A DNA stretch of 64,000 bases from a virus, in the IMG/VR virus record IMGVR_UViG_3300021963_000100, positions 7,719 to 71,718 of that record. The stretch is one strand, 5' to 3'. The translations under genes were made by a program, and so were the position numbers. Position 1 is the first letter of the stretch. Every line of letters begins with the position of its first letter. Below are positions 1-64,000 of the stretch, piece by piece. The notes under the pieces were generated by a model. That model saw only the letters and a list, made by a program, of their open reading frames with translations, was not told the origin of the DNA and searched no databases.

Positions 1-170
1 TTGTAGGTTCAGGGTTTAGCTTGGGTGCTACCTTAACTGAAAAAGACAATCCAATGACTACTGAAATCGTTTGGGTAGTTTGTTTTATGATTATTACCTT
101 TACGTTTATTCTAGTTATGTCTATTGGGTTGTTTCCTTACAATAAGGAAGAAACGAAGATAGTACTTTAA
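1..170 (+). CDS. partial small membrane protein (3' end), early cassette
   Basis: Open frame from window start: ...NPMTTEIVWVVCFMIITFTFILVMSIGLFPYNKEETKIVL*, hydrophobic stretch, TAA 168-170 followed by the cassette terminator. Confidence 0.7.
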   Translation, partial: VGSGFSLGATLTEKDNPMTTEIVWVVCFMIITFTFILVMSIGLFPYNKEETKIVL

Positions 171-175
171 TTAAA

Positions 176-200
176 GGGGGAGAAATCCCCCATTTTTTTT
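176..200 (+). terminator. intrinsic terminator (representative of 13 in the array)
   Basis: GGGGGA-GAAA-TCCCCC hairpin plus T8. Related hairpins start near 666, 1083, 1964, 2261, 2700, 3181, 3471, 4448, 4824, 5175, 5664, 5948. Confidence 0.9.
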
Positions 201-209
201 GCTCAAAAA

Positions 210-241
210 TTTGTAGGTTAAATTTATTATACTTACCTTTG
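210..241 (+). promoter_or_regulatory. Bacteroidota-type housekeeping promoter (-33 TTTG / -7 TAnnTTTG), representative
   Basis: TTTG 210-213, 20-nt spacer, TACCTTTG 234-241; matches the established Bacteroides/Flavobacterium consensus. Confidence 0.9.
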
Positions 242-262
242 TCCTATCAAAATCAAAAAACA

Positions 263-661
263 ATGGACACACTAATCAAAGAAAACAAAAGAATTTTAGC
301 GGGTTATCACTTACCCGAAGTTGAAGATGAAATGGAAGCACAAATGTATTGGGAAGACTTTGTGTATGAAGTTAAATCAATGATGAAGAAAATGCGTACA
401 AAGAAATTCTTTTGTTACGGGTTATCTTTAACTTGGAGAAATGTTGCAGGTTATACTAAATTTGAAACGGAGAGCGCAGAAACTTTAATCCGTAGACTTG
501 CACCGAATAGCGACTTTACAATGTTGTTTCATCCAACGGACAACAAAGGTATTATTGAAGTTGTTATATCGCACCACGACAAACCAACGGGAGAAACAAT
601 GTACCTTATGAGCCAATCAATGGCAGCGAAGCAAGGTATAATGGAGAAATACTTTAACTAA
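263..661 (+). CDS. hypothetical early protein
   Basis: ORF; start moved to ATG 263 because the track's TTG 239 lies inside the -7 promoter box. Confidence 0.85.
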   Translation: MDTLIKENKRILAGYHLPEVEDEMEAQMYWEDFVYEVKSMMKKMRTKKFFCYGLSLTWRNVAGYTKFETESAETLIRRLAPNSDFTMLFHPTDNKGIIEVVISHHDKPTGETMYLMSQSMAAKQGIMEKYFN

Positions 662-756
662 TAGAACGGGGAGAAATCCCCGTTTTTTTTGCTCAAAAAT
701 TTGCGAGTTAAATTTATTATAAGTACATTTGTATCATAATCAAAAAACAAATAAAA

Positions 757-1077
757 ATGGAAAACTTTAATCAGTTATGCGTTTGGGAAGGCACAGTTGT
801 TGGAGCAGACGAAGTAGAAAACTTTGAGAATTGGTTGCAATCCGAGTTCGGAGTTCGTGGAAAGTATTGTGAGGAAGTATTAACTTTACCAACGGAAGGA
901 GAACCAGGAACGGGAGGAAGAAACGACTTGTTATTTAGAGTACACGATGAAGATGTTATGAAGTTTGCAGTACCACGATTAATGGTTGGTATTAAATGGT
1001 GGGAAGATGTTTTAGGGAACGGGAACGGAGTTCTTTACACCGAAGAAATCTTAAACAAATATCCAAAAACTTGGTAA
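757..1077 (+). CDS. hypothetical early protein
   Basis: 106-aa ORF filling one promoter-terminator cassette. Confidence 0.85.
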   Translation: MENFNQLCVWEGTVVGADEVENFENWLQSEFGVRGKYCEEVLTLPTEGEPGTGGRNDLLFRVHDEDVMKFAVPRLMVGIKWWEDVLGNGNGVLYTEEILNKYPKTW

Positions 1078-1185
1078 TTAGAACGGGGAGAAATCCCCGT
1101 TTTTGTTGTTTAAAACTTTGTTGAAAACTTGTGGGTTAAATTTATTATATATACCTTTGCATCATAAAACAAAGACAAAAACAAA

Positions 1186-1389
1186 ATGAGAAACGAAAAA
1201 ACTTGGTACGAAGTATTTAAACGAAACGAAGACGAAAGCACCGAAACTATTTTTGCTGATGCTGACTTGGAGACTTGCGTTAAAGTGTATCGTAAGGAAA
1301 AAATTAAAGACCGCTCAGTTAAAATAGATAAGTGGTTAGATGCGTCTTATTTAGACTTTCCAATCCCTATTAAATCAATCCTAAATTAA
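1186..1389 (+). CDS. hypothetical early protein
   Basis: 67-aa ORF directly after the cassette leader. Confidence 0.8.
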   Translation: MRNEKTWYEVFKRNEDESTETIFADADLETCVKVYRKEKIKDRSVKIDKWLDASYLDFPIPIKSILN

Positions 1390-1568
1390 TGGACAAAGAA
1401 ACATTAATAATTAAACGGATATTACTCGAGGAACGATATAGAACCCTTTCGGATCTATGGGAGCCTAAAAGTAAACACCACACCCACTTAAATATATCAA
1501 AGAAAATGGATGATGTTATACGAGAGTTAGATGAGGTAAAAAAACTTATGGGAAAATTTGGAGGTTAA
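1389..1568 (+). CDS. small hypothetical protein (59 aa, not in ORF track)
   Basis: TAATG overlap with the upstream stop; MDKETLIIKRILLEERYRTLSDLWEPKSKHHTHLNISKKMDDVIRELDEVKKLMGKFGG*; stop lies inside the next promoter module. Confidence 0.6.
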   Translation: MDKETLIIKRILLEERYRTLSDLWEPKSKHHTHLNISKKMDDVIRELDEVKKLMGKFGG

Positions 1569-1608
1569 ATTTATTGTACTTATCTTTGTATCATAAAATC
1601 AAAAAACA

Positions 1609-1959
1609 ATGAAGGCTTTTAAAATTAATTCAGCAGAACGCAAGGTTGAGGAAATCGAAATCAACTCTTGGGAAGACATTGCACCAGCAATCGGAAACGA
1701 GTGTACAACATTTGCTTGTCCCGTAACATTCGAAAATGAGGACACAATCTATGTAGATGATGAAGGGTTGTATCATCCATTTGAAGGTGGCTTTATGATG
1801 GAAAATTGGAACTACCCTTGCGTTGGAAATGGTATCTTACAAGGTACAGATGATGAGGGGGAAAGCACCGAGCCATTAACCACAAAGGAAGAATTGGAAG
1901 CAATGATTATTTGGGTTGACAAGGTGAAGTGTTCAATTTGGGCATCACAATTTAATTAA
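1609..1959 (+). CDS. DUF3846-like protein
   Basis: IYVDDEGL...PCVGNGILQGTDDEGES pattern resembles DUF3846; cassette context. Confidence 0.6.
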   Translation: MKAFKINSAERKVEEIEINSWEDIAPAIGNECTTFACPVTFENEDTIYVDDEGLYHPFEGGFMMENWNYPCVGNGILQGTDDEGESTEPLTTKEELEAMIIWVDKVKCSIWASQFN

Positions 1960-2053
1960 CGGAACGGGGAGAAATCCCCGTTTTTTTTTGCAATAAAATT
2001 TGGTGGTTAAATAAATTATACATATCTTTGTACTATCAAAATCAAAACAAACA

Positions 2054-2257
2054 ATGGCAAAGAAAAAACAATTTGATGTAATCAGCCCCGATGGGTTTAG
2101 CATCCACCACAGCAACACCTACAACACCAAAGAAGAGGCAATGAACGCTTTCTTTGAGTGGAAGAAACGCTACGAGCAACAAGGGTATTATTCATCTAAT
2201 AGAGGTAGAATCCCTTTGGATGAGTTGGAGAATCATTGTAGAATCGTTGAGGTATAA
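2054..2257 (+). CDS. hypothetical early protein
   Basis: 67-aa ORF filling one cassette. Confidence 0.8.
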   Translation: MAKKKQFDVISPDGFSIHHSNTYNTKEEAMNAFFEWKKRYEQQGYYSSNRGRIPLDELENHCRIVEV

Positions 2258-2349
2258 TTAAAGGGGAACAAATGTTCCCTTTTTTTTTGTTAAAATTTGC
2301 GAGTTAAATTTATTACACTTACCTTTGTATCATAATCAAAACAAACAAA

Positions 2350-2694
2350 ATGAAAAAGTTATTTATTATTTCAGCAGTGCTATTAGCCACAACAAGTTTA
2401 AAAGCACAAACCGTAATTGGCGACACATTAAAGACCAATTCACAATGGGTTAAAACCAAAGCAGTTTTACCAAAAGATGTTAGCGATGTTATGACAATCG
2501 TTAGGAACAACGAGGAGAACACATTGGTAGTTGAATTCGCCAAACATTTAACACAAGATGAGTTGGAGTTGGTTAAAAACTATGTTCGTTTTTATTACGA
2601 TTGGGGTAACGAGCAAGGGGGTTATAATTGTAACGCACCAGATGTTTACAACCAAAAGAAAACTTGCAAACTGATATTCTATAAAAGGGGTTAA
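2350..2694 (+). CDS. exported hypothetical protein (Sec signal peptide)
   Basis: MKKLFIISAVLLATTSLKA-Q signal peptide. Confidence 0.8.
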   Translation: MKKLFIISAVLLATTSLKAQTVIGDTLKTNSQWVKTKAVLPKDVSDVMTIVRNNEENTLVVEFAKHLTQDELELVKNYVRFYYDWGNEQGGYNCNAPDVYNQKKTCKLIFYKRG

Positions 2695-2802
2695 AAGAGA
2701 GGGGAGAAATCCCCTTTTTTTTGTTAATAACTTTCGATCGAAAATTTGCGAGTTAAATTTATTATAAGTACATTTGTATCATAAATCAAAAAACAAAGTA
2801 TT

Positions 2803-3177
2803 ATGAACAATCCATTTCCAAGACCACAAGCTGGGGCTTACAAATCTTACTTAGTTGAGGCTCTTAACAAAATCGGTAGAACAACCGAAGCAAGTGAATT
2901 CGCAAACGGCAATATGAAACTTGCCATTGTATCAAGTATTACGGGTGGGGTTAGATTATTCCCCGAGTTGAATTCGGTGTGTGCTAATTCATTAAATGAG
3001 TTAGAGCCAAACGATACAATCCGTTATTACTTTTGGGGTTTATCAAACGGGCAGTTCGCAGTTGCATCAAGTAACGGAGCTTATGTTTATGACCCAACCG
3101 ACAAGAAAGCCGTTGAGTATGTGAAAGAGCAAGTTGAGAAAAGCGACAATGAAATCATTCAACCATATTTCAGTTAA
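2803..3177 (+). CDS. hypothetical early protein
   Basis: 124-aa ORF filling one cassette. Confidence 0.85.
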   Translation: MNNPFPRPQAGAYKSYLVEALNKIGRTTEASEFANGNMKLAIVSSITGGVRLFPELNSVCANSLNELEPNDTIRYYFWGLSNGQFAVASSNGAYVYDPTDKKAVEYVKEQVEKSDNEIIQPYFS

Positions 3178-3272
3178 TTAAAGGGGGAGAAATCCCCTTT
3201 TTTTTTGCAATAAAATTTGCACATTAAATTTATTATACTTACCTTTGTATCATAATCAAAAACAAATAAAGT

Positions 3273-3467
3273 ATGGCGACTTATTATGTAACAATCATGT
3301 CAATCGACCCCGATGACCACTATGGAAGAGAGCAAGGGGATGACCACCAAAAGTACGGGTTTGATGTTCAAGCGAACAACAAACGAGATGCCGAAGAAAA
3401 GGGTGCAGAAGAATTTAAAAGACGATACCCAGGTTTACCAATCTATTGGGTTAAGGCTGAAATTTAA
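3273..3467 (+). CDS. hypothetical early protein
   Basis: 64-aa ORF filling one cassette. Confidence 0.8.
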   Translation: MATYYVTIMSIDPDDHYGREQGDDHQKYGFDVQANNKRDAEEKGAEEFKRRYPGLPIYWVKAEI

Positions 3468-3552
3468 TTAAAGGGGGGGACAAAAAAGTCCCCTTTTTAT
3501 TTGCATATTAAATAAATTACACTTACCTTTGTACTATCAAAATCAAAAAACA

Positions 3553-3783
3553 ATGTATAAAGTAGAATCAAATCAGTACATCCCTTACAAACCAAAGAGT
3601 TTGCCAAGTGGAATGCCAGCTTGTAGCACTTACTATTATGTAACAAACGAGCAGGGTAAGGTAATAAGCCACAAGACCTTAAAACCTTATAGAGGTAAAG
3701 ATATGGCTAACTACAAATTTAATAGCCAAGAGGGTGCAGAAAGTTTTGCAAAAAAGTTGAATGAAAGTTTGGTAGTTAAATAA
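3553..3783 (+). CDS. hypothetical early protein
   Basis: Start moved to ATG 3553 (track TTG 3529 is in the -7 box); stop lies inside the next promoter. Confidence 0.75.
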   Translation: MYKVESNQYIPYKPKSLPSGMPACSTYYYVTNEQGKVISHKTLKPYRGKDMANYKFNSQEGAESFAKKLNESLVVK

Positions 3784-3825
3784 ATTATACTTACCTTTGT
3801 ATTCACAAATCAAAAAACAAACAAA

Positions 3826-4029
3826 ATGAAATCAACATTCTACTACATCACATTCATTGCATTCACTATCTTTGCATTTTGGGTTGCATTCACTTGGGAT
3901 ATCCCCGTTAACAATCAAATGGGTATGGCTTTTATGGGGGTTATGTGTTTCTCATTATTAGTTCTTTTAATCATTGAGGATATAAAGGAATTTGTTAAAA
4001 AGAGAAAAAATAAACCCCAAACATTTTGA
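3826..4029 (+). CDS. small two-helix membrane protein
   Basis: Two hydrophobic stretches and a basic C-terminal tail. Confidence 0.8.
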   Translation: MKSTFYYITFIAFTIFAFWVAFTWDIPVNNQMGMAFMGVMCFSLLVLLIIEDIKEFVKKRKNKPQTF

Positions 4030-4059
4030 TATTAAATAAAATATTCATATATTTGTAAT

Positions 4060-4419
4060 ATGAAAAAAATATTGACCTTAATTGCATTCGCTTTGATTGT
4101 ATTCAGTGCGAGTGCTAAAGAAACGGAACCGACATTGGTATTAGAATACTACTATACAAATAAAGCGGATAGCGTTTATATTAGTAATAGCATTAAGTCG
4201 GATGAAAGTTTGTGTTGCTCATTTGTGGTTGTATTAAAACCTTCAAAAACAAACGGGAGTGAAACGCAAATTAAACATAGGGAAACGGGGATTGTTCTTG
4301 GAACAATTTACGGAACACCAACAAAAGAGTTCTTGGTTTTTGTTCAGCAAAATTATTTAACCGAGCAATATATAAATGATATTGTACCGAGAATAGTTGC
4401 GACAAAACCAAGTAATTAA
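4060..4419 (+). CDS. exported hypothetical protein, apparently leaderless mRNA
   Basis: MKKILTLIAFALIVFSASA signal peptide; ATG only 4 nt after the -7 box. Confidence 0.8.
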   Translation: MKKILTLIAFALIVFSASAKETEPTLVLEYYYTNKADSVYISNSIKSDESLCCSFVVVLKPSKTNGSETQIKHRETGIVLGTIYGTPTKEFLVFVQQNYLTEQYINDIVPRIVATKPSN

Positions 4420-4564
4420 AGAGTGTTTTTTTGATTAGATGAGGAATGGGGGTTAAACGAAAGTTTGCCCCTTTTCTTTTTAATTAAAAAAAAATTACAT
4501 TAAAATTTGCAAGTTAAATTTATTACACTTACCTTTGTATCATAAATCAAAAAACAAAAACAAA

Positions 4565-4819
4565 ATGAAAAAACAAGTTAACAAATTAGAAAAGAACTTT
4601 GATAAATTTTTTGCGGTGTATTATATCTTATTCGGTGTAATGCTTTTAACAACTTTAGTAAATGTAGCAAATGATTGTTTCATTTTCAAAGTTACTGAAT
4701 TGGTTATGGGGGTTACTTTTATGGTAACAATGTTTGCCCCTGTATTGCTTTATGGTTTATTATATTGGGTATATGAAAACCAAAAGAAACAAATACAAAC
4801 TGGCAACATAGCAGGTTAA
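4565..4819 (+). CDS. small two-helix membrane protein
   Basis: Start moved to ATG 4565; two hydrophobic segments. Confidence 0.75.
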   Translation: MKKQVNKLEKNFDKFFAVYYILFGVMLLTTLVNVANDCFIFKVTELVMGVTFMVTMFAPVLLYGLLYWVYENQKKQIQTGNIAG

Positions 4820-4922
4820 TTAAAGGGGGCGAAAGCCCCTTTTTTATTTAATCAATTTCGATCGAAAATTTGTAGGTTAAATTTATTATACTTACCTTTG
4901 TCCTATCAAAATCAAAAAAACA

Positions 4923-5168
4923 ATGGCAACAAAAACATTCAAGTCCGAGTATCATTCAGGGGGTATTATTAAAGTAACCACCGATGAAAAGAAAAAGAAA
5001 GTAACCTTTGTAGTTTGCGACCACGAGTATTCATTTGATACTAATGATAGCAGAGCAGAAACACAAATGGATAATTTCTTATTTGAGAATACAAGTTCAT
5101 ATTATGCAGAGCAAATACTAAATTGGGTTAAGAGTAAAATAAAAATTGAAACACCTTCATTTTGGTAA
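4923..5168 (+). CDS. hypothetical early protein
   Basis: 81-aa ORF filling one cassette. Confidence 0.8.
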   Translation: MATKTFKSEYHSGGIIKVTTDEKKKKVTFVVCDHEYSFDTNDSRAETQMDNFLFENTSSYYAEQILNWVKSKIKIETPSFW

Positions 5169-5264
5169 TTATTAAAGGGGACAAAAAAGTCCCCTTTTTT
5201 TATATTAAAATTTGCATATTAAATATATTACATATATCTTTGTATCATCAAATCAGAAAACACT

Positions 5265-5660
5265 ATGAAAAAATCCCTAATCGTAATGGTTGCAATGTTG
5301 GGAGTAACATTGACCACAAAAGCACAAGTAATTGTAAGCGGTAAATTTGTAGACGCTAAAGCGACCTTTAGAGTTTACGAGATGCAAGAGGATAGTACCT
5401 TTGCTGAAATATCCGCAAATCTAACTAACAATGCAAAGCCAAAGCACCGCTATGCTATTGAATTGGAAGATAACAAAGTTTATATTGTTAATTTTACCAA
5501 CGAAGACAATAAAACTAAATCAATGAAGTTTATATCTTATCAGTCGGGAGATATTGACTTAGACGTAAACTTTAAGACAACCAAAGATGCTTATGTTACA
5601 ATTAAAAATAACAAGGCATACGTCAAACGAACAAACGAAAAACTTTTAGCAGTAAATTAA
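5265..5660 (+). CDS. exported beta-rich hypothetical protein
   Basis: MKKSLIVMVAMLGVTLTTKA-Q signal peptide. Confidence 0.8.
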   Translation: MKKSLIVMVAMLGVTLTTKAQVIVSGKFVDAKATFRVYEMQEDSTFAEISANLTNNAKPKHRYAIELEDNKVYIVNFTNEDNKTKSMKFISYQSGDIDLDVNFKTTKDAYVTIKNNKAYVKRTNEKLLAVN

Positions 5661-5755
5661 TTAAAGGGGAGAAATCCCCTTTTTTTTATGCTCAAATTTG
5701 TGAGTTAAATTTATTATATATACCTTTACATTATAAATCAAAAAACATATTTGTT

Positions 5756-5944
5756 ATGAAAAAATTAGTTCTTTTAGTAATGGTTTCAGTGATGGCGATT
5801 GGAACAAGTTTTGCAAACGATGGAGTTAAGAAGTTGAAAAAGCACAAGAGAGTTAAATATCATCAGTGCGATGCTTATAAGACACACTACGCACCGATTA
5901 AGCCCGAAAGACACAAACACCACACTTGCGATGCTTATAATTAA
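5756..5944 (+). CDS. small exported basic peptide with duplicated HxCDAY motif
   Basis: Signal peptide MKKLVLLVMVSVMAIGTSFA; HQCDAY and HTCDAY. Confidence 0.75.
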   Translation: MKKLVLLVMVSVMAIGTSFANDGVKKLKKHKRVKYHQCDAYKTHYAPIKPERHKHHTCDAYN

Positions 5945-6029
5945 TTAAAGGGGACGAAAGTCCCTTTTTTATTTAATTAATTTTCGATCGAAATTTGCAG
6001 GTTAAATTTATTATACTTACCTTTACATT

Positions 6030-6103
6030 GTCAATGAGAAATCGAGACGGGCGGGGGTAAGACCACGAAGTAAATCAGAAGTACGTTGCCCTATATTTTT
6101 TTT
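6030..6103 (+). ncRNA. candidate small structured RNA occupying an early cassette
   Basis: Full promoter module (5994-6025) followed by about 70 GC-richer nt with stems GTC/GAC and GGGCGG/TTGCCC and then a T-run; no A-rich leader and only an 8-codon ORF. Confidence 0.5.
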
Positions 6104-6204
6104 ATGTGGATAACTTGTTAATAACTATCATAAAAATAATTACCCCAAAATTTTGCCATTAAAGGACAATACCATACCTTTGTACTATCAAAATCAAAAA
6201 ACAT

Positions 6205-6732
6205 ATGTACAACAAAAAATCACAAATCGTAGCAAGTCTTATTAAAGACGGAGGTTCAGCAAAATTTGCACAAGTATTAGCAGAGGTTGAACAAAAAATG
6301 TTAAAGACGGGTAATCCTTTGCGTAATGCAGTTATTACCAAGTTAGTGGACTACAATATGCTATTGAACGCTAACTATCAAAATATGGTTAATAACGCCC
6401 TAATTAGAGAGGGTAAAGACGCTAACTTTGTAGCCAAAGAAAATTGGTTCACACCCGTAAATGACGGCTTTAATGGTTCAGTAGTAGCAAAGAAGTCCGA
6501 CCTTACTTGCGAGTACTTAAAGTTCTCTTGTAATAACGCTAAAACGCTTAATTACTTTGTGGACGGGGTTGAGGCTACACCCGAACAAATGGAGGTTATT
6601 AAGCAGTATAAACAAAGAAGTAACCGACCACTTAATCAAGGGTTAACCGAAGATAATGAGGTTATTATCCGTACTATTAAAATGGAGGGTATTAAGAAAA
6701 TCAAGTGTGGCGAGAACCTTATCTTCGGATAA
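6205..6732 (+). CDS. hypothetical early protein
   Basis: 175-aa ORF after the last promoter module. Confidence 0.85.
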   Translation: MYNKKSQIVASLIKDGGSAKFAQVLAEVEQKMLKTGNPLRNAVITKLVDYNMLLNANYQNMVNNALIREGKDANFVAKENWFTPVNDGFNGSVVAKKSDLTCEYLKFSCNNAKTLNYFVDGVEATPEQMEVIKQYKQRSNRPLNQGLTEDNEVIIRTIKMEGIKKIKCGENLIFG

Positions 6733-6764
6733 GGTTTTTAATACACAAGTATTTTAACAGAAAG

Positions 6765-6809
6765 TTATCCACACTAACAATGTGGGTAACTTTTTTCATA
6801 TGTGGATAA
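6765..6809. promoter_or_regulatory. DnaA-box cluster
   Basis: TTATCCACA 6765-6773, TGTGGGTAA 6781-6789 (1 mismatch), TGTGGATAA 6801-6809; another perfect box at 6105-6113. Confidence 0.6.
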
Positions 6810-6812
6810 CTA

Positions 6813-6882
6813 CCCCCCGTATGGGGCCTCCCCTCCCGTATCCCCCTCCCTGGTCCCCCCGTTATATACCCCAATAGGGGGG
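6813..6882 (-). other. C-tract cluster (potential G-quadruplex on minus strand)
   Basis: Seven C3-C6 runs in 60 bp within an AT-rich genome. Confidence 0.6.
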
Positions 6883-6908
6883 TCAAACATCTAAATGAAT
6901 TGTTTCTT

Positions 6909-7010
6909 AAAAAAATTTCTGGGAGGTCCTTTTTTCCAAATATTGACCCCTTTCAGGATCCAAACGGATTTTCAAAAAAATTTCTGGGAGTATTTTTTTT
7001 CCAAAATATC
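6909..7010. repeat. imperfect direct repeat, about 35 bp, two copies
   Basis: AAAAAAATTTCTGGGAG...TTTTTTCCAAA at about 6910-6940 and 6974-7005. Confidence 0.75.
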
Positions 7011-7140
7011 GGCTTTTTAAACGATAACCCAAATTATCGGTTAATTACACGATAAGGCCAGAACCTTATAATTTGTCAAATTATGTATGGTAATTCGGAA
7101 ATTATCCGATTAACCATGGTTTATTTTACATAAAACGAGG

Positions 7141-7148
7141 TATTTATA
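7141..7148 (+). promoter_or_regulatory. putative late promoter TATTTAT(A), representative of about 20
   Basis: Same motif 5-35 nt upstream of ATG on the coding strand. Plus: 7141, 11831, 19002, 20857, 25751, 29790, 31425, 41526, 53149. Minus: 8345, 10515, 11787, 20804, 22616, 23306, 24591, 25718, 31393, 37642, 38415. Confidence 0.75.
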
Positions 7149-7162
7149 ATAAAATTACCACT

Positions 7163-7693
7163 ATGTTTAAGTATATTTCCGAGATTATCTCCAAGATTTC
7201 AATGAAGCAGCGTTTATCTGCGCTTGCCATCGTTTTATTTGCCATTGTAACCATTTCCGTGGCTCCTAAGATCGTTTCTTCCTTTACACAGGATAATGAG
7301 GAGCTGGAACTAAAAGTCGAGCGTCAGAGGCTCCAAATCGAGCAATTATCCAATCAGGTGGATACACTCAACAGTAAAATACTATCTGAGCAATCTAGTT
7401 GCACAAATAGATTTGTTGCCAGGGAAAAAGAAGTGCTTGATTTATTATTATCTCTGGAAACCGAAGCCAGAAATTCAAATGGTAAAATTTTATCTACCAC
7501 AACAACTATGGAGAGAAAAGAAAGACCAAGATATGTGGAAGAATCAAATGATCCTAATGAGCCACGTGTTGCCAGAATGGAAATGCCATCACCACCAACC
7601 GAAAAAACGGTTATTGTTAAAACTGATAATAGTAAACTGCTAAAGATGATCTCCAACGTTAAAAGCAACGTACAGAGTCATATAGGTAATTAA
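7163..7693 (+). CDS. membrane-anchored coiled-coil protein (possibly spanin-like)
   Basis: N-terminal TM helix then heptad-rich segment; late motif upstream; function is inference. Confidence 0.7.
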   Translation: MFKYISEIISKISMKQRLSALAIVLFAIVTISVAPKIVSSFTQDNEELELKVERQRLQIEQLSNQVDTLNSKILSEQSSCTNRFVAREKEVLDLLLSLETEARNSNGKILSTTTTMERKERPRYVEESNDPNEPRVARMEMPSPPTEKTVIVKTDNSKLLKMISNVKSNVQSHIGN

Positions 7694-7717
7694 TGTCCGA
7701 TATATCATACAAATATG

Positions 7718-8338
7718 TTATTCTTTTGTCTTACCCCACTTATCTCCTTTACCTGGAGTTCCACATGATGCGGGTGTGGGTCTACATGATGGATATTTAG
7801 CTCTGTCTTCACCTTTCTGTCTTCCACAGGCTTTGCATTTCTTTTTACCATCAGTTTTTCTGCATGTATTACAATCAACCCAACCTTTGCTTCCACCACC
7901 ACCTCTTCTTGAGAACCAACCGTGCAATCCGCTTTTCTTCTCTTTGGTGTAATCGGTTTTTTTGGCTTCATCCATACCTTCAGCTTCAGAATCAATATGT
8001 GCATCTATCCATGCTTGTATTTCATGAACGTCTGGCGCATAATCTTTTCCCTTTCTTCTGGTTATGGCATCGTGAGCTTTATAGATTAGATCCATAATAT
8101 CCTCAGGAGCTTCATTGATATCTTCTTCCTTTAGACCTTTCCAAATCTTTCCTCTTCTACATTGAACAATGGCACCAGACCTGTATGCGGATGGCTTGTC
8201 GTATTTTCGTCTTGCAATTCTAAGACAACGATCAGCTTTCTTTTCACCCTCATTAATGGCATCAAATGATTCGATAACCAAATCATCGTTAATCTTTACC
8301 ATTATCTCAACAAGTCTATTTAAGTCTTTTTGTTCCAT
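7718..8338 (-). CDS. hypothetical late protein with basic Cys-rich modules
   Basis: GWVDCNTC...CKACGR...YPSCRP; modules separated by INE/MDE. Confidence 0.8.
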   Translation of the reverse strand: MEQKDLNRLVEIMVKINDDLVIESFDAINEGEKKADRCLRIARRKYDKPSAYRSGAIVQCRRGKIWKGLKEEDINEAPEDIMDLIYKAHDAITRRKGKDYAPDVHEIQAWIDAHIDSEAEGMDEAKKTDYTKEKKSGLHGWFSRRGGGGSKGWVDCNTCRKTDGKKKCKACGRQKGEDRAKYPSCRPTPASCGTPGKGDKWGKTKE

Positions 8339-8361
8339 GTTATATATAAATAGTTTTGGTG

Positions 8362-8565
8362 TTAGTTAAATTCGTATCTTGGTTCCGTTACACCAACAAT
8401 ATATTTTTTGATTGTATTTGCTGGCACATTTAAAAAAGAACCATTTGTTAACTTAAATGCAATATAAACTTCAGCGAATGGTGTTAGGTATGTTTGCACT
8501 GGGGTCATCTCTTCCCCATCAGTATTTGCAAACTTTACATTTTCAATTTTGATCGAGTCTTGCAT
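8362..8565 (-). CDS. hypothetical protein
   Basis: 67-aa ORF starting 4 nt after the upstream stop. Confidence 0.7.
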   Translation of the reverse strand: MQDSIKIENVKFANTDGEEMTPVQTYLTPFAEVYIAFKLTNGSFLNVPANTIKKYIVGVTEPRYEFN

Positions 8566-8569
8566 TTCA

Positions 8570-9175
8570 TTAAACTATGTCAGTTGATTCTAATAAAGTG
8601 TAACTAAATTTGTTTCCGTGTATCTTTGATGCTTTTTTGCATATCTTCATGAACTCATCGAAATCTTTCACTCTCTTAAATACTTGACAACCTTCGCTCC
8701 AGTTTTCAACCCAAGTTGAATCTTGGCCAGCTTTGTGGATATTGATTCCAAACATACCAGTATCGGTAACCGATTCGCTAAACATTAAATCTCTGTTCGC
8801 ATCTCTATATACTGTTACATTACCATTTCTCTGACATAATGCATCATATTTGCCCTGGTGTTTATCAACTGACCAAACGCTTCTATATTGTCCTGGTACC
8901 AATCTGGCAACACCTTTGTTATTGTGAAATTCCATAACACCCTTTTTACCAGGATCCGTGGTTGCATTCCAGCAATAAAATTGTTCAACCCCCGCTTCAT
9001 CCTTAAATGTAATGGTTAAATGATCATCAAATACATTGGTAACCTTATCCGCAACAGATGGGGCGTTATTTCTCACACCAACGATATTAACATCATATCC
9101 TTTATTGGCGGCATCATCAAACCATTTATAGCCTTTGGCTAACACGGTGTCTTTAATTTGTTCTTTTGTATACAT
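8570..9175 (-). CDS. L,D-transpeptidase (YkuD)-like peptidoglycan enzyme, candidate endolysin
   Basis: INIH-x12-SEGCQV resembles the YkuD His...SxGC catalytic motif. Confidence 0.65.
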   Translation of the reverse strand: MYTKEQIKDTVLAKGYKWFDDAANKGYDVNIVGVRNNAPSVADKVTNVFDDHLTITFKDEAGVEQFYCWNATTDPGKKGVMEFHNNKGVARLVPGQYRSVWSVDKHQGKYDALCQRNGNVTVYRDANRDLMFSESVTDTGMFGINIHKAGQDSTWVENWSEGCQVFKRVKDFDEFMKICKKASKIHGNKFSYTLLESTDIV

Positions 9176-10032
9176 TATTTTTTGTTTTTAAAATAGTGAA
9201 TCTGTTGCAATCTTTCTTTAGCCCCAGCTTCTGAATTATAAGTTCCTAGGTTTCCACCCTTTTCAGAGTATACCCTCCATTTATCATCTCCAATCTTGCG
9301 GATGTATTCATCCAATGGTTGTTTGTTTGGATCGTTATCACATCCGCATTTATGACAGATGTACATATCATCCCCACCTTCACTCTTTTTCCAACTCCAA
9401 CCACAGTCATCACAGATAACCTTTGTTTTGGTCACCATCTCATCAACCGATGCAACTTCGTTATTTAATTTTGTAATATTTGTTATTGCACCATCACCCC
9501 AGATGCAACCAGATGCCACATCCCATCCATAATACCACATATGCTCATACCTGGCTTTGTAAATATAAGGTGCAATTTCTATGCCCGCATAATCTTTGGC
9601 GACCAATGACCAATCGATTGATTTATATCTGCTGGCCATCATTGCTGAATAATTTCTTATGGTTCTGTCCTCTGGACGCATTGCGTTGTATTTCTCTTCA
9701 AACGCAACCAATTCTTTATAGTTGGTGATTTTTAGGATTCTATCCTCGTTGATATCGATTTTAAAAACGTTGTCAGCCTCCCAGTCGGGCATTTCAGATC
9801 TAACCCACCTTATCCAACTATCGCCAATACCATACCACAACCCTTTTGGTTTGAATGATATTTCCTGATTTGGTGTTGGTTTGAATTCGATGCTGTCTTT
9901 ATCGGACATGATTAATCTGGCGCTGGAATAATCGGATAGAATTTTATTGTAAGTTTCATCTGAAACCTCGCCCATAACATTCATCATGGTTTTCATTTTT
10001 GCGATTTCTTCCGTTAGTGTCCTCTTTTTCAT
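9175..10032 (-). CDS. multi-module late protein (N-terminal tag, KPKGLWY domain, Zn ribbon, C-terminal basic module)
   Basis: LTEEIAKMKTMM tag; CDDC...CHKC ribbon. Confidence 0.8.
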   Translation of the reverse strand: MKKRTLTEEIAKMKTMMNVMGEVSDETYNKILSDYSSARLIMSDKDSIEFKPTPNQEISFKPKGLWYGIGDSWIRWVRSEMPDWEADNVFKIDINEDRILKITNYKELVAFEEKYNAMRPEDRTIRNYSAMMASRYKSIDWSLVAKDYAGIEIAPYIYKARYEHMWYYGWDVASGCIWGDGAITNITKLNNEVASVDEMVTKTKVICDDCGWSWKKSEGGDDMYICHKCGCDNDPNKQPLDEYIRKIGDDKWRVYSEKGGNLGTYNSEAGAKERLQQIHYFKNKK

Positions 10033-10071
10033 AAATCACTTATGCTGTCCGAACTGGTGCTGCGCACCAGA

Positions 10072-10509
10072 TTATAGTAAACGTTTCATTTGGTTTAGGT
10101 GCTCTTGCAATTTGGCATCTTTTTTAGCAACCTCATTATAATCTTTGGCGAATTGAATATTGGTTTTGATTGTATTCTCCTCATTCTCCAATTCCTCCAA
10201 AGTAAAATATTTGTATTCGGTATGTTCTTTGTTTAACTTAATGTTTTCATCGTCAAATGTATTTGTGTAGAATACATTCAATTCAACATTACCATAACCA
10301 TATTTTTTTAAATTGGTAAAGTTTTGCAAGAAAACCCCAGCTTCCTCTTTAACCTCTCTGGTCAATGCTTCTTCTGGTGTTTCACCCGCATCAACGCCAC
10401 CGCCAATCATAGCCCATTTTCCTGGGTTTGATTCGTCAGTCTCACTTCTCTTGAAAAGCAAAATCTTGTTGTCCTTAACAACCATTAATAGGGAAACTTG
10501 TTTTTTCAT
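10072..10509 (-). CDS. Nudix hydrolase
   Basis: Nudix box GGVDAGETPEEALTREVKEEAGV; C-terminal LQEHLNQMKRLL tag. Confidence 0.92.
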   Translation of the reverse strand: MKKQVSLLMVVKDNKILLFKRSETDESNPGKWAMIGGGVDAGETPEEALTREVKEEAGVFLQNFTNLKKYGYGNVELNVFYTNTFDDENIKLNKEHTEYKYFTLEELENEENTIKTNIQFAKDYNEVAKKDAKLQEHLNQMKRLL

Positions 10510-10536
10510 GTTTTTATAAATATATGGGAATTTGGT

Positions 10537-11559
10537 TTAAGGTATAATTTGTTCCCCTTTGGAGATTTTTTCCATATATTCGGATTCGGTTAAAACAGCT
10601 CTTACGTCCCAATGGTCAGCCATCATGGTTTCTTTTGCATGATCTGATCTTCTTTTGGCACCATACGCACATTTTCTAACCAGATAATCGTATGATAGGT
10701 GTTTGTAATGTAATACGTATAATTCGGTGTCAGAATTGTAAACCACGTTACCAGTTGGGTAAGATTGGTGGCTACCATATGAATATCTCATATTAACCTC
10801 TTTTGGGTTGAATAGTACGTATTTATCTAAACCGCTACTCACCTCACCATTTTTTATAATATCTGGTAAATAAACTCCTGGTTGGAATTTTGGGAATTCA
10901 GTTGAGTACATTTCGTAACCATATGTAACTGGTATTGTAATCCCGTTTTTCTTATACTCAATAATTTTTTCTCTAATATTCGGGTGATATAAAAATTCAT
11001 CAGCATCAACAATGATAAACCAGTCGTACTCGTCTTTGTATTTCTTCCAGATTTCATTTCTGGATTCCATCAAATTGTATTCATTGTACTCTTTATGATC
11101 CTCAATGATTACCTCAACTTTACTACCAAAAGTTTTAAGGTACTCCACGGAACCGTCATCACTGTTTCCATCAGAAAAAATAATCTTATCAACACCAACA
11201 AAATTGAAATAGTAATCGATAAAGAATGGTAAGATATCAATCTCATTTTTGATTGGACAAACCACGCATATTTTTTGTCTTGGTATTGATGTTGTTTTTT
11301 TGAAAATAGCACTCCTAAGAATCGAAGTACCCCAAGAGTCCCAAACCTCAACTTTAATATTATCAGCGTCAACTATTATATCATTACCAAAAAAGTATTC
11401 ATTACCTTTTTCCAACAATATAACATAGTCCATATAAGTTAAATGCTCGTACTCATACCCATTATACTTATGAACCTTTAATTTTATCTCAATAGGGAAT
11501 CCAGATTGTAGAAAAATCCTACCAATACTGGTGTCATACTTAATATCAACGTTAACCAT
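10537..11559 (-). CDS. glycosyltransferase family 2-like (GT-A fold)
   Basis: PIKNE...DGNSDDGS...WFIIVDADEFL (DxD); TACTTTTG -7 box upstream on the minus strand. Confidence 0.85.
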   Translation of the reverse strand: MVNVDIKYDTSIGRIFLQSGFPIEIKLKVHKYNGYEYEHLTYMDYVILLEKGNEYFFGNDIIVDADNIKVEVWDSWGTSILRSAIFKKTTSIPRQKICVVCPIKNEIDILPFFIDYYFNFVGVDKIIFSDGNSDDGSVEYLKTFGSKVEVIIEDHKEYNEYNLMESRNEIWKKYKDEYDWFIIVDADEFLYHPNIREKIIEYKKNGITIPVTYGYEMYSTEFPKFQPGVYLPDIIKNGEVSSGLDKYVLFNPKEVNMRYSYGSHQSYPTGNVVYNSDTELYVLHYKHLSYDYLVRKCAYGAKRRSDHAKETMMADHWDVRAVLTESEYMEKISKGEQIIP

Positions 11560-11608
11560 AATTTTTTTTTACAAAAGTACCTAAAGATTTTTATTTGTAA
11601 ATAAACTA

Positions 11609-11770
11609 TTAGTTTTTTTTGATTTGGTGATAAGCCTTTTCAACTCTTTCGTGATGAGTCAATTTTGGGTGTGTAAATGCTAATTCACGGATTAGATTGT
11701 TTAGTTCGCTAATAAAGCCTTCCGTATGGGCTTCATAGTAAATTTCTTCTACGATCTCTTCATTAGTCAT
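11609..11770 (-). CDS. small hypothetical protein (53 aa, not in track)
   Basis: MTNEEIVEEIYYEAHTEGFISELNNLIRELAFTHPKLTHHERVEKAYHQIKKN*; late motif at 11787-11793. Confidence 0.7.
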   Translation of the reverse strand: MTNEEIVEEIYYEAHTEGFISELNNLIRELAFTHPKLTHHERVEKAYHQIKKN

Positions 11771-11854
11771 GGTAAGTGGTTTTCAGATAAATATATACGT
11801 TTTAAATTAAATTTTTAAGCAAAATTAAACTATTTATGTGAAAGTAATATTCCC

Positions 11855-12901
11855 ATGGAAAAAAATATATTAAACGAACAAATTTTGAGGATGCGAGAAA
11901 TTATGGGCATCAACGAAAGTGCGAAGGATCAATTTAAAAAAGATTTGCAAAACGATCCAGATTATAAAGAGTTTAAAGATAAAGCAATCGTACCTGGTAA
12001 AAACGGTGGAATTGATTATAGTTATGGTGTTGTTAACCCAGACAATGATCCGTTTATTAATAAAACCAGTCAAGATGACGATACCGATGAATTAGAAGAG
12101 GGTACGCTTTATAATATTAGCGGAGTTAGCTATGATGAAATGGCTAAAGCCGAAATAGGTTCAATTGTTGGTGATTTGAATAAAATTGCGCCATATGTTT
12201 TAGAAATTGGAGATAAAGTCAAAATGAGAGCTGATGGTGCTGTTGAGGTTTCGGATGAGGGTAGGATTGTTAGAATTTTTAAAAGCGCTGATAGTTTCTT
12301 AACTCAAATTGGATATAAAGCGATTTCAGTAAACGAGGATTTTGATGACACACTAACACATCATATTGAGGAGTCCGCTTATGACCAATCACATGGTTCA
12401 CCATATGATCGTGGACATGCTGATGCTTATTATGGTAGATCTAGAAATCCACATAAATGGCCTGAGGGTACTGGTCATGGCGAAAAAGTAACTGACTTAA
12501 CACCAGAAGAAATTGAGGCTTATAACGCTGGTTATGATGATTGTGACGATAGAAAGGATTGGGGTATGGATGAAAATACAAAAATGGAAACTGGCTCTGT
12601 TGGGATTATATCTAGAAGAGGTAAGATGATGCCAGCTTATTTTCAAAACTTTGGTCTTTCTGTTGCTGGTGATTTAGTTGAGTTTGATAACAATGGTAAA
12701 TTATTAAAAAAGGGTGGTGGTTATCCTGAAGGTGGTTTTAAAAAATATGAGACTGTTGATGAGTTAGAGAAAGACATCTGTGCTAATTACAATGAAATGT
12801 TAGAGATGTTTAAAACCATGGCACCTACAGAAGTTGAGCTTGGTGAAAATGAGAGTTCATATCAAATAATAAAAAATGCGGTTAACTGCGATTTATATTA
12901 A
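11855..12901 (+). CDS. acidic multi-module late protein with N-terminal tag
   Basis: ILNEQILRMREIMGI; HGSPYDRGHADAYYGR module. Confidence 0.85.
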   Translation: MEKNILNEQILRMREIMGINESAKDQFKKDLQNDPDYKEFKDKAIVPGKNGGIDYSYGVVNPDNDPFINKTSQDDDTDELEEGTLYNISGVSYDEMAKAEIGSIVGDLNKIAPYVLEIGDKVKMRADGAVEVSDEGRIVRIFKSADSFLTQIGYKAISVNEDFDDTLTHHIEESAYDQSHGSPYDRGHADAYYGRSRNPHKWPEGTGHGEKVTDLTPEEIEAYNAGYDDCDDRKDWGMDENTKMETGSVGIISRRGKMMPAYFQNFGLSVAGDLVEFDNNGKLLKKGGGYPEGGFKKYETVDELEKDICANYNEMLEMFKTMAPTEVELGENESSYQIIKNAVNCDLY

Positions 12902-12906
12902 ATAAA

Positions 12907-13305
12907 ATGACTAAAGAAACTAAAGTTATAGTTAGAGCTAATGGTGGTACTTGGAAAGTAACCGCTGATCATGCAAATTATACCACCATATCTGGTAGTG
13001 ACAAATTTGTTTGTCAAGGATCGGGGGATATCGATGTTGTGGGTGAATTTTATAACGATAGTATTGTTTTGCAATTTTTGGTTAACAATCCATGGATTGG
13101 TTCACCTTGGGCTGCTGTTGGACAATATTTGGGTGATATTGGTGGTTGGAAAAATGGTAGAACGTCTTTAAGTGAAGGTGAAGAACACATATTTGTACAA
13201 ACAATATACACGGATGATGATCATTGGGATTTTAAAACTAGAGTGGTAAGGTTAGCTGATACAGACACAAAAAACTTTGAAATCTGGCCAGGTTGGTGGG
13301 AGTAA
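12907..13305 (+). CDS. hypothetical protein
   Basis: 132-aa beta-rich ORF in operon. Confidence 0.8.
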   Translation: MTKETKVIVRANGGTWKVTADHANYTTISGSDKFVCQGSGDIDVVGEFYNDSIVLQFLVNNPWIGSPWAAVGQYLGDIGGWKNGRTSLSEGEEHIFVQTIYTDDDHWDFKTRVVRLADTDTKNFEIWPGWWE

Positions 13306-13315
13306 ATTAAATAAA

Positions 13316-13834
13316 ATGAAAAAAATATCATTAAACGAAGAGCTAAATAGAATGCTAGAAATTATGGGTGTTGAACCAAAAGATGGTCAGCAGTTGGATT
13401 TGTTTGCTGGTACGGATGATGCGCTACAAACAAATGATGACGAAACCTATAAGGGTAAGCGGGTAATGGTATATTATAATTTACACAAACACACGTTTTC
13501 AATACAATATAAAGGTTTAGTGGTAGCGCATGCTAACTACGTTAAATTAGGTAATGTTGAATTTAGGGTTAGGCAAGGCGGTCTTGAAAAAGTTCGTGAC
13601 GAAAAAAAGAAAAATGTGCATGCTTTTGTTATTGGTGATTTGATTGACTACGTTGAATACCCATCAACTGATATACCAACGCCAACAAGTTCAAAAATAA
13701 TAACATACGATCCTTATAAATACAGTTCATTTGTCTATAAAGATAATGAAAATCCTGTGTATAACGCCAATGAGGTAGAGATGATTAATCAACCAGGTGG
13801 TAAAATTTTCCAAATCCATGAAATTAAAAACTAA
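13316..13834 (+). CDS. tagged phage protein (VYYNLHK...KNVHAFVIG...YDPY)
   Basis: Start moved to ATG 13316; SLNEELNRMLEIMGV tag. Confidence 0.8.
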   Translation: MKKISLNEELNRMLEIMGVEPKDGQQLDLFAGTDDALQTNDDETYKGKRVMVYYNLHKHTFSIQYKGLVVAHANYVKLGNVEFRVRQGGLEKVRDEKKKNVHAFVIGDLIDYVEYPSTDIPTPTSSKIITYDPYKYSSFVYKDNENPVYNANEVEMINQPGGKIFQIHEIKN

Positions 13835-15578
13835 AAAATGTCTGTATGCCGCTCTGGTAATCCTATTTGTGTTTTTCATAGTAGAAACTTTAGTTGTTTT
13901 GGATATATTAGACCACTCCAAAAATTTAATTTATTTTAATTACATATGTGTTATATTATTCTCGCCATTGTTTTATGCTGTTGTTAAAGAATATATTTCA
14001 AACTCAAAAGAAATTAATAGGATTAATAAATATACTGAACGTTTAAGTGCAACTTTAATATCACAATCAAATAACACTTTATTCTACGAGGGTAAGGTTA
14101 CTGAGGGTGCTAAATTATTAACAAGTGAGGTTACCAAAACTATGGATGTTGATAGATGTTCAATTTGGTTATATGATGAAAATAAAACTTCAATTACTTG
14201 TGAACAATTATATATCAAATCAACGGATTCCTGGCAAGAAGATATGATTCTTAGAAAACAGGATTTTGAACCTTATTTTAGGGCACTAATCGATGATCCA
14301 ATAATAATAGCTAATGAAGCTGACCTACACCCAGCAACAAAATGTTTTACGGATAGTTATCTAAAACCGATTGGTATTAAATCAATGTTAGATGTGCCGA
14401 TAATATATAAAGGTGATATTATTGGGGTTATTTGTATTGAAAATTTAACCAAACGAGATTGGTTAGATGTTGAAGTAAATTTTGCTAGAACGTTATCATC
14501 GTTGTACGCTTTTGCTTATTCGATAAAAGAGAATAACACAATTAACAATAGTTTTGAGGAGTTTGAAAGTTTTGTTGATTCATCTGTGTTGGTAAGCTAT
14601 GCTGATGCTAAAGGTAAGATTACTTATGTAAATAAAAAATTTGAAAAAGTTTCTGGTTACAAATACAAAGAATTAATTGGTAAGGATCATAGTATTGTAA
14701 ATTCAAAAGAACACCCAAAGGAGTTCTGGAACGATATGTATAAAACGGTCGTTAAAGATAAAAAAATTTGGAATGGTATCGTAACCAATAAAAAGAAAAA
14801 TGGTGAACTGTATTGGGTTAACTCGTACATTAAAGCTGAATTTAATGAGGATAAAGAATTAACTGGTTTTGTATCGATAAGATATGAGGTTACGGATGTT
14901 GTTAGGGGTTCATTAGAGATACAAAAGAAAAACACATATTTAGAACACGCAGCAAAAATACTCAGACATGATATGCATTCAGGTATTAACACTTACATAC
15001 CTAGGGGTATCTCATCGCTTGAAAGACGTTTAACCCCAGAATTAATAGCTGAGTTAAAATTGGAGTCTCCATTAAAAATGCTTAAAGAGGGTTTAGCTCA
15101 CGCACAAAAAGTTTATAAGGGTGTTTATGAATTTACGAATCTGGTTAAAAACGATTCTAAATTAGAGACACAACCATCTGATTTAACTAAATTATTAACA
15201 GAATATTTATCAAGCACGGCTTATTCAAAACAAGTAGCAATAGATGCATTACCAACTGTTAATGTTAACCCACCGTTATTTTGTACAGCAGTTGACAATT
15301 TAATTCGTAATGGTTTAAAATATAACGATAGCGACTTTAAAATGGTTGCCGTATTTATGTTAAATGAAAATACAATTGGTGTGCAGGATAATGGGCGTGG
15401 CATGACGCAAGAAGAATTTGAACACTTATCAAAACCATATACAAGAAAACCAAATCAAAACGAACAAGGTACTGGTTTGGGTTTAAATATTTGTTTGGCC
15501 ATATTAAAAGAACACGGTTTCAGTGTTTCGTGTGAAAAAAACGAAGCTGGAACTTTAATGAAAATTAAATTAACATGA
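13818..15578 (+). CDS. sensor histidine kinase (2TM-GAF-PAS-HisKA-like-HATPase)
   Basis: GAF (VDRCSIWLYD...SMLDVPI...IGVICIE), PAS (DAKGKITYVNKKFEKVSGY...KKNGELYWV), H-box LRHDMH, N-box NLIRNGLKY, G1 DNGRGM, G2 GTGLGL; start moved to ATG 13818. Confidence 0.93.
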   Translation: MKLKTKKCLYAALVILFVFFIVETLVVLDILDHSKNLIYFNYICVILFSPLFYAVVKEYISNSKEINRINKYTERLSATLISQSNNTLFYEGKVTEGAKLLTSEVTKTMDVDRCSIWLYDENKTSITCEQLYIKSTDSWQEDMILRKQDFEPYFRALIDDPIIIANEADLHPATKCFTDSYLKPIGIKSMLDVPIIYKGDIIGVICIENLTKRDWLDVEVNFARTLSSLYAFAYSIKENNTINNSFEEFESFVDSSVLVSYADAKGKITYVNKKFEKVSGYKYKELIGKDHSIVNSKEHPKEFWNDMYKTVVKDKKIWNGIVTNKKKNGELYWVNSYIKAEFNEDKELTGFVSIRYEVTDVVRGSLEIQKKNTYLEHAAKILRHDMHSGINTYIPRGISSLERRLTPELIAELKLESPLKMLKEGLAHAQKVYKGVYEFTNLVKNDSKLETQPSDLTKLLTEYLSSTAYSKQVAIDALPTVNVNPPLFCTAVDNLIRNGLKYNDSDFKMVAVFMLNENTIGVQDNGRGMTQEEFEHLSKPYTRKPNQNEQGTGLGLNICLAILKEHGFSVSCEKNEAGTLMKIKLT

Positions 15579-16102
15579 GAAATTTTAAAATAGATCCATT
15601 ACATTCATACGTTGGCTTTAGAGTCAAGCATATGATGATTACCAATGTAAATGGTAGTTTTAAACAATTTGACGCTAAAATGGGTGCTAAATCTGATGAT
15701 TTTTCGGATGCGCAGATACATTTTGAGTGTGCTGTTGAATCCATAACAACAAATATACAAGATAGAGATGATCATTTAAAATCACCAGATTTTTTTGATT
15801 ATGAACAATACCCAGTGATTACGTTTAAATCGAGTGGTTTTATAAAAATTAATGATAGTGATTATAAAGTAACTGGTGATTTAACAATAAAAAATACTAC
15901 ATTACCGATTGAGCTTGAAGGTAAATATAATGGTAACGACATTGATATGCATGGTAATGTTAAGCACGGTTTTGAAATGTTTGCAAAAATCAACAGGAGT
16001 GATTTTGGGTTAACGTGTAATGCGTTAAGTGGTAAGGGTAATATGTTGATAAGTGAAGAAGTAAAAATAATAATTAATATATTAATGATTGAAATTTTAT
16101 AA
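15575..16102 (+). CDS. yceI: YceI-family lipid/polyisoprenoid-binding protein (no signal peptide)
   Basis: IDPLHSYVGFRVKHMMITNVNGSF...RDDHLKSPDFFD...GDLTIK...INRSDFGL. Confidence 0.93.
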   Translation: MRNFKIDPLHSYVGFRVKHMMITNVNGSFKQFDAKMGAKSDDFSDAQIHFECAVESITTNIQDRDDHLKSPDFFDYEQYPVITFKSSGFIKINDSDYKVTGDLTIKNTTLPIELEGKYNGNDIDMHGNVKHGFEMFAKINRSDFGLTCNALSGKGNMLISEEVKIIINILMIEIL

Positions 16103-16104
16103 AA

Positions 16105-16545
16105 ATGAAGGATATTATTGAATCAATACTATTGGTGGATGATGAGGATTTGTTCCACTTAGTGTTTGAGGATGCGTGCAGTTTGCTTGACATCACATTA
16201 ACATTAGAATCAATTAACAGCGCTGAAGACGCTGAAAATTTATTTAAAACAAAATACAGGGATATTAATTCAAGACCCACATGTGTTTTTGTTGATCTTA
16301 ATATTATTGGGTCATCATTTGACGGTATTGAATTAGTCAGAAGAATAAATTTTGTTCATGGTAATAATGTCGTAATTGGTATTATATCATCAAGTAATGA
16401 ACAAGAGGAGCAAACTAAAGCCGTTAAAGCTGGGGCTCAGTTTTGGATTATTAAATCAGATGAGATTGAACCTAGGTTAGAGGAATTTAAAAAAGATTTT
16501 CCATTATATAAGGAAAGATTGGCTCCGTTTAAAATATATAAATAA
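16105..16545 (+). CDS. single-domain response regulator (receiver only)
   Basis: ILLVDDE, VFVDLN (phospho-Asp), DGIELV, ISSS, AGAQFWIIK. Confidence 0.9.
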   Translation: MKDIIESILLVDDEDLFHLVFEDACSLLDITLTLESINSAEDAENLFKTKYRDINSRPTCVFVDLNIIGSSFDGIELVRRINFVHGNNVVIGIISSSNEQEEQTKAVKAGAQFWIIKSDEIEPRLEEFKKDFPLYKERLAPFKIYK

Positions 16546-16550
16546 AAGTA

Positions 16551-17144
16551 ATGTTTAAATTAACTAAAGAAACTAAAAAATGTCTAATTGAGATATATAA
16601 AAACAAAAATATATCTCTAGAAGGTAATATATTGAAGTTAATAGATGTGGATGGTGAGGAAGATGCGGAATTTAACGAATATATTAAAAATGCTATTACT
16701 TTAGATAAAGATGTGAGGAGAAAACGTTTAGATATTACAAAACAAATACAATCGCAAAACAAACAATTATTAGCAGCACAAAAAGAAAATGAAAAACTAA
16801 TGACCGAATTAAAATCAGCGTTAGATGAAGCTAAAGATGCAAAATTAGAAGCTGAAAAATTACGTGATGCTGCCGTTGAGGATTTAGATACATTACAGAA
16901 AAGGACGCAATTCGAATTGATTGGATTAATAGTCAAAAGCGCATTATATGTTATAATTGGAGTTGGTTTAATCACAACTGGGTTATACATTTTTGCGATG
17001 ACTAATCATTATGATACAAAAATACTTGAGTCATCTTGGAGTAATATGTTTGGAATTTTATTAACAAATTCATTTAGTATCATTGGTACAATAATGGGTG
17101 TTAAATATGCCACGGATAATAGTAAAAAAACAGAAAATAAATAA
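16551..17144 (+). CDS. coiled-coil protein with two C-terminal TM helices
   Basis: Heptad-rich centre and two hydrophobic segments; 5 nt downstream of the receiver gene. Confidence 0.85.
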   Translation: MFKLTKETKKCLIEIYKNKNISLEGNILKLIDVDGEEDAEFNEYIKNAITLDKDVRRKRLDITKQIQSQNKQLLAAQKENEKLMTELKSALDEAKDAKLEAEKLRDAAVEDLDTLQKRTQFELIGLIVKSALYVIIGVGLITTGLYIFAMTNHYDTKILESSWSNMFGILLTNSFSIIGTIMGVKYATDNSKKTENK

Positions 17145-17149
17145 AAAAA

Positions 17150-17992
17150 ATGAAAGAATTTGCATATAACACAGGATCACCAATATACGGAACAGATCAA
17201 ATTGGTGATTTAGCCGTTGGTGCGGCCAATGGTAATTACGAGTACACAAATAATCCACAATTCTGGGGGGGTGCTGATGATACCACGGGGTATATCATAG
17301 CAGCGCCAGTTCCAGATAACTCACAACCAACACCAATACCTGGTGTAACAGCATCGGTTTGTTTTTATGGTACAGGTAATACAGAATCAGAGTTTATTTT
17401 TTTAGCAAATACATTAAGCGGCCAAGATTTCACAAGTGGTAATGAGGCTAGTGTATGGTTAAATAGTAATGGTTATTGGAGTAATTGGTCTGGTTTTGGT
17501 AGCTCTGGGTTCCAATGGATGACAATGACTGAGATTAACGAAAGTGATGCCCATGGGATAGGACAAAATAACATCACAATTAATATTACACAATCGGGCG
17601 GTGGTATGGGTATTGAGCCTGGTATGTACAATGCCAATACATTCCCTGAAGAATACGGTGTGCCTCTTGTTGGTGACCAAATTCAAAACAGCCAGGATGG
17701 TGTATTTACTGCAACATTTAGTCAACCTGTGACGGATCCTTTAGTTGCGTTTGCGAGTGTTGGTAATCCAAGTCTATATGTCCCAGTGATTGTTTCAGCA
17801 CCGTTCACACCAATTTGGGGTCAAAATACAACATATCAAAACCAATCAGGATCACAATACACACAGTTTACTGGTAACGAAGGGTTTAATATTATCCGTA
17901 TAGATGGTACTCACACGTCAATTACCTTTAACTACACCGTTGCTGAGTACTACAGTACAATTTGTTTCGGGTTTGTTGATCAAAACCCATAA
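17150..17992 (+). CDS. putative virion accessory protein, paralogue family member 1
   Basis: G/T/N-rich; N-terminal domain of about 110 aa shared with 18006, 19026, 20886. Confidence 0.7.
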   Translation: MKEFAYNTGSPIYGTDQIGDLAVGAANGNYEYTNNPQFWGGADDTTGYIIAAPVPDNSQPTPIPGVTASVCFYGTGNTESEFIFLANTLSGQDFTSGNEASVWLNSNGYWSNWSGFGSSGFQWMTMTEINESDAHGIGQNNITINITQSGGGMGIEPGMYNANTFPEEYGVPLVGDQIQNSQDGVFTATFSQPVTDPLVAFASVGNPSLYVPVIVSAPFTPIWGQNTTYQNQSGSQYTQFTGNEGFNIIRIDGTHTSITFNYTVAEYYSTICFGFVDQNP

Positions 17993-18005
17993 ATCATATT
18001 AGAAG

Positions 18006-18986
18006 ATGAGTAATAAAGTTGTAGCATATAACAGTGGTTCGGTAACAGCATACGGTACCAAATATGGTAATCTTGAGGTTGGTACTGTTGCCAACGATTA
18101 TAGAAAAAATACAGGTGGGTTAACTTGGTATAACTCACCAAACTTTGGTAATGATTATGTGATGATCTCAAACACATATGATTTAGGTTTATCCACACAA
18201 GGTAACGCTAAACCACTATTTTGGGTTGCAACAAATGATAATGATTTTTTAACCATTGTAAATAAATTACATGATAATCGTAATGCGGCACCGTTAGGTA
18301 CCGTAGCGGATGCGATAAATTGGGTTAACGCTAGTAATAAGTATTATTTAGTTAACACACCATCAGCTTTTGTTAGTGGTGGTTTGGTTCTTAATTTATT
18401 ATCAGCACCAACATCAGGTTCTGTGTGGACTGATACACAAGGTTCTTATAATGGTACAATAACAAACGGAACATATACATCTGATCATGGTGGTGGTATT
18501 ATTTTAAATAATGGAACTGTTGGATTAAATTATAATTTAGGTGCTAGATGGACTGTTGAAGTTATTGCTAAAGGCCAAGCGGTTCAAACATACTGGGCTT
18601 CATTATGGGGTGAAGAAGTTTGGGGTTCCAGAGGTTGGACGTGTTATGCCGCTTCTGCTGGAACGTGGACTGTTACCCCAGCTAGTTTTGGTTCTGTTGC
18701 TAATTTTTCGGCTACAATGACTAATATAAATCATTATGCAATAAGTTATGATGGTACAAATATTAGAATGTATGTAAACGGTATCAAACTAGCAACATCA
18801 GCTTCGGCACCACCAACACCATCAGCTCAAGGGTTTTTATTTGGTGCTAGACACACAAATGGTGGTACTGGGGCAACAGATTATTTTAAAGCCACATATT
18901 ACCAAATGAGAATATACAACACAAATATTTCTGACGCAGATGTAACAACTAATTTCAATGCAATAAAAACAACCTATGGGTTATAA
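18006..18986 (+). CDS. putative virion protein with C-terminal LamG/ConA-like domain
   Basis: WTVEV...HYAISYDGTNIRMYVNG...QMRIYNTNIS pattern. Confidence 0.8.
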   Translation: MSNKVVAYNSGSVTAYGTKYGNLEVGTVANDYRKNTGGLTWYNSPNFGNDYVMISNTYDLGLSTQGNAKPLFWVATNDNDFLTIVNKLHDNRNAAPLGTVADAINWVNASNKYYLVNTPSAFVSGGLVLNLLSAPTSGSVWTDTQGSYNGTITNGTYTSDHGGGIILNNGTVGLNYNLGARWTVEVIAKGQAVQTYWASLWGEEVWGSRGWTCYAASAGTWTVTPASFGSVANFSATMTNINHYAISYDGTNIRMYVNGIKLATSASAPPTPSAQGFLFGARHTNGGTGATDYFKATYYQMRIYNTNISDADVTTNFNAIKTTYGL

Positions 18987-19025
18987 TGATAATAATCAAA
19001 CTATTTATAGTTAATATAAATTAAT

Positions 19026-19817
19026 ATGAGAAACGAAGTAAAATATGACCCAATTAATGGTAAAACAATACAGGTTAGTGACACTAACACTGATTATACA
19101 ATTGGAGATTGGGTAGCTGGTATAGATGATACAGTTGGTTATGTGATTGTATCAGATACAACAACGCTTAATGCTGTTGGTTCTGGTACTGGGGGTGGTT
19201 TGGGTGATCCAGCTGGTGCTAATATGCCAGTTTTTTGGCAATCAACTGGTAGAACGGATAATGCGTTAATTGATTTATTAAATAAAATACCAGGATCGCC
19301 AGGTATGTTTACTGATATTAACACGGCATTAATGTGGTTATCGACCTCACCAATGTCGCTTACTGGTTATAATAATAACCCAACGGGTACGGCATTGGAT
19401 GGTGATTATTTCTTATTTGCACAATATTCACCAGCTATGTCATCTGGTTCTATAACATTCCCAAATCACGAAATTGGCACTTATGATTTAAACCCAAACC
19501 ATGTTGGTCAATACAGTTTTGGTATGTATGATACACAATTATATATAAATAAGTTTGCATTTGGTGATGTGAGTAATGAAGCAATTTTTAATCAATTTGT
19601 TGGTAAATCTGGCACCTTAACTTTAACACAGGGGTCTAATAGTGTTACATATGCATTTACCAATCAAGCGTTTGAAAATAGCAGTTATGGTGGCACTAAC
19701 TTATATGCCGATAATCACTTTGAAAATAGTGTTTCAGGTTCAATTACCGTTATATCTCCAGCGTCTGGTGAATTTAATACAACACAACCAATAACTATTA
19801 GCTACACACTAAACTAA
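19026..19817 (+). CDS. putative virion accessory protein, paralogue family member 3
   Basis: Shared N-domain (DDTVGYVIVSDT...PVFW...LLNKI...ALMWL); late motif at 19002. Confidence 0.7.
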   Translation: MRNEVKYDPINGKTIQVSDTNTDYTIGDWVAGIDDTVGYVIVSDTTTLNAVGSGTGGGLGDPAGANMPVFWQSTGRTDNALIDLLNKIPGSPGMFTDINTALMWLSTSPMSLTGYNNNPTGTALDGDYFLFAQYSPAMSSGSITFPNHEIGTYDLNPNHVGQYSFGMYDTQLYINKFAFGDVSNEAIFNQFVGKSGTLTLTQGSNSVTYAFTNQAFENSSYGGTNLYADNHFENSVSGSITVISPASGEFNTTQPITISYTLN

Positions 19818-19825
19818 ATTAACTT

Positions 19826-20062
19826 ATGGAATATAGAATTAAATTTGAGGTTTATAATAGATTTAACCACCTAATAAAAGAAGAGTTAAAATCTGTGATA
19901 ATTAATGAGCCAACTGTTGCCGAAATAAAAGATTTATTCCCAAAAGACCAGTATGGTAATATTGAATCTGAAATTTTTATTGGTAATGGTGGTAGACGTG
20001 ATTTGGTTGATATTGATTTAGTTAATCAAGTTTGGGTTAAATATGTTATTAAATTAAACTAA
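19826..20062 (+). CDS. hypothetical protein
   Basis: 78-aa ORF. Confidence 0.65.
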   Translation: MEYRIKFEVYNRFNHLIKEELKSVIINEPTVAEIKDLFPKDQYGNIESEIFIGNGGRRDLVDIDLVNQVWVKYVIKLN

Positions 20063-20796
20063 ACCTCATCATCACCAAAATCTGGATTGAATATTTTATA
20101 TTCTTCGATATCCAATATTAAATAATATTCACCTTCGGGTGTGAATTTAATAACCTCATCTTCATCACGAATAACTTCTTGTTCATACCCTAAGTCGCCT
20201 TGGGTATGTTTAAATATAATATTCATAACTTGTGGATTCATAATAAATGTATCATCCACCTTTGTTTCAAATATAACTGGGACATTTATAATATTTTCCC
20301 ATTCTTTACCCCTAAACCCACTAGAGAAAAATAAAGACGCTGTCCAACTAGTAACATCCCTGTTTGGTTTATATGGGAATGGTGTTTTAAATTTAAGGTA
20401 GGATCCATTATCGAACTCTTCAAATTCTGGATTTTGTTTTAACCAATTACTTAATACTGGTAATTTAACTGACGTACCCCTATATACTAACTTACCGTAT
20501 GGTGGATTTAAAATTTCTGGGAAATATTGTTTTAGTTTGGTTAAATCGGAAACTGTTGATATTATTTTAGCTGCGCTAGAATCGGTAGATGATTGAGTCC
20601 AAGTCTTTAAATTTTTTAATATGTTGGTTTCTAAAGGAGTGTTTTTTTCTGGTTCTTTGTTTTGTATACCAGCTATTTGTGGGTTAGAACCAAATAAAAC
20701 ATTACCCACTTGTTGTTGGATGGCTTTTGGTATTGCCCTCTCATCCAAATTCAAGATGGTACGCATTCGATTTATTTGCTCATTTAAATTACCCAT
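20059..20796 (-). CDS. ADP-ribosyltransferase-like protein (R-S-E type) with N-terminal tag
   Basis: VYRG...TSWT...EDEV in the expected order; LNEQINRMRTIL tag. Confidence 0.6.
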   Translation of the reverse strand: MGNLNEQINRMRTILNLDERAIPKAIQQQVGNVLFGSNPQIAGIQNKEPEKNTPLETNILKNLKTWTQSSTDSSAAKIISTVSDLTKLKQYFPEILNPPYGKLVYRGTSVKLPVLSNWLKQNPEFEEFDNGSYLKFKTPFPYKPNRDVTSWTASLFFSSGFRGKEWENIINVPVIFETKVDDTFIMNPQVMNIIFKHTQGDLGYEQEVIRDEDEVIKFTPEGEYYLILDIEEYKIFNPDFGDDEV

Positions 20797-20885
20797 ATCA
20801 GTAATAAATAGTTAATAAATAAAGACAAGTTACCCAAGTTTTTAAAAAATATAAACTATTTATAGTTAGTAAAAAAAGAATTCTT

Positions 20886-22022
20886 ATGGCAACTGTAAAT
20901 ACAATGACAATTGGTAGTACCCTAACCCAAGATTGGTATGGTATGTACCCATCATCACATCTTTTCGGTATTGGTAATATCGATTATAGTCTTAACCCTG
21001 GTGGGTATAATTGGTACCCATCTAACCAACAAGCTATCGATCCAAATGGTACGTTTATGGTTATCTCGGATACGGTAACTGATGGTATAACACAATCTGG
21101 ATCACCATACGTTGCCACATGGCATGTAGCATCTGGTACAACATCAGCGGATGCTGCGGCATTATATAACCGTTTACCATTCACAACAAACCTGACACCA
21201 GTAACAAATTATGATGATGCTAGACGTCAAATTAAAATGCATAATCCACAAGTTTTAATGTATGAAACTAATTTTACGCCATCGGAGTTTAATTACCCAA
21301 ACCCACAAGAATTAAAATTAAATTATGATTTTGGTAATTTAAATTGCGATATTAAACATCCCATCGAAAATAGGGTTTGGAATATATCGGCATTAACTGG
21401 TAGTACGTTAGGGCTTGGGTTAGGGTTCAATTACGCAACAACAACTAATGGGACATTAAATGGGTCGTATAGGGAGCTTGATGGTTTTACCTATACTGGG
21501 TCTTTTCATGCTAGCACTGGTGCTCCACTTAGTAATTTTGCTATCGCTAATGATAAAGGATTTGCTATGAATCTTAGATTTAAAATGGAGGGTAATAATT
21601 CAATAAACCAAACAATATTCCAACTTGGTACTATAATGACTTTAGATACATTAGGTAGTGCAACAGGTTTAACATTAAAATGGGATGATTCAAATGGACA
21701 CAATGGTAGTTTACTTAGCAATTCATACGATTTTCAGGCGACAAATGGTAGATGGTGCTCAATTTGGTTTGGTTATGATAGGTATTCGGATCAGATGTTC
21801 ATGTGTGTTAACCACTCTGGGCTTAGTTCGCCAGATATACAAACATTTCAGTGTGCGTTCGGGCCTAGTCCAGTTAGTTGGGGTAATTTAGTTGGGGATT
21901 TTTTTAATATTAGAAATGCTAGAGTCAAATTAGGTGCTATACAATATTGGATTGGTAATACAATGCCTAAAGTGAGTAATTTTAATACTATAGATGCAAT
22001 AAACGCATCTAGATGGATATAA
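20886..22022 (+). CDS. putative virion protein, divergent paralogue with LamG-like C-terminus
   Basis: DYSLNPGGYNW...MVISDT...LYNRL aligns with the family N-domain; late motif at 20857. Confidence 0.65.
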   Translation: MATVNTMTIGSTLTQDWYGMYPSSHLFGIGNIDYSLNPGGYNWYPSNQQAIDPNGTFMVISDTVTDGITQSGSPYVATWHVASGTTSADAAALYNRLPFTTNLTPVTNYDDARRQIKMHNPQVLMYETNFTPSEFNYPNPQELKLNYDFGNLNCDIKHPIENRVWNISALTGSTLGLGLGFNYATTTNGTLNGSYRELDGFTYTGSFHASTGAPLSNFAIANDKGFAMNLRFKMEGNNSINQTIFQLGTIMTLDTLGSATGLTLKWDDSNGHNGSLLSNSYDFQATNGRWCSIWFGYDRYSDQMFMCVNHSGLSSPDIQTFQCAFGPSPVSWGNLVGDFFNIRNARVKLGAIQYWIGNTMPKVSNFNTIDAINASRWI

Positions 22023-22024
22023 CA

Positions 22025-22051
22025 AAAACCCCGCAATAAGCGGGGTTTTTT
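22025..22051. terminator. bidirectional intrinsic terminator
   Basis: AAAAACCCCGC-AATAA-GCGGGGTTTTTT between convergent genes. Confidence 0.9.
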
Positions 22052-22053
22052 AT

Positions 22054-22599
22054 TTAATATAAAATCAATTTTTTCATTCTATCTATTTGTTCATTTGTGG
22101 TAACTGGATTTGCTTTACCACGCACCATACCACTTTCCCATTCACCGTGATTTGAAATTGGGTTGGCTTTACCACGTTTAACACCAGTTTCCCATTTTTT
22201 ACCAGTGGCTGTAGCGTTACCAGTTGATGTACTAGAGGTTGATTCACCTTCTTCATTAATTTCTTGTGTCTTAGGTAAACGGTACATATCTTCTTTATGT
22301 GAGAAATCACGATTACCACCTTTATTAAAAATAAACCCAAATCTTTGGTAGAAATCTTTTAATCTGTTAACATTACCACCGTAAGCATTTGAGGGTGTTA
22401 ATGTTATCATATAACCAATCTCATCAGCCAATTTGGTTAATTTATCCATAAATTGACTACCTAAACCACTATTTCTTAATGTTGGGTTTACGATAAAACC
22501 AGTTAGAAATAAACTTTTTCTTTTATCATCTTGATATAAATCAAATCTAATTTGTTTTACATCTGGATAATCTTTATGTAGTATTTCTGGTATATTCAT
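22054..22599 (-). CDS. GNAT acetyltransferase with C-terminal tag
   Basis: VNPTLRNSGLGS motif A, FYQRFGF; duplicated WExGxxRGKANP; NEQIDRMKKLI tag; start moved to ATG 22599, downstream of the late motif. Confidence 0.8.
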   Translation of the reverse strand: MNIPEILHKDYPDVKQIRFDLYQDDKRKSLFLTGFIVNPTLRNSGLGSQFMDKLTKLADEIGYMITLTPSNAYGGNVNRLKDFYQRFGFIFNKGGNRDFSHKEDMYRLPKTQEINEEGESTSSTSTGNATATGKKWETGVKRGKANPISNHGEWESGMVRGKANPVTTNEQIDRMKKLILY

Positions 22600-22636
22600 T
22601 ATATTGGTGATATAGTATAAATAGTCCCATTTTAAA

Positions 22637-22720
22637 TAAAAAGGTCGGAGTAGCGAATTCCGACCTAGTTTGTCCACAACCAGTGAACGGTCCTAAAATA
22701 CCACCTCTGAGGGTGGAATA
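22637..22720 (-). ncRNA. candidate structured RNA / terminator downstream of thioredoxin
   Basis: GC-rich intergenic segment with hairpins CCACC/GGTGG and AGGTCGGA/TCCGACCT followed by T5 on the minus strand. Confidence 0.4.
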
Positions 22721-22723
22721 TCT

Positions 22724-23044
22724 TTAAAAAAAAGTTTGTATTTTTTCGTATAATTTATTTTTTGGTAAAGCCCCTATTTGAGAGCCAATAACCTGACCAT
22801 TTCTAAAAAATAATATAGTTGGTAGCCCTCTAACACTGTATTTTGATGGTGTAATTGGATTCTCATCTATATTAATTTTACATGATAATATACGATCATT
22901 AAAATCGTTTGAGGCTTCTTCGAATGCTGGGGCTAATTGTCTGCAAGGGCCGCACCATGAAGCCCAAAAATCAACCATAACCAATTCTTTGTCTGATTTG
23001 ATAACAATATCATTAAAATTGCTATCCGTAATTTCTATAACCAT
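22724..23044 (-). CDS. trxA: thioredoxin
   Basis: VDFWASWCGPC active site, 106 aa. Confidence 0.97.
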   Translation of the reverse strand: MVIEITDSNFNDIVIKSDKELVMVDFWASWCGPCRQLAPAFEEASNDFNDRILSCKINIDENPITPSKYSVRGLPTILFFRNGQVIGSQIGALPKNKLYEKIQTFF

Positions 23045-23056
23045 ATTTAATAAATT

Positions 23057-23287
23057 TTAATATTCTTCATCGTCCTCCACATCAATTTCGTAGGTACCGT
23101 TCTCGATGTCTTCGGTGATCATTTCAATTTGTTCAATCACTTCGTTTATTGAGTTAATAATATTTCTTTCGATATCATCCTGTAATTCATATGATTTTGT
23201 ATCAAGAACTTTTTCTGAATGTGACTCTAATAAATTCTCTAACTCGTCTTTAATAATTGAAAGATGTTTAAGTGTTTTTGTATACAT
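23057..23287 (-). CDS. small acidic helical protein
   Basis: 76-aa ORF behind a late motif. Confidence 0.75.
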   Translation of the reverse strand: MYTKTLKHLSIIKDELENLLESHSEKVLDTKSYELQDDIERNIINSINEVIEQIEMITEDIENGTYEIDVEDDEEY

Positions 23288-23381
23288 ATCTGTACGCTAT
23301 TTAGCATAAATATATTTTTTTTAAGTAAAGTTTGTTTTTTCGATTAAATCGTTATCTTTGTATGATAAAAAATAACTTTTT

Positions 23382-23519
23382 ATGAACCAATTAACTGAAA
23401 ATGAAATCAAAGAATTGATTGAATTTAAAAATTTAATTATTAAATTAATTAATGACATTCCAAATGATATGGAATTGGGTGAAAAAATAAGGAGAAAAAT
23501 AATTAAAGAAGAAAAATGA
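23382..23519 (+). CDS. small protein with PNDxxLGxxIR motif (45 aa, not in track)
   Basis: MNQLTENEIKELIEFKNLIIKLINDIPNDMELGEKIRRKIIKEEK*; TATCTTTG -7 box at 23353-23360; ATGA overlap with the next gene. Confidence 0.75.
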   Translation: MNQLTENEIKELIEFKNLIIKLINDIPNDMELGEKIRRKIIKEEK

Positions 23520-23782
23520 TATACTTATTAAAATTTTTAGGGGTTATGCTAGCAATGGCGATAACCGATGTTTGTTGGGCTTTTTATTTTATAAAAGTTG
23601 ATGAAAGAAGACCTGTTGGTGCTGGTTTGTGGGCTACAGCGTTATTTATCTGTGGGGCTACTGTTACAGCTAACTATGTTGAGGATAAATCATTAATGAT
23701 TGCGGCAGCATTAGGTTCGTTTATAGGTACTTGGGCAACTATTGAATACAAAAAAAGGAAGGAATTGAGTAATAAAAAATAA
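23516..23782 (+). CDS. small three-helix membrane protein
   Basis: Three hydrophobic segments, AALGSFIGTW. Confidence 0.8.
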   Translation: MIYLLKFLGVMLAMAITDVCWAFYFIKVDERRPVGAGLWATALFICGATVTANYVEDKSLMIAAALGSFIGTWATIEYKKRKELSNKK

Positions 23783-23787
23783 AACCG

Positions 23788-24201
23788 ATGGAATACAGGA
23801 TTTGGGATAAAGATCAAAAAAAATACATTAAAGATGCTGTAATAACACAAGATGGTGCCATACAAATTCTTAGGTGTAATGAAGAGTTAAATGAAATCAT
23901 TAATAGGTACTATTCGGACAAGGGTGATATTTTGGGTGGGGATTATACTACTATCGATTATACTGACTGGTATGGTATTAACAGTTGTGTTATTGAAAAA
24001 TGTGTTGGTTCTTTGGATAAAAATGGTAAAAAGATTTTCGAAAATGACATCATACTTACGGATGAAGCTGGTTGGTGTGGTTTTGTTGTGTTTGAACATG
24101 GTTCATTTACCATTATAGATGGTAAGGGTGGTTATTCCTGGATGCCAAACTGGGAACGTTGTGAGGTAATAGGAAATAGAAATAATAATCTTAGCGAATA
24201 A
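23788..24201 (+). CDS. YopX-family protein
   Basis: YRIWDK...GSLDKNGKKIFENDII...EVIGN. Confidence 0.85.
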   Translation: MEYRIWDKDQKKYIKDAVITQDGAIQILRCNEELNEIINRYYSDKGDILGGDYTTIDYTDWYGINSCVIEKCVGSLDKNGKKIFENDIILTDEAGWCGFVVFEHGSFTIIDGKGGYSWMPNWERCEVIGNRNNNLSE

Positions 24202-24382
24202 GACACTCTATTTTACGATATTGACTATCAACAAATAGATCGAATATCATAGACGAAAAAGAATCTTCAAAAATATAAGCATCGACTTTAGGTGTGAAGA
24301 TACGATCAAGCGCTTTTACACCATTTTCCTTAACCATATTAACTATCGTCTCCTTTCTAACGTATCTTTTATTGAACCCCAT
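24191..24382 (-). CDS. small hypothetical protein
   Basis: MGFNKRYV...YIFEDSFSSMIF. Confidence 0.7.
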   Translation of the reverse strand: MGFNKRYVRKETIVNMVKENGVKALDRIFTPKVDAYIFEDSFSSMIFDLFVDSQYRKIECLIR

Positions 24383-24584
24383 TACTATTCAACATATTTA
24401 GAATATTATTATGTTGTTCAACCGCATCACCATTTTTAACTTCATTAAAAATTAAAATGGATTGGAAATCTTCAAATAAATAATATGACGGCTCATTTTT
24501 CAAAAAGTGATATAACAAAGGCATACCACCATTTGTGTGTAGCTCGCTTAGTTTATTTAAATTAACTTTAGGTAGATTACTCAT
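24369..24584 (-). CDS. small hypothetical protein, probable paralogue of 24191-24382
   Basis: Start moved to ATG 24584, downstream of the late motif; YLFEDFQSILIF. Confidence 0.65.
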   Translation of the reverse strand: MSNLPKVNLNKLSELHTNGGMPLLYHFLKNEPSYYLFEDFQSILIFNEVKNGDAVEQHNNILNMLNSNGVQ

Positions 24585-24608
24585 ATTTAATATAAATACC
24601 AGCACTCA

Positions 24609-25583
24609 ATGGAAAAAAAATCAGTAACCAATTTATTTAATGCTGGGGTTGTTATCAACAGTAACCCATTTGAAAAAACAATAAAACCAATTAAAAAATT
24701 AAATAAAGTAAAAAATATTACCGATTGGTTTGAAAATGATGATAAAAAATATGATGTTATTATAACAGGTGGTATTGGTGATTTTGTTGCGATAGAGCCT
24801 TTTTTATTCAAAAAATATTATAATAAGATTGGTAATGTTATTTTAGCCACAAGGGGTTTTAAAGAAATAACAACTTTACTTAGATTATCATACCCAGAAC
24901 TAAATATAATCAATCTATTTCCAGAGTTCCCAAATAATTTTTACGCTTTTATATTAGGTGATGATGTGTTAAATTATTTATATGATAATAATTATTTTAA
25001 TCGTGGTATATTAGAGTTTGATAGATCAGATAACGATGTGATTGATTTTAGCATATTCAAAATATTTCAATTGATAAAAAATGGTTATTTAGATTTTAAT
25101 GAATCGGTTTTCACAACAAAAATTTATACGGATATTAGTAGATTTAACTTACCAAATGAGTACATATCCGTTGTAACAACTAGTAACAGAGATCCAATAC
25201 ATAAGGCTAGAGGTAGGAATTTAACTGAGTTTGAAATCGAAAGGATTGTAGACTATTGTAACAAGATAGATATGGTTGGTGTCTGTGTGTATTGTAATTG
25301 TGCCAACCCAAATAAAAAACTAATACATTTACAAAACATAACACCAATTGAAAGCCTTGAGGTTGTAAAGAATTCAAATAAGTATTTGGGTATTGATTCT
25401 TGGTTATCCGTTATTGCTGGATATAAATTTGACTATGATGATATTAAGATTAAATGTTTTAACCCACACGGATTAAACAATAGGGGTTGTTATTACCCTT
25501 TAATTAAAAGCAAAAATTTATTCGAACCAAATTTTAAGACTTGTTTATTTGGAAACACCAAAGACACTCAAAAATTGCTTTAA
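24609..25583 (+). CDS. glycosyltransferase family 9-like (GT-B fold)
   Basis: GGIGDF near the N-terminus and YLGIDSWLSVIA near the C-terminus. Confidence 0.65.
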   Translation: MEKKSVTNLFNAGVVINSNPFEKTIKPIKKLNKVKNITDWFENDDKKYDVIITGGIGDFVAIEPFLFKKYYNKIGNVILATRGFKEITTLLRLSYPELNIINLFPEFPNNFYAFILGDDVLNYLYDNNYFNRGILEFDRSDNDVIDFSIFKIFQLIKNGYLDFNESVFTTKIYTDISRFNLPNEYISVVTTSNRDPIHKARGRNLTEFEIERIVDYCNKIDMVGVCVYCNCANPNKKLIHLQNITPIESLEVVKNSNKYLGIDSWLSVIAGYKFDYDDIKIKCFNPHGLNNRGCYYPLIKSKNLFEPNFKTCLFGNTKDTQKLL

Positions 25584-25697
25584 ACTCATTTTCTTTACTT
25601 CAGCAAAATATTTGGCAGCGTTAAGTCTAGACGTAGCAAAGTAAACTCTCTTTATAGCTTCACGACTACTATCATTTCGGTAATAAAAATAATACAT
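25545..25697 (-). CDS. small hypothetical protein (50 aa, not in track)
   Basis: MYYFYYRNDSSREAIKRVYFATSRLNAAKYFAEVKKMSLKQFLSVFGVSK*; late motif at 25718-25724. Confidence 0.6.
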   Translation of the reverse strand: MYYFYYRNDSSREAIKRVYFATSRLNAAKYFAEVKKMSLKQFLSVFGVSK

Positions 25698-25776
25698 AAG
25701 ATTTTTAATTTATATCCATAAATATAAGTGAATTTTATGAAAAAAGCAACTATTTATCTTTATAATATCATTTAAA

Positions 25777-27564
25777 ATGCAAGTAGTTGAATATTATAAA
25801 GAATACAAAGGCGAAGAGCCTTTTATGATGAAAGGTCAAAAGTACGTATACTGTTGGGGTAAATACCCTGATGGTAAGGTAGACATCGCTGTTTATTCAT
25901 ATGCTAATGATTTCGCATATGATTATAACGATTTTAGAGAAGCGATGGGGATAAATGAAAATACAAATAATTTACAAGAAAATATGGAAAACTCAATTAA
26001 AGAAAAAGTAATGCAATTAAAAGAAATCCAAGGACAATTGGATCTTGCATTAACAGCTTATAAAGAATCGATCGCTGAATTAGAATCGATGAAAAGCCAA
26101 TTAGCGCCAGAGGTTTTGGACGCTTTTAAAGGTCAAACAGAAGGGGCTGAAAAACTAAAAGTTTCAATTGAAGGGATTATGGTTGAAATCACCCAGGAAT
26201 CAGAAAGATTAACAACTTCATATAAAGATGCGTTTGAAACTGCATTAACTAAAGTAAATGAAAACACAAGAAAAGTTTTAGAACAAATCTTAGAAAACTC
26301 AAAAGTTTCATCAAAAGTCAAAGGACAAATTAAAGTTGATGGTACAAAAGTATTTGAGGGTGTACAGGATATGTTTAACGCTGTTAAAAACTGGTTGAGT
26401 AAGGCTTATAACAAACTTATGGGTTTTGTTAATAAGGCTGAAGAGGGTATCGATGAAATTGAGGGTATGATCAAAAATTACGATGAAATGGAGGCGAATA
26501 AATACGCCACACCTAATATGGATGATGTTGAGTCTGGTGCGTTAACTGAAGCTGATGTTATCAAAAATGCCGCAACAAAACATATTAATAATGGTTTAAG
26601 TGGTGATTCGTCAGTAACTAAAGCTGAGTCATTACCAACATCTGGCGGTCAAGTAATTAAAAATGCCGCAACTAAAGATATTAACAAAGGTAAAGGTGAG
26701 TCACTTAAAGGTGAGAAATCTTTGGAGGAACCTAAAAAAGAAAATAGTGTTATTAAAAACGCAGCAACTAAAGATGTTGAAGGTGGTAAAACCGAAGGAC
26801 CTGCATCGCAAAACATTGAGAAGCAACCAACATCTGGCGGTCAATCAATTAAAAACGCTGCCACCAAAGATATGGCAAAAAGTACTGGTACAAAATTATC
26901 AGCAGCAAAACCTAAAGTTGTTTCTGAAGACTTAGATACAAATGATGGTATCAATAAAGCTGATGAAAATACAACCGATGAATCATTTATGAAAATGAGA
27001 GCTGGTGCTAAAGGTAAGGTATATGAAAGTGAAATGGAAGAAGAGGGTTGGATGAAGGAAGAGGAAATTAATATCAATGAAGGTACTGAAGATCGTGTTG
27101 CAATTGAGATAGCTAAAAGATTAAAAGAAATGGGTATTGGCGGTGACGAAAACGCAATGGCCGCTGGATTGTCAGCTGCTATGGCTAGCCCATCACCAGA
27201 AGCTGAAGCTAAGGCTAAAGAACTATTAGGTTTACCAGATGCCCCAGTTGATCAAAATCCGATTTTTGAGGATGATATCCCAACAGTTACAGAATTATTA
27301 ACTGGTTTAGCTGGTGTTATTACCCTTATGGGTGTGGCTTACGCTGTAACCGAAAAAGATAAAATTGTAGCAGCTTTAAAGAAAGTATTTGGTAAAGGTG
27401 ATGATACCGTAAAAGAATATACGGACGAACACCCAATGCCAACAGATAAGGCAGTTGATATTATGGCTGCGTCAGCACCTAAAGAGGAGTCTTGGACAAA
27501 CGAAGGAGCCGATGAAAAACTTAATGAAGCTGTTAATAGAATGAAACAAATTCTTAAATATTAA
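25777..27564 (+). CDS. large acidic late protein with IKNAATK repeats and C-terminal tag
   Basis: Four IKNAATK copies; coiled coil; KLNEAVNRMKQILKY terminus. Confidence 0.85.
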   Translation: MQVVEYYKEYKGEEPFMMKGQKYVYCWGKYPDGKVDIAVYSYANDFAYDYNDFREAMGINENTNNLQENMENSIKEKVMQLKEIQGQLDLALTAYKESIAELESMKSQLAPEVLDAFKGQTEGAEKLKVSIEGIMVEITQESERLTTSYKDAFETALTKVNENTRKVLEQILENSKVSSKVKGQIKVDGTKVFEGVQDMFNAVKNWLSKAYNKLMGFVNKAEEGIDEIEGMIKNYDEMEANKYATPNMDDVESGALTEADVIKNAATKHINNGLSGDSSVTKAESLPTSGGQVIKNAATKDINKGKGESLKGEKSLEEPKKENSVIKNAATKDVEGGKTEGPASQNIEKQPTSGGQSIKNAATKDMAKSTGTKLSAAKPKVVSEDLDTNDGINKADENTTDESFMKMRAGAKGKVYESEMEEEGWMKEEEININEGTEDRVAIEIAKRLKEMGIGGDENAMAAGLSAAMASPSPEAEAKAKELLGLPDAPVDQNPIFEDDIPTVTELLTGLAGVITLMGVAYAVTEKDKIVAALKKVFGKGDDTVKEYTDEHPMPTDKAVDIMAASAPKEESWTNEGADEKLNEAVNRMKQILKY

Positions 27565-27568
27565 AAAA

Positions 27569-27718
27569 ATGGCAGCGAAGAAAACATCAACACAGGCAGT
27601 TAAATCGTTCAGACGTAAAGTTAAAAAAAGAAGACCAGGTGTTCACTCAAAGAACAAAGCTGGTAGAAGAAAGGGTAGTAAAAATTACCTAAAGAAATAT
27701 AGAGGGCAAGGTAGATAA
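27569..27718 (+). CDS. small very basic protein ending YRGQGR (49 aa, not in track)
   Basis: MAAKKTSTQAVKSFRRKVKKRRPGVHSKNKAGRRKGSKNYLKKYRGQGR*. Confidence 0.8.
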   Translation: MAAKKTSTQAVKSFRRKVKKRRPGVHSKNKAGRRKGSKNYLKKYRGQGR

Positions 27719-27744
27719 AAAAAGGGGCTTATAGCCCCTTTTTT
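27717..27744. terminator. bidirectional intrinsic terminator
   Basis: AAAAAAGGGGCT-TAT-AGCCCCTTTTTT between convergent genes. Confidence 0.9.
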
Positions 27745-27746
27745 AT

Positions 27747-29135
27747 TTAAAACTCATACAGTAAAAAATATAACTCTTCTTTCGGTCTAGTTACTGCAAC
27801 GTAGTGTATGTTTCTAGCTTCAACATCCACATCCCCATCATCTTTAATAAAAGAAAATTTATTAACATCAGCAAATTCATCATCCATTAATAATTCTGGA
27901 TCTATGGAATTAACAACGACACACCTCGGGAATTCACGACCTTTACTTTTATGTATACTAGTCACAAAAACATCTGAATTTTTATTACCCTCAATAAAAT
28001 CAATTAACCCGAATGTGTTTTTATGGTAAGGTGCGACAGACTCGAGTCTCTTTTTTAGTGATGGGTTTATCTTACCATCTCTAACGTTTTTAATATCTTG
28101 TTCTGTAATATAATTAAAATAACGCATTTTAATTTTTTCTTTTAAACAACGTTTTTCTATTTCTTTAATGACGTTATTTGTTCTGGCTAATATCGCTAAA
28201 GGTTTACCATCCTCCATCATATCGTATAGGGTGTCCTCATCAATTAATTTATCATGGACATAACCATCGTCTTCATTAAATGGTATGGCCTTTAAGTCGC
28301 TATATCTATTGGCATTTTCAACAATTTTTTTATTGGATCTAAAGTTCTTAGTCAATGTCATTTCAATTGTTTTATGACTACCCATTAAAAGATTCTCAAT
28401 CGCTTCACAATTGGCACCAGAAAACCCATATATTGATTGATTTTTATCACCGATAAGATGGTATTGTTTAGCCTTTATCGTTAACAAAATTTTCATTTGT
28501 AGGGTTGATGTGTCTTGGTACTCGTCAACAAAAATATAATCATATGTGTTTTCAAAAAATTGTTTGTACTTGGGGTTTCTACTGAATTTTTCAGTGTCTA
28601 TTAACATATCTGAGAAATCTCGGCTTTTAGTTTCTTTTGTGAAAGCCATATATTCATCATAAAACTGTGGTTTTGGTACTTTTAACCCATCAGCATTTTG
28701 TAGTTTGTAAGCTGAGAAATTTGATGATATCATTGCACCCTCCTCGTAAAATCTATCAACATTAGCAGCGTATTGCTGTTTAATCTTCATTGGGTCTTTA
28801 ACATGTGGTTTATATTTGTCTTTATACCAATTAGTGAACTCATAAAAAGTAACAATAGGTTTAAATAAACCCATTTTTCCTAATAGGCTACTGGTAAAAC
28901 TATGTATTGTTGTTATCTTAACATCGTGTTTGATTCTGGATCTTAATTCATTTACCGCATCATTGGTGAAGCTAAAGAATATAATTCTGGATGGATCAAC
29001 ACCATCTTCAATCATTTTATTTAATCTACCAACAGTGGAATGTGTCTTACCAGAACCAGCTGTTGCTGATAGTATAATTGACTCATTACCAGTGTAATTA
29101 ATGAATTTTAGTTGTTCATCTGTGTACTTATTCAT
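27747..29135 (-). CDS. UvrD/Rep/PcrA-family SF1 helicase (compact)
   Basis: ATAGSGKT, VDEYQD, GDKNQSIYGF, NFRS, SIHKSKGREF, YVAVTR. Confidence 0.95.
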   Translation of the reverse strand: MNKYTDEQLKFINYTGNESIILSATAGSGKTHSTVGRLNKMIEDGVDPSRIIFFSFTNDAVNELRSRIKHDVKITTIHSFTSSLLGKMGLFKPIVTFYEFTNWYKDKYKPHVKDPMKIKQQYAANVDRFYEEGAMISSNFSAYKLQNADGLKVPKPQFYDEYMAFTKETKSRDFSDMLIDTEKFSRNPKYKQFFENTYDYIFVDEYQDTSTLQMKILLTIKAKQYHLIGDKNQSIYGFSGANCEAIENLLMGSHKTIEMTLTKNFRSNKKIVENANRYSDLKAIPFNEDDGYVHDKLIDEDTLYDMMEDGKPLAILARTNNVIKEIEKRCLKEKIKMRYFNYITEQDIKNVRDGKINPSLKKRLESVAPYHKNTFGLIDFIEGNKNSDVFVTSIHKSKGREFPRCVVVNSIDPELLMDDEFADVNKFSFIKDDGDVDVEARNIHYVAVTRPKEELYFLLYEF

Positions 29136-29158
29136 CTTTATATGTCTTTATTTTTGCA

Positions 29159-29206
29159 CAAAACTAATCAATAATTTGGATATTAACAAACAATTTTTTA
29201 TTTTTG
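29159..29206. promoter_or_regulatory. overlapping divergent Bacteroidota-type promoters
   Basis: Plus strand TTTG...TATTTTTG before 29211; minus strand TTTG...TAGTTTTG before the helicase. Confidence 0.6.
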
Positions 29207-29210
29207 TGGT

Positions 29211-29783
29211 ATGGAAAAAATACTAACATTCAGCGAATGCTTTGATCCTTACATCAGCAAATTTACTAAAATAACTTTAGATAAGGAGCATGAAAGTAAA
29301 TTAGCTGGGGCGATAAGCGCAAAATACAACAAGAGAAAAGTCAAAACCCCCCCAATGACCGAAATAGAGCGGAACAGTTATAGAAAATTGTTTTTGAATA
29401 TAGCTGGTGATGTGGTTATGGAACAATATTTGGACTTGGATTTTGTTGACTACGATAAGATTTCTTTTGGTATTAAAGAACCATTTATAAACAAAATCAT
29501 AACGAATAAAAAGATTGACATTGTGACATTCAACTATGGCAACTTTCCGCTTGTATATGATAAAACATATAAAAAGACTATCTTCATATGTGCGTCACCA
29601 GAAAATAAACGAGATTATTACATTTGTGGATTGGGTACACCGAAAATGATCGATGGTTATTCAAAAAAAGAATTAGTACAGTCTGAATATTACAGAAACA
29701 TGGGTAAATCAGCGTTTTATGCTTTTTATAATTTACAACCCATACCAAATTTTATGTATGACTTTAATGCACTTATTGGATAA
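29211..29783 (+). CDS. hypothetical protein
   Basis: 190-aa ORF. Confidence 0.8.
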   Translation: MEKILTFSECFDPYISKFTKITLDKEHESKLAGAISAKYNKRKVKTPPMTEIERNSYRKLFLNIAGDVVMEQYLDLDFVDYDKISFGIKEPFINKIITNKKIDIVTFNYGNFPLVYDKTYKKTIFICASPENKRDYYICGLGTPKMIDGYSKKELVQSEYYRNMGKSAFYAFYNLQPIPNFMYDFNALIG

Positions 29784-29811
29784 ACAAACTATTTATAATT
29801 AAATAAATTAT

Positions 29812-30390
29812 ATGGGTAATAAATTATACAGAGTTAGCGAAACACAATTTAAAGATGTGTTAGAGACTCTAAAAAAAGAGAGGGAAGTTGTTGAATCCAC
29901 CGAACAAATTAATGAAGCTGGTGTTGATGATAACATATTTGAGGCCGAGCTTGGTTATATGGAAATTGACGTCACCGATATGGGTGAATTTAAAGAAACT
30001 ATATTTAAAATGGTTCCAAGTAATTATGATGTTGATTTGAGATATGGTAAAGCTAAAGTGAAATACGGTATTAGTCTTGAGTATCGTAGTTATGGTATTA
30101 AAAATATATACCTATCCCCGCAAAGCGTATATCTATCAGGTGAATTAACAATTGACAGTGAAAATGATAGCACGGTAAAAGACTTTGAAATTGAATATAC
30201 ACGTGACGGATTAAAAATGAATACTTTGAGTGGTAATATGGAAATTGAGGGTAATAATACCCAAATAGGTGATTTACCACAAAAAGTTGAATTCGATTCA
30301 AAGGAAATGCATTCAAATGACGGTGTTTGGGTTAGCGCTTTAGCTATCGAGCAATCGCCAAATCTAATAAAATTTATATTTGAATATTAA
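29812..30390 (+). CDS. acidic late protein with YRVSETQF N-terminal motif
   Basis: Late motif at 29790; N-terminus shared with the next gene. Confidence 0.8.
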   Translation: MGNKLYRVSETQFKDVLETLKKEREVVESTEQINEAGVDDNIFEAELGYMEIDVTDMGEFKETIFKMVPSNYDVDLRYGKAKVKYGISLEYRSYGIKNIYLSPQSVYLSGELTIDSENDSTVKDFEIEYTRDGLKMNTLSGNMEIEGNNTQIGDLPQKVEFDSKEMHSNDGVWVSALAIEQSPNLIKFIFEY

Positions 30391-30395
30391 ACATT

Positions 30396-30989
30396 ATGGC
30401 TAAATATAGAGTAACAGAAGCCCAACTTCAAAAAATATTTGAGGACTTAGAAATGAAAAGATTATCAGAATACGATAACTATAATTACCCGATGGGTGCG
30501 GATGCGGATCCTAATGCGCCATGGAATCAATCTGAGCCTAATTATAAAGATGCTAAAGATGTTAGTGGTAACTATGTAACAATAGCGTCTGATCGTGGTG
30601 AATATCTTTTAAAGAATAAAGAAAATAATCAATTATTTTACACTATTGATGACGTGTTTGACGAATACACAGGTGGTAGGTATTATGATATCAAGGATGC
30701 GTTATATGATTATTTAAACATTGAACAACAAGAGGAAGCGGATGAGGATGGTAAATATTTAACCGATGCTGATGATTGGAAGGATTATATCGATAGCGAT
30801 GCTTTATTGTATGCATTGGAAAGTTATATGAATGATGCTGTAAAAAGTGGGGAAACTCTTGATGTTGTAGATGCTGATAAATGGCAAGATGGTGAAGGTA
30901 AATTTCTTTTAGTGACACCAGAGTCTATTGGTGAAATTATGAGCGAAAAACTAAAAACTGAAGCTAATAAACAACTTGGTTTAAGCTAA
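30396..30989 (+). CDS. acidic late protein with YRVTEAQL N-terminal motif
   Basis: NYPMGADADPNAPWNQ module. Confidence 0.8.
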   Translation: MAKYRVTEAQLQKIFEDLEMKRLSEYDNYNYPMGADADPNAPWNQSEPNYKDAKDVSGNYVTIASDRGEYLLKNKENNQLFYTIDDVFDEYTGGRYYDIKDALYDYLNIEQQEEADEDGKYLTDADDWKDYIDSDALLYALESYMNDAVKSGETLDVVDADKWQDGEGKFLLVTPESIGEIMSEKLKTEANKQLGLS

Positions 30990-31379
30990 AATATTAAATA
31001 AATTTTTTTGATCTTGGGGTACTTCTATGAAAGCATGGGTGTACCCTAATTTTTTTAACGCAACTATGCGATGCCTTCCATTTCTAACACCTAATTTACC
31101 ATTATAAAATCCAGCTTCTGTTGGCTCTAGCATTACATCATAATGCCATCTTTCACCTGTTTTAGGGTGAAATATTCTTGGATCTTCACTGTAATTAGTT
31201 ATATAATCCGTGGATTTTTTAATCCTTTCTAAACTAGATGGTGATTTAGTATCGGTACCGATATAAAAATCTGGATCATCTTTTTTTAATCTGTCCATAA
31301 ATTTATCGATATTAACCAAAACCAACGTATCCTCATTTGGATACACCATAACGTATCTATCTTTTGGTATTAATTTCAT
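30981..31379 (-). CDS. ParB/sulfiredoxin-like domain protein
   Basis: VRNGRHRIVALKKLG resembles the ParB-N DGxHR motif. Confidence 0.6.
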   Translation of the reverse strand: MKLIPKDRYVMVYPNEDTLVLVNIDKFMDRLKKDDPDFYIGTDTKSPSSLERIKKSTDYITNYSEDPRIFHPKTGERWHYDVMLEPTEAGFYNGKLGVRNGRHRIVALKKLGYTHAFIEVPQDQKNLFNILA

Positions 31380-31445
31380 TGGGCAAATTTAATATAAATA
31401 TCAGAACAAATGACATTATCGAGGTATTTATAAATAAAAGATATT

Positions 31446-32102
31446 ATGGTTATCACAAAAAAAGATATCACTGAAATGGTTATGAGTCAGAATGAAACTG
31501 ATTCACCGATAACATCTGGTCAAGGCACTGGTTACGGCCAGGAAATTAAAAACGGGGTTAGTAAAATGAAAACTGGTGCCAAAGAAATTGGTGGGTCTAT
31601 TGTTAATGGTATTATGAATGTGTTATCAAAAGAAGAAAAGGGTCATTTCACAAATAAAAATGTTTTTGCTTTAATTGATGAGATAATTACAATGGAGACA
31701 GGTGAGGCGGTAATAGATGATTTATCTTTTACCGATAAAAGATTATGTGAGGGTATTATCACGCCAGAAATACTTGAAAATGTGGTAAACGATGCTTTAT
31801 ATGAATACTACAGTATGACCGAATCAAATATAAATGAAGCTGAGTATCGTGGTAAAAAAGTTAGTTTAGGTAAAATATCACGTGGTGACGTTAAAAAATA
31901 TAAAGTATTTGTTAAGAACTCAAAAGGTAACGTTGTTAAAGTTAATTTTGGTGATCCAAACATGGAAATTAGACGTGATAATCCAGAAAGAAGAAAAAAC
32001 TTTAGGGCTAGACATCATTGTGATAACCCAGGCCCTCGCTGGAAGGCGAGATACTGGGCGTGTAGAACCTGGTCAAGAAAGCCAGTATCAAAAATGGTTT
32101 AA
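31446..32102 (+). CDS. late protein with basic C-terminal FGD...FRARHxC...YWAC domain
   Basis: Acidic N-half, INE boundary, basic C-half. Confidence 0.8.
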   Translation: MVITKKDITEMVMSQNETDSPITSGQGTGYGQEIKNGVSKMKTGAKEIGGSIVNGIMNVLSKEEKGHFTNKNVFALIDEIITMETGEAVIDDLSFTDKRLCEGIITPEILENVVNDALYEYYSMTESNINEAEYRGKKVSLGKISRGDVKKYKVFVKNSKGNVVKVNFGDPNMEIRRDNPERRKNFRARHHCDNPGPRWKARYWACRTWSRKPVSKMV

Positions 32103-32104
32103 TT

Positions 32105-32371
32105 ATGAGTAGTTATATTTTAACAAAGGAAGCTATAGAACATATAGTTAAGGAGTATTCCTTCGATGGTAAATACGAAGGTGATAAAATATTTGTTGGA
32201 TCGTTTAGAAGGAGAAATTTACCAAAAGCGATTTTAAGCAACGTATTAAAGGCCATACAAGCCACAACGGGTCAACGTGCCACCGCATTAAAATATGCAA
32301 ATGGCGCTTACGATAACGTTGAAATTAGACTATTCGGACAGCTATTAACTTACTTATCTGGTAGGTGGTAA
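32105..32371 (+). CDS. hypothetical protein
   Basis: 88-aa ORF 2 nt after the upstream stop. Confidence 0.7.
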   Translation: MSSYILTKEAIEHIVKEYSFDGKYEGDKIFVGSFRRRNLPKAILSNVLKAIQATTGQRATALKYANGAYDNVEIRLFGQLLTYLSGRW

Positions 32372-32372
32372 T

Positions 32373-32768
32373 CTAAAATGTTAGTTTACACATACCAGCA
32401 TATTTTTCCATATTCGTGGAAGTCCTTTCATCTTCATCATACCACTCCAAACCAACATCAGCGGATGATGAAAAAACCCAATTAGAATACTTATCCATAA
32501 ATTTATCTTCACCACCAATAGGTATTGAAATCTCAATCCCATTTAGTTTTATAAATTTATAATCATTATTACTGTCACCTATAGGTTTACTGAAGATATA
32601 TGATATGTTTTCCTTATGGGTTATGAACTCTTTGAATAGTGTGTAATTTATTTTTTTATTGCATACGATTAAATCTCTAAAGGCAAAACAAAAATATTCC
32701 GCAACCGAAAACGGTAGTTTGTAATCGTATAGACTTAAAATACTATCAGCGGTATCAACCTTCAACAT
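32373..32768 (-). CDS. hypothetical protein
   Basis: ATG 32768 overlapping the end of the kinase gene. Confidence 0.7.
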   Translation of the reverse strand: MLKVDTADSILSLYDYKLPFSVAEYFCFAFRDLIVCNKKINYTLFKEFITHKENISYIFSKPIGDSNNDYKFIKLNGIEISIPIGGEDKFMDKYSNWVFSSSADVGLEWYDEDERTSTNMEKYAGMCKLTF

Positions 32769-33318
32769 GTTCAACAACCAAAGAGTCTATCTTATTATAT
32801 AGATCCTCTAGTGTTCCATCATTTTGAAGTATATTAGTAACACCAGTTATTAAATCCATTTCCATTTCAGATGCGTGCTCATCAACAGATACTAAACTAG
32901 GTCTTTGTACTTTCCATACCTGACCGCCCATTTTTAAAATAGCGTCAGCCTCGTGTTGGAAACGAACATCGCAAATAACAACATCTAGCTCTCTATTCTG
33001 ATTATACCATTGTTCAAAACGTTTAACCCAAAACCCACGACCAAATGCTTGTAATTCTGGTATATACTTTGGCATGTCGTATTGAAAAACCTCAGTACCC
33101 ATTATTTGTAAAACTAATCTTGGTGTTATACCCCAAGTTGGGTCAATCTCATCTTTTAAGTCCCCAAAAACTTGTTCTTCTGTAAAACCAAATAATTCCA
33201 TCGCACCACGTTTAATTGGGTTTGCAAAACTATATTTTGTGAAATTTTTGTTAGATACGAGATAATCACCAGATGTATCTTTACCTGATCTTTTTTTACC
33301 GATAATTCCTATTAACAT
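32755..33318 (-). CDS. deoxynucleoside monophosphate kinase (T4 gp1-like)
   Basis: GKKRSGKDT P-loop, FANPIK, PRLVLQIMGTE, DVRFQHE, HASE; start moved to ATG 33318, after a TATGTTTG -7 box. Confidence 0.9.
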   Translation of the reverse strand: MLIGIIGKKRSGKDTSGDYLVSNKNFTKYSFANPIKRGAMELFGFTEEQVFGDLKDEIDPTWGITPRLVLQIMGTEVFQYDMPKYIPELQAFGRGFWVKRFEQWYNQNRELDVVICDVRFQHEADAILKMGGQVWKVQRPSLVSVDEHASEMEMDLITGVTNILQNDGTLEDLYNKIDSLVVEHVEG

Positions 33319-33372
33319 TGTAATATATTTTATTGTTACAAACATAATAAAAAAAATCGATACAACCAAATA

Positions 33373-33398
33373 AAAAAAGCCAGAAAATTTTCTGGCTT
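33373..33398. terminator. intrinsic terminator (minus-strand sense)
   Basis: AAAAAAGCCAGAA-AAT-TTTCTGGCTTT downstream of the 1064-aa gene. Confidence 0.75.
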
Positions 33399-33419
33399 TA
33401 ATTATAAATTGTTTTGGTT

Positions 33420-36400
33420 TTATGCTTTAACCAATGGTATTTGCTTGTCTTTGTTACCAAGTTTATTGATATCATCAATCAATTGCTTCATAACTTCTAG
33501 AACGTTTTCAGTATTTTGCTCCAAATCATTGTTTCTGCTAATAATTTGTGCGGATTTTTGTACTAAAGCAATTCTAGCTGCTTGGTTTATACCACTTAAA
33601 TCATAATTACCAACTTTTTCTGGTAAGAATTTTTCTGGGTTACCTGGGTTGTATTGCATACCAGTTTCGGTTTTAGCGTCATCAGCCGATTGTTTTGCCG
33701 CATCATCCATTGCATCTTCTTCAGCGCTCATAACATCCTTTAACATTCGTTTATATGCGGTTACATCCATATCAGCACGACTAATCATTGAAACCATTTT
33801 AGGTGCTGGTACTTTAGCTAATGAACCCAACACAACAGATAGGAAATCAGCTAATTTAATTCTGTTAAGTTTTTTATTGTGTTTTTTCATATAACTAACA
33901 ACAATCTTACTACTCAAATCTGGTATAATTGTAGCTAACTCTTGGAAAATTAGTCCAGCTGTACCGTTCATAATAGCATCTTCCTTACTTTGCTTCATTT
34001 CTGGTTGATTATCACCAAATTCATCTAATGTTGTTATATTTTCTAAAATAACATCAATTAAATTATTATGGGTTTCCATTAAATTGTGTAACTCAACACC
34101 CTCATAAAACTCACTACCATAGAAATTACCACCCCTTTTACTTGGTTTACCAGCATCGGCATCTTGATTGTTTTGATTATCTTGGTTGTCAGTCGGTGTG
34201 TTTTGGTTATTATTAGATGAATTTTGATTGTTAGAGTTACCTTGGTTACCATTTGATGACCCTTGGTTGTTAGAGTTACCTTGGTTACCATTTGATGATC
34301 CTTGGTTGTTGGTGTTTGTTTTATTAGTACCATCTTTCACATTAGGGTTACCTGTGTTTAAAGACATTTCGCCACTTTTAACTTTATCTATTAAAGTTGA
34401 GAAAACAGCATACATTGATTTAAGGTAATTTGGTAAATTTTTCAAAAATTCACGTCTATCATTGTAAACTTTATTCATTTCACCTTTACCTGGAACTCTC
34501 TCAGCTCTTTCATTTAATTTATTGATACCAATTGATTTTAATTGATCCATGATATTGTTACCATTTTTAAATTGAACTGAGTAGATAGCTTTATTAAAAT
34601 CACTGATAAATATTTTTAAACTTTTTTCATCTGAAATTAATAAACTATTAATATCCATTCTAGCTATAGGATTACCTTTAGCTTGATCTAATAAATTTTG
34701 TAATTTTTTATCTTGTGTGCCAAATCTATTAAGGGTTTTAACAATATTAGATAATCTATTTACATTGGTTTTGAACAACTTTAATTGATTTTGGCTTAAA
34801 CCAATATCACCAATACCCTTATCGTTGGTATTTTTTTCTGAAGCCGCTTGACCTTTAGAGCTAATCGATCTCATCAAGCTATCATCAGCCTCAACCAAAA
34901 TATCTAAACTGTTTAATAAATTAATTAACTGGATATCACCCTCCATTAATTTGTATATATCATTAACATCATTAGGTTGTGTTATTTTCTTTTCAACCTT
35001 ACCACCACCGCTATATTGTTTAGTTGGGTTAGAAGAACCTCCTTTACCATAGGTATCGGAATTAACTTGAGATTTAAAATTAAAAACATCTTGGAAATAT
35101 TTTTTCAAGTCTCTATAAAGTTGTTGGTCTTGACCACCACCAGTTTGTTTGTTTTTATTGTTACCTTGTTCGTCACCACCTTGTGGGTTTTTATCGTCAC
35201 CTTCGCCATTACCAATAACAATTGGGTTTTCTTTGGTGCTTTCAATTGGTCTGATTGACTGTAATAAATCATTTAATAATTGTGCTCTTGATGATTTTTT
35301 ACCTTTCATTCTAGCCAATTTAACAGCTAAAGCACCAAGTCCCAATGCAATACCAAGAGGGCCTAAAATTTTTGCCGCTATACCCCATTTAGCATACGCA
35401 CCAGTACTTACAGCAACTTTAGTTGTCACATATGTGGTGTAAATTGCTTTACCTAAAAATGCGGCTTGTGCGCTAATACCAAATAAAGCTAAACCAGGTT
35501 TCATACTACCATATGTTTTAGCCGCCTTTGTGAATATCTCACTAACTTTTGATGACGAGTTTTGGGTACACAATTCATGTAGCATTTGTGCTTGTTTCTC
35601 TGGTGAAATAATATTACCAGCGACATCTCTAGCACCATTACGCAAAAACATGCCTGAAACCGCTTTTTCACCACCATGATTTTCGATAAACCAATTCACA
35701 TCAGCACCAGTTGCCATCTTTCTACCACTAATTTCTTGCATCCAGTGCAACATACCTTGAGAATCTGGCTTACCACCACTAATTAATTTTTCAATTTGTT
35801 GTGGGCTTGTAATGGTTTTTATCGTTTGAGGGTCAACCAAATTTTTAAACCAGTCTGTTTGAAACATCCAAGATAAACCCTTTAAAACACCACCACCAAT
35901 AGCTAATAAAGCTGGTAGTTTATTCGAATCTAAAGTTTTCATTCTGGTGCTATCATAAGCAGCCACATCACCTTTTTTAATCGCTGATTTGGTTGACGCA
36001 AATCTATTATCGGCATCAGCTTTAGCTTGATCTAAATCATCGTAGGCTTCCATTAGTTCAGTTAATACTTGATCGGTATCTGTTTCCTCACCTTCATTAA
36101 ACACACTAAATGCTGCGGTTAAATCATAATCCAAATATTTCTGAGTGTATTCTTTTAAATCATTAATAATTTCATTTGCAGCGTCAACAGGTAAAAACCC
36201 TTTTTGATCTGGGTTTAACTTAGTTGCCTTCACCAATGAATCATATACGGTTGCAATTTCAATGACGGTGTTAACGAAATCTAACTGACTTTTGTTATTT
36301 GGGAATTCTGGGTTTTTTTCTCTAATTGATTTATCCAAATCTTTAATTACTTGGTTAGCTTGTTTCTCCAATAAATCTTTAATTTTATTGTTAGCAACAG

Positions 36401-36614
36401 CTGTGGCTTGGGTTTTACCTAATATTTTCCCGCCAGCTTTATATTTACCTAATTTGGATAATGCATATTTCGCATTTTCCCACCAACCCTCATTAAGTGG
36501 GCTTAAATTAATTTGGTTAAGCTCAAATTCCAACAATTCAGCTTCATTTAACATGGGAAGACCCATTTGTCTTCTCATTGTGTTAACTTCATTTAAAATG
36601 TTCGCACTAGTCAT
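33420..36614 (-). CDS. large helical late protein with N-terminal tag and hydrophobic hairpin (candidate internal/ejection protein)
   Basis: ILNEVNTMRRQMGL; Gly/Ala-rich hydrophobic segments; N/Q-rich linker. Confidence 0.85.
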   Translation of the reverse strand: MTSANILNEVNTMRRQMGLPMLNEAELLEFELNQINLSPLNEGWWENAKYALSKLGKYKAGGKILGKTQATAVANNKIKDLLEKQANQVIKDLDKSIREKNPEFPNNKSQLDFVNTVIEIATVYDSLVKATKLNPDQKGFLPVDAANEIINDLKEYTQKYLDYDLTAAFSVFNEGEETDTDQVLTELMEAYDDLDQAKADADNRFASTKSAIKKGDVAAYDSTRMKTLDSNKLPALLAIGGGVLKGLSWMFQTDWFKNLVDPQTIKTITSPQQIEKLISGGKPDSQGMLHWMQEISGRKMATGADVNWFIENHGGEKAVSGMFLRNGARDVAGNIISPEKQAQMLHELCTQNSSSKVSEIFTKAAKTYGSMKPGLALFGISAQAAFLGKAIYTTYVTTKVAVSTGAYAKWGIAAKILGPLGIALGLGALAVKLARMKGKKSSRAQLLNDLLQSIRPIESTKENPIVIGNGEGDDKNPQGGDEQGNNKNKQTGGGQDQQLYRDLKKYFQDVFNFKSQVNSDTYGKGGSSNPTKQYSGGGKVEKKITQPNDVNDIYKLMEGDIQLINLLNSLDILVEADDSLMRSISSKGQAASEKNTNDKGIGDIGLSQNQLKLFKTNVNRLSNIVKTLNRFGTQDKKLQNLLDQAKGNPIARMDINSLLISDEKSLKIFISDFNKAIYSVQFKNGNNIMDQLKSIGINKLNERAERVPGKGEMNKVYNDRREFLKNLPNYLKSMYAVFSTLIDKVKSGEMSLNTGNPNVKDGTNKTNTNNQGSSNGNQGNSNNQGSSNGNQGNSNNQNSSNNNQNTPTDNQDNQNNQDADAGKPSKRGGNFYGSEFYEGVELHNLMETHNNLIDVILENITTLDEFGDNQPEMKQSKEDAIMNGTAGLIFQELATIIPDLSSKIVVSYMKKHNKKLNRIKLADFLSVVLGSLAKVPAPKMVSMISRADMDVTAYKRMLKDVMSAEEDAMDDAAKQSADDAKTETGMQYNPGNPEKFLPEKVGNYDLSGINQAARIALVQKSAQIISRNNDLEQNTENVLEVMKQLIDDINKLGNKDKQIPLVKA
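34230..34307. repeat. 39-bp tandem duplication (NNQGSSNGNQGNS x2)
   Basis: GTTAGAGTTACCTTGGTTACCATTTGATGAYCCTTGGTT twice. Confidence 0.85.
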
Positions 36615-36616
36615 TT

Positions 36617-37246
36617 TTATTGATTTATATTTTTATTTAATTTATTTTTAACGTTTAATCTAGCCTGTTCCAATATAGCCTCAACTTTAATTTTAGTTGA
36701 CTCACCAATTGTCTGTCCACCACTAGCGGTATAAAATGATGCAATAGGGGCACCAATTTCATTAACCTCATCACCAGATTCATCACCTTTATCCTCTAAT
36801 TTATTTGTGATGTCAGTTTTATCTTCATCGTTTAATTTATTGACATCGGCTGCGGATATAACTGAATTTAATATATATTTTATATCATCAGATTCCAATT
36901 TATCATTAATATCACGCATTTTTTGAGACAACTTACCAGTTAATTTTTGAATTGCTTTTATCGGATCTTCATCATCAACTGGTTCGTCAGTTGGTTCGGT
37001 TGTTGTATCTGTTGTTTCGGTACCGTCAACTGGTTCAGTTGATGTTCCATCGTCAACAGTTGTATCATTACCACCCAATAAACCGCTTTCCAAATCTGCG
37101 GTTTCAGTATCTGTAGAAACAGAAGAACCATCTGGTGTTTCTCCAGATGGCTCAGAAATGTTTGTATCCGTAAAATCTTGGGCAGGTTGTTCAGTTGCCG
37201 TTGACGTTTTATTTTTTAATTTTAAAACGTACTTTTCATTTAAACT
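36617..37246 (-). CDS. -1 frame continuation of the upstream gene (acidic linker plus IQKLTGKL domain)
   Basis: Frame is open from the A10 run at 37255-37246 with no in-frame ATG near its 5' end. Confidence 0.65.
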   Translation of the reverse strand, partial: SLNEKYVLKLKNKTSTATEQPAQDFTDTNISEPSGETPDGSSVSTDTETADLESGLLGGNDTTVDDGTSTEPVDGTETTDTTTEPTDEPVDDEDPIKAIQKLTGKLSQKMRDINDKLESDDIKYILNSVISAADVNKLNDEDKTDITNKLEDKGDESGDEVNEIGAPIASFYTASGGQTIGESTKIKVEAILEQARLNVKNKLNKNINQ

Positions 37247-37608
37247 TTTTTTTTTAAAACATCAATGTTTTCATCGTAACCAACTTGTTCATTGATTTCT
37301 TTAAACATTAAATTAAGATGTTTTAAAGCATCAGCATATGATCTATAAGAATGTTCGTTAATATTTTGAACACCGCTAATGTAATCATAATTTTCACCAT
37401 TTTTAGTTTTAATGTAAACATGCTTTTCTTCCTGAACAATAGCATATTCAGTACCGTTTGATGCAACAGCCTCATGTAAAACGTTGGCTAATTTACCAAC
37501 TAATGGTTTAGACTCATTAACAGCCTCTTTTTTGATCCCAGCAATTTCTAGGATTCTCTCCAGTTTTTTATCTGGATCTTGTATTTTCTCTGAACCTATA
37601 GGTCTCAT
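37240..37608 (-). CDS. late protein N-terminal part (MRPIGSEK...), ends just after the A10 run
   Basis: Late motif at 37642; ends GTT TTA AAA AAA AAA GTT TAA. Confidence 0.8.
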   Translation of the reverse strand: MRPIGSEKIQDPDKKLERILEIAGIKKEAVNESKPLVGKLANVLHEAVASNGTEYAIVQEEKHVYIKTKNGENYDYISGVQNINEHSYRSYADALKHLNLMFKEINEQVGYDENIDVLKKKV

Positions 37609-37653
37609 AATTCAAAATATTTGTTGAAAAGTTATTCTTAGTATAAATATCTG

Positions 37654-38400
37654 TTATTTTGGTAAAAGTTCCGCATTTTCTAAAGATAGAATGGAATCGG
37701 TTGTATTTGTTTTCAAATCCGATAGTTTCTCCATGAATCCTGAACGTCTAAGGTATTTAAAGACTAAATTTTCATTGCTTAATTCACCACCACCCATCAA
37801 ACCATTTTTACGATACTTTCTAATTTTTTCTTTAAATGCGTCAATTTTATCTAGTTTTTCTTTAGTGTTTTCCATTTTTTCTAAAGATGTTAAAGTTTTA
37901 TTGAATTCTTTAACTTTTTTAATTACCGAATTTTTATCTAACTCAAAATCACTAATAGATGGTGTTTCAACCCATTTATTAAATAAAACACTATACTTTC
38001 CTTTAGAATCTAATGTTTCATTCACGTCTTGGGCGTATAGTTCAACATCATAACCTTTTATCTTAATATCGTGCTTTAAATTGAAATTTTGTTTTTTAGC
38101 ATCGAAAAATTCATCAGCAACGATTGGTTCGGTACCTAATTTGCTTTTATCGATAACAACATGTAGATCAACGTCAGAATAATTTGACCAATTATAATTT
38201 GTTAAACTACCAACAAATAAAATATCCTCAATTTCAAGGTCAACACCCATTGAATCAATAAAATCTTTAGCAATATCCAATAAATGTTTACGAATATCAG
38301 ATTTTAATCGAATGGTGTTGAAATCATTCGACTCAGCATTGTCCCATATTTCAGGGCTTAATGTTTTTTGCAATTTGAAGCTGCTTATAATTGAGTTCAT
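37654..38400 (-). CDS. Pol-beta-superfamily nucleotidyltransferase
   Basis: hGS-x9-SDVDLH motif (FVGSLTNYNWSNYSDVDLHVVID); late motif at 38415. Confidence 0.8.
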   Translation of the reverse strand: MNSIISSFKLQKTLSPEIWDNAESNDFNTIRLKSDIRKHLLDIAKDFIDSMGVDLEIEDILFVGSLTNYNWSNYSDVDLHVVIDKSKLGTEPIVADEFFDAKKQNFNLKHDIKIKGYDVELYAQDVNETLDSKGKYSVLFNKWVETPSISDFELDKNSVIKKVKEFNKTLTSLEKMENTKEKLDKIDAFKEKIRKYRKNGLMGGGELSNENLVFKYLRRSGFMEKLSDLKTNTTDSILSLENAELLPK

Positions 38401-38446
38401 TAAATTTATTTACCTATAAATATCACTAAAACGCAAATAATACCTT

Positions 38447-38692
38447 TTAAGATTCAATCTTTTTATATGTATACGTTTTAGCTATTTTTTGGTTGAAGTA
38501 TTTACCCTGACTTTCCGCTAAATTTAACTCAGCGAATATTTCATGCGGGACATCATTATATTCATATTGTGTGCCATTTCCAAAAGTCACAACTAATTTT
38601 TTTGTTGTTGTTTCGTAATTAGCCCCTTTTAGATTTGAGCTGTCATATTCACAAATGATGTTGTTACCGATATAGTTTTTACTTTTTACCAT
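38447..38692 (-). CDS. KTSC-domain protein
   Basis: SSNL...Y...LVVTFGNGTQYEYNDVP...AESQGKYFNQKI. Confidence 0.9.
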   Translation of the reverse strand: MVKSKNYIGNNIICEYDSSNLKGANYETTTKKLVVTFGNGTQYEYNDVPHEIFAELNLAESQGKYFNQKIAKTYTYKKIES

Positions 38693-38702
38693 AATTTTAT
38701 CT

Positions 38703-38936
38703 TTATTGTTCTTGTGGGTATTTTTTTGTCTTCGTCTTAACGGTATAGTTAAGAACGGTGTTCAAATCAAAAATCTCATTTATTGTTAATAAATACGCCT
38801 CGCCCTCAGGATCATCAGCATTAATTTCAGATTGTTTATAGATGACTACTAAGTAGTTACCGCTTATAATCGTTGTTCTTACGTTGTCAAAAGTTTTGAC
38901 TTGTCCGTTTTTAAAGTTTATTAGTACAGTTTCCAT
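38703..38936 (-). CDS. hypothetical protein
   Basis: Start moved to ATG 38936, after a TATTTTTG -7 box. Confidence 0.7.
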   Translation of the reverse strand: METVLINFKNGQVKTFDNVRTTIISGNYLVVIYKQSEINADDPEGEAYLLTINEIFDLNTVLNYTVKTKTKKYPQEQ

Positions 38937-39018
38937 GATATTTATTTTTAAACAAAAATAAGAAAACATTTGGATTTTGTAAAGTTTAAATGTATCTTCG
39001 CAGAAAATAAATCATACG

Positions 39019-41484
39019 ATGAAAGAAAAAATGTCAAATGAGTTGAGACAGGCCTTTACAATTGGTCGTGAGTCTGCTGTCCGTTATCACGATAGTAAAT
39101 TAAGATTAGAACATGTACTATATGGTATAATGACATCAAAGAACATAATCCATGAAATTTTAAAAGAGAAGGTATCGGATTATGATTTATTAATAAATGA
39201 TGTTGAAAACTACATCAAGCGCCAATCGGATAATGATTCAGAGGTTAACTCTGAAAGTATATTAAAATTTGAAATGTCTTTGCAAGATGTGTTAAAATCA
39301 TGTGCAAAAAGTAAAAGGGTTGATGAGTACATTAGCGCTGAATTATTTTTTACCGTTTCTTTTGACTTAAATATTGCTATTATTAAGATAATAAAAGATT
39401 ACGGTATTTCTAAAACTTTTATTAAACAAAAATTAAAGCAATTAAATGTATCGGCTATGTATTTCTCTGATGAAGATAATAACAAAAAAAACTTTCAAAA
39501 CGAAAACCAAACAAATAAAACAAAAAGCAAAACACCAATCTTAGACAATTTTGGTAGGGATTTAACGGCATTGGCTAATGATGATAAATTAGATCCTATT
39601 ATTGGTAGAGATAGTGAGGTTGAGCGTGTGGCTCAAATATTAACAAGACGTAAGAAAAACAACCCAGTTTTAATCGGTGATCCTGGTGTTGGTAAAACAG
39701 CAATCGCTGAAGGTCTAGCAATTAAAATCGCAAAAAATGAATGCCCTAGACCTTTACAAGGTAAGCGATTGGTTACATTAGATTTAACATCAATGGTGGC
39801 TGGAACTAAATACCGTGGTCAATTTGAGGAAAGAATTAAAGGTTTATTAGATGAGGTTAGGGATAACCCAAATATTATTTTATTTGTTGACGAATTACAT
39901 ACGTTAGTTGGTGCTGGTAACTCTTCTGGTTCATTAGATGCCGCAAACGTATTTAAACCAGCTTTGGCACGTGGTGAAGTTCAATGTATTGGTGCTACAA
40001 CTTTAGATGAATATCGTGAGCATATTGAAAAAGACGGTGCTTTAGATAGGAGATTTCAAAAAGTAATAGTTAACCCACCTACATTGGAACAAACAAAAGA
40101 AATCTTAATGAATATACGTGAAAAGTATCAAGATTTCCATAAAGTGGAATATACTGATGATGCTATTGATGAGATCATTAGATTATCTGATAGGTACATC
40201 ACAAATCGTGAATTCCCAGATAAAGCCATTGATATTTTGGATGAGGCTGGTTCTAGAACTCAAGTTAGCATAAAGCCACCGCAAAAAATTAAGGAGCTTG
40301 AGGATTCAATAAAAGAAATTAAAAAGCAAAAAAGTGAGGTTGTTAAGAGTCAAAATTATGAAAAAGCAGCCGATTTGCGTGATTTAGAGAAAAAAACAAC
40401 CACTGAATTAGAAAAAGAAACTAAAATTTGGAAGGACACCATTAACACAAAAAGAATGGTTGTTACAGATGAAATGATTTGCGAAGTTGTTTCAATGATG
40501 ACTGGTATCCCTATTAGTAAAATATCACAAAACGAGATTAAAAAATTAATTAATATTGATAAAGAAATCTCAAATACAGTAATTGGTCAGGATGAGGCTA
40601 TACAGAAGGTGGCTTCAGCTATTAAGAGAAATAGAACGGGTATCCGTAGACAAAATAGACCAATTGGTTCATTCTTGTTTATTGGGCCTACAGGTGTGGG
40701 TAAAACCGAATTAGCTAAAGTATTAGCTGAAAAGATTTTTGGTAGTGAGGATGCTATGATTCGAATTGATATGTCGGAATATGGTGAAAAATTCAACACA
40801 TCTAAATTGATTGGTTCACCTCCAGGTTATATTGGTTATAATGAAGGTGGGCAATTAACTGAAAAGGTTAAGAATAAACCATACTCATTAGTGTTATTTG
40901 ATGAAATTGAAAAGGCTCACCCAGATGTGTTTAACGTTTTATTACAATTATTGGATGAGGGTCATTTAACGGATGGATCTGGTAGAAAAATTAATTTTAA
41001 AAACACCATAATAATTATGACATCAAATATTGGTTTAAAAGATGTGCAGGATTTTGGTGTAAAAATTGGGTTCTCAACTGACGAAGATTCATTAAAATCC
41101 TCACAAGATATTATAGAAAAAAGTCTAAAAAAAGCATTCAAACCAGAATTTTTAAATCGCTTGGATGAGATTGTATATTTTAACTATTTGGGTCAAGGGG
41201 AAATTTTAAAAATCATTGACTTACAATTGAATGAGTTATCAGATAGATTAAAAGAATCTAATTATTCTTTCAAAATCTCAAAAACAGCAAAGGAAAAATT
41301 AGCTGAACTTGGTTTTAATAAAAATTATGGTGCTAGAGAATTACAAAGAACAATTCAAAAGTATATCGAGGATCCAATGTCAGATGAGTTGCTTAAAAGT
41401 GGTATGCCTAAAGAATGTCAATTTAATATTAGTTACGATAGCAAAAAGAATAAAATCGTTTTAGATATACAGCAAAAACAATAA
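39019..41484 (+). CDS. clpC: ClpC-type AAA+ chaperone / Clp protease ATPase subunit
   Basis: Two AAA modules (GDPGVGKT/VDELH; GPTGVGKT/FDEIEKAHP), short UVR-type middle coil (YEKAADLRD), IGF loop. Confidence 0.92.
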   Translation: MKEKMSNELRQAFTIGRESAVRYHDSKLRLEHVLYGIMTSKNIIHEILKEKVSDYDLLINDVENYIKRQSDNDSEVNSESILKFEMSLQDVLKSCAKSKRVDEYISAELFFTVSFDLNIAIIKIIKDYGISKTFIKQKLKQLNVSAMYFSDEDNNKKNFQNENQTNKTKSKTPILDNFGRDLTALANDDKLDPIIGRDSEVERVAQILTRRKKNNPVLIGDPGVGKTAIAEGLAIKIAKNECPRPLQGKRLVTLDLTSMVAGTKYRGQFEERIKGLLDEVRDNPNIILFVDELHTLVGAGNSSGSLDAANVFKPALARGEVQCIGATTLDEYREHIEKDGALDRRFQKVIVNPPTLEQTKEILMNIREKYQDFHKVEYTDDAIDEIIRLSDRYITNREFPDKAIDILDEAGSRTQVSIKPPQKIKELEDSIKEIKKQKSEVVKSQNYEKAADLRDLEKKTTTELEKETKIWKDTINTKRMVVTDEMICEVVSMMTGIPISKISQNEIKKLINIDKEISNTVIGQDEAIQKVASAIKRNRTGIRRQNRPIGSFLFIGPTGVGKTELAKVLAEKIFGSEDAMIRIDMSEYGEKFNTSKLIGSPPGYIGYNEGGQLTEKVKNKPYSLVLFDEIEKAHPDVFNVLLQLLDEGHLTDGSGRKINFKNTIIIMTSNIGLKDVQDFGVKIGFSTDEDSLKSSQDIIEKSLKKAFKPEFLNRLDEIVYFNYLGQGEILKIIDLQLNELSDRLKESNYSFKISKTAKEKLAELGFNKNYGARELQRTIQKYIEDPMSDELLKSGMPKECQFNISYDSKKNKIVLDIQQKQ

Positions 41485-41555
41485 AATTATTTTAGATATT
41501 TCATTGACTTAATCGAAAATTAAACTATTTATGATTAGTTTAATATCGATAATAA

Positions 41556-44500
41556 ATGGCTGTAATATATTTAAGGCATGTACTGCAACGTCCGCTTACG
41601 TTTGGTGAGTTAGACGCAAACTTTGAAAATCTAAATAATGCAATACAAAATTTAGGTCTAGACGATCTAACTGATGTTGTAATTTCTACTGGTGTAACCA
41701 CTGGAGACTTTTTGGTCTTTGATGGTACCAATTGGGTTAATAAACACTTATCTCCAGCGGTAACGCCAGAGTATATTGTAACGTATGACCCAGCTACTGG
41801 TGATTTTACATACACACAAATAAATCCAGGTGCAACAATTTCATCCACACCCCCAACAGGTTTAACTGCTGGGGCTTTGTGGTTTAATGATGCTGATGGT
41901 ATATTATATATTCTATACGATGGTGTAAACTGGATACCCGCAACTTCGGTATTAAACGGAACATCAGGTACATCGGGTATCGCTGGCACATCAGGTATAG
42001 ATGGTACTTCTGGTACATCGGGTGAGTCTGGTACGTCTGGAACAGCTGGTGAAAGCGGAACTTCTGGTTCTTCAGGTGAGTCTGGAACTTCTGGTTCTTC
42101 AGGTGAAAACGGTACATCGGGAACTAGCGGAACCTCAGCGAGTGGGGCTAATTATTATGGGTCATTTAGTGATTCAACAACACAAGTGGTTTCTGGTGCT
42201 AACACACCAACAGTTGTTACATATGATACAACTGAAATATCTAATGAAATTAATGTAGTAGCTGGTTCACAAATAACATTTGTTAATACTGGTGTATATG
42301 AGGTAGGGTATTCAGCTCAAATTGAAAAAACTCAAGGTGGTGCTCAAGCTGATGTTGACATATGGCTTAGAAAAAATGGTACTGACATTATTAGAACTGA
42401 TTCCATATTAGGTTTAGTTTCAAATTCAGTTAAAAATTTACCATTCGTTTCAATTATTTCAGAATTTAATGCGGGTGATTATATTGAGATCTTATTTGCT
42501 TCTAGTTCTAATCATGTGCAATTAACAGCAGTACCAGCACAAGCAACACCGTACCCACACCCAGCAGCACCATCAATTATTGTTGTTGCTAAGCAAATTG
42601 GTATGATGTTGCAAGGTGATTCTGGATACTCAGGCACTAATGGTACTTCTGGAACTGCGGGTACATCTGGTACTTCTGGAACTGCGGGTACATCGGGTGA
42701 ATCTGGAACATACGGAACAAGTGGTGAAGATGGTACCTCAGGAACATCGGGTACAAGTGGTGAGTCTGGAACATCAGGTACATCTGGTGAAGATGGAACT
42801 ACAGGAACAAGTGGAACTTCGGGAGAATCTGGAACATCAGGTACATCTGGTGAAGATGGAACTACAGGAACAAGTGGAACTTCAGGTGAATCTGGTAGTA
42901 CAGGAACAGCTGGAACTTCAGGTGAAGACGGTTCTACGGGAACGTCTGGAACATCTGGTGAAAGTGGAACTTCTGGTACTTATGGGACATCTGGTGAAGA
43001 TGGAACCACAGGAACAAGTGGTACTTCAGGTGAGTCTGGAACAAGTGGAACATACGGAACAAGCGGTGAGGATGGAACATCAGGCACATCAGGAACAAGT
43101 GGGACTTCTGGCTTAAATGGTATAAATGGTATTGACGGTACTTCTGGTATCTCTGGAACATCGGGTTCAAGTGGATCTAATGGTACTGCGGGCACATCTG
43201 GGGAAGATGGAACGACAGGTACCTCAGGAACATCAGGGGAATCGGGAACAACGGGTACAGCTGGAACAAGTGGTGAAGACGGTACAACAGGTACGGCTGG
43301 TACAAGTGGTGAGTCTGGAACAAGTGGGACATCTGGAACATCGGGTGAGGATGGGACAACTGGTACATCTGGAACTTCAGGTGAGTCTGGAACAAGTGGA
43401 ACATACGGAACAAGCGGTGAAGATGGTACTTCAGGAACTTCTGGAACCTCAGGGGAATCTGGAACTTCAGGAACATACGGAACAAGCGGTGAAGATGGTA
43501 CAACTGGAACAAGTGGAACAAGTGGTGAGTCTGGTACGTCAGGAACGTCTGGAACAAGTGGTGAAGATGGTACGACTGGAACAAGTGGAACAAGTGGTGA
43601 ATCTGGAACAACGGGTACTAATGGTACATCAGGTGAAGATGGTACAACTGGAACAAGTGGAACAAGTGGTGAGTCTGGAACTTCTGGTACCTATGGAACT
43701 TCAGGGGAGGATGGTACAACGGGAACAAGTGGAACTTCGGGAGAATCTGGAACTTCAGGTACAAATGGTATTAGTGGTGTAAATGGTGTTTCTGGAACTT
43801 CAGGAGAATCTGGAACAAGTGGTACAGCAGGGACAAATGGTACTTCAGGTGAGGATGGAACAAGTGGTACATCAGGAACATCAGGTGAATCTGGAACTTC
43901 AGGAACATACGGAACAAGTGGTGAAGATGGTACAACTGGAACAAGTGGAACTTCAGGTGAATCTGGTAGTACAGGAACAAGTGGAACATCTGGTGAAGAT
44001 GGTACAACGGGAACATCAGGAACTTCTGGTGAGTCAGGAACTTCAGGAACATACGGAACAAGCGGTGAAGATGGTACAACTGGTACATCGGGTACATCTG
44101 GTGAAAGTGGAACAACTGGAACATCGGGTACATCTGGTGAAAGTGGAACTAGTGGTACTTACGGTACTTCGGGAGAAGACGGAACTACGGGTACATCTGG
44201 AACTTCAGGTGAATCTGGGTCTACTGGAACATCTGGAACTTCTGGTGAAGATGGTACAACTGGTACGTCAGGAACTTCAGGTGAATCTGGGTCTACTGGA
44301 ACAGCTGGAACTTCAGGAGAGGATGGGACAAGTGGAACTTCTGGTACATCAGGGACAAGTGGGTTAAATGGTATAAATGGTATTGACGGTACTTCTGGTA
44401 TCTCTGGAACATCGGGTTCAAGTGGATCTAATGGAACATCTGGAACTTCAGGTGAGGACGGAACAAGTGGTACATCTGGTACTAGTGGAGAATCTGGGAC

Positions 44501-47500
44501 TTCAGGAACATACGGAACAAGTGGTGAAGACGGAACAAGTGGTACATCTGGTACTAGTGGTGAAAGTGGAACAAGTGGAACTTATGGTACTTCAGGTGAA
44601 GACGGAACTACGGGTACATCTGGAACATCAGGTGAAAGTGGAACTTCTGGTACTTATGGGACATCTGGTGAAGATGGTACAACAGGAACATCTGGTACTA
44701 GTGGTGAAAGTGGAACTACAGGTACGTCTGGAACATCTGGTGAAAGTGGAACTTCTGGTACTTATGGGACATCTGGTGAAGACGGAACCACGGGTACATC
44801 GGGTACAAGTGGTGAGTCTGGCACATCAGGAACATACGGAACAAGTGGTGAAGACGGAACAACTGGAACAAGTGGAACAAGTGGTGAGTCTGGAACTTCA
44901 GGTACTTATGGTACTTCTGGTGAAGACGGTACAACTGGTACGTCAGGTACTTCGGGAGAATCTGGGACTTCAGGTACAAATGGTATTAGTGGTGTAAATG
45001 GTGTTTCTGGAACTTCAGGTGAGTCTGGAACGAGTGGATCAAATGGAACAGCTGGAACTTCAGGTGAAGACGGTTCTACGGGAACGTCTGGAACAAGTGG
45101 TGAGTCTGGTACATCGGGAACATACGGAACTTCAGGTGAAGATGGTACAACTGGTACGTCAGGAACATCAGGTGAATCTGGAACTAGTGGTACTTATGGA
45201 ACATCTGGGGAAGATGGTACGACTGGAACAAGTGGGACTTCAGGTGAGTCAGGAACTTCGGGAACATACGGAACTTCAGGTGAAGACGGTACAACTGGTA
45301 CGTCAGGAACTTCAGGTGAATCTGGGACTTCAGGAACAGCTGGAACATCGGGAGAAGATGGTACAACTGGTACATCGGGTACTAGTGGAGAATCTGGGAC
45401 TTCAGGAACATACGGAACAAGTGGTGAAGATGGTACAACTGGTACGTCTGGAACCTCAGGAGAATCTGGAACTTCTGGTACTTATGGAACATCTGGTGAA
45501 GACGGAACCACGGGAACATCGGGTACAAGTGGTGAATCTGGTTCTACTGGAACAGCTGGAACTTCAGGTGAAGATGGAACATCGGGTACTTCAGGAACAA
45601 GTGGAACAAGTGGATTAAATGGTATAAATGGTATTGATGGTACTTCTGGTATCTCTGGTACTTCTGGTTCAAGTGGGTCAAACGGAACCGCTGGAACAAG
45701 TGGGGAAGATGGTACATCTGGAACATCAGGTACGTCTGGTGAAAGTGGTACAACTGGAACAAGTGGAACTTCAGGTGAAGATGGTACAACAGGAACATCT
45801 GGAACTTCGGGAGAATCTGGTTCTACTGGAACATCTGGAACTTCTGGTGAAGATGGAACCACAGGAACAAGTGGTACATCTGGTGAAAGTGGTACTACTG
45901 GAACAGCTGGGACTTCAGGTGAAGATGGTACGACTGGAACAAGTGGAACTTCAGGTGAAAGTGGAACAAGTGGAACTTATGGTACTTCAGGTGAAGATGG
46001 AACCACGGGTACATCGGGTACCTCAGGTGAGTCTGGTACTTCAGGAACATACGGAACAAGTGGTGAGGATGGTACAACTGGAACAAGTGGAACAAGTGGC
46101 GAGTCTGGTACAACTGGAACAAGTGGAACAAGTGGCGAGTCTGGTAGTACAGGAACAGCTGGAACTTCAGGAGAAGATGGAACCACGGGTACATCGGGTA
46201 CTAGTGGCGAATCTGGAACTTCTGGTACCTATGGAACATCAGGTGAGGATGGTACAACTGGAACAAGTGGTACTTCGGGAGAATCTGGCACATCAGGAAC
46301 ATACGGAACAAGTGGTGAAGACGGTACAACAGGTACGTCTGGAACATCTGGTGAATCTGGTACGAGTGGTACAAATGGTATTAGTGGTGTAAATGGTGTT
46401 TCTGGTACTTCGGGAGAATCTGGAACAAGTGGATCAAATGGAACATCGGGTACTAGTGGTGAGTCTGGTAGTACAGGAACAGCTGGAACTTCAGGTGAAA
46501 GTGGTACAACAGGTACGGCTGGTACAAGTGGTGAGTCTGGAACAAGTGGTACCTATGGAACATCAGGTGAGGACGGTACAACTGGAACAAGTGGGACTTC
46601 AGGTGAGTCAGGAACTTCGGGAACATACGGAACTTCAGGTGAAGACGGTACAACTGGAACAAGTGGAACAAGTGGCGAATCTGGAACCACAGGTACATCT
46701 GGTACTAGTGGTGAGTCTGGAACAAGTGGTACTTATGGTACTTCAGGAGAAGATGGTACAACTGGTACATCGGGTACTAGTGGTGAGTCTGGTAGTACAG
46801 GAACAGCTGGAACTTCAGGTGAAAGTGGTACAACTGGAACAAATGGTACTTCGGGAGAATCTGGAACAAGTGGTACTTCAGGAACATCAGGTGAATCTGG
46901 TACTTCAGGAACATACGGAACATCAGGTGAGGATGGAACCACAGGAACAAGTGGAACAAGTGGTGAGTCTGGCACTTCAGGAACATACGGAACATCAGGA
47001 GAAGATGGAACCACAGGAACAAGTGGAACTTCGGGAGAATCTGGAACTAGTGGTACTTATGGTACTTCAGGAGAAGATGGTACAACTGGTACATCTGGAA
47101 CATCTGGTGAATCAGGAACCACAGGAACAAGTGGAACTAGTGGCGAGTCTGGAACATCTGGAACATACGGAACTTCAGGTGAAGATGGTACAACTGGTAC
47201 GTCAGGAACTTCGGGTGAGTCTGGAACAAGTGGAACATACGGAACAAGCGGTGAGGATGGTACAACTGGTACGTCTGGAACCTCAGGTGAGTCTGGAACA
47301 AGTGGTACTTATGGTACTTCTGGTGAGTCAGGAACTACGGGTACATCGGGAACAAGTGGTGAAAGCGGAACTTCTGGTTCTGCTGGAACATCTGGTGAGG
47401 ATGGTACTTCTGGTACTTCTGGAACTAGTGGTACTAGTGGTACTTATGGTACTTCAGGTGAAGACGGTACTTCTGGAACATCAGGTACATCTGGTGAAAG

Positions 47501-50500
47501 TGGAACTTCTGGTACTTACGGTACTTCGGGAGAAGACGGAACCACGGGTACATCTGGAACATCAGGTGAATCTGGAACTTCAGGAACATACGGAACAAGC
47601 GGTGAAGATGGAACGTCTGGAACGTCTGGAACGTCTGGAACAAGTGGTGAGTCTGGTACTTCAGGAACAAGTGGGACAAACGGAACTTCAGGCTCTGCTG
47701 GTACATCTGGAACAAATGGTACTTCTGGAACAAGTGGTACATCGGGGTCAAACGGAACTTCAGGCTCTGCTGGTACATCTGGAACAAATGGTACTTCTGG
47801 TTCTGCTGGAACATCTGGAACAAACGGAACTTCTGGTTCTGCTGGAACAAGTGGAACAAATGGTACTTCTGGTATCTCAAGTACATCGGGATCTAACGGA
47901 ACATCGGGTTCTGCGGGAACTTCTGGTACGTCTGGTACATCTGGTTTATCAAGAACGTCTGGTACATCTGGTACATCGGGTACTTCTGGTACTTCTGGTG
48001 TTGATGGTGCGGATGGTATTTCTGGTATTTCTGGTACGGGTGGTACGTCAGGTACAACTGGTGCTAACGGAACTTCAGGTTCTGCTGGGACATCAGGAAC
48101 ATCAGGTACAAATGGAACTAGCGGTGTAAGCTCGACCTCTGGAACTTCTGGTTCTGCTGGAACTAGTGGGTCAGCTGGTACAAATGGTACAAATGGTACT
48201 TCTGGTATAAGCTCAACTTCAGGTACATCTGGTTCTGCTGGTACTTCAGGAACAAATGGAACAAGTGGTTTATCGAATACATCAGGATCTAGTGGTACAG
48301 CGGGAACATCGGGTGTTTCAAGTACGTCTGGAACTTCTGGTTCTGCGGGAACATCGGGTAGTGCGGGAACAAGTGGTGAAAGCTCAACTTCAGGTACATC
48401 AGGTTCTGCGGGAACTTCTGGAACAAATGGAACAAGTGGGGCGTCATCAACTTCAGGTTCTGCGGGAACTTCTGGTTCTGCGGGTACTTCAGGTACAGCT
48501 GGAACAAGTGGGATATCTAATACATCTGGTACATCTGGTTCTGCTGGTACTTCAGGTACAGCTGGAACAAGTGGTTTATCTAATACATCAGGTTCAAATG
48601 GTACATCAGGTTCAGCTGGGACATCTGGAACAAATGGAACAAGTGGGGTATCTACAACTAGCGGTTCTGCGGGGACATCAGGTTCCGCTGGAACATCAGG
48701 AACTGCTGGAACAAGTGGTTTATCGAATACATCAGGAACAAGTGGTTCTGCGGGAACTTCTGGTACTAATGGTACATCTGGTTTATCATCAACATCAGGA
48801 ACAAGTGGTACTTCAGGTACGTCAGGAACAAGTGGTAATTCAGGAACATCGGGTTCGAGTGGATCTAATGGTACTGCGGGAACTTCAGGTATTTCATCGA
48901 CTTCAGGAACATCTGGTTCCGCTGGAACAAGTGGAACAAATGGTACTTCAGGTATAAGCTCAACTTCAGGTACATCTGGTTCTGCGGGAACATCGGGTAC
49001 ATCTGGTACTAACGGTACTTCTGGTATTTCATCAACTTCAGGAACATCAGGAACAGCAGGTACATCGGGAATAAGTGCGACTTCAGGTACATCTGGTTCT
49101 GCTGGTACTTCAGGAACAAATGGAACAAGTGGTATTTCGTCAACCTCTGGTACGTCAGGATCTGCGGGAACGTCAGGAACAAATGGTACATCTGGTATTT
49201 CTTCAACAAGTGGATCTAATGGCACATCTGGTTCTGCTGGTACTTCGGGAACTGCGGGAACAAGTGGAATATCTAATACATCTGGAACAAGTGGTACAGC
49301 GGGAACATCGGGTACAAATGGAACTAGCGGGATATCTAACACATCGGGAACTAGCGGGTCAGCTGGAACATCTGGTACAAATGGAACAAGTGGTGTTTCT
49401 AACACATCAGGTACATCTGGCACATCGGGAACAAGTGGTAATTCAGGAACATCAGGTTCAAGTGGATCTAATGGTACTGCGGGAACATCGGGTATTTCAT
49501 TAACTTCGGGTTCTGCGGGAACTTCTGGTTCTGCGGGAACATCTGGAACAAATGGAACATCTGGTATATCTTCAACATCAGGAACTAGTGGTTCTGCGGG
49601 AACATCGGGTACGTCTGGTACTAACGGTACTTCAGGTATTTCATCGACTTCAGGAACATCAGGTTCTGCTGGTACGTCTGGTACTACAGGTACAGCGGGT
49701 ACTTCGGGAATTTCTTCAACATCAGGGACATCTGGTTCTGCGGGAACGTCAGGTACAAATGGAACATCTGGTATATCTTCAACATCAGGAACTAGTGGGT
49801 CAGCTGGAACGTCAGGAACATCTGGAACAAGTGGTAATTCAGGAACGTCAGGCTCTAATGGTACATCAGGTTCTGCTGGTACGTCTGGTACATCGGGAAC
49901 AAGTGGATCAGCTGGTACATCGGGAACAAATGGTACGTCTGGTGTTTCGTCAACTTCAGGTACATCTGGTTCTGTTGGAACTTCAGGTACAAACGGAACA
50001 AGTGGTGCATCATCAACTTCTGGATCATCAGGTACTTCAGGTACTTCTGGTACTTCAGGTATAAACGGTATTAGTGGTATAAACGGAACAAATGGTACTT
50101 CGGGTACATCTGGTACAAGTGGTAATTCGGGAACATCGGGTTCGAGTGGATCTAATGGTACCGCTGGAACTTCGGGATTGAGTTCGACTTCAGGAACATC
50201 TGGTTCTGCTGGTACATCAGGTACTACAGGTACAGCGGGTACTTCGGGAATTTCTTCAACATCAGGAACAAGTGGATCAGCTGGTACATCTGGTACTCAT
50301 GGAACTTCTGGTACTTCCTCAACTTCAGGTTCTGCTGGCACATCGGGTACTGCTGGAACAAGTGGAATATCTTCAACATCAGGAACTAGTGGTTCTGCGG
50401 GAACTGCTGGTACATCTGGTACTGCTGGAACAAGTGGATTAAGTTCGACTTCAGGTACATCTGGTTCTGCTGGAACTTCTGGAACAAACGGAACAAGTGG

Positions 50501-53114
50501 TACATCATCAACTTCTGGAACATCTGGAACAAGTGGTACATCTGGAACAAGTGGTATAAATGGTATCAGTGGTATAAACGGAACAAATGGTACTTCAGGT
50601 ACGTCAGGAACAAGTGGTAATTCGGGAACTTCAGGTTCTGCTGGTACTAACGGAACTGCGGGTACGTCTGGTTTATCATCAACTTCAGGTACATCTGGTT
50701 CTGCGGGAACAAGTGGTACAGCTGGAACTTCTGGAACAAATGGTACATCAGGAATATCTTCAACTTCGGGAACATCGGGTTCTGCGGGAACATCGGGAAC
50801 GCATGGAACTTCAGGTTCATCATCAACTTCAGGTTCTGCTGGTACTTCTGGTACCGCTGGAACTTCAGGTATAAGCTCAACTTCAGGAACATCAGGTTCT
50901 GCTGGTACGTCAGGTACAGCTGGAACTTCAGGTTCATCATCAACATCTGGTTCTGCGGGAACTTCAGGTACTGCGGGAACATCTGGAGCATCTTCAACTT
51001 CTGGATCATCTGGAACAAGCGGTACTTCGGGAACATCAGGTATAAATGGTATTAGTGGTATAAATGGAACAAATGGTACTTCGGGTACATCTGGTACAAG
51101 TGGTGCAACTGGAACATCTGGTTCTTCGGGAACAAATGGTACTGCGGGAACCTCAGGGTTGAGTTCAACTTCAGGAACATCAGGTTCTGCTGGTACATCT
51201 GGTACTACAGGTACTGCGGGAACCTCAGGGTTGAGTTCGACTTCAGGAACATCAGGTTCTGCTGGTACATCTGGTACTCATGGAACTTCTGGCGCTTCTT
51301 CAACTTCAGGTACATCTGGTTCTGCGGGAACAAGTGGTACTGCGGGAACATCTGGTATCTCAGGTACATCTGGATCAGCGGGAACTTCTGGTTCTGCGGG
51401 AACATCTGGTATCTCAGGTACTGCTGGAACATCAGGTACATCAGGTTCTGCTGGAACTAACGGAACTGCTGGTACGTCTGGTATCTCATTGACTTCAGGT
51501 ACATCTGGAACAAGTGGTACTTCAGGTACTTCTGGTACTTCAGGTATAAACGGTATCAGTGGTATAAACGGAACAAATGGTACTTCGGGTACATCTGGTA
51601 CAAGTGGTGCAACTGGAACATCTGGTTCTTCGGGAACAAATGGTACTGCGGGAACTAGTGGTATATCATCAACTTCAGGAACAAGTGGATCATCTGGCAC
51701 TTCAGGTACTACAGGTACTGCGGGTACGTCTGGTATATCTTCAACTTCTGGAACTTCAGGTTCTGCTGGTACATCTGGTACTCATGGAACTTCTGGTACT
51801 TCTTCAACTTCAGGAACAAGTGGATCAGCTGGGACTTCTGGTACTCATGGAACTTCTGGTACTTCTTCAACTTCAGGAACAAGTGGATCAGCTGGGACTT
51901 CTGGTATCTCAGGTACTGCTGGAACATCAGGTACATCAGGTTCTGCTGGTACTAACGGAACAAATGGTACATCAGGAATATCTTCAACTTCGGGAACAAG
52001 TGGAACAAGTGGAACATCTGGTACAAGTGGTATAAACGGTATTAGTGGTATAAACGGAACAAATGGAACTAGTGGAACATCAGGAACAAGTGGTGCGACA
52101 GGTACATCTGGTTCATCTGGTACTAATGGTACTGCTGGTACTTCTGGTACCGCTGGAACTTCAGGTATAAGCTCAACTTCAGGTACATCTGGTTCTGCTG
52201 GTACATCGGGTACTACAGGTACAGCGGGTACTTCTGGTATATCTTCAACTTCGGGAACATCTGGTTCTGCGGGAACAAGTGGAACACATGGTACATCTGG
52301 CACTTCTTCAACATCAGGAACATCTGGCACTTCAGGTACTTCTGGTACTTCAGGTATAAACGGTATTAGTGGTATAAACGGAACAAATGGTACTTCAGGT
52401 ACGTCAGGAACAAGTGGTGCGACTGGTACTTCTGGAACATCTGGTAGAAATGGTACCTCAGGTACAACTGGTACTGCGGGTACATCTGGTAACACTGGAT
52501 CAAACGGTGTTGGTGGTGGTTCTGGTTCTTCGGGTACATCTGGTACTGCTGGTACGTCTGGAATATCTGGTAATGTTGGTACATCTGGTACGTATGTTAA
52601 CGTTACCACAACAGCACCAATTCAAGGTGGTGGTTCTTTAGGTGGTGATATAAACATTAGTTTGGATATTAATGGTACAACTCAAAATGGTTTGGTTGTT
52701 TGGGATAACGCAAATAATGAGTTAGACGTATTAACTGATTTCCTATACAATTCTACACTTAAAGGTTTACATTTAGGTTTAGATGCTGTGATGTTATCTG
52801 GTAATGATCAAAGTGTATCAAATGGTAATTTTGTTGTACAAGCATGGCCAACACCACCTGTTAGAGGTATGTTTGTTGATTATACTGTATTTAACCAAAA
52901 CACAAACGGTTTTAGAGCTGGTACGTTTAGATCTGTCAATGATCAAACTCCTGGTGGTGTTGTTTGGGATGATACATCAACTACCGATTTGAATGGTGCA
53001 ACAGGTGGATTTAGATTTATGACTAATGTTGTGGGTGGTAACTTCCAATTAATAGCGGTTGCCGATAATGACAGATACGACATTTCATATTCAATAAAAT
53101 TAATCCTAAAATAA
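41556..53114 (+). CDS. giant Gly-Thr-Ser triplet-repeat (collagen-like/PGII) fibre protein with C1q/TNF-like domain
   Basis: 3852 aa; N-terminal [10 protein letters not shown] and LDDLTDV motifs; YGSF...[16 protein letters not shown] beta domain; about 3300 aa of G-X-Y; late motif at 41526. Confidence 0.85.
42616..52590 (+). repeat. 9-bp-period coding repeat (G-T-S and variants)
   Basis: GGN ACN TCN/AGT triplets with synonymous variation. Confidence 0.97.
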
Positions 53115-53185
53115 TCGCAATTTACTTTAACAAAGCAGTAGTTAAAAGTATTTATATATACTAAGGAAAAGAGACATAAACTAAC

Positions 53186-56100
53186 ATGGCAAACGAACAT
53201 ATTTTACGACATGGGCTAACAGTATCGGGTGATACTGTTGTCGTTGGAACATTTAAAATTGATGGTGTGGCAAGCACCACAGGTAAAGGTAAATTTTTGG
53301 TCGTAGATGATAGTGGTAATGTCTCTTATCAACTTGGTACAACTTCAGGTTCAGCTGGTTCATCTGGAACTTCTGGTTCTGTTGGAACTTCTGGTACTAG
53401 TGGTGAATCGGGAACAGCTGGAACTTCTGGAACAAATTCAACTTCTGGAACAAGTGGTAGGTCTAATACATCTGGTACGTCAGGTACTGCTGGTACTAGT
53501 GGGGAATCGGGAACTAATGGTACTGCTGGTACAACTGGTACTGCTGGTACGTCAGGTAAAGATGGTGTATCTGGTACATCAGGTACATCGGGTACTTCTG
53601 GTACTTCTGGTAGATCGGGTGAGTCTGGTTCTGCTGGTACGTCTGGTTCTGCTGGTACGTCAGGTACTAATGGGACATCTGGTTTATCATCAACCTCTGG
53701 TTCTGCTGGTACTTCTGGTACCGCTGGTACGTCAGGTAAAGATGGTGTATCAGGTACATCAGGTACATCAGGTTCTGCGGGAACTTCTGGAACAAACGGA
53801 ACTTCTGGTTTATCTTCGACTTCAGGAACATCAGGATCTGCGGGAACAAGTGGAACAAATGGTACTAGTGGTATAGCTGGTACTTCTGGTTCTAACGGAA
53901 CAAGTGGTTCTGCTGGAACATCTGGAACAAACGGAACATCAGGAATATCATCAACTAGTGGATCAAATGGAACTTCTGGTTCGGCTGGTACTTCTGGAAC
54001 GAATGGAACTTCTGGTACTTCTTCAACTTCTGGTTCAAACGGAACAAGTGGTTCGGCTGGTACTTCTGGAACAAGTGGTGTTGCTGGAACCTCTGGTTTA
54101 TCTAATACATCAGGAACTAGTGGGTCAAATGGTACTTCGGGAACAAATGGTACATCAGGAATATCATCAACTAGTGGATCAAATGGAACTTCTGGTTCTG
54201 CTGGTACTTCTGGTACCGCTGGAACTTCAGGTATAAGCTCAACTTCAGGAACATCAGGTTCTGCGGGAACTTCTGGAACAAATGGTACATCAGGAGTATC
54301 TTCAACATCAGGTTCTGCGGGAACTTCTGGTTCATCTGGAACAAATGGTACATCTGGTTTATCATCAACTTCGGGTACATCAGGATCTGCGGGAACATCT
54401 GGAACAAATGGTACTTCGGGTAATTCATCAACTTCTGGTTCTGCGGGAACAAGTGGAACAAATGGTACTTCGGGTATTTCAAGTACATCAGGGTCTAATG
54501 GTACTTCTGGTTCTGCGGGAACAAGTGGAACAAATGGTACTAGTGGTATAGCTGGTACTTCAGGTACATCGGGTTCAAATGGAACATCAGGTTCTGCGGG
54601 AACGTCTGGAACAAATGGAACAAGTGGGGTATCTTCAACATCAGGTTCAAATGGTACATCTGGTTCTGCTGGTACTTCTGGAACAAATGGAACTAGCGGT
54701 GTAAGCTCGACCTCTGGAACATCTGGTTCTGCTGGTACTTCTGGAACAAATGGAACATCAGGTGTATCCTCAACTTCAGGTACATCAGGATCTGCGGGAA
54801 CGTCAGGTACTCATGGAACATCAGGATTAAGTTCAACTTCGGGTACATCAGGATCTGCGGGAACGTCAGGTACTCATGGTACTTCAGGAATAAGTTCAAC
54901 TTCAGGATCTAATGGTACATCAGGTTCTGCGGGAACTTCTGGAACAAATGGAACAAGTGGGGTATCTAACACATCTGGAACTTCTGGTTCTGCTGGTACT
55001 TCAGGTACAGCGGGTACATCTGGTATATCTTCAACATCGGGATCAAATGGAACTTCAGGTTCTGCTGGTACTTCTGGTACAAATGGTACTAGTGGTATAG
55101 CTGGTACTTCAGGTTTATCTAATACATCAGGAACTTCGGGATCAGCGGGAACAAGTGGAACAAATGGTACTTCAGGTTTATCTAATACATCAGGAACATC
55201 AGGTTCTGCTGGAACAAGTGGAACAAATGGTACTTCAGGAATAAGTTCAACAAGTGGATCAGCTGGAACATCGGGTTCTGCGGGAACTTCAGGAACAAAC
55301 GGTACTTCTGGTGTTGCTGGAACTAGCGGGATATCTAATACATCTGGAACTTCGGGATCAGCGGGAACAAGTGGAACAAATGGTACTTCAGGTTTATCTA
55401 ATACATCAGGAACATCAGGTTCTGCTGGAACAAGTGGTACGCATGGAACTTCAGGATTAAGTTCGACTTCAGGATCTAATGGAACATCGGGTAGTGCTGG
55501 TACTTCAGGTACAAACGGAACAAGTGGTATAGCTGGTACTTCAGGTTTGTCTAATACATCAGGAACATCAGGATCTGCGGGAACATCTGGAACAAATGGT
55601 ACATCAGGAATAAGTTCAACTTCAGGTTCAAATGGAACATCAGGTTCTGCTGGAACAAGTGGAACAAATGGAACTTCAGGAATCTCATCAACTTCTGGTT
55701 CAAATGGAACTAGTGGATCAGCGGGTACTTCAGGAACAAACGGAACTTCAGGTGTAGCTGGAACAAGTGGAGTATCAAATACATCAGGAACATCTGGTTC
55801 TGCTGGTACTTCTGGTTCAAATGGAACTTCTGGTGTTGCTGGAACAAGTGGAGTATCAAATACATCAGGAACATCTGGTTCTGCTGGTACTTCTGGTACC
55901 GCTGGAACATCAGGATTAAGTTCAACTTCAGGTACATCTGGTTCAAATGGTACAAGTGGCTCTGCGGGAACAAGTGGAACAAATGGTACTAGTGGTGTTT
56001 CTTCAACAAGTGGTTCAAACGGAACATCAGGTTCTGCTGGAACTTCAGGAACAAATGGAACTTCTGGTATAGCGGGAACTTCTGGTTTATCTAATACATC

Positions 56101-59100
56101 AGGAACAAGTGGTTCGGCTGGTACTTCTGGAACGAATGGAACTTCTGGTATTGCTGGAACAAGTGGTAATTCAAGTACATCGGGAACATCTGGATCAGCG
56201 GGAACTTCGGGAACACACGGAACAAGTGGTATTTCATCAACAAGTGGATCTAATGGTACTTCTGGTTCAGCGGGAACAAGTGGTACAAATGGTACTTCTG
56301 GTATAGCTGGAACTTCTGGTTTATCTAATACGTCTGGAACTAGCGGATCAGCTGGTACTAATGGTACTTCGGGTATTGCTGGAACTTCGGGTGTTTCAAG
56401 TACGTCTGGAACTAGTGGTTCTGCGGGAACTTCTGGTACAAATGGAACATCTGGGGTATCCTCAACAAGTGGATCTAATGGTACTTCTGGTTCTGCGGGA
56501 ACTTCTGGTACTGTTGGAACAAGTGGAGTATCTTCAACATCAGGTTCAAATGGTACATCGGGTTCTGCTGGTACTTCTGGAACAAATGGAACTAGTGGGG
56601 TATCTAATACATCAGGAACATCAGGATCTGCTGGAACATCTGGAACAAATGGTACTTCGGGTACTTCAGGTAATTCAAGTACATCGGGAACATCTGGATC
56701 GGCAGGAACTTCGGGAACACATGGAACTTCAGGTGTAGCTGGAACAAGTGGTATATCTTCAACTTCAGGAACATCTGGTTCTGCGGGAACATCTGGAACA
56801 AATGGAACTTCTGGTGTTGCTGGAACAAGTGGGGTATCAAATACATCGGGAACTTCAGGTTCTGCTGGTACTTCTGGAACAAATGGAACTTCAGGGGTTT
56901 CTTCAACTTCTGGTTCAAACGGAACATCTGGTTCTGCTGGAACTAGTGGAACAAACGGTACTTCTGGTACTTCTGGTGTAAGCTCAACTTCTGGTTCAAA
57001 CGGAACATCAGGATCTGCGGGAACAAGTGGAACAAACGGAACATCAGGTGTTTCATCAACTTCAGGTTCAAACGGAACATCTGGTTCTGCTGGAACTAGT
57101 GGAACAAACGGTACTTCTGGTATTGCTGGAACTTCTGGTTTATCTAATACGTCTGGTTCATCTGGTACTTCTGGTACAAATGGAACAAGTGGGGTATCTT
57201 CAACAAGTGGTTCAAACGGAACTTCAGGTTCTGCTGGTACTTCTGGAACAAATGGTACATCAGGAGTATCTTCAACAAGTGGGTCAGCTGGGACATCAGG
57301 CTCCGCTGGTACTTCAGGTACTTCAGGCGTTGCTGGAACAAGTGGTAATTCATCAACTTCTGGTAGTGCTGGAACAAGTGGTACAAATGGAACATCAGGA
57401 TTGAGTTCAACATCAGGATCTAATGGAACATCTGGATCAGCTGGTACATCTGGTTCTGCGGGAACAAGTGGTACTGCGGGAACATCTGGTACTAATGGTA
57501 CATCTGGTATCTCAAGCACATCAGGTTCAAATGGAACAAGCGGTTCTGCGGGAACATCTGGTACAAATGGAACAAGTGGTATTGCTGGTACTTCAGGTAT
57601 AAGCTCAACTTCAGGTACATCAGGTTCTGCGGGTACTTCTGGTGTTGCTGGAACTAGCGGGATATCTAATACATCTGGTTCTGCGGGAACATCGGGTACA
57701 AACGGAACAAGTGGTGTTTCTTCAACAAGTGGTTCAAACGGAACATCTGGTTCTGCTGGTACTTCAGGAACAAATGGAACATCAGGTGTTGCTGGAACAA
57801 GTGGTAATTCATCAACTTCAGGAACATCAGGGTCTGCTGGTACTTCTGGAACAAATGGTACTTCTGGTGTTGCTGGAACAAGTGGTAATTCATCAACTTC
57901 AGGGACATCTGGTTCATCTGGAACAAGTGGTACGCATGGAACTTCAGGATTAAGTTCGACTTCAGGATCTAATGGAACATCTGGTTCTGCTGGAACATCT
58001 GGAACAAATGGTACATCAGGAATCTCATCAACATCTGGTTCAAATGGAACATCTGGTTCTGCTGGTACTTCTGGAACAAATGGTACAAGTGGAGTATCTT
58101 CAACAAGTGGTTCAAACGGAACATCTGGTTCCGCTGGTACATCAGGTACAGCTGGAACTTCAGGTGTTGCTGGAACAAGTGGTTTATCTAATACATCTGG
58201 TTCAAATGGGACATCAGGTTCCGCTGGAACATCAGGTACAAATGGTACTTCGGGAATTTCAAGTACTTCAGGTTCAAACGGAACATCTGGTTCTGCGGGA
58301 ACTTCAGGAACATCGGGAACTAATGGTACATCAGGTGTATCTTCAACATCGGGTTCAAATGGAACATCTGGTTCTGCGGGAACTTCAGGAACAAACGGAA
58401 CAAGTGGTATAGCTGGAACTTCTGGTATTTCAAGTACATCTGGAACATCTGGTTCTGCGGGAACAAGTGGAACACATGGTACATCTGGTTTATCATCAAC
58501 TTCAGGAACATCAGGTTCTGCTGGTACTTCTGGAACAAATGGTACATCAGGAATAAGTTCAACTTCGGGTTCTTCTGGTACTTCAGGTTCAGCTGGAACA
58601 AGCGGAACTAATGGTACATCGGGTATAGCTGGAACTTCTGGTATTTCAAGTACATCTGGAACATCGGGTTCTGCGGGAACTTCAGGAACAAATGGAACAA
58701 GTGGTGTTTCTTCAACAAGTGGTTCAAACGGAACATCTGGTTCTGCTGGTACTTCTGGTACAAATGGTACGTCTGGTATAAGTTCAACATCAGGTACGTC
58801 TGGTTCTAATGGTACATCTGGTACAAGTGGTGTTGCAGGAACATCTGGTATCTCATCAACTTCAGGAACAAGTGGTTCTAATGGAACGTCAGGAACAAAT
58901 GGTACATCTGGTATTTCTTCAACAAGTGGTTCAAACGGAACATCTGGTTCTGCTGGTACTTCAGGGACTGCGGGAACAAGTGGTAATTCATCAACTTCAG
59001 GAACTAGTGGGTCAGCTGGTACATCAGGAACACATGGAACTTCTGGTGTTGCTGGAACATCTGGTATCTCATCAACTTCAGGAACAAGTGGTTCTGCTGG

Positions 59101-62100
59101 TACTTCTGGTACAAATGGCACATCGGGATTGAGTTCAACATCAGGGTCTAATGGAACAAGTGGATCAGCTGGTACTGCTGGTACAAATGGTACTTCAGGA
59201 ATTTCAAGTACATCAGGAACATCTGGAACAAATGGTACATCTGGTATATCTGGTATAGCTGGAACAAGCGGTAATTCATCAACTTCAGGTACATCAGGTT
59301 CTGCTGGTACTTCTGGAACACATGGAACAAGTGGTGTTGCTGGAACAAGTGGTTTATCTAATACATCAGGTTCAAACGGAACATCAGGATCTGCGGGAAC
59401 AAGTGGAACAAACGGAACATCAGGTGTTTCATCAACTTCAGGTTCAAACGGAACATCTGGTTCTGCGGGAACTTCAGGAACAAATGGTACTTCGGGTGTT
59501 GCTGGAACATCTGGTTTATCTAATACATCGGGAACAAGTGGTTCTGCGGGAACTTCAGGAACAAATGGTACCTCAGGATTGAGTTCAACATCAGGTTCAA
59601 ATGGAACTTCTGGTTCTGCGGGAACATCGGGTACAAACGGAACAAGTGGTGTTTCTTCAACTTCGGGTACATCAGGCACAAACGGAACTTCAGGTATCTC
59701 TGGAGTTGCTGGAACATCTGGTTTATCGGCAACGTCTGGAACATCGGGTTCTGCGGGAACTTCTGGTACATCAGGTGTAGCTGGAACAAGTGGCGTTTCT
59801 AATACATCAGGAACAAGTGGTTCTGCGGGAACTTCAGGAACAAATGGAACAAGTGGTATTTCATCAACTTCAGGTTCAAATGGAACAAGTGGTTCTGCGG
59901 GAACAAGTGGAACAAATGGTACTTCAGGTGCATCATCAACTTCAGGGACAAGTGGTTCAAATGGAACAAGTGGTATATCTGGCATTGCTGGAACAAGTGG
60001 CGTTTCTAGTACATCGGGAACATCGGGTTCTGCTGGAACAAGTGGAACACATGGAACAAGTGGTATAGCTGGAACAAGCGGTTTATCATCAACTTCAGGA
60101 ACTAGTGGGTCAGCTGGAACTTCAGGTTCTGCTGGTACAAGTGGGACAAACGGTACTTCGGGAATAAGCTCAACTTCAGGTTCAAATGGAACTTCTGGTT
60201 CTTCAGGAACTTCTGGTACTAATGGTACAAGTGGTGCATCAGGAACTGCTGGTACATCGGGATTAAGTTCAACTTCAGGAACTTCTGGTTCATCAGGTAC
60301 CTCTGGTATATCTGGTATAGCGGGAACTTCTGGTTTATCTAATACATCAGGAACATCAGGTTCAGCTGGAACTGCGGGAACAAGTGGTATCTCGGGAACT
60401 GCGGGAACAAGTGGCGCTTCTTCAACTTCTGGTACATCAGGTTCTGCGGGAACTTCTGGTACTTCAGGTGTAGCTGGAACTTCTGGTTTATCTAATACAT
60501 CAGGAACAAGTGGTTCTGCGGGAACTTCTGGTACAAGTGGTATCTCGGGAACTGCTGGTACATCGGGATTAAGTAATACAGCTGGTACATCAGGAACTTC
60601 AGGAACAAGTGGTAGAACTGGAACTGCGGGAACAAGTGGGTTATCCGCAACCTCAGGAACATCAGGTTCTGAAGGCACTTCTGGTAGAAACGGTACGGCT
60701 GGTACAAGTGGTGTAAGTGCAACAAGTGGAACTTCTGGTTCTGAAGGTACTTCAGGTAGAAACGGTACGGCTGGTACAAGTGGTGTAAGTGCAACAAGTG
60801 GAACTTCTGGTTCTAACGGTACTTCGGGTGTAGCTGGTATAGCTGGAACTTCTGGTTTGTCTAATACATCTGGAACAAGTGGTACAAACGGCACTTCAGG
60901 TATATCTGGTATTGCTGGTACTTCAGGATTAAGTTCAACAAGTGGTACTTCTGGTTCTTCAGGAACTGCGGGAACATCTGGTATCTCAGGAACAGCTGGA
61001 ACTTCAGGAATAAGTTCAACTTCAGGAACATCTGGTTCTGCTGGAACATCAGGTACTAATGGTACTTCGGGTACGAGTGGTGTATCAGGAACAGCTGGTA
61101 CTTCAGGTGTATCATCAACTTCAGGAACTTCTGGTTCTTCAGGGACAGCTGGTACTTCAGGTGTTGCTGGAACAAGCGGTTTATCTAATACATCGGGAAC
61201 TTCTGGTTCTGCGGGAACAAATGGAACAAGTGGTATAGCGGGTACATCTGGTATATCTAATACAGCTGGTACTTCTGGTACAAATGGTACTTCGGGTGTA
61301 GCTGGAACTTCTGGTATATCTAATACAGCTGGAACATCTGGTTCTGCTGGTACAAATGGTACTTCAGGTGTAGCTGGAACTTCAGGAATAAGCGCAACAA
61401 GTGGAACATCTGGTTCTGCTGGAACAAGCGGTACATCGGGTATATCTGGTACAGCGGGTACATCTGGAATAAGTTCAACAAGTGGTACTTCTGGATCAAA
61501 TGGTACATCTGGTATATCTGGTATTGCTGGTACTTCAGGATTAAGTTCAACAAGTGGTACTTCTGGTTCTTCAGGAACTGCGGGAACAAGTGGTGTTGCT
61601 GGTACTTCGGGATTATCAAATACTTCAGGAACAAGTGGTACTTCAGGAACAAGCGGTAGAACTGGAACTGCGGGAACAAGTGGTGTTGCTAACACCGCTG
61701 GTACTTCTGGTGCTGATGGAACAAGTGGTAGAAATGGTACGGCTGGTACAAGTGGTTTATCCGCAACCTCAGGAACATCAGGTTCTGAAGGTACTTCAGG
61801 TAGAAACGGTACGGCTGGTACATCAGGAATTTCATCGACTTCAGGTACAAGTGGTATTGATGGAACATCTGGTAGAAGCACAACAGCTGGTACTTCAGGA
61901 ATAAGTTCGACAAGTGGAACAAGTGGTATTGATGGAACATCAGGTAGAAGTACAACTGCGGGAACAAGTGGTATTTCAAGTACGTCAGGAACTTCTGGTT
62001 CTTCAGGAACTGCGGGTACATCTGGTATCTCAGGAACTGCGGGTACATCAGGTATAAGCTCAACTTCAGGAACAAGTGGTTCTGCTGGTACATCGGGAAC

Positions 62101-63964
62101 AAGTGGTGTGGCTGGTACATCAGGTATAAGCTCAACTTCAGGAACAAGTGGTTCTGCTGGTACTTCGGGAACATCTGGTATAGCTGGAACTTCTGGTTTG
62201 TCTAACACATCAGGTACGTCAGGTTCTTCAGGAACAAGTGGTAGAACTGGAACTGCGGGAACATCTGGTGTTGCTAACACTGCTGGTACTTCTGGTGCAG
62301 ATGGTACTTCTGGTAGAAATGGTACTGCGGGAACATCTGGTATAAATGCAACAAGTGGTACTTCTGGTGCGGATGGTACTTCTGGTAGAAGTGCTACCGC
62401 TGGAACTTCAGGGATAAGCGCAACTTCAGGAACATCAGGTTCTGCTGGTACTTCAGGTACGAGTGGTATCTCAGGAACTGCGGGTACTTCAGGAACAAAT
62501 CAAACTGCTGGTACCTCTGGTGCTAACGGAACATCTGGTATCTCAGGAATAGCTGGTACATCAGGAACAAATCAAACTGCTGGAACAAGTGGTGCTAACG
62601 GAACTTCAGGTATCTCAGGAATAGCTGGTACATCTGGTATCTCAGGAACTGCTGGTACTTCAGGAACAAATCAAACTGCTGGAACAAGTGGTGCTAACGG
62701 AACATCTGGTAGAAGCGCTACAGCTGGTACATCTGGTATTTCAAGTACATCTGGTACATCTGGTATTGATGGTACATCAGGTAGAAGTACAACTGCGGGA
62801 ACAAGTGGTATTTCAAGTACGTCAGGAACATCTGGTTCTGCTGGTACTTCTGGTAATAATAACACATCAGGATTAAGTGGTGCGTCTGCAACATCTGGTA
62901 CATCAGGTACGGCTGGTACATCTGGGACATCTGGGACATCTGGGATATCTGGTAATCTTGGTACATCTGGTACGTATGTTAGTGTTAATGGTGTAAATGG
63001 TTTAACTGGTGGTGGTGCACTATCATCAAGCCAAACAATATCTGTGGATACCGCCTCATTAAGCGGAACAGCAACAACCACATTACCTTTTGCTTTCTGG
63101 GATAACACAACTAAAAGGTTTGGTGATCCACTTGGTGGGGCTTACGGTGGAACTAATTATTTTTACTTTGATGCTGTAGCTAGACAAACGAAAGCTGTGG
63201 TTGGTGGTGGTACTGCGACAGTTTTGCTGGCTTTGGATGCGAATAATGTGGTAATTAGAACTGGATTAACTGGTGGTACAAATGGTACATCAGGTGTAAG
63301 TGGTGCAAACGGAACTGCTGGAACAAGTGGTGTGAGTGGTGCTGCTGGAACTGCTGGAACAAGTGGTACTTCAGGTAGAGCTGGTACATCGGGTGTGAGT
63401 GGTGCAAACGGAACTGCTGGAACAAGTGGTGTGAGTGGTGCTGCTGGAACTGCTGGAACAAGTGGTACTTCATCTGGTGGTGGTGCTGGATTGAATCCAA
63501 CGGCAAATTATTTACCATATAACAATGCTGGAGCTAGCTTCCAGGATTCAACAGTCTGGATGGATGCGGGTAATTTACATGCTGATACTGATATCTATGC
63601 AAACGGTAATATAATCGCATACTACTCAGATGAGAGATTGAAAAAGGATTTTGAAAGCATTTCAGACGCCTTGAATAAAGTTAAATCATTAAGAGCTGTA
63701 ACATACTATCAAAATGAGGTTGCAGATAAATTCTTTGGTACCAATGTAGATAAACAAGTTGGTGTTATTGCTCAGGATATACAAAAAGTATTACCAGAAG
63801 CCGTTAAACCAGCTCCATTTGATACAATTAAGGATGTTGATGGTAACTCAATCAGTAAATCGGGTGAAAACTACTTAACTGTTCAATATGAAAAGATAGT
63901 GCCATTATTAGTTGCGGCTATTAATGAACTAAATGAGGAAATAGCTAGATTAAAACAAAAATAA
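53186..63964 (+). CDS. giant Gly-Thr-Ser repeat tail fibre with C-terminal peptidase S74 intramolecular chaperone
   Basis: 3592 aa; YSDERLKKD...ALNKVKSL...VGVIAQDIQKVLPEAV...VQYEKIVPLLVAAINEL; late motif at 53149. Confidence 0.9.
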   Translation: MANEHILRHGLTVSGDTVVVGTFKIDGVASTTGKGKFLVVDDSGNVSYQLGTTSGSAGSSGTSGSVGTSGTSGESGTAGTSGTNSTSGTSGRSNTSGTSGTAGTSGESGTNGTAGTTGTAGTSGKDGVSGTSGTSGTSGTSGRSGESGSAGTSGSAGTSGTNGTSGLSSTSGSAGTSGTAGTSGKDGVSGTSGTSGSAGTSGTNGTSGLSSTSGTSGSAGTSGTNGTSGIAGTSGSNGTSGSAGTSGTNGTSGISSTSGSNGTSGSAGTSGTNGTSGTSSTSGSNGTSGSAGTSGTSGVAGTSGLSNTSGTSGSNGTSGTNGTSGISSTSGSNGTSGSAGTSGTAGTSGISSTSGTSGSAGTSGTNGTSGVSSTSGSAGTSGSSGTNGTSGLSSTSGTSGSAGTSGTNGTSGNSSTSGSAGTSGTNGTSGISSTSGSNGTSGSAGTSGTNGTSGIAGTSGTSGSNGTSGSAGTSGTNGTSGVSSTSGSNGTSGSAGTSGTNGTSGVSSTSGTSGSAGTSGTNGTSGVSSTSGTSGSAGTSGTHGTSGLSSTSGTSGSAGTSGTHGTSGISSTSGSNGTSGSAGTSGTNGTSGVSNTSGTSGSAGTSGTAGTSGISSTSGSNGTSGSAGTSGTNGTSGIAGTSGLSNTSGTSGSAGTSGTNGTSGLSNTSGTSGSAGTSGTNGTSGISSTSGSAGTSGSAGTSGTNGTSGVAGTSGISNTSGTSGSAGTSGTNGTSGLSNTSGTSGSAGTSGTHGTSGLSSTSGSNGTSGSAGTSGTNGTSGIAGTSGLSNTSGTSGSAGTSGTNGTSGISSTSGSNGTSGSAGTSGTNGTSGISSTSGSNGTSGSAGTSGTNGTSGVAGTSGVSNTSGTSGSAGTSGSNGTSGVAGTSGVSNTSGTSGSAGTSGTAGTSGLSSTSGTSGSNGTSGSAGTSGTNGTSGVSSTSGSNGTSGSAGTSGTNGTSGIAGTSGLSNTSGTSGSAGTSGTNGTSGIAGTSGNSSTSGTSGSAGTSGTHGTSGISSTSGSNGTSGSAGTSGTNGTSGIAGTSGLSNTSGTSGSAGTNGTSGIAGTSGVSSTSGTSGSAGTSGTNGTSGVSSTSGSNGTSGSAGTSGTVGTSGVSSTSGSNGTSGSAGTSGTNGTSGVSNTSGTSGSAGTSGTNGTSGTSGNSSTSGTSGSAGTSGTHGTSGVAGTSGISSTSGTSGSAGTSGTNGTSGVAGTSGVSNTSGTSGSAGTSGTNGTSGVSSTSGSNGTSGSAGTSGTNGTSGTSGVSSTSGSNGTSGSAGTSGTNGTSGVSSTSGSNGTSGSAGTSGTNGTSGIAGTSGLSNTSGSSGTSGTNGTSGVSSTSGSNGTSGSAGTSGTNGTSGVSSTSGSAGTSGSAGTSGTSGVAGTSGNSSTSGSAGTSGTNGTSGLSSTSGSNGTSGSAGTSGSAGTSGTAGTSGTNGTSGISSTSGSNGTSGSAGTSGTNGTSGIAGTSGISSTSGTSGSAGTSGVAGTSGISNTSGSAGTSGTNGTSGVSSTSGSNGTSGSAGTSGTNGTSGVAGTSGNSSTSGTSGSAGTSGTNGTSGVAGTSGNSSTSGTSGSSGTSGTHGTSGLSSTSGSNGTSGSAGTSGTNGTSGISSTSGSNGTSGSAGTSGTNGTSGVSSTSGSNGTSGSAGTSGTAGTSGVAGTSGLSNTSGSNGTSGSAGTSGTNGTSGISSTSGSNGTSGSAGTSGTSGTNGTSGVSSTSGSNGTSGSAGTSGTNGTSGIAGTSGISSTSGTSGSAGTSGTHGTSGLSSTSGTSGSAGTSGTNGTSGISSTSGSSGTSGSAGTSGTNGTSGIAGTSGISSTSGTSGSAGTSGTNGTSGVSSTSGSNGTSGSAGTSGTNGTSGISSTSGTSGSNGTSGTSGVAGTSGISSTSGTSGSNGTSGTNGTSGISSTSGSNGTSGSAGTSGTAGTSGNSSTSGTSGSAGTSGTHGTSGVAGTSGISSTSGTSGSAGTSGTNGTSGLSSTSGSNGTSGSAGTAGTNGTSGISSTSGTSGTNGTSGISGIAGTSGNSSTSGTSGSAGTSGTHGTSGVAGTSGLSNTSGSNGTSGSAGTSGTNGTSGVSSTSGSNGTSGSAGTSGTNGTSGVAGTSGLSNTSGTSGSAGTSGTNGTSGLSSTSGSNGTSGSAGTSGTNGTSGVSSTSGTSGTNGTSGISGVAGTSGLSATSGTSGSAGTSGTSGVAGTSGVSNTSGTSGSAGTSGTNGTSGISSTSGSNGTSGSAGTSGTNGTSGASSTSGTSGSNGTSGISGIAGTSGVSSTSGTSGSAGTSGTHGTSGIAGTSGLSSTSGTSGSAGTSGSAGTSGTNGTSGISSTSGSNGTSGSSGTSGTNGTSGASGTAGTSGLSSTSGTSGSSGTSGISGIAGTSGLSNTSGTSGSAGTAGTSGISGTAGTSGASSTSGTSGSAGTSGTSGVAGTSGLSNTSGTSGSAGTSGTSGISGTAGTSGLSNTAGTSGTSGTSGRTGTAGTSGLSATSGTSGSEGTSGRNGTAGTSGVSATSGTSGSEGTSGRNGTAGTSGVSATSGTSGSNGTSGVAGIAGTSGLSNTSGTSGTNGTSGISGIAGTSGLSSTSGTSGSSGTAGTSGISGTAGTSGISSTSGTSGSAGTSGTNGTSGTSGVSGTAGTSGVSSTSGTSGSSGTAGTSGVAGTSGLSNTSGTSGSAGTNGTSGIAGTSGISNTAGTSGTNGTSGVAGTSGISNTAGTSGSAGTNGTSGVAGTSGISATSGTSGSAGTSGTSGISGTAGTSGISSTSGTSGSNGTSGISGIAGTSGLSSTSGTSGSSGTAGTSGVAGTSGLSNTSGTSGTSGTSGRTGTAGTSGVANTAGTSGADGTSGRNGTAGTSGLSATSGTSGSEGTSGRNGTAGTSGISSTSGTSGIDGTSGRSTTAGTSGISSTSGTSGIDGTSGRSTTAGTSGISSTSGTSGSSGTAGTSGISGTAGTSGISSTSGTSGSAGTSGTSGVAGTSGISSTSGTSGSAGTSGTSGIAGTSGLSNTSGTSGSSGTSGRTGTAGTSGVANTAGTSGADGTSGRNGTAGTSGINATSGTSGADGTSGRSATAGTSGISATSGTSGSAGTSGTSGISGTAGTSGTNQTAGTSGANGTSGISGIAGTSGTNQTAGTSGANGTSGISGIAGTSGISGTAGTSGTNQTAGTSGANGTSGRSATAGTSGISSTSGTSGIDGTSGRSTTAGTSGISSTSGTSGSAGTSGNNNTSGLSGASATSGTSGTAGTSGTSGTSGISGNLGTSGTYVSVNGVNGLTGGGALSSSQTISVDTASLSGTATTTLPFAFWDNTTKRFGDPLGGAYGGTNYFYFDAVARQTKAVVGGGTATVLLALDANNVVIRTGLTGGTNGTSGVSGANGTAGTSGVSGAAGTAGTSGTSGRAGTSGVSGANGTAGTSGVSGAAGTAGTSGTSSGGGAGLNPTANYLPYNNAGASFQDSTVWMDAGNLHADTDIYANGNIIAYYSDERLKKDFESISDALNKVKSLRAVTYYQNEVADKFFGTNVDKQVGVIAQDIQKVLPEAVKPAPFDTIKDVDGNSISKSGENYLTVQYEKIVPLLVAAINELNEEIARLKQK
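53335..62975 (+). repeat. 9-bp-period coding repeat ([15 protein letters not shown])
   Basis: Continuous triplet periodicity; a further short block with a tandem duplication at about 63280-63475. Confidence 0.97.
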
Positions 63965-64000
63965 TCAACTATTATCGATTTAAACGTAAAGAAGCTCAGA

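Follow-up and report, generated by a model that had tools for sequence, protein, structure and literature searches.

A sharply bounded purge of short palindromic words over a putative early-gene array of an uncultured jumbo phage

The window analysed here, 64,000 nucleotides of viral DNA, covers bases 7719-71718 of a 71.7-kb contig (IMGVR_UViG_3300021963_000100), and 7,718 bases precede it. Its left part belongs to a block of 34 plus-strand genes of at least 55 amino acids, in which GATC and many other short words are scarce. A preliminary description confined this block to positions 1-6900, which is too narrow: the poor stretch extends leftwards past the window's start as far as contig base 1, a total of 14,618 bases, and its apparent start at window position 1 is therefore an artefact. 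The feature thus measures at least 14.6 kb, and the contig start is itself probably an assembly break, approximately 1.4 kb short of the start of a second, opposite promoter arm found in a complete 299-kb relative (G001). The GC content is similar in the block (0.343) and beyond it (0.327).

Judged from its non-coding sequence, the block appears to be made up of single-gene cassettes in series, all of them equipped with a terminator of their own and with near-identical, predicted host promoters of the Bacteroidota type (Table 1). Sigma-A promoters of Bacteroidota carry an upstream -33 TTTG located about 20 nt from the -7 box. For the -7 box, TAnnTTTG is given as the flavobacterial sigma-A consensus (PMC9723704). 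An extended version of this promoter type, comprising the -7 box, the upstream TTTG and a leader lacking a Shine-Dalgarno sequence, is matched by 28 co-oriented forward copies in contig positions 1-13870, which we take as putative promoters, and no copy occurs in the other 57 kb of the contig. Terminator-like sites number 34 in window positions 1-12000, against 7.6 +/- 2.7 in shuffled sequence. Repeated promoter and terminator sequence makes up about a quarter of the block.

The block also has a gene style of its own, with small genes and many secreted or acidic products. Searches of Pfam (19 of the 34 proteins) and PHROGs (20 of the 34) returned no match to a family of known function, and the scanned proteins included no known anti-restriction family and no nuclease domain. 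DNA-mimic anti-restriction proteins such as Ocr and ArdA are small and very acidic. The most acidic block protein (213 aa, net charge -37) gave an AlphaFold model with a pLDDT of 88.4; it had no match in Pfam or NCBIfam, and neither Foldseek (best E 2.3e-3) nor a wide VIA search (best Z 5.1) assigned it a known fold. A block protein with a confident model and an unmatched fold comes from a family that counts 793 database hits.

Table 1. Features of the purged block and of its right-hand limit (window coordinates unless stated otherwise)
Feature	Position	Strand	Remarks
Purged early cassette array, window part	1..6732	+	continues upstream to contig base 1
Terminators at cassette ends, GC hairpin + T-run	176-191, 663-686, 1080-1103, 1961-1984	+	span 176..5968
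Further cassette terminators, GC hairpin + T-run	3180-3201, 4822-4843, 5947-5968	+	
Promoter-like element TTTG-N4-GTTAAATTTATTAYACTTAYCTTTG, 17 window copies	first 209-252, last 6150-6193	+	~20-30 nt before ATG
Palindrome TTTCGATCGAAA	2732..2743; also 4856-4867, 5982-5993		just upstream of -33 box; carries surviving GATC
Extra perfect DnaA-box words TTATCCACA	6105-6113, 6801-6809		
Last gene of block, 175 aa, family unknown	6205..6732	+	copy at contig 6665-7186
Hairpin GTTATCCACA-N8-TGTGGGTAAC, then T-run	6764..6796	+	arms are inverted DnaA-box-like 9-mers
Palindrome-density step, maximum-likelihood position	6792..6822		support interval 6622-7112; 2*delta-lnL 135.7
Conserved C-rich tract	6813..6870	-	canonical G-quadruplex motif on minus strand, 6830-6850
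Two direct repeats TTCTTAAAAAAATTTCTGGGAG..TTTTTTCCAAA	6904-6940, 6969-7005	+	conserved in relatives

The scarcity of GATC that was first noticed by manual count holds exactly: there are four sites in positions 1-6900 (1452, 2736, 4860 and 5986) and 24 in 6901-13800, beginning at 6957 (binomial p = 9e-5 for 4 of 28 on an even split). Over the whole contig, 10 sites fall in the block and 141 in the other 57,100 bases (p = 2e-6 for 10 of 151, given that the block makes up 0.204 of the length). As had also been described, three of the four sites in positions 1-6900 lie in copies of a single palindrome; together with two variant copies upstream of the window, this motif holds five of the ten sites in the block. 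The depletion persists under both of the corrections proposed in the preliminary description, for composition and for codon usage. With a maximum-order Markov model, observed GATC reaches 0.23 of the expected number within the block, compared with 0.67 on the far side of the boundary. When the 34 block genes (11,010 nt) were subjected to 1000 synonymous-codon shuffles, with the protein sequences and the codon usage of the block left unchanged, 22.3 sites were expected and two observed (z -5.4; no shuffle as low), whereas 36 control genes beyond the boundary contain 78 sites against 85.9 expected.

GATC, the one word originally singled out, is indeed purged, but it is one of about ten 4-bp palindromes treated in this way, and the purge extends to several other words, namely 5-bp, Type IIS-like and AT-rich 6-bp ones. 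Eight 4-bp palindromes taken together occur at 4.45 per kb in the block and at 13.99 per kb in the 35 kb that follow. Markov ratios in the block are 0.24 for ACGT, 0.26 for AGCT, 0.10 for CATG, 0.25 for CTAG, 0.10 for GCGC and 0.57 for TCGA, with GTAC, TGCA, AATT and TTAA close to 1, and palindromes account for nine of the 11 lowest-scoring words among 136 4-mers. Among longer words, ACNGT (0.24), CTNAG (0.29), GANTC (0.27) and GGNCC (0.30) are low, as are CCATC, GAGAC and GCAGC, and TTTAAA is found 8 times against 25.4 expected. The codon shuffle of the block genes gives the same picture for ACGT (6 observed, 31.5 expected), AGCT (7, 29.3), CATG (3, 27.0) and TCGA (12, 32.3), none of the 1000 shuffles being as low for any of these words, and the control genes past the boundary have none of this depletion. 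Skewed codon junctions, previously read as a hint of further avoided words, were confirmed, with ACG-GG and CCC-GA preferred: threonine before GG is encoded by ACG in 6 of 8 cases although ACG makes up 20 of 208 threonine codons, proline before GA is CCC in 10 of 12, and just 2 of the 45 Asp and Glu (GAN) codons that precede a C are GAT. The contig as a whole contains no CCGG, CGCG or CGNCG, which is the classical, genome-wide form of site avoidance in phages; what differs here is an additional regional layer, the purge of some ten more 4-bp palindromes from a single block. The 299-kb relative also lacks CCGG, and CGCG, absent from this contig, occurs there 114 times.

The sharp limit proposed near 6.9 kb was upheld by a two-rate change-point fit, which places the step inside a conserved non-coding element containing an inverted DnaA-box pair, a G-quadruplex tract and direct repeats (Table 1). 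In all five records that span both sides, the step lies in the same place, after the 175-aa gene, which is 80-81% identical in close relatives. The DnaA-box-like arms of the hairpin are perfect in relatives; the pair also has the form of an ordinary terminator hairpin. DnaA-box words are strongly over-represented in the contig (7 against 0.59 expected) and weakly so in G001 (8 against 4.5), and the G-quadruplex motif is one of two in the 71.7-kb contig, its counterpart being one of five in the 299-kb relative. Near the boundary, contigs end at scattered points, one within the C tract and others 85, 169 and 374 nt off, with no single nucleotide shared. Genes for a GT2 glycosyltransferase and a NUDIX protein lie just past the boundary, with no link of either to DNA.

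In G001, all 44 promoter matches fall within 186,339-215,780, where they form two divergent arms, and the purge occupies one of these arms only, over 18.7 kb. Seven palindromes pooled occur there at 0-8 per 3 kb, against mostly 17-47 in the low-GC remainder, with ratios of 0.06 for ACGT, 0.17 for GATC, 0.12 for TCGA and 0 for GCGC and CTAG. Homologues of 26 of the 34 block proteins were found in G001, all in the purged arm, at 42-86% identity and in shuffled order; that the purge has been kept despite this divergence suggests ongoing selection. It also bears on whether the step could be unrelated to restriction and reflect codon or amino-acid usage, repeats, recent foreign origin or chance. 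The repeated quarter of the block and its distinct gene style would fit such an origin, which we nevertheless regard as very improbable and largely refuted: depletion in coding sequence persists with proteins and block codon usage held constant and is missing from the control genes, palindromes are selectively affected at nearly equal GC content, the block contains only one paralogous pair, and the pattern is retained in G001 at this level of identity.

The purge is broad, conserved and sharply limited, and it coincides with the promoter array. Selection by restriction, acting on an early module that is exposed, is well supported. The preliminary description went further, comparing the block to the first-step segment of T5 and proposing that it enters the cell first and that its products shield the remainder. 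Of this T5-like reading, a real, restriction-like and bounded depletion, on a block with the anatomy of host-transcribed early genes, stands. T5-like first entry is the best mechanism, although we infer it, as we do a function for the boundary element; products of the block may or may not shield the rest. The block would then be the immediate-early module of a phage of about 299 kb with a Bacteroidota host, its roughly 30 single-gene cassettes being read from near-consensus promoters by the host's own RNA polymerase. Selection would have removed short Type II and Type IIS target words from this DNA as the sole part of the genome that is naked in the cell until the phage neutralises host nucleases. 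The likeliest cause of such exposure would be delivery of the genome in stages, or slowly and in polar fashion, as with T5 and T7, whereby the block enters first and is expressed and only then do the remaining ~280 kb, with thousands of sites, follow; the boundary element, with its DnaA-box hairpin, G-quadruplex tract and repeats, may be the first-stage stop or the physical end of the block. We favour this reading of a host-read early module, purged by restriction and exposed first through staged or slow polar delivery, with moderate confidence. The patchy depletion in the second promoter arm of G001 counts against staged entry, as a simple model of it does not predict such patchiness. Also against it are the scattered contig ends at the boundary, the lack of a known anti-restriction family among the block proteins scanned, and the weak excess of DnaA-box words in G001.

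The packaging enzyme and circular assembly of G001 likewise speak against the favoured reading, and they bear on a different possibility. Compared with solved terminases, its large terminase matches only those of T4 and RB49 (gp17; E 8.5e-25), and its best cultured relative is that of a Flavobacterium phage (30% identity), followed by T4-like cyanophages (26-30%); this shows that the enzymes are akin and is not proof of a packaging mode. T4-type terminases carry out headful packaging, which gives permuted ends. Headful packaging, according to the T7-like leading-region study, leaves no fixed first-injected region (PMC12455610). G001 assembles as a circle with a 126-nt end overlap, and because the record closes on itself, the place of the block in it is uninformative on termini. 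A T4-like, possibly headful terminase and a circular assembly would fit a genome that enters whole, the bulk being shielded by co-injected DNA-coating proteins, by a compartment or by base modification through unrecognised enzymes, and the block alone being kept bare for host RNA polymerase and so having to shed restriction sites. The purge tracks the promoter array and not any demonstrated end, and the GT2 and NUDIX genes near the boundary could be enlisted too, though they lack a link to DNA. We consider this unlikely. It would need a mechanism that spares 15-20 kb with a limit sharp to about 100 bases, and we know of none that shields 280 kb in this manner. Modification at replication would include the block, and no bulk protection by DNA modification is obvious in the G001 sequence, where searches for three families of DNA methyltransferase, for TGT and for hydroxymethylase-type enzymes had no match, and where ThyA scores as an ordinary thymidylate synthase.

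A further alternative is that the words avoided by the block are targets of one or more nucleases that the phage itself makes early to destroy host DNA, and not targets of host enzymes. A T5 preprint argues along these lines, attributing the survival of first-step DNA while host DNA is degraded to its lack of nuclease sites (10.1101/866236); for T5 protein A1 the idea stands as a proposal. Confinement of the purge to DNA present during early-gene action would be in keeping with it. About twenty unrelated words are purged, far beyond one nuclease, and the scanned block proteins contain no nuclease domain, making this explanation improbable. As the bulk must still be absent or protected, it would in any case supplement staged entry and not replace it.

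Staged entry has its closest precedent in T5, where the first-step segment is the leading physical end, within a long terminal direct repeat, and its genes must be expressed before the rest can enter. T5-like phages are described as restriction-sensitive only via sites in the first-step segment (PMC10644984; PMC12455610), which borders on a long non-coding stretch containing DnaA boxes and repeats in direct and inverted orientation (10.1101/866236; PMC10644984), and the pre-early genes of which form two inversely oriented units (PMC10644984). The block resembles the Tequintavirus arrangement in being a sub-genomic, site-poor segment of small early genes, here predicted to serve host polymerase, next to a site-bearing remainder; in a conserved non-coding border in which DnaA boxes accompany repeats and inverted repeats; and in the two divergent promoter arms of G001, which recall the two T5 units. 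It differs in phage lineage and host phylum, in genome size (~299 kb against 122 kb) and block size (15-20 kb against ~10 kb), in having two to four DnaA-box words where T5 has eight ordered pairs, in the absence of any PHROG of known function (of the A1, A2 or dmp kind) among the 20 block proteins scanned, and in a terminase that among solved structures matches T4-type gp17 only. Far more words are purged than these accounts describe for T5 (10.1101/866236; PMC10644984).

Other phages share parts of this arrangement. The T7 early region has co-oriented strong host promoters and a terminator at its end, features to which the co-oriented promoters and the boundary hairpin with its T-run may correspond. 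In the leading region of T7-like Autographiviridae, restriction is reported to filter the first-injected segment only, which is highly variable and thought to carry anti-defence genes (PMC12455610). In that case, as reported, the motifs are of Type I and the phages are podoviruses of ~40 kb with fixed genome ends, whereas we observe a bulk purge of Type II-like palindromes in a jumbo phage; here, moreover, each gene has its own predicted terminator, which is unsuited to long-distance pulling by polymerase. Bacillus phage SPO1, the DNA of which contains hydroxymethyluracil, has a host-takeover module located in its terminal redundancy. Like the block, that module is a dense cluster of small genes, some two dozen in number, with strong early promoters for host sigma-A, and it is set apart from the rest of a large genome. 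We know of no site purge in the SPO1 module.

Regional restriction avoidance has experimental proof, as reported, in T5-like and T7-like phages of Proteobacteria (PMC10644984; PMC12455610); here a very clean sequence signature of the same logic is seen in an uncultured jumbo phage from a different host phylum. We tentatively suggest, as a possibility that we hold less firmly than staged delivery in general, that this ~300-kb phage of aquatic Bacteroidota, which has a T4-type terminase, sends its genome into the cell in two steps and pauses at a conserved DnaA-hairpin/G-quadruplex element that arose independently of the injection stop signal of T5. If staged entry is correct, it would be more widespread than the few model cases suggest and may occur in phages that package with a T4-type enzyme. 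Some 30 uncharacterised small proteins encoded in the block would form a list of candidates for host-takeover and anti-defence functions, and the purged words would read out the restriction specificities that the lineage has met in nature, lineage-specific differences such as CGCG included. Any collection of genomes can be searched for this signature, and if the two-stage reading is true, a sliding-window palindrome purge would detect the leading region of uncultured phages and therefore their anti-defence islands too.

When GATC is counted across the whole viral contig from which the window derives (L031; 71,718 bases, 24% complete by CheckV), the observation of the preliminary description is confirmed and considerably enlarged. 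GATC had been described as purged from positions 1–6900 apart from copies at 1452, 2736, 4860 and 5986; all four positions are exact, three of the four copies lie in the palindrome TTTCGATCGAAA, and the next 6.9 kb holds 24 copies, the first at 6957 (p = 9e-5 for 4 of 28 under an even split). The left limit at window base 1 was an artefact of the window, as the GATC-poor stretch reaches contig base 1. The resulting block of 14,618 bases and 34 plus-strand genes contains 10 GATC, against 141 in the other 57,100 bases of the contig (p = 2e-6). The sharp boundary is borne out: a change-point model with two rates, fitted to seven palindromes, puts a step at window 6792–6822 (support interval 6622–7112, 2ΔlnL = 135.7), across which the palindromes go from about 2.5 per kb to about 12 per kb.

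The depletion is not confined to GATC. Under a maximum-order Markov model, observed/expected ratios in the block are 0.23 for GATC, 0.24 for ACGT, 0.26 for AGCT, 0.10 for CATG, 0.25 for CTAG, 0.10 for GCGC, 0.49 for GGCC and 0.57 for TCGA, while GTAC, TGCA, AATT, ATAT, TATA and TTAA are spared (0.85–1.11). In the next 35 kb the block-depleted palindromes stand at about 1, except GATC (0.67) and CATG (0.54). Palindromes make up nine of the 11 lowest-scoring 4-mers in the block (of 136 strand-merged 4-mers), and low values extend to the interrupted 5-bp palindromes ACNGT (0.24), CTNAG (0.29), GANTC (0.27) and GGNCC (0.30) and to the AT-rich hexamers TTTAAA (8 observed, 25.4 expected) and AATATT (4 observed, 11.1 expected). 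The asymmetric words CCATC, GAGAC, GCAGC and CTCAG, all Type IIS recognition sites, are low too when the blocks of the contig and of G001, a complete relative, are pooled. The non-palindromic ACAG/CTGT is also strongly depleted in both blocks (pooled ratio 0.40, against 0.83 elsewhere), the loss falling mostly on ACAG in the coding strand.

GC content is similar in the block (0.343) and beyond it (0.327), and the depletion persists after both Markov and codon correction, a check that the preliminary description had itself named. For the 34 block genes (11,010 nt), 1000 shuffled versions were made by exchanging synonymous codons, with the proteins and the block's own codon usage kept. The genes contain 2 GATC (22.3 expected), 6 ACGT (31.5), 7 AGCT (29.3), 3 CATG (27.0), 4 CTAG (15.9) and 12 TCGA (32.3), and for each of these words none of the 1000 shuffles was as low. 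No depletion of GTAC, TGCA, AATT or ATAT was found in the block genes by this procedure, and beyond the boundary (36 genes, 30,159 nt, 300 rounds) strong depletion was seen only for CCGG (0 against 24.5) and CGCG (0 against 11.4). The odd codon junctions reported earlier are likewise real, ACG being used for 6 of 8 Thr before GG and CCC for 10 of 12 Pro before GA; GAT accounts for 2 of the 45 GAN codons (Asp, Glu) in the block that have C next. Gene amplification does not account for the pattern, because the 34 block proteins include only one paralogous pair.

The missing CCGG, CGCG and CGNCG belong to another layer of avoidance, one that covers the whole genome. These three words, together with CGTACG, CTGCAG and CTTAAG, have zero occurrences in the whole 71.7-kb contig, and GGWCC is nearly absent from both the contig and G001 (observed/expected 0.03). 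G001 has no CCGG, 114 CGCG and 89 CGNCG, so that the genome-wide avoided set differs between close lineages, a difference that fits what changing host enzymes would produce.

The block consists of small genes in series on the plus strand, each forming a cassette of its own: a GC hairpin and T-run, a conserved element of about 45 nt, an A-rich leader without a Shine-Dalgarno sequence, and the ATG. Terminator-like sites number 34 in window 1–12000, against 7.6 ± 2.7 in shuffles. The conserved element, TTTG-N4-GTTAAATTTATTAYACTTAYCTTTG, has 17 copies in the window and 28 forward copies in contig 1–13870, and the other 57 kb of the contig holds no copy of the extended type. The sole reverse-oriented copy in the contig, at contig 7369, comes after the internal duplicate of the block's last gene (175 aa). 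The downstream box of the element fits the flavobacterial sigma-A −7 consensus TAnnTTTG, and flavobacteria likewise lack Shine-Dalgarno sequences (PMC9723704). In sequence, the elements therefore resemble strong promoters read by the polymerase of the host, and promoters of that kind commonly mark the early genes of phages. A TTTG at −33, at the spacing seen here, also belongs to this promoter type. For a host of this type, scanning for standard sigma-70 promoters tells little (52 sites, 48.7 expected). Additional, weaker pointers to an aquatic Bacteroidota host are the best cultured relative of the terminase, from a Flavobacterium phage (30% identity), the signal-peptide starts on several block proteins, of a kind typical of Bacteroidota, and the partial presence of the stretch in marine, estuary and freshwater metagenomes (20 rows from 19 studies, with 22 aquatic runs listed, recording presence only). 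Signal-peptide-like N-termini, for example MKK...AQ, occur on four block proteins (window 2350–2694, 4060–4419, 5265–5660 and 5756–5944), and by these predictions some early products are probably exported.

Of the 34 block proteins, 19 were compared with Pfam and 20 with PHROGs; apart from two uncharacterised domains, every match was to a PHROG family without an assigned function. A 213-aa protein encoded upstream of the window carries a net charge of −37, has 793 database relatives without a Pfam domain, and yields a confident predicted structure (pLDDT 88.4). This model matched no solved fold (best Foldseek E against the PDB 2.3e-3, cut-off E ≤ 0.001; best Z in a wide VIA search 5.1), and on these scores an anti-restriction fold is not supportable. 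Given the family matches of unknown function and the lack of a solved fold for the 213-aa protein, no anti-restriction protein can be named. The 175-aa protein belongs to no known family and has an ESM Atlas score of at most 0.83, which is a lead only; its gene and hairpin are duplicated within the block at 75% identity. Neither megablast of window 1–7000 nor tblastn of a 1064-aa protein found a match among phages, Rfam gave no family in window 1–9000, and a tRNA scan of the window returned zero.

Seven related viral loci were found, one of them within G001 (298,833 bases, rated 100% complete). G001 is listed as linear, yet its bases 1–126 recur at 298,689–298,814, followed by 19 adapter-like bases, and from this 126-nt end overlap we infer a closed circle with arbitrary coordinates. 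All 44 of its promoter matches fall within 186,339–215,780 and form two divergent arms: 31 minus-strand matches reach as far as 204,485, and 13 plus-strand matches begin at 204,533. It is the first of these arms that the purge occupies, and there the seven palindromes summed give 4, 8, 2, 6, 0 and 6 per 3 kb; the low-GC remainder mostly has 17–47, and similarly low bins (9–18 per 3 kb) are seen elsewhere only at 141–153 kb, where GC is high. First-arm ratios are 0.06 for ACGT, 0.26 for AGCT, 0.19 for CATG, 0 for CTAG, 0.17 for GATC, 0 for GCGC, 0.16 for GGCC, 0.12 for TCGA, 0.12 for GANTC and 0.09 for GGNCC. Depletion in the second arm is only patchy. Just past that arm, about 24 GATC within some 1.6 kb (G001:216,200–217,800) form the densest cluster in the genome. 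Homologues of 26 of the 34 block proteins were found in G001, all inside the first arm, at 42–86% identity and in shuffled order; selection is therefore still at work keeping the purge in lineages that have diverged. All five records that span both sides have the step at one and the same position behind the 175-aa gene, equivalent to about three independent lineages because the profiles of L011–L013 are near-identical. In a distant relative (L015/G003) the 175-aa protein is 52% identical, the step is weak, and no matching promoters were found.

The step lies in a non-coding stretch, window 6733–7160, that is kept in relatives to about window 7000. Its G-quadruplex motif is one of two canonical motifs in the contig, and the counterpart is one of five in G001. 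Perfect DnaA boxes number 7 in the contig against 0.59 expected, six of them within the block, and 8 in G001 against 4.5 expected, two of them at the boundary. The DnaA-box pair could equally be merely the terminator of the last gene; folded as single-stranded DNA, the boundary is unremarkable (z −1.85) apart from the hairpin. PHROG comparison of the first genes past the boundary (window 7163–7693 and 8570–9175) gives weak matches, one to a spanin (E 4.9e-4) and one to an endolysin-related family (E 2.1e-11), and the gene with the endolysin-related match fits an unnamed PHROG family better. If these matches are real, the earliest genes adjoin lysis genes. Farther along, two giant genes, which probably encode huge fibres, account for a jump in GC to about 0.46, for 559 GTAC in 22 kb and for regularly spaced GATC.

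Features of the block, the boundary element and the remaining window (window coordinates unless marked contig)
Feature	Position	Strand	Remark
213-aa protein	contig 2570–3211 (L031:2570–3211)	+	upstream of window
Second copy of 175-aa gene	contig 6634–7249		with DnaA-box hairpin; upstream of window
175-aa gene	6205–6732	+	last gene of block
Hairpin, then T-run	6764–6796		arms are an inverted pair of the DnaA-box word TTATCCACA
Further perfect DnaA boxes	6105, 6801		matches to TTATCCACA
C-rich tract	6830–6850	−	canonical G-quadruplex motif on minus strand
Two direct repeats	6904, 6969		
NUDIX hydrolase	10072–10509		
GT2 glycosyltransferase	10537–11559		
GAF-PAS histidine-kinase-like protein	13797–15578		
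UvrD-type helicase	27747–29135		
ClpB/ClpC-like double AAA+ ATPase	39019–41484		
Giant gene, 3852 aa	41556–53114		almost wholly collagen triple-helix repeats
Giant gene, 3592 aa	53186–63964		almost wholly collagen triple-helix repeats; C-terminal Peptidase_S74 (endosialidase chaperone) domain

Restriction-driven selection on a bounded early module very probably underlies this pattern. Because the purge is limited to one segment, that segment must be exposed while the rest is not, and staged or slow polar entry is the known route to exposing one segment only. Published accounts describe the first-step segment of T5-like phages as the only part vulnerable to Type I and Type II systems (PMC10644984), and the border between the two steps as long, non-coding and rich in repeats and DnaA boxes (PMC10644984; 10.1101/866236). 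For T7-like phages, sensitivity is described as set by the first-injected region alone, restriction acting as a filter on a sub-genomic scale (PMC12455610). The present block agrees with the T5/T7-like prediction in its composition, in the style of its genes and in the anatomy of its border, and its conserved boundary element is reminiscent of the T5 border. Exposure of the block because it enters first, as the preliminary description had proposed by analogy with T5, is the best mechanism, and we hold it with moderate confidence. The main rival, in which the bulk of the genome is selectively shielded, seems unlikely: G001 gave no match to three DNA methyltransferase families or TGT, NCBIfam classes its ThyA as an ordinary thymidylate synthase, and we found no sign in its sequence of bulk protection by modification.

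First entry of the block also has to be set against what is seen of genome ends and packaging. The contig probably begins where the assembly broke off, about 1.4 kb shy of the arm junction, and the circular assembly of G001 is uninformative on genome ends. Contig ends are over-frequent near the boundary but scattered, lying inside the C tract, or 85, 169 and 374 nt off, with the rest farther away. As a proxy for genome ends they have no nucleotide in common among the 16 records that hold the tract (this contig, 8 distinct viral records, one viral record ending inside the tract and 6 metagenome records, some possibly the same assemblies). The large terminase of G001 matches, among solved structures, only T4 and RB49 gp17 (E 8.5e-25), and is 26–30% identical to the terminases of T4-like cyanophages. 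Fully permuted headful packaging leaves no fixed leading end, according to PMC12455610, and a T4-type terminase counts against fixed first entry if packaging here is of that kind. A variant that would reconcile the two has a headful series starting from a pac site and entry halting at the boundary element; under it the step would be sharp at one edge and the purge would fade out in patches at the other, the pattern seen in G001.

Our literature search found no jumbo phage described as having palindromes purged from one region, which is no proof of absence, and the principle is already known from T5 and T7 relatives. What is new here is its setting in an uncultured jumbo phage with a host of another phylum and a T4-type terminase, together with a purge of far wider scope and a border element that is conserved.

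Follow-up and report, generated by a model that had tools for sequence, protein, structure and literature searches.

A phage-encoded kinase and receiver module with a two-helix membrane protein and its possible role in lysis timing

The time at which the host is lysed is central to the life history of a phage, and we know of few ways in which it can be adjusted, namely lysis inhibition of the T4 type and in ICP1, and the case of N4. Typical holins are fast-evolving; those of class II, such as the S pinholin of phage 21, contain two transmembrane (TM) helices, place both termini inside the cell and carry a charged C-terminal tail. Bacterial LytSR and CidR systems control the holin-like Lrg and Cid proteins, and their regulator binds DNA and acts on transcription. 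T4 lysis inhibition is reported to depend on the holin T being restrained by two antiholins, RI in the periplasm and RIII in the cytoplasm, and the Vibrio phage ICP1 exhibits a similar lysis inhibition (PMC11413866, PMC8385771, PMC7182436).

The locus analyzed here occupies positions 13818-17144 of the window, i.e. the entire 64,000-nucleotide stretch of DNA under study, and consists of four genes of an uncultured large aquatic phage: a histidine kinase, a YceI-like protein, a stand-alone receiver and a coiled-coil protein with two TM helices, termed hairpin protein. A literature search found no paper describing such a kinase-receiver-hairpin module. As the membrane protein is confined to viruses and is mostly located among lysis genes in related phages, the module probably times host lysis by a sensed signal.

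Gene organization and protein features

All four genes are located on the + strand, and their coordinates bear out the tight coupling that had been proposed for them. The kinase gene (13818..15578, ATG start; an alternative GTG start is located at 13797) shares a 4-nt ATGA overlap with the YceI-like gene (15575..16102), which is followed after 2 nt by the CheY-like receiver gene (16105..16545) and after a further gap of 5 nt by the hairpin gene (16551..17144). An assembly chimera was ruled out, as the gene junctions are spanned by contigs from other studies' runs: these bridge the kinase/YceI/receiver junctions (14679-16501 and 15522-16501) as well as the receiver/hairpin junction (16371-16831). 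The module is flanked by a Phage_L5_gp82-family gene on one side and fibre-like genes on the other, and forms part of a packed run of nine genes (11855..18986) with intergenic gaps of at most 13 nt. The promoter-like motif CTATTTAT (11830..11837, + strand) is located 25 nt before the first gene of this run, and the + strand contains no further copy between 11830 and 19001, where the next one is found. Nine copies are present in the window against an expectation of 4.5 +/- 2.0, a number reached in 3 of 100 shuffles, and eight of them precede an ORF start by 8-31 nt in sense orientation. A promoter function of CTATTTAT and, on the basis of this motif, a late timing of the module can be proposed. 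The PADLOC defence models yielded no match for the kinase, the YceI protein or the receiver, and one weak coiled-coil match for the hairpin (E 0.0011).

The kinase contains a GAF domain (residues 107-240, E 2.9e-17), a PAS_9 domain (265-366, E 1.6e-11) and a HATPase_c domain (496-592, E 2e-13, 51.2 bits vs. a cut-off of 26.4). Two hydrophobic segments at its N-terminus (residues 13-31 and 38-56, with the ATG at 13818 as start) are predicted to anchor it in the membrane, and at least one such segment is found in 45 of the 52 kinases of representative loci. HisKA-type Pfam models did not match the kinase at E <= 0.01, so that its H-box is atypical for Pfam. Among 12 aligned phage kinases, the stretch KKNTYLEHAAKILRHDMHSGINTYxPRG shows almost no variation; the H-box RHDMHSG is identical in all of them and follows the H-[DE]-hydrophobic-basic pattern, which makes His384 (same numbering) the likely phospho-acceptor. 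The N box (NLIxNGLxYN), G1 (DNG.G) and G2 (G.GLGL) are kept in all 12 sequences. The profile of the kinase core matches solved kinases of the HK853/EnvZ type (E 5e-13), one of which, 8f71, aligns from profile position 8. These results agree with the original prediction of a kinase with GAF and PAS domains, intact N, G1 and G2 boxes and an atypical H-box, although GAF and PAS prove optional in the family: related phages acquire and lose sensor domains freely, and some kinases consist of the 2-TM anchor and the catalytic core only.

The receiver (PF00072, 35.1 bits vs. a cut-off of 30.2) had been expected to retain its DD, D, S and K residues and to lack an output domain, and both features hold. 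D12, D13, D64, S95-S97 and K117 are invariant in all 11 phage sequences, the mean column identity of the orthologues is 78%, and neither an output domain nor a DNA-binding domain was detected by Pfam and alignment. Because it lacks a DNA-binding domain, its control over any output would have to be post-translational. Among natural receivers of known structure, 3ilh and the 'RphyB protein' 4zyl come nearest; in the alignment with the closest of them, 3ilh (E 4.5e-6), the DD, Asp and SSS motifs lie opposite their equivalents.

YceI proteins bind an isoprenoid or lipid ligand in their barrel. The phage protein matches PF04264 (E 5e-43, 147.4 bits vs. a cut-off of 23.7), its residues 4-169 covering positions 1-148 of the 150 in the profile. 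Since the match begins at residue 4, no space is left for a signal peptide, in line with the cytoplasmic location proposed earlier, and the nearest bacterial homologues likewise lack one. Its proposed membership in the module does not extend to most relatives: after dereplication of 102 loci at 90% hairpin identity into 56 groups, YceI was found in only 5 groups (9 loci) and is therefore outside the conserved core. At these 9 loci it always adjoins the kinase gene, and three different gene orders occur. In a tree with sampled Bacteroidota homologues, six phage YceI sequences form one clade (support 97/98) that groups with 5 of the 20 Bacteroidota rows (support 82/90). The best identity to a Bacteroidota protein is 51%, with matches in 242 of 301 genomes. 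Judged by its sequence, this YceI is clearly of Bacteroidota type, and it is an accessory component, probably acquired once from a Bacteroidota-like host.

The hairpin protein has no Pfam family at E <= 0.01, a sole, weak coiled-coil match to a portal family in PHROG (E 0.006) and no match among solved structures (best Foldseek E 5.9). As no holin model of Pfam or PHROG matched, it is not assigned to a known holin family. The predicted model (pLDDT 82) displays a long helix (residues 36-151) and a second helix (157-195), and hydrophobic segments are located at 123-141 and 166-184, confirming the coiled-coil protein with two TM helices that had been noted after the receiver. Its predicted topology is N-in, with a small domain at the N-terminus (N-domain, 1-35) and a cytoplasmic coiled coil (about 36-120) before the two TM helices, and a short charged C-tail after them. 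The second TM helix, WSNMFGILLTNSFSIIGTIMGVKYA, is polar-faced and almost invariant in all 22 aligned hairpins. In size and N-terminal extension, the protein is atypical for the holin/antiholin class, and its near-invariant second helix is unlike that of a typical holin.

Distribution, origin and variants of the module

In all 22 first loci, the kinase, receiver and hairpin genes adjoin each other in an identical order, while their flanks differ. Of the 52 groups with an N-domain in their hairpin, 51 contain the receiver, and the remaining one (L096) is cut at a contig edge; the predicted linkage with the membrane gene is thus conserved. The 51 measured receiver-hairpin junctions include 37 overlaps of 1 or 4 nt and 9 gaps of 2-8 nt. 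The hairpin is encoded on at least 548 IMG/VR contigs, so that the notion that kinase/receiver pairs are uncommon in lytic phages does not apply to this lineage. The family matches 5,187 protein clusters at E <= 0.001 and is abundant in marine, estuarine and freshwater metagenomes. A search of 185,579 species genomes detected it in 8 contigs of metagenome-assembled genomes, labelled as eight different lineages, and the three Atlas clusters listed of its 30 matches are 100% viral. On these counts, the hairpin family is virus-only.

For the receiver, the best identity in 301 Bacteroidota genomes is 32%, compared to 61-87% between phages; for the kinase core, the values are 29-31% in sampled Bacteroidota and 56-76% between phages. 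Both are far closer between phages than to the sampled bacteria, which indicates that the module is not a recent bacterial capture. The nesting among close bacterial orthologues that had been named as a refutation of the original prediction is thus not seen for the kinase core and receiver in the sampled Bacteroidota, and the module is phage-borne and intact. A recent capture, a passenger 'moron' or a chimera without a phage-specific role is highly improbable: YceI is of Bacteroidota type, and GAF, PAS, HATPase_c and receiver are typical bacterial domains, but the low identities in sampled Bacteroidota, the conserved trio and the many viral contigs with the hairpin, the single phage YceI clade, the bridged junctions and an even GC content over the region (0.31-0.34) all argue otherwise.

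The occurrence of the N-domain follows that of the receiver: both are present in 51 groups, both are missing in 4, and no receiver occurs without the N-domain. The 4 groups with an N-domain-less hairpin (L026-L029) are all devoid of kinase and receiver. Three of them were characterized (L026, L028 and L029). L028 and L029 encode a PAS-PAS region fused to the coiled coil and hairpin, and the hairpin of L026 is flanked by a GH19 endolysin. Additional fusions are represented in the whole library, i.e. GAF-hairpin (P0177), PAS-hairpin (P0179, P0187) and PAS-PAS-hairpin (P0180, P0152), and some PAS/GAF-hairpin fusions without kinase or receiver are located inside lysis cassettes. Because the fused sensor domains are of the same types as those of the kinase, the hairpin can be viewed as the output and the relay as a link inserted before it.

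Lysis-gene context, proposed function and alternatives

A lysis-type gene (GH19 endolysin, Phage_lysozyme, Peptidase_M15_3, YkuD-like peptidase, Phage_holin_4_1-like or small 2-TM holin-like) is located within 3 kb in 38 of the 56 groups, and a peptidoglycan-degrading enzyme in 35, counts that are not independent events since the groups are related phages. The chance expectation for such proximity is a few per cent, as an estimate rather than a computed control. Clades differ in enzyme type and gene order, so that the link between hairpin and lysis genes has outlasted rearrangement and enzyme replacement. In L029, for example, a small 2-TM gene is followed by the PAS-PAS-hairpin, GH19 and holin_4_1 (28.3 bits vs. 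a cut-off of 22.2), while the holin_4_1 match in L008 is below cut-off (21.7 vs. 22.2). Since other holin candidates usually share the cassette, the hairpin may not itself be a holin. The original prediction of a membrane effector, e.g. for lysis timing, is favoured by this comparative context, whereas in the window the module lies away from lysis genes: no recognized one is found within 3 kb.

The nearest candidate endolysin, 4.6 kb upstream of the module, is a protein with a putative fold of YkuD-like peptidoglycan L,D-peptidases (8570..9175, - strand). It matches phrog_3000 and the 'endolysin' family phrog_33083 (E 2e-11) and has no Pfam match. All 17 sequences compared retain H147, S160, G162 and C163, the last three within an SxGC motif (160-163). 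The top 20 VIA rows for its model (pLDDT 88) are all of YkuD type (Z 8.9-5.3; next row Z 3.3), with an rmsd of 4.1 over 126 residues to 6xj7 and a best Foldseek E of only 4e-3. In five representative loci (L014, L016, L017, L068 and L075), a homologue follows the hairpin gene at a distance of 3-25 nt, and in L028 the protein is fused to PG_binding_1. Whether the product of 8570..9175 is a member of the module is uncertain.

We favour, with modest confidence, a phage-owned phosphorelay with post-translational output that tunes holin-type lysis control. The kinase would be inserted in the inner membrane of the host through two helices with a minimal outside loop and would read a cytoplasmic or membrane-borne cue via GAF and PAS, perhaps also via its membrane helices, while YceI would probably hold or deliver a hydrophobic ligand of the isoprenoid type for it. 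Following autophosphorylation on the His of RHDMHSG, the phosphate would be passed to Asp64 of the receiver, which, in one phosphorylation state, may dock on the small N-domain or the coiled coil of the hairpin and change the behaviour of its two helices in the membrane. The hairpin would most likely belong to the lysis machinery, as a holin or, more likely, an antiholin-like holin regulator, and the relay would advance or delay membrane permeabilization and endolysin release depending on the condition of the infected cell. Host redox, energy or membrane state had originally been suggested as the cue.

It is less probable, and in our view unlikely, that the relay is real and the hairpin serves another membrane process, such as superinfection exclusion, the control of ion or proton flux, or a remodelling of the membrane in the course of a long jumbo-phage infection. 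The 18 of 56 groups without a recognized lysis gene within 3 kb, which include the window, would fit such a role, as would the missing holin family match and the several kinds of membrane genes that cluster in hairpin regions; the strong conservation of the polar second helix points to a fixed partner or a channel rather than a generic holin. Against this stand the peptidoglycan-degrading enzymes within 3 kb in 35 of the 56 groups, across enzyme types and gene orders, and the one-gene PAS-hairpin forms located between holin-like genes and endolysins. Still more doubtful is a manipulation of host signalling, in which the kinase acts on host regulators or the receiver drains phosphate from host kinases, with the hairpin as co-sensor or scaffold of the kinase. 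Single-domain receivers can act as phosphate sinks, and the phage receiver without an output domain could serve as one; accessory membrane proteins modulate intramembrane-sensing kinases, which offers a precedent, and kinase and hairpin are both membrane proteins. However, PAS/GAF-hairpin fusions exist without kinase or receiver, so that the hairpin would act on its own downstream of a sensor; its N-domain and the receiver are present or absent together, and the receiver, at about 30% identity to sampled Bacteroidota receivers, displays no sign of host-partner mimicry.

Comparison with described signalling and lysis systems

Returning to the favoured phosphorelay, a wider picture is put forward tentatively, in which a sensory relay of large aquatic phages sets the burst time. 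Here, the kinase would read a cytoplasmic, lipid or redox cue, aided in the window by a YceI carrier sampling an isoprenoid (e.g. a quinone or polyprenyl carrier), and the free receiver would switch the virus-only hairpin, amounting to lysis inhibition by signal transduction from inside the cell, with interchangeable 'two-component' and 'one-component' (PAS/GAF-hairpin) versions in hundreds of phages. If true, viruses would use bacterial-style phospho-signalling for their own decisions, beyond the hijacking of host regulators. As the hairpin family is abundant in aquatic metagenomes, an effect on burst size or timing could matter for aquatic carbon turnover, and modular inputs (PAS, GAF and YceI being swapped) on a fixed output would represent a compact switch for engineered lysis control.

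Close to the module are classical two-component systems with single-domain receivers, such as HK853-RR468, CheA-CheY and the pairs of phytochrome-type kinases with Rcp-type receivers. Its kinase has a core with a profile match to the HK853/EnvZ type (DHp-CA), its receiver keeps all residues of the phospho-chemistry, and the proposed output is protein contact instead of DNA binding. Unlike classical two-component systems, the module is virus-encoded, gives no HisKA Pfam match, has sensor domains that come and go between related phages and is tied to a fixed partner, the membrane hairpin. With LytSR/CidR it would share the link of a two-component system to holin-like membrane proteins and cell lysis; it differs in that the receiver has no DNA-binding domain and the genes belong to a phage, not a chromosome.

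The hairpin resembles class II holins in its two TM helices, short outside loop and charged C-terminal tail, and in the location of its gene beside endolysins in most relatives. In contrast to them, it carries a cytoplasmic N-extension of ~120 residues (coiled coil plus small domain) and an unusually conserved second helix, and its cassette usually contains other holin candidates. Like T4 lysis inhibition, the module is proposed to be a phage-encoded signal device that shifts the time of holin firing through small membrane or membrane-associated proteins, which in relatives are encoded with lysis genes, and the receiver may, by analogy with RIII, be a cytoplasmic factor that targets the cytoplasmic portion of a lysis protein in the membrane. 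The hairpin has no Pfam or PHROG match to holin T or RI-type proteins, and no family relation connects the two systems. Whereas T4 responds to superinfection in the periplasm through direct protein binding, the input of the module would be cytoplasmic and pass through a kinase and receiver or a fused PAS/GAF domain.

Gene arrangement and proposed transcription unit of the module

The module lies on the + strand of the window at 13818-17144 and consists of four ORFs encoding a kinase (13818(13797)..15578), a YceI protein (15575..16102), a stand-alone receiver (16105..16545) and a coiled-coil protein with two transmembrane (TM) helices, here called the hairpin protein (16551..17144), which are joined in this order by a 4-nt overlap, a 2-nt gap and a 5-nt gap. 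Contigs from the runs of other studies bridge the gene junctions, which rules out an assembly artefact, and the four-gene module of the original prediction is confirmed in its ORFs, packing and domains. The IMG/VR record, most of which is covered by the window, comprises 71,718 bases at a CheckV completeness of 24% and is thus a fragment of a large phage. Phage-type genes of the window include those for a UvrD-like helicase, a ClpB/ClpC-like ATPase, a Phage_L5_gp82-family protein and fibre-like proteins, and no tRNA genes were found in it. Searches of GenBank phages returned no DNA match and no protein match for the hairpin protein or the receiver, hence no cultured relative there.

The nine genes from 11855 to 18986 follow one another closely, no gap between them exceeding 13 nt. 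A promoter-like motif, CTATTTAT, occurs nine times in the window (4.5 copies expected), and eight of these copies are located in sense orientation 8-31 nt upstream of ORF starts, including those at 11855, 19026, 25777 and the giant gene at 41556, while the + strand between 11830 and 19001 is free of it. Together, gene packing and motif placement fit a single transcription unit, 11855..18986, behind a putative phage promoter, and the kind of genes bearing the motif suggests that this unit is expressed late. Consensus promoter and terminator scans of 11400-20200 yielded counts equal to those of shuffled sequences (50 vs 47.8 and 5 vs 3.2, respectively).

Several further features of the window can be highlighted. 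The two proteins encoded upstream of the kinase (11855-12901 and 13316-13834) present a similar N-terminal stretch, …LNEQILRMREIMG… in one and …LNEELNRMLEIMG… in the other. The phage-encoded ATPase at 39019-41484 (+) is a full-length, ClpB/ClpC-type double AAA+ protein (phrog_4871, E 2e-254). In the region 41556-63964, a rise in GC content at roughly 42 kb (about 0.32 before, about 0.45 after) coincides exactly with the beginning of two giant ORFs (41556..53114, 3852 aa; 53186..63964, 3592 aa). Long ORFs are also open on the opposite strand of this region, which suggests repetitive, low-complexity coding.

Conserved core and accessory inputs

The kinase carries GAF, PAS and HATPase_c domains according to Pfam, which returned no HisKA-type match, and two hydrophobic segments at its N-terminus provide a membrane anchor. 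Across all 12 aligned phage kinases, the H-box region and the N, G1 and G2 boxes vary little or not at all, and the profile of the kinase core matches solved kinases of the HK853/EnvZ type. The receiver scores above the Pfam cut-off and retains D12, D13, D64, S95-97 and K117 in 11/11 orthologues; no output domain was found in it. Among phage orthologues, identity amounts to 61-87% for the receiver and 56-76% for the kinase core. The top match of the receiver among 301 sampled Bacteroidota genomes shows 32% identity (E 4e-8), and that of the kinase core among 151 such genomes 29-31% (E 4e-14).

Kinase, receiver and hairpin genes are adjacent and in unchanged order in all 22 loci compared (21 from two IMG/VR scans plus the window), with flanking genes that vary by clade. 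For a broader tally, 102 related viral loci were dereplicated at 90% hairpin identity into 56 groups, leaving out three loci (L030, L047 and L095) for which no intact hairpin ORF was called. The sensor part of the kinase differs between loci, comprising GAF and PAS, PAS only, or neither, in which case the catalytic core has just a 2-TM anchor, and YceI is present in 9 of the 102 loci (5/56 groups), adjoining the kinase gene every time. The core is therefore composed of kinase core, receiver and hairpin protein, and YceI, GAF and PAS, which the original prediction listed within the module, are optional, accessory inputs. In four loci (L007, L023, L073 and L093), tandem kinases precede one receiver and one hairpin gene; a 202-aa gene separates the two kinases of L007.

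Three gene orders were recorded for YceI: kinase-YceI-receiver-hairpin in the window and L018, YceI-kinase-patatin-receiver-hairpin in L002-L006, and GH19-YceI-kinase core-receiver-hairpin in L036 and L049. In the second arrangement, the gene between kinase and receiver encodes a patatin-like phospholipase (E 4e-21; L002:3000-3992, also L003-L006), and an Hsp70/DnaK gene follows the hairpin gene. The PF04264 match of the window's YceI starts at residue 4, and the protein has no signal peptide. YceI matches were obtained in 242 of the 301 sampled Bacteroidota genomes, with a top identity of 51%. In a tree whose bacterial rows were the 20 best Bacteroidota matches, six phage YceI proteins form one clade (support 97/98) that groups with five bacterial rows (82/90); one further bacterial row (L128), with a very long branch and probably a bad frame, was kept in the run and ignored in the reading. 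Since the phage proteins form a single clade and the closest bacterial homologues likewise have no signal peptide, phage YceI probably goes back to a single old acquisition, from a Bacteroidota-like source, of a YceI of the cytoplasmic type, which has been retained with the kinase since then. This hints at a Bacteroidota host, Bacteroidota being the only phylum sampled.

A profile scan of IMG/VR detected relatives of the hairpin protein on at least 548 viral contigs, the best 80 of which were retained for analysis, and a word-based protein search returned 5,187 hairpin-matching protein clusters at E <= 0.001, on contigs of up to 362 kb. When one genome per species was scanned for 185,579 prokaryote species, eight loci were recovered, each on a MAG contig with a lineage label of its own, a scatter that fits mis-binned phage DNA. 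Three Atlas clusters, of 30 hairpin matches, were inspected and are 100% viral. As far as seen, the hairpin family is virus-only.

The hairpin protein and its fused variants

The hairpin protein belongs to no Pfam family. Its model shows a small N-domain (residues 1-35) and two helices, a very long one at 36-151 and another at 157-195; residues 123-141 and 166-184 are hydrophobic. Helix 2 is almost invariant and includes the polar residues N165, T172, N173, S176 and T180, which points to a lining role or to a fixed partner in helix-helix contact. A Foldseek search of the model against PDB gave no match (best E 5.9), and the cluster labels "Fe2+ transport protein B", "FlhF" and "YkvA" were rejected as identities, being scattered automatic labels. 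Judged by its sequence, the protein falls outside the described holin families.

The hairpin N-domain and the receiver co-occur: both are present in 51 groups and both absent from four, and no receiver occurs where the N-domain is lacking. In one group (L096), the N-domain is present and the receiver is cut at the contig edge. Two of the four relay-less groups (L028 and L029) encode two PAS domains fused straight to the coiled coil and hairpin, and these fused genes are located inside lysis cassettes, which in L029 follow the order small 2-TM gene, PAS-PAS-hairpin, GH19, holin_4_1. An exhaustive representative search with the hairpin part returned 100 representatives, in which the hairpin is nearly always C-terminal. 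In a domain scan of the 10 longest or oddest of these, five bear PAS or GAF, among them GAF-hairpin (P0177), PAS-hairpin (P0179 and P0187) and PAS-PAS-hairpin (P0180) forms; P0152 also has the PAS-PAS arrangement. Two others of the 10 require comment: a 224-aa metagenome protein (P0167) apparently joins a glycosyltransferase family 2 domain to the hairpin part, possibly through a gene-call fusion, and P0240 was rejected as a relative, since an RNA polymerase domain is matched there by chance through its coiled coil.

The same types of sensor domain are thus part of the kinase in some phages and fused straight to the hairpin in others. Such a shift of the sensor between kinase and effector is the usual relation of two-component to one-component systems. 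The shared sensor types mark the hairpin as the probable output and the kinase-receiver pair as a putative inserted relay. A direct receiver-hairpin fusion, which would provide a Rosetta-stone link, was found neither in the two longer proteins nor in the 100 representatives. Predicted complexes of the receiver with hairpin residues 1-120 scored 0.47, 0.45 and 0.55, against 0.62 for a control in which an unrelated protein replaced the receiver, and these scores count neither for nor against binding.

Lysis context, proposed mechanism and known systems

According to Pfam and PHROG scans, the commonest neighbours of the module are a PG_binding_1 plus GH19 endolysin, Phage_lysozyme, Peptidase_M15_3 and small 2-TM proteins with charged tails; a Phage_holin_4_1-like neighbour scores above the cut-off in L029 and just below it in L008. 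Another frequent neighbour is a homologue of the window gene 8570..9175 (-), which matches an "endolysin" PHROG. This family, for which there is no Pfam model, presents an invariant His and an SxGC motif and is fused to PG_binding_1 in L028. In the comparison of its structural model (pLDDT 88), the top 20 VIA rows are all YkuD-type L,D-peptidases (Z 8.9-5.3; next row Z 3.3), and Foldseek, weak alone, gave a best E of 4e-3. Members with this predicted YkuD-like fold lie at endolysin positions at window 8570-9175 (-), L028:8699-9508 and L014:6560-7168, and the family may be an undescribed endolysin type.

Of the 56 groups, 38 have a lysis-type gene (35 an enzyme) at a distance of up to 3 kb from the module and 35 have a lysis-type gene within 1 kb; these are raw counts over groups that are related phages rather than independent events. 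The type of enzyme and its side relative to the module change between clades, so the link to lysis has survived rearrangement and enzyme replacement. The window belongs to the 18 groups without a lysis-type neighbour; here the module sits between a Phage_L5_gp82-family gene and fibre-like genes, and the YkuD-like gene is found 4.6 kb upstream, on the opposite strand. An 88-aa ORF at 23516-23782 (+), 6.4 kb downstream of the hairpin gene, has two hydrophobic segments and a lysine-rich tail and is a classic holin-like candidate; further small 2-TM ORFs are present at 3826..4029 and 4535..4819. In 30 loci (L008:1085-1285 and 29 others), a gene for a two-TM protein of 62-102 aa with a conserved FCPSKW motif sits directly upstream of the kinase gene, between it and a holin_4_1-like gene, and may represent an additional module part in those clades.

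The original prediction was that of a signalling module controlling a membrane effector, for example in lysis timing or exclusion. This interpretation is partly supported: the module is a real, conserved and phage-owned relay with a membrane output, and the comparative context favours a possible tie to lysis, but in the window itself the module is not beside lysis genes. As other holin candidates are also present in most cassettes, a regulatory, antiholin-like role of the hairpin is favoured over that of the holin itself. We infer the signal, the biochemical steps and the direction of the effect as follows. The membrane-anchored kinase would sense a cytoplasmic or membrane cue, in the window via GAF, PAS and YceI, and would autophosphorylate on the RHD histidine (His384, counted from the ATG at 13818), from which the phosphate would pass to Asp64 of the receiver. 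The receiver, when in one of its phosphorylation states, would dock on the hairpin N-domain or coiled coil, altering the state of the hairpin in the membrane and thereby shifting the time of holin-dependent permeabilisation.

Among defence models, the four proteins gave no match apart from one weak coiled-coil match. The literature search turned up no description of a phage module of kinase, receiver and membrane protein, nor of lysis proteins fused to PAS, although the supplements of huge-phage surveys may list such genes. A receiver type treated in PMC7824862 is a different, kinase-less one. Mechanistically, the module is closest to classical two-component systems with single-domain receivers. 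In bacteria, LytSR-type control of the holin-like Lrg/Cid proteins is transcriptional. The receiver of the module, in contrast, has no DNA-binding domain. T4-type lysis inhibition, in which the antiholins RI and RIII hold the holin T, and the similar system of ICP1 (PMC11413866, PMC8385771, PMC7182436) are the nearest functional analogues. The module would have its logic in common with T4 and ICP1 lysis inhibition, but sequences, topology and the route of signal entry differ.
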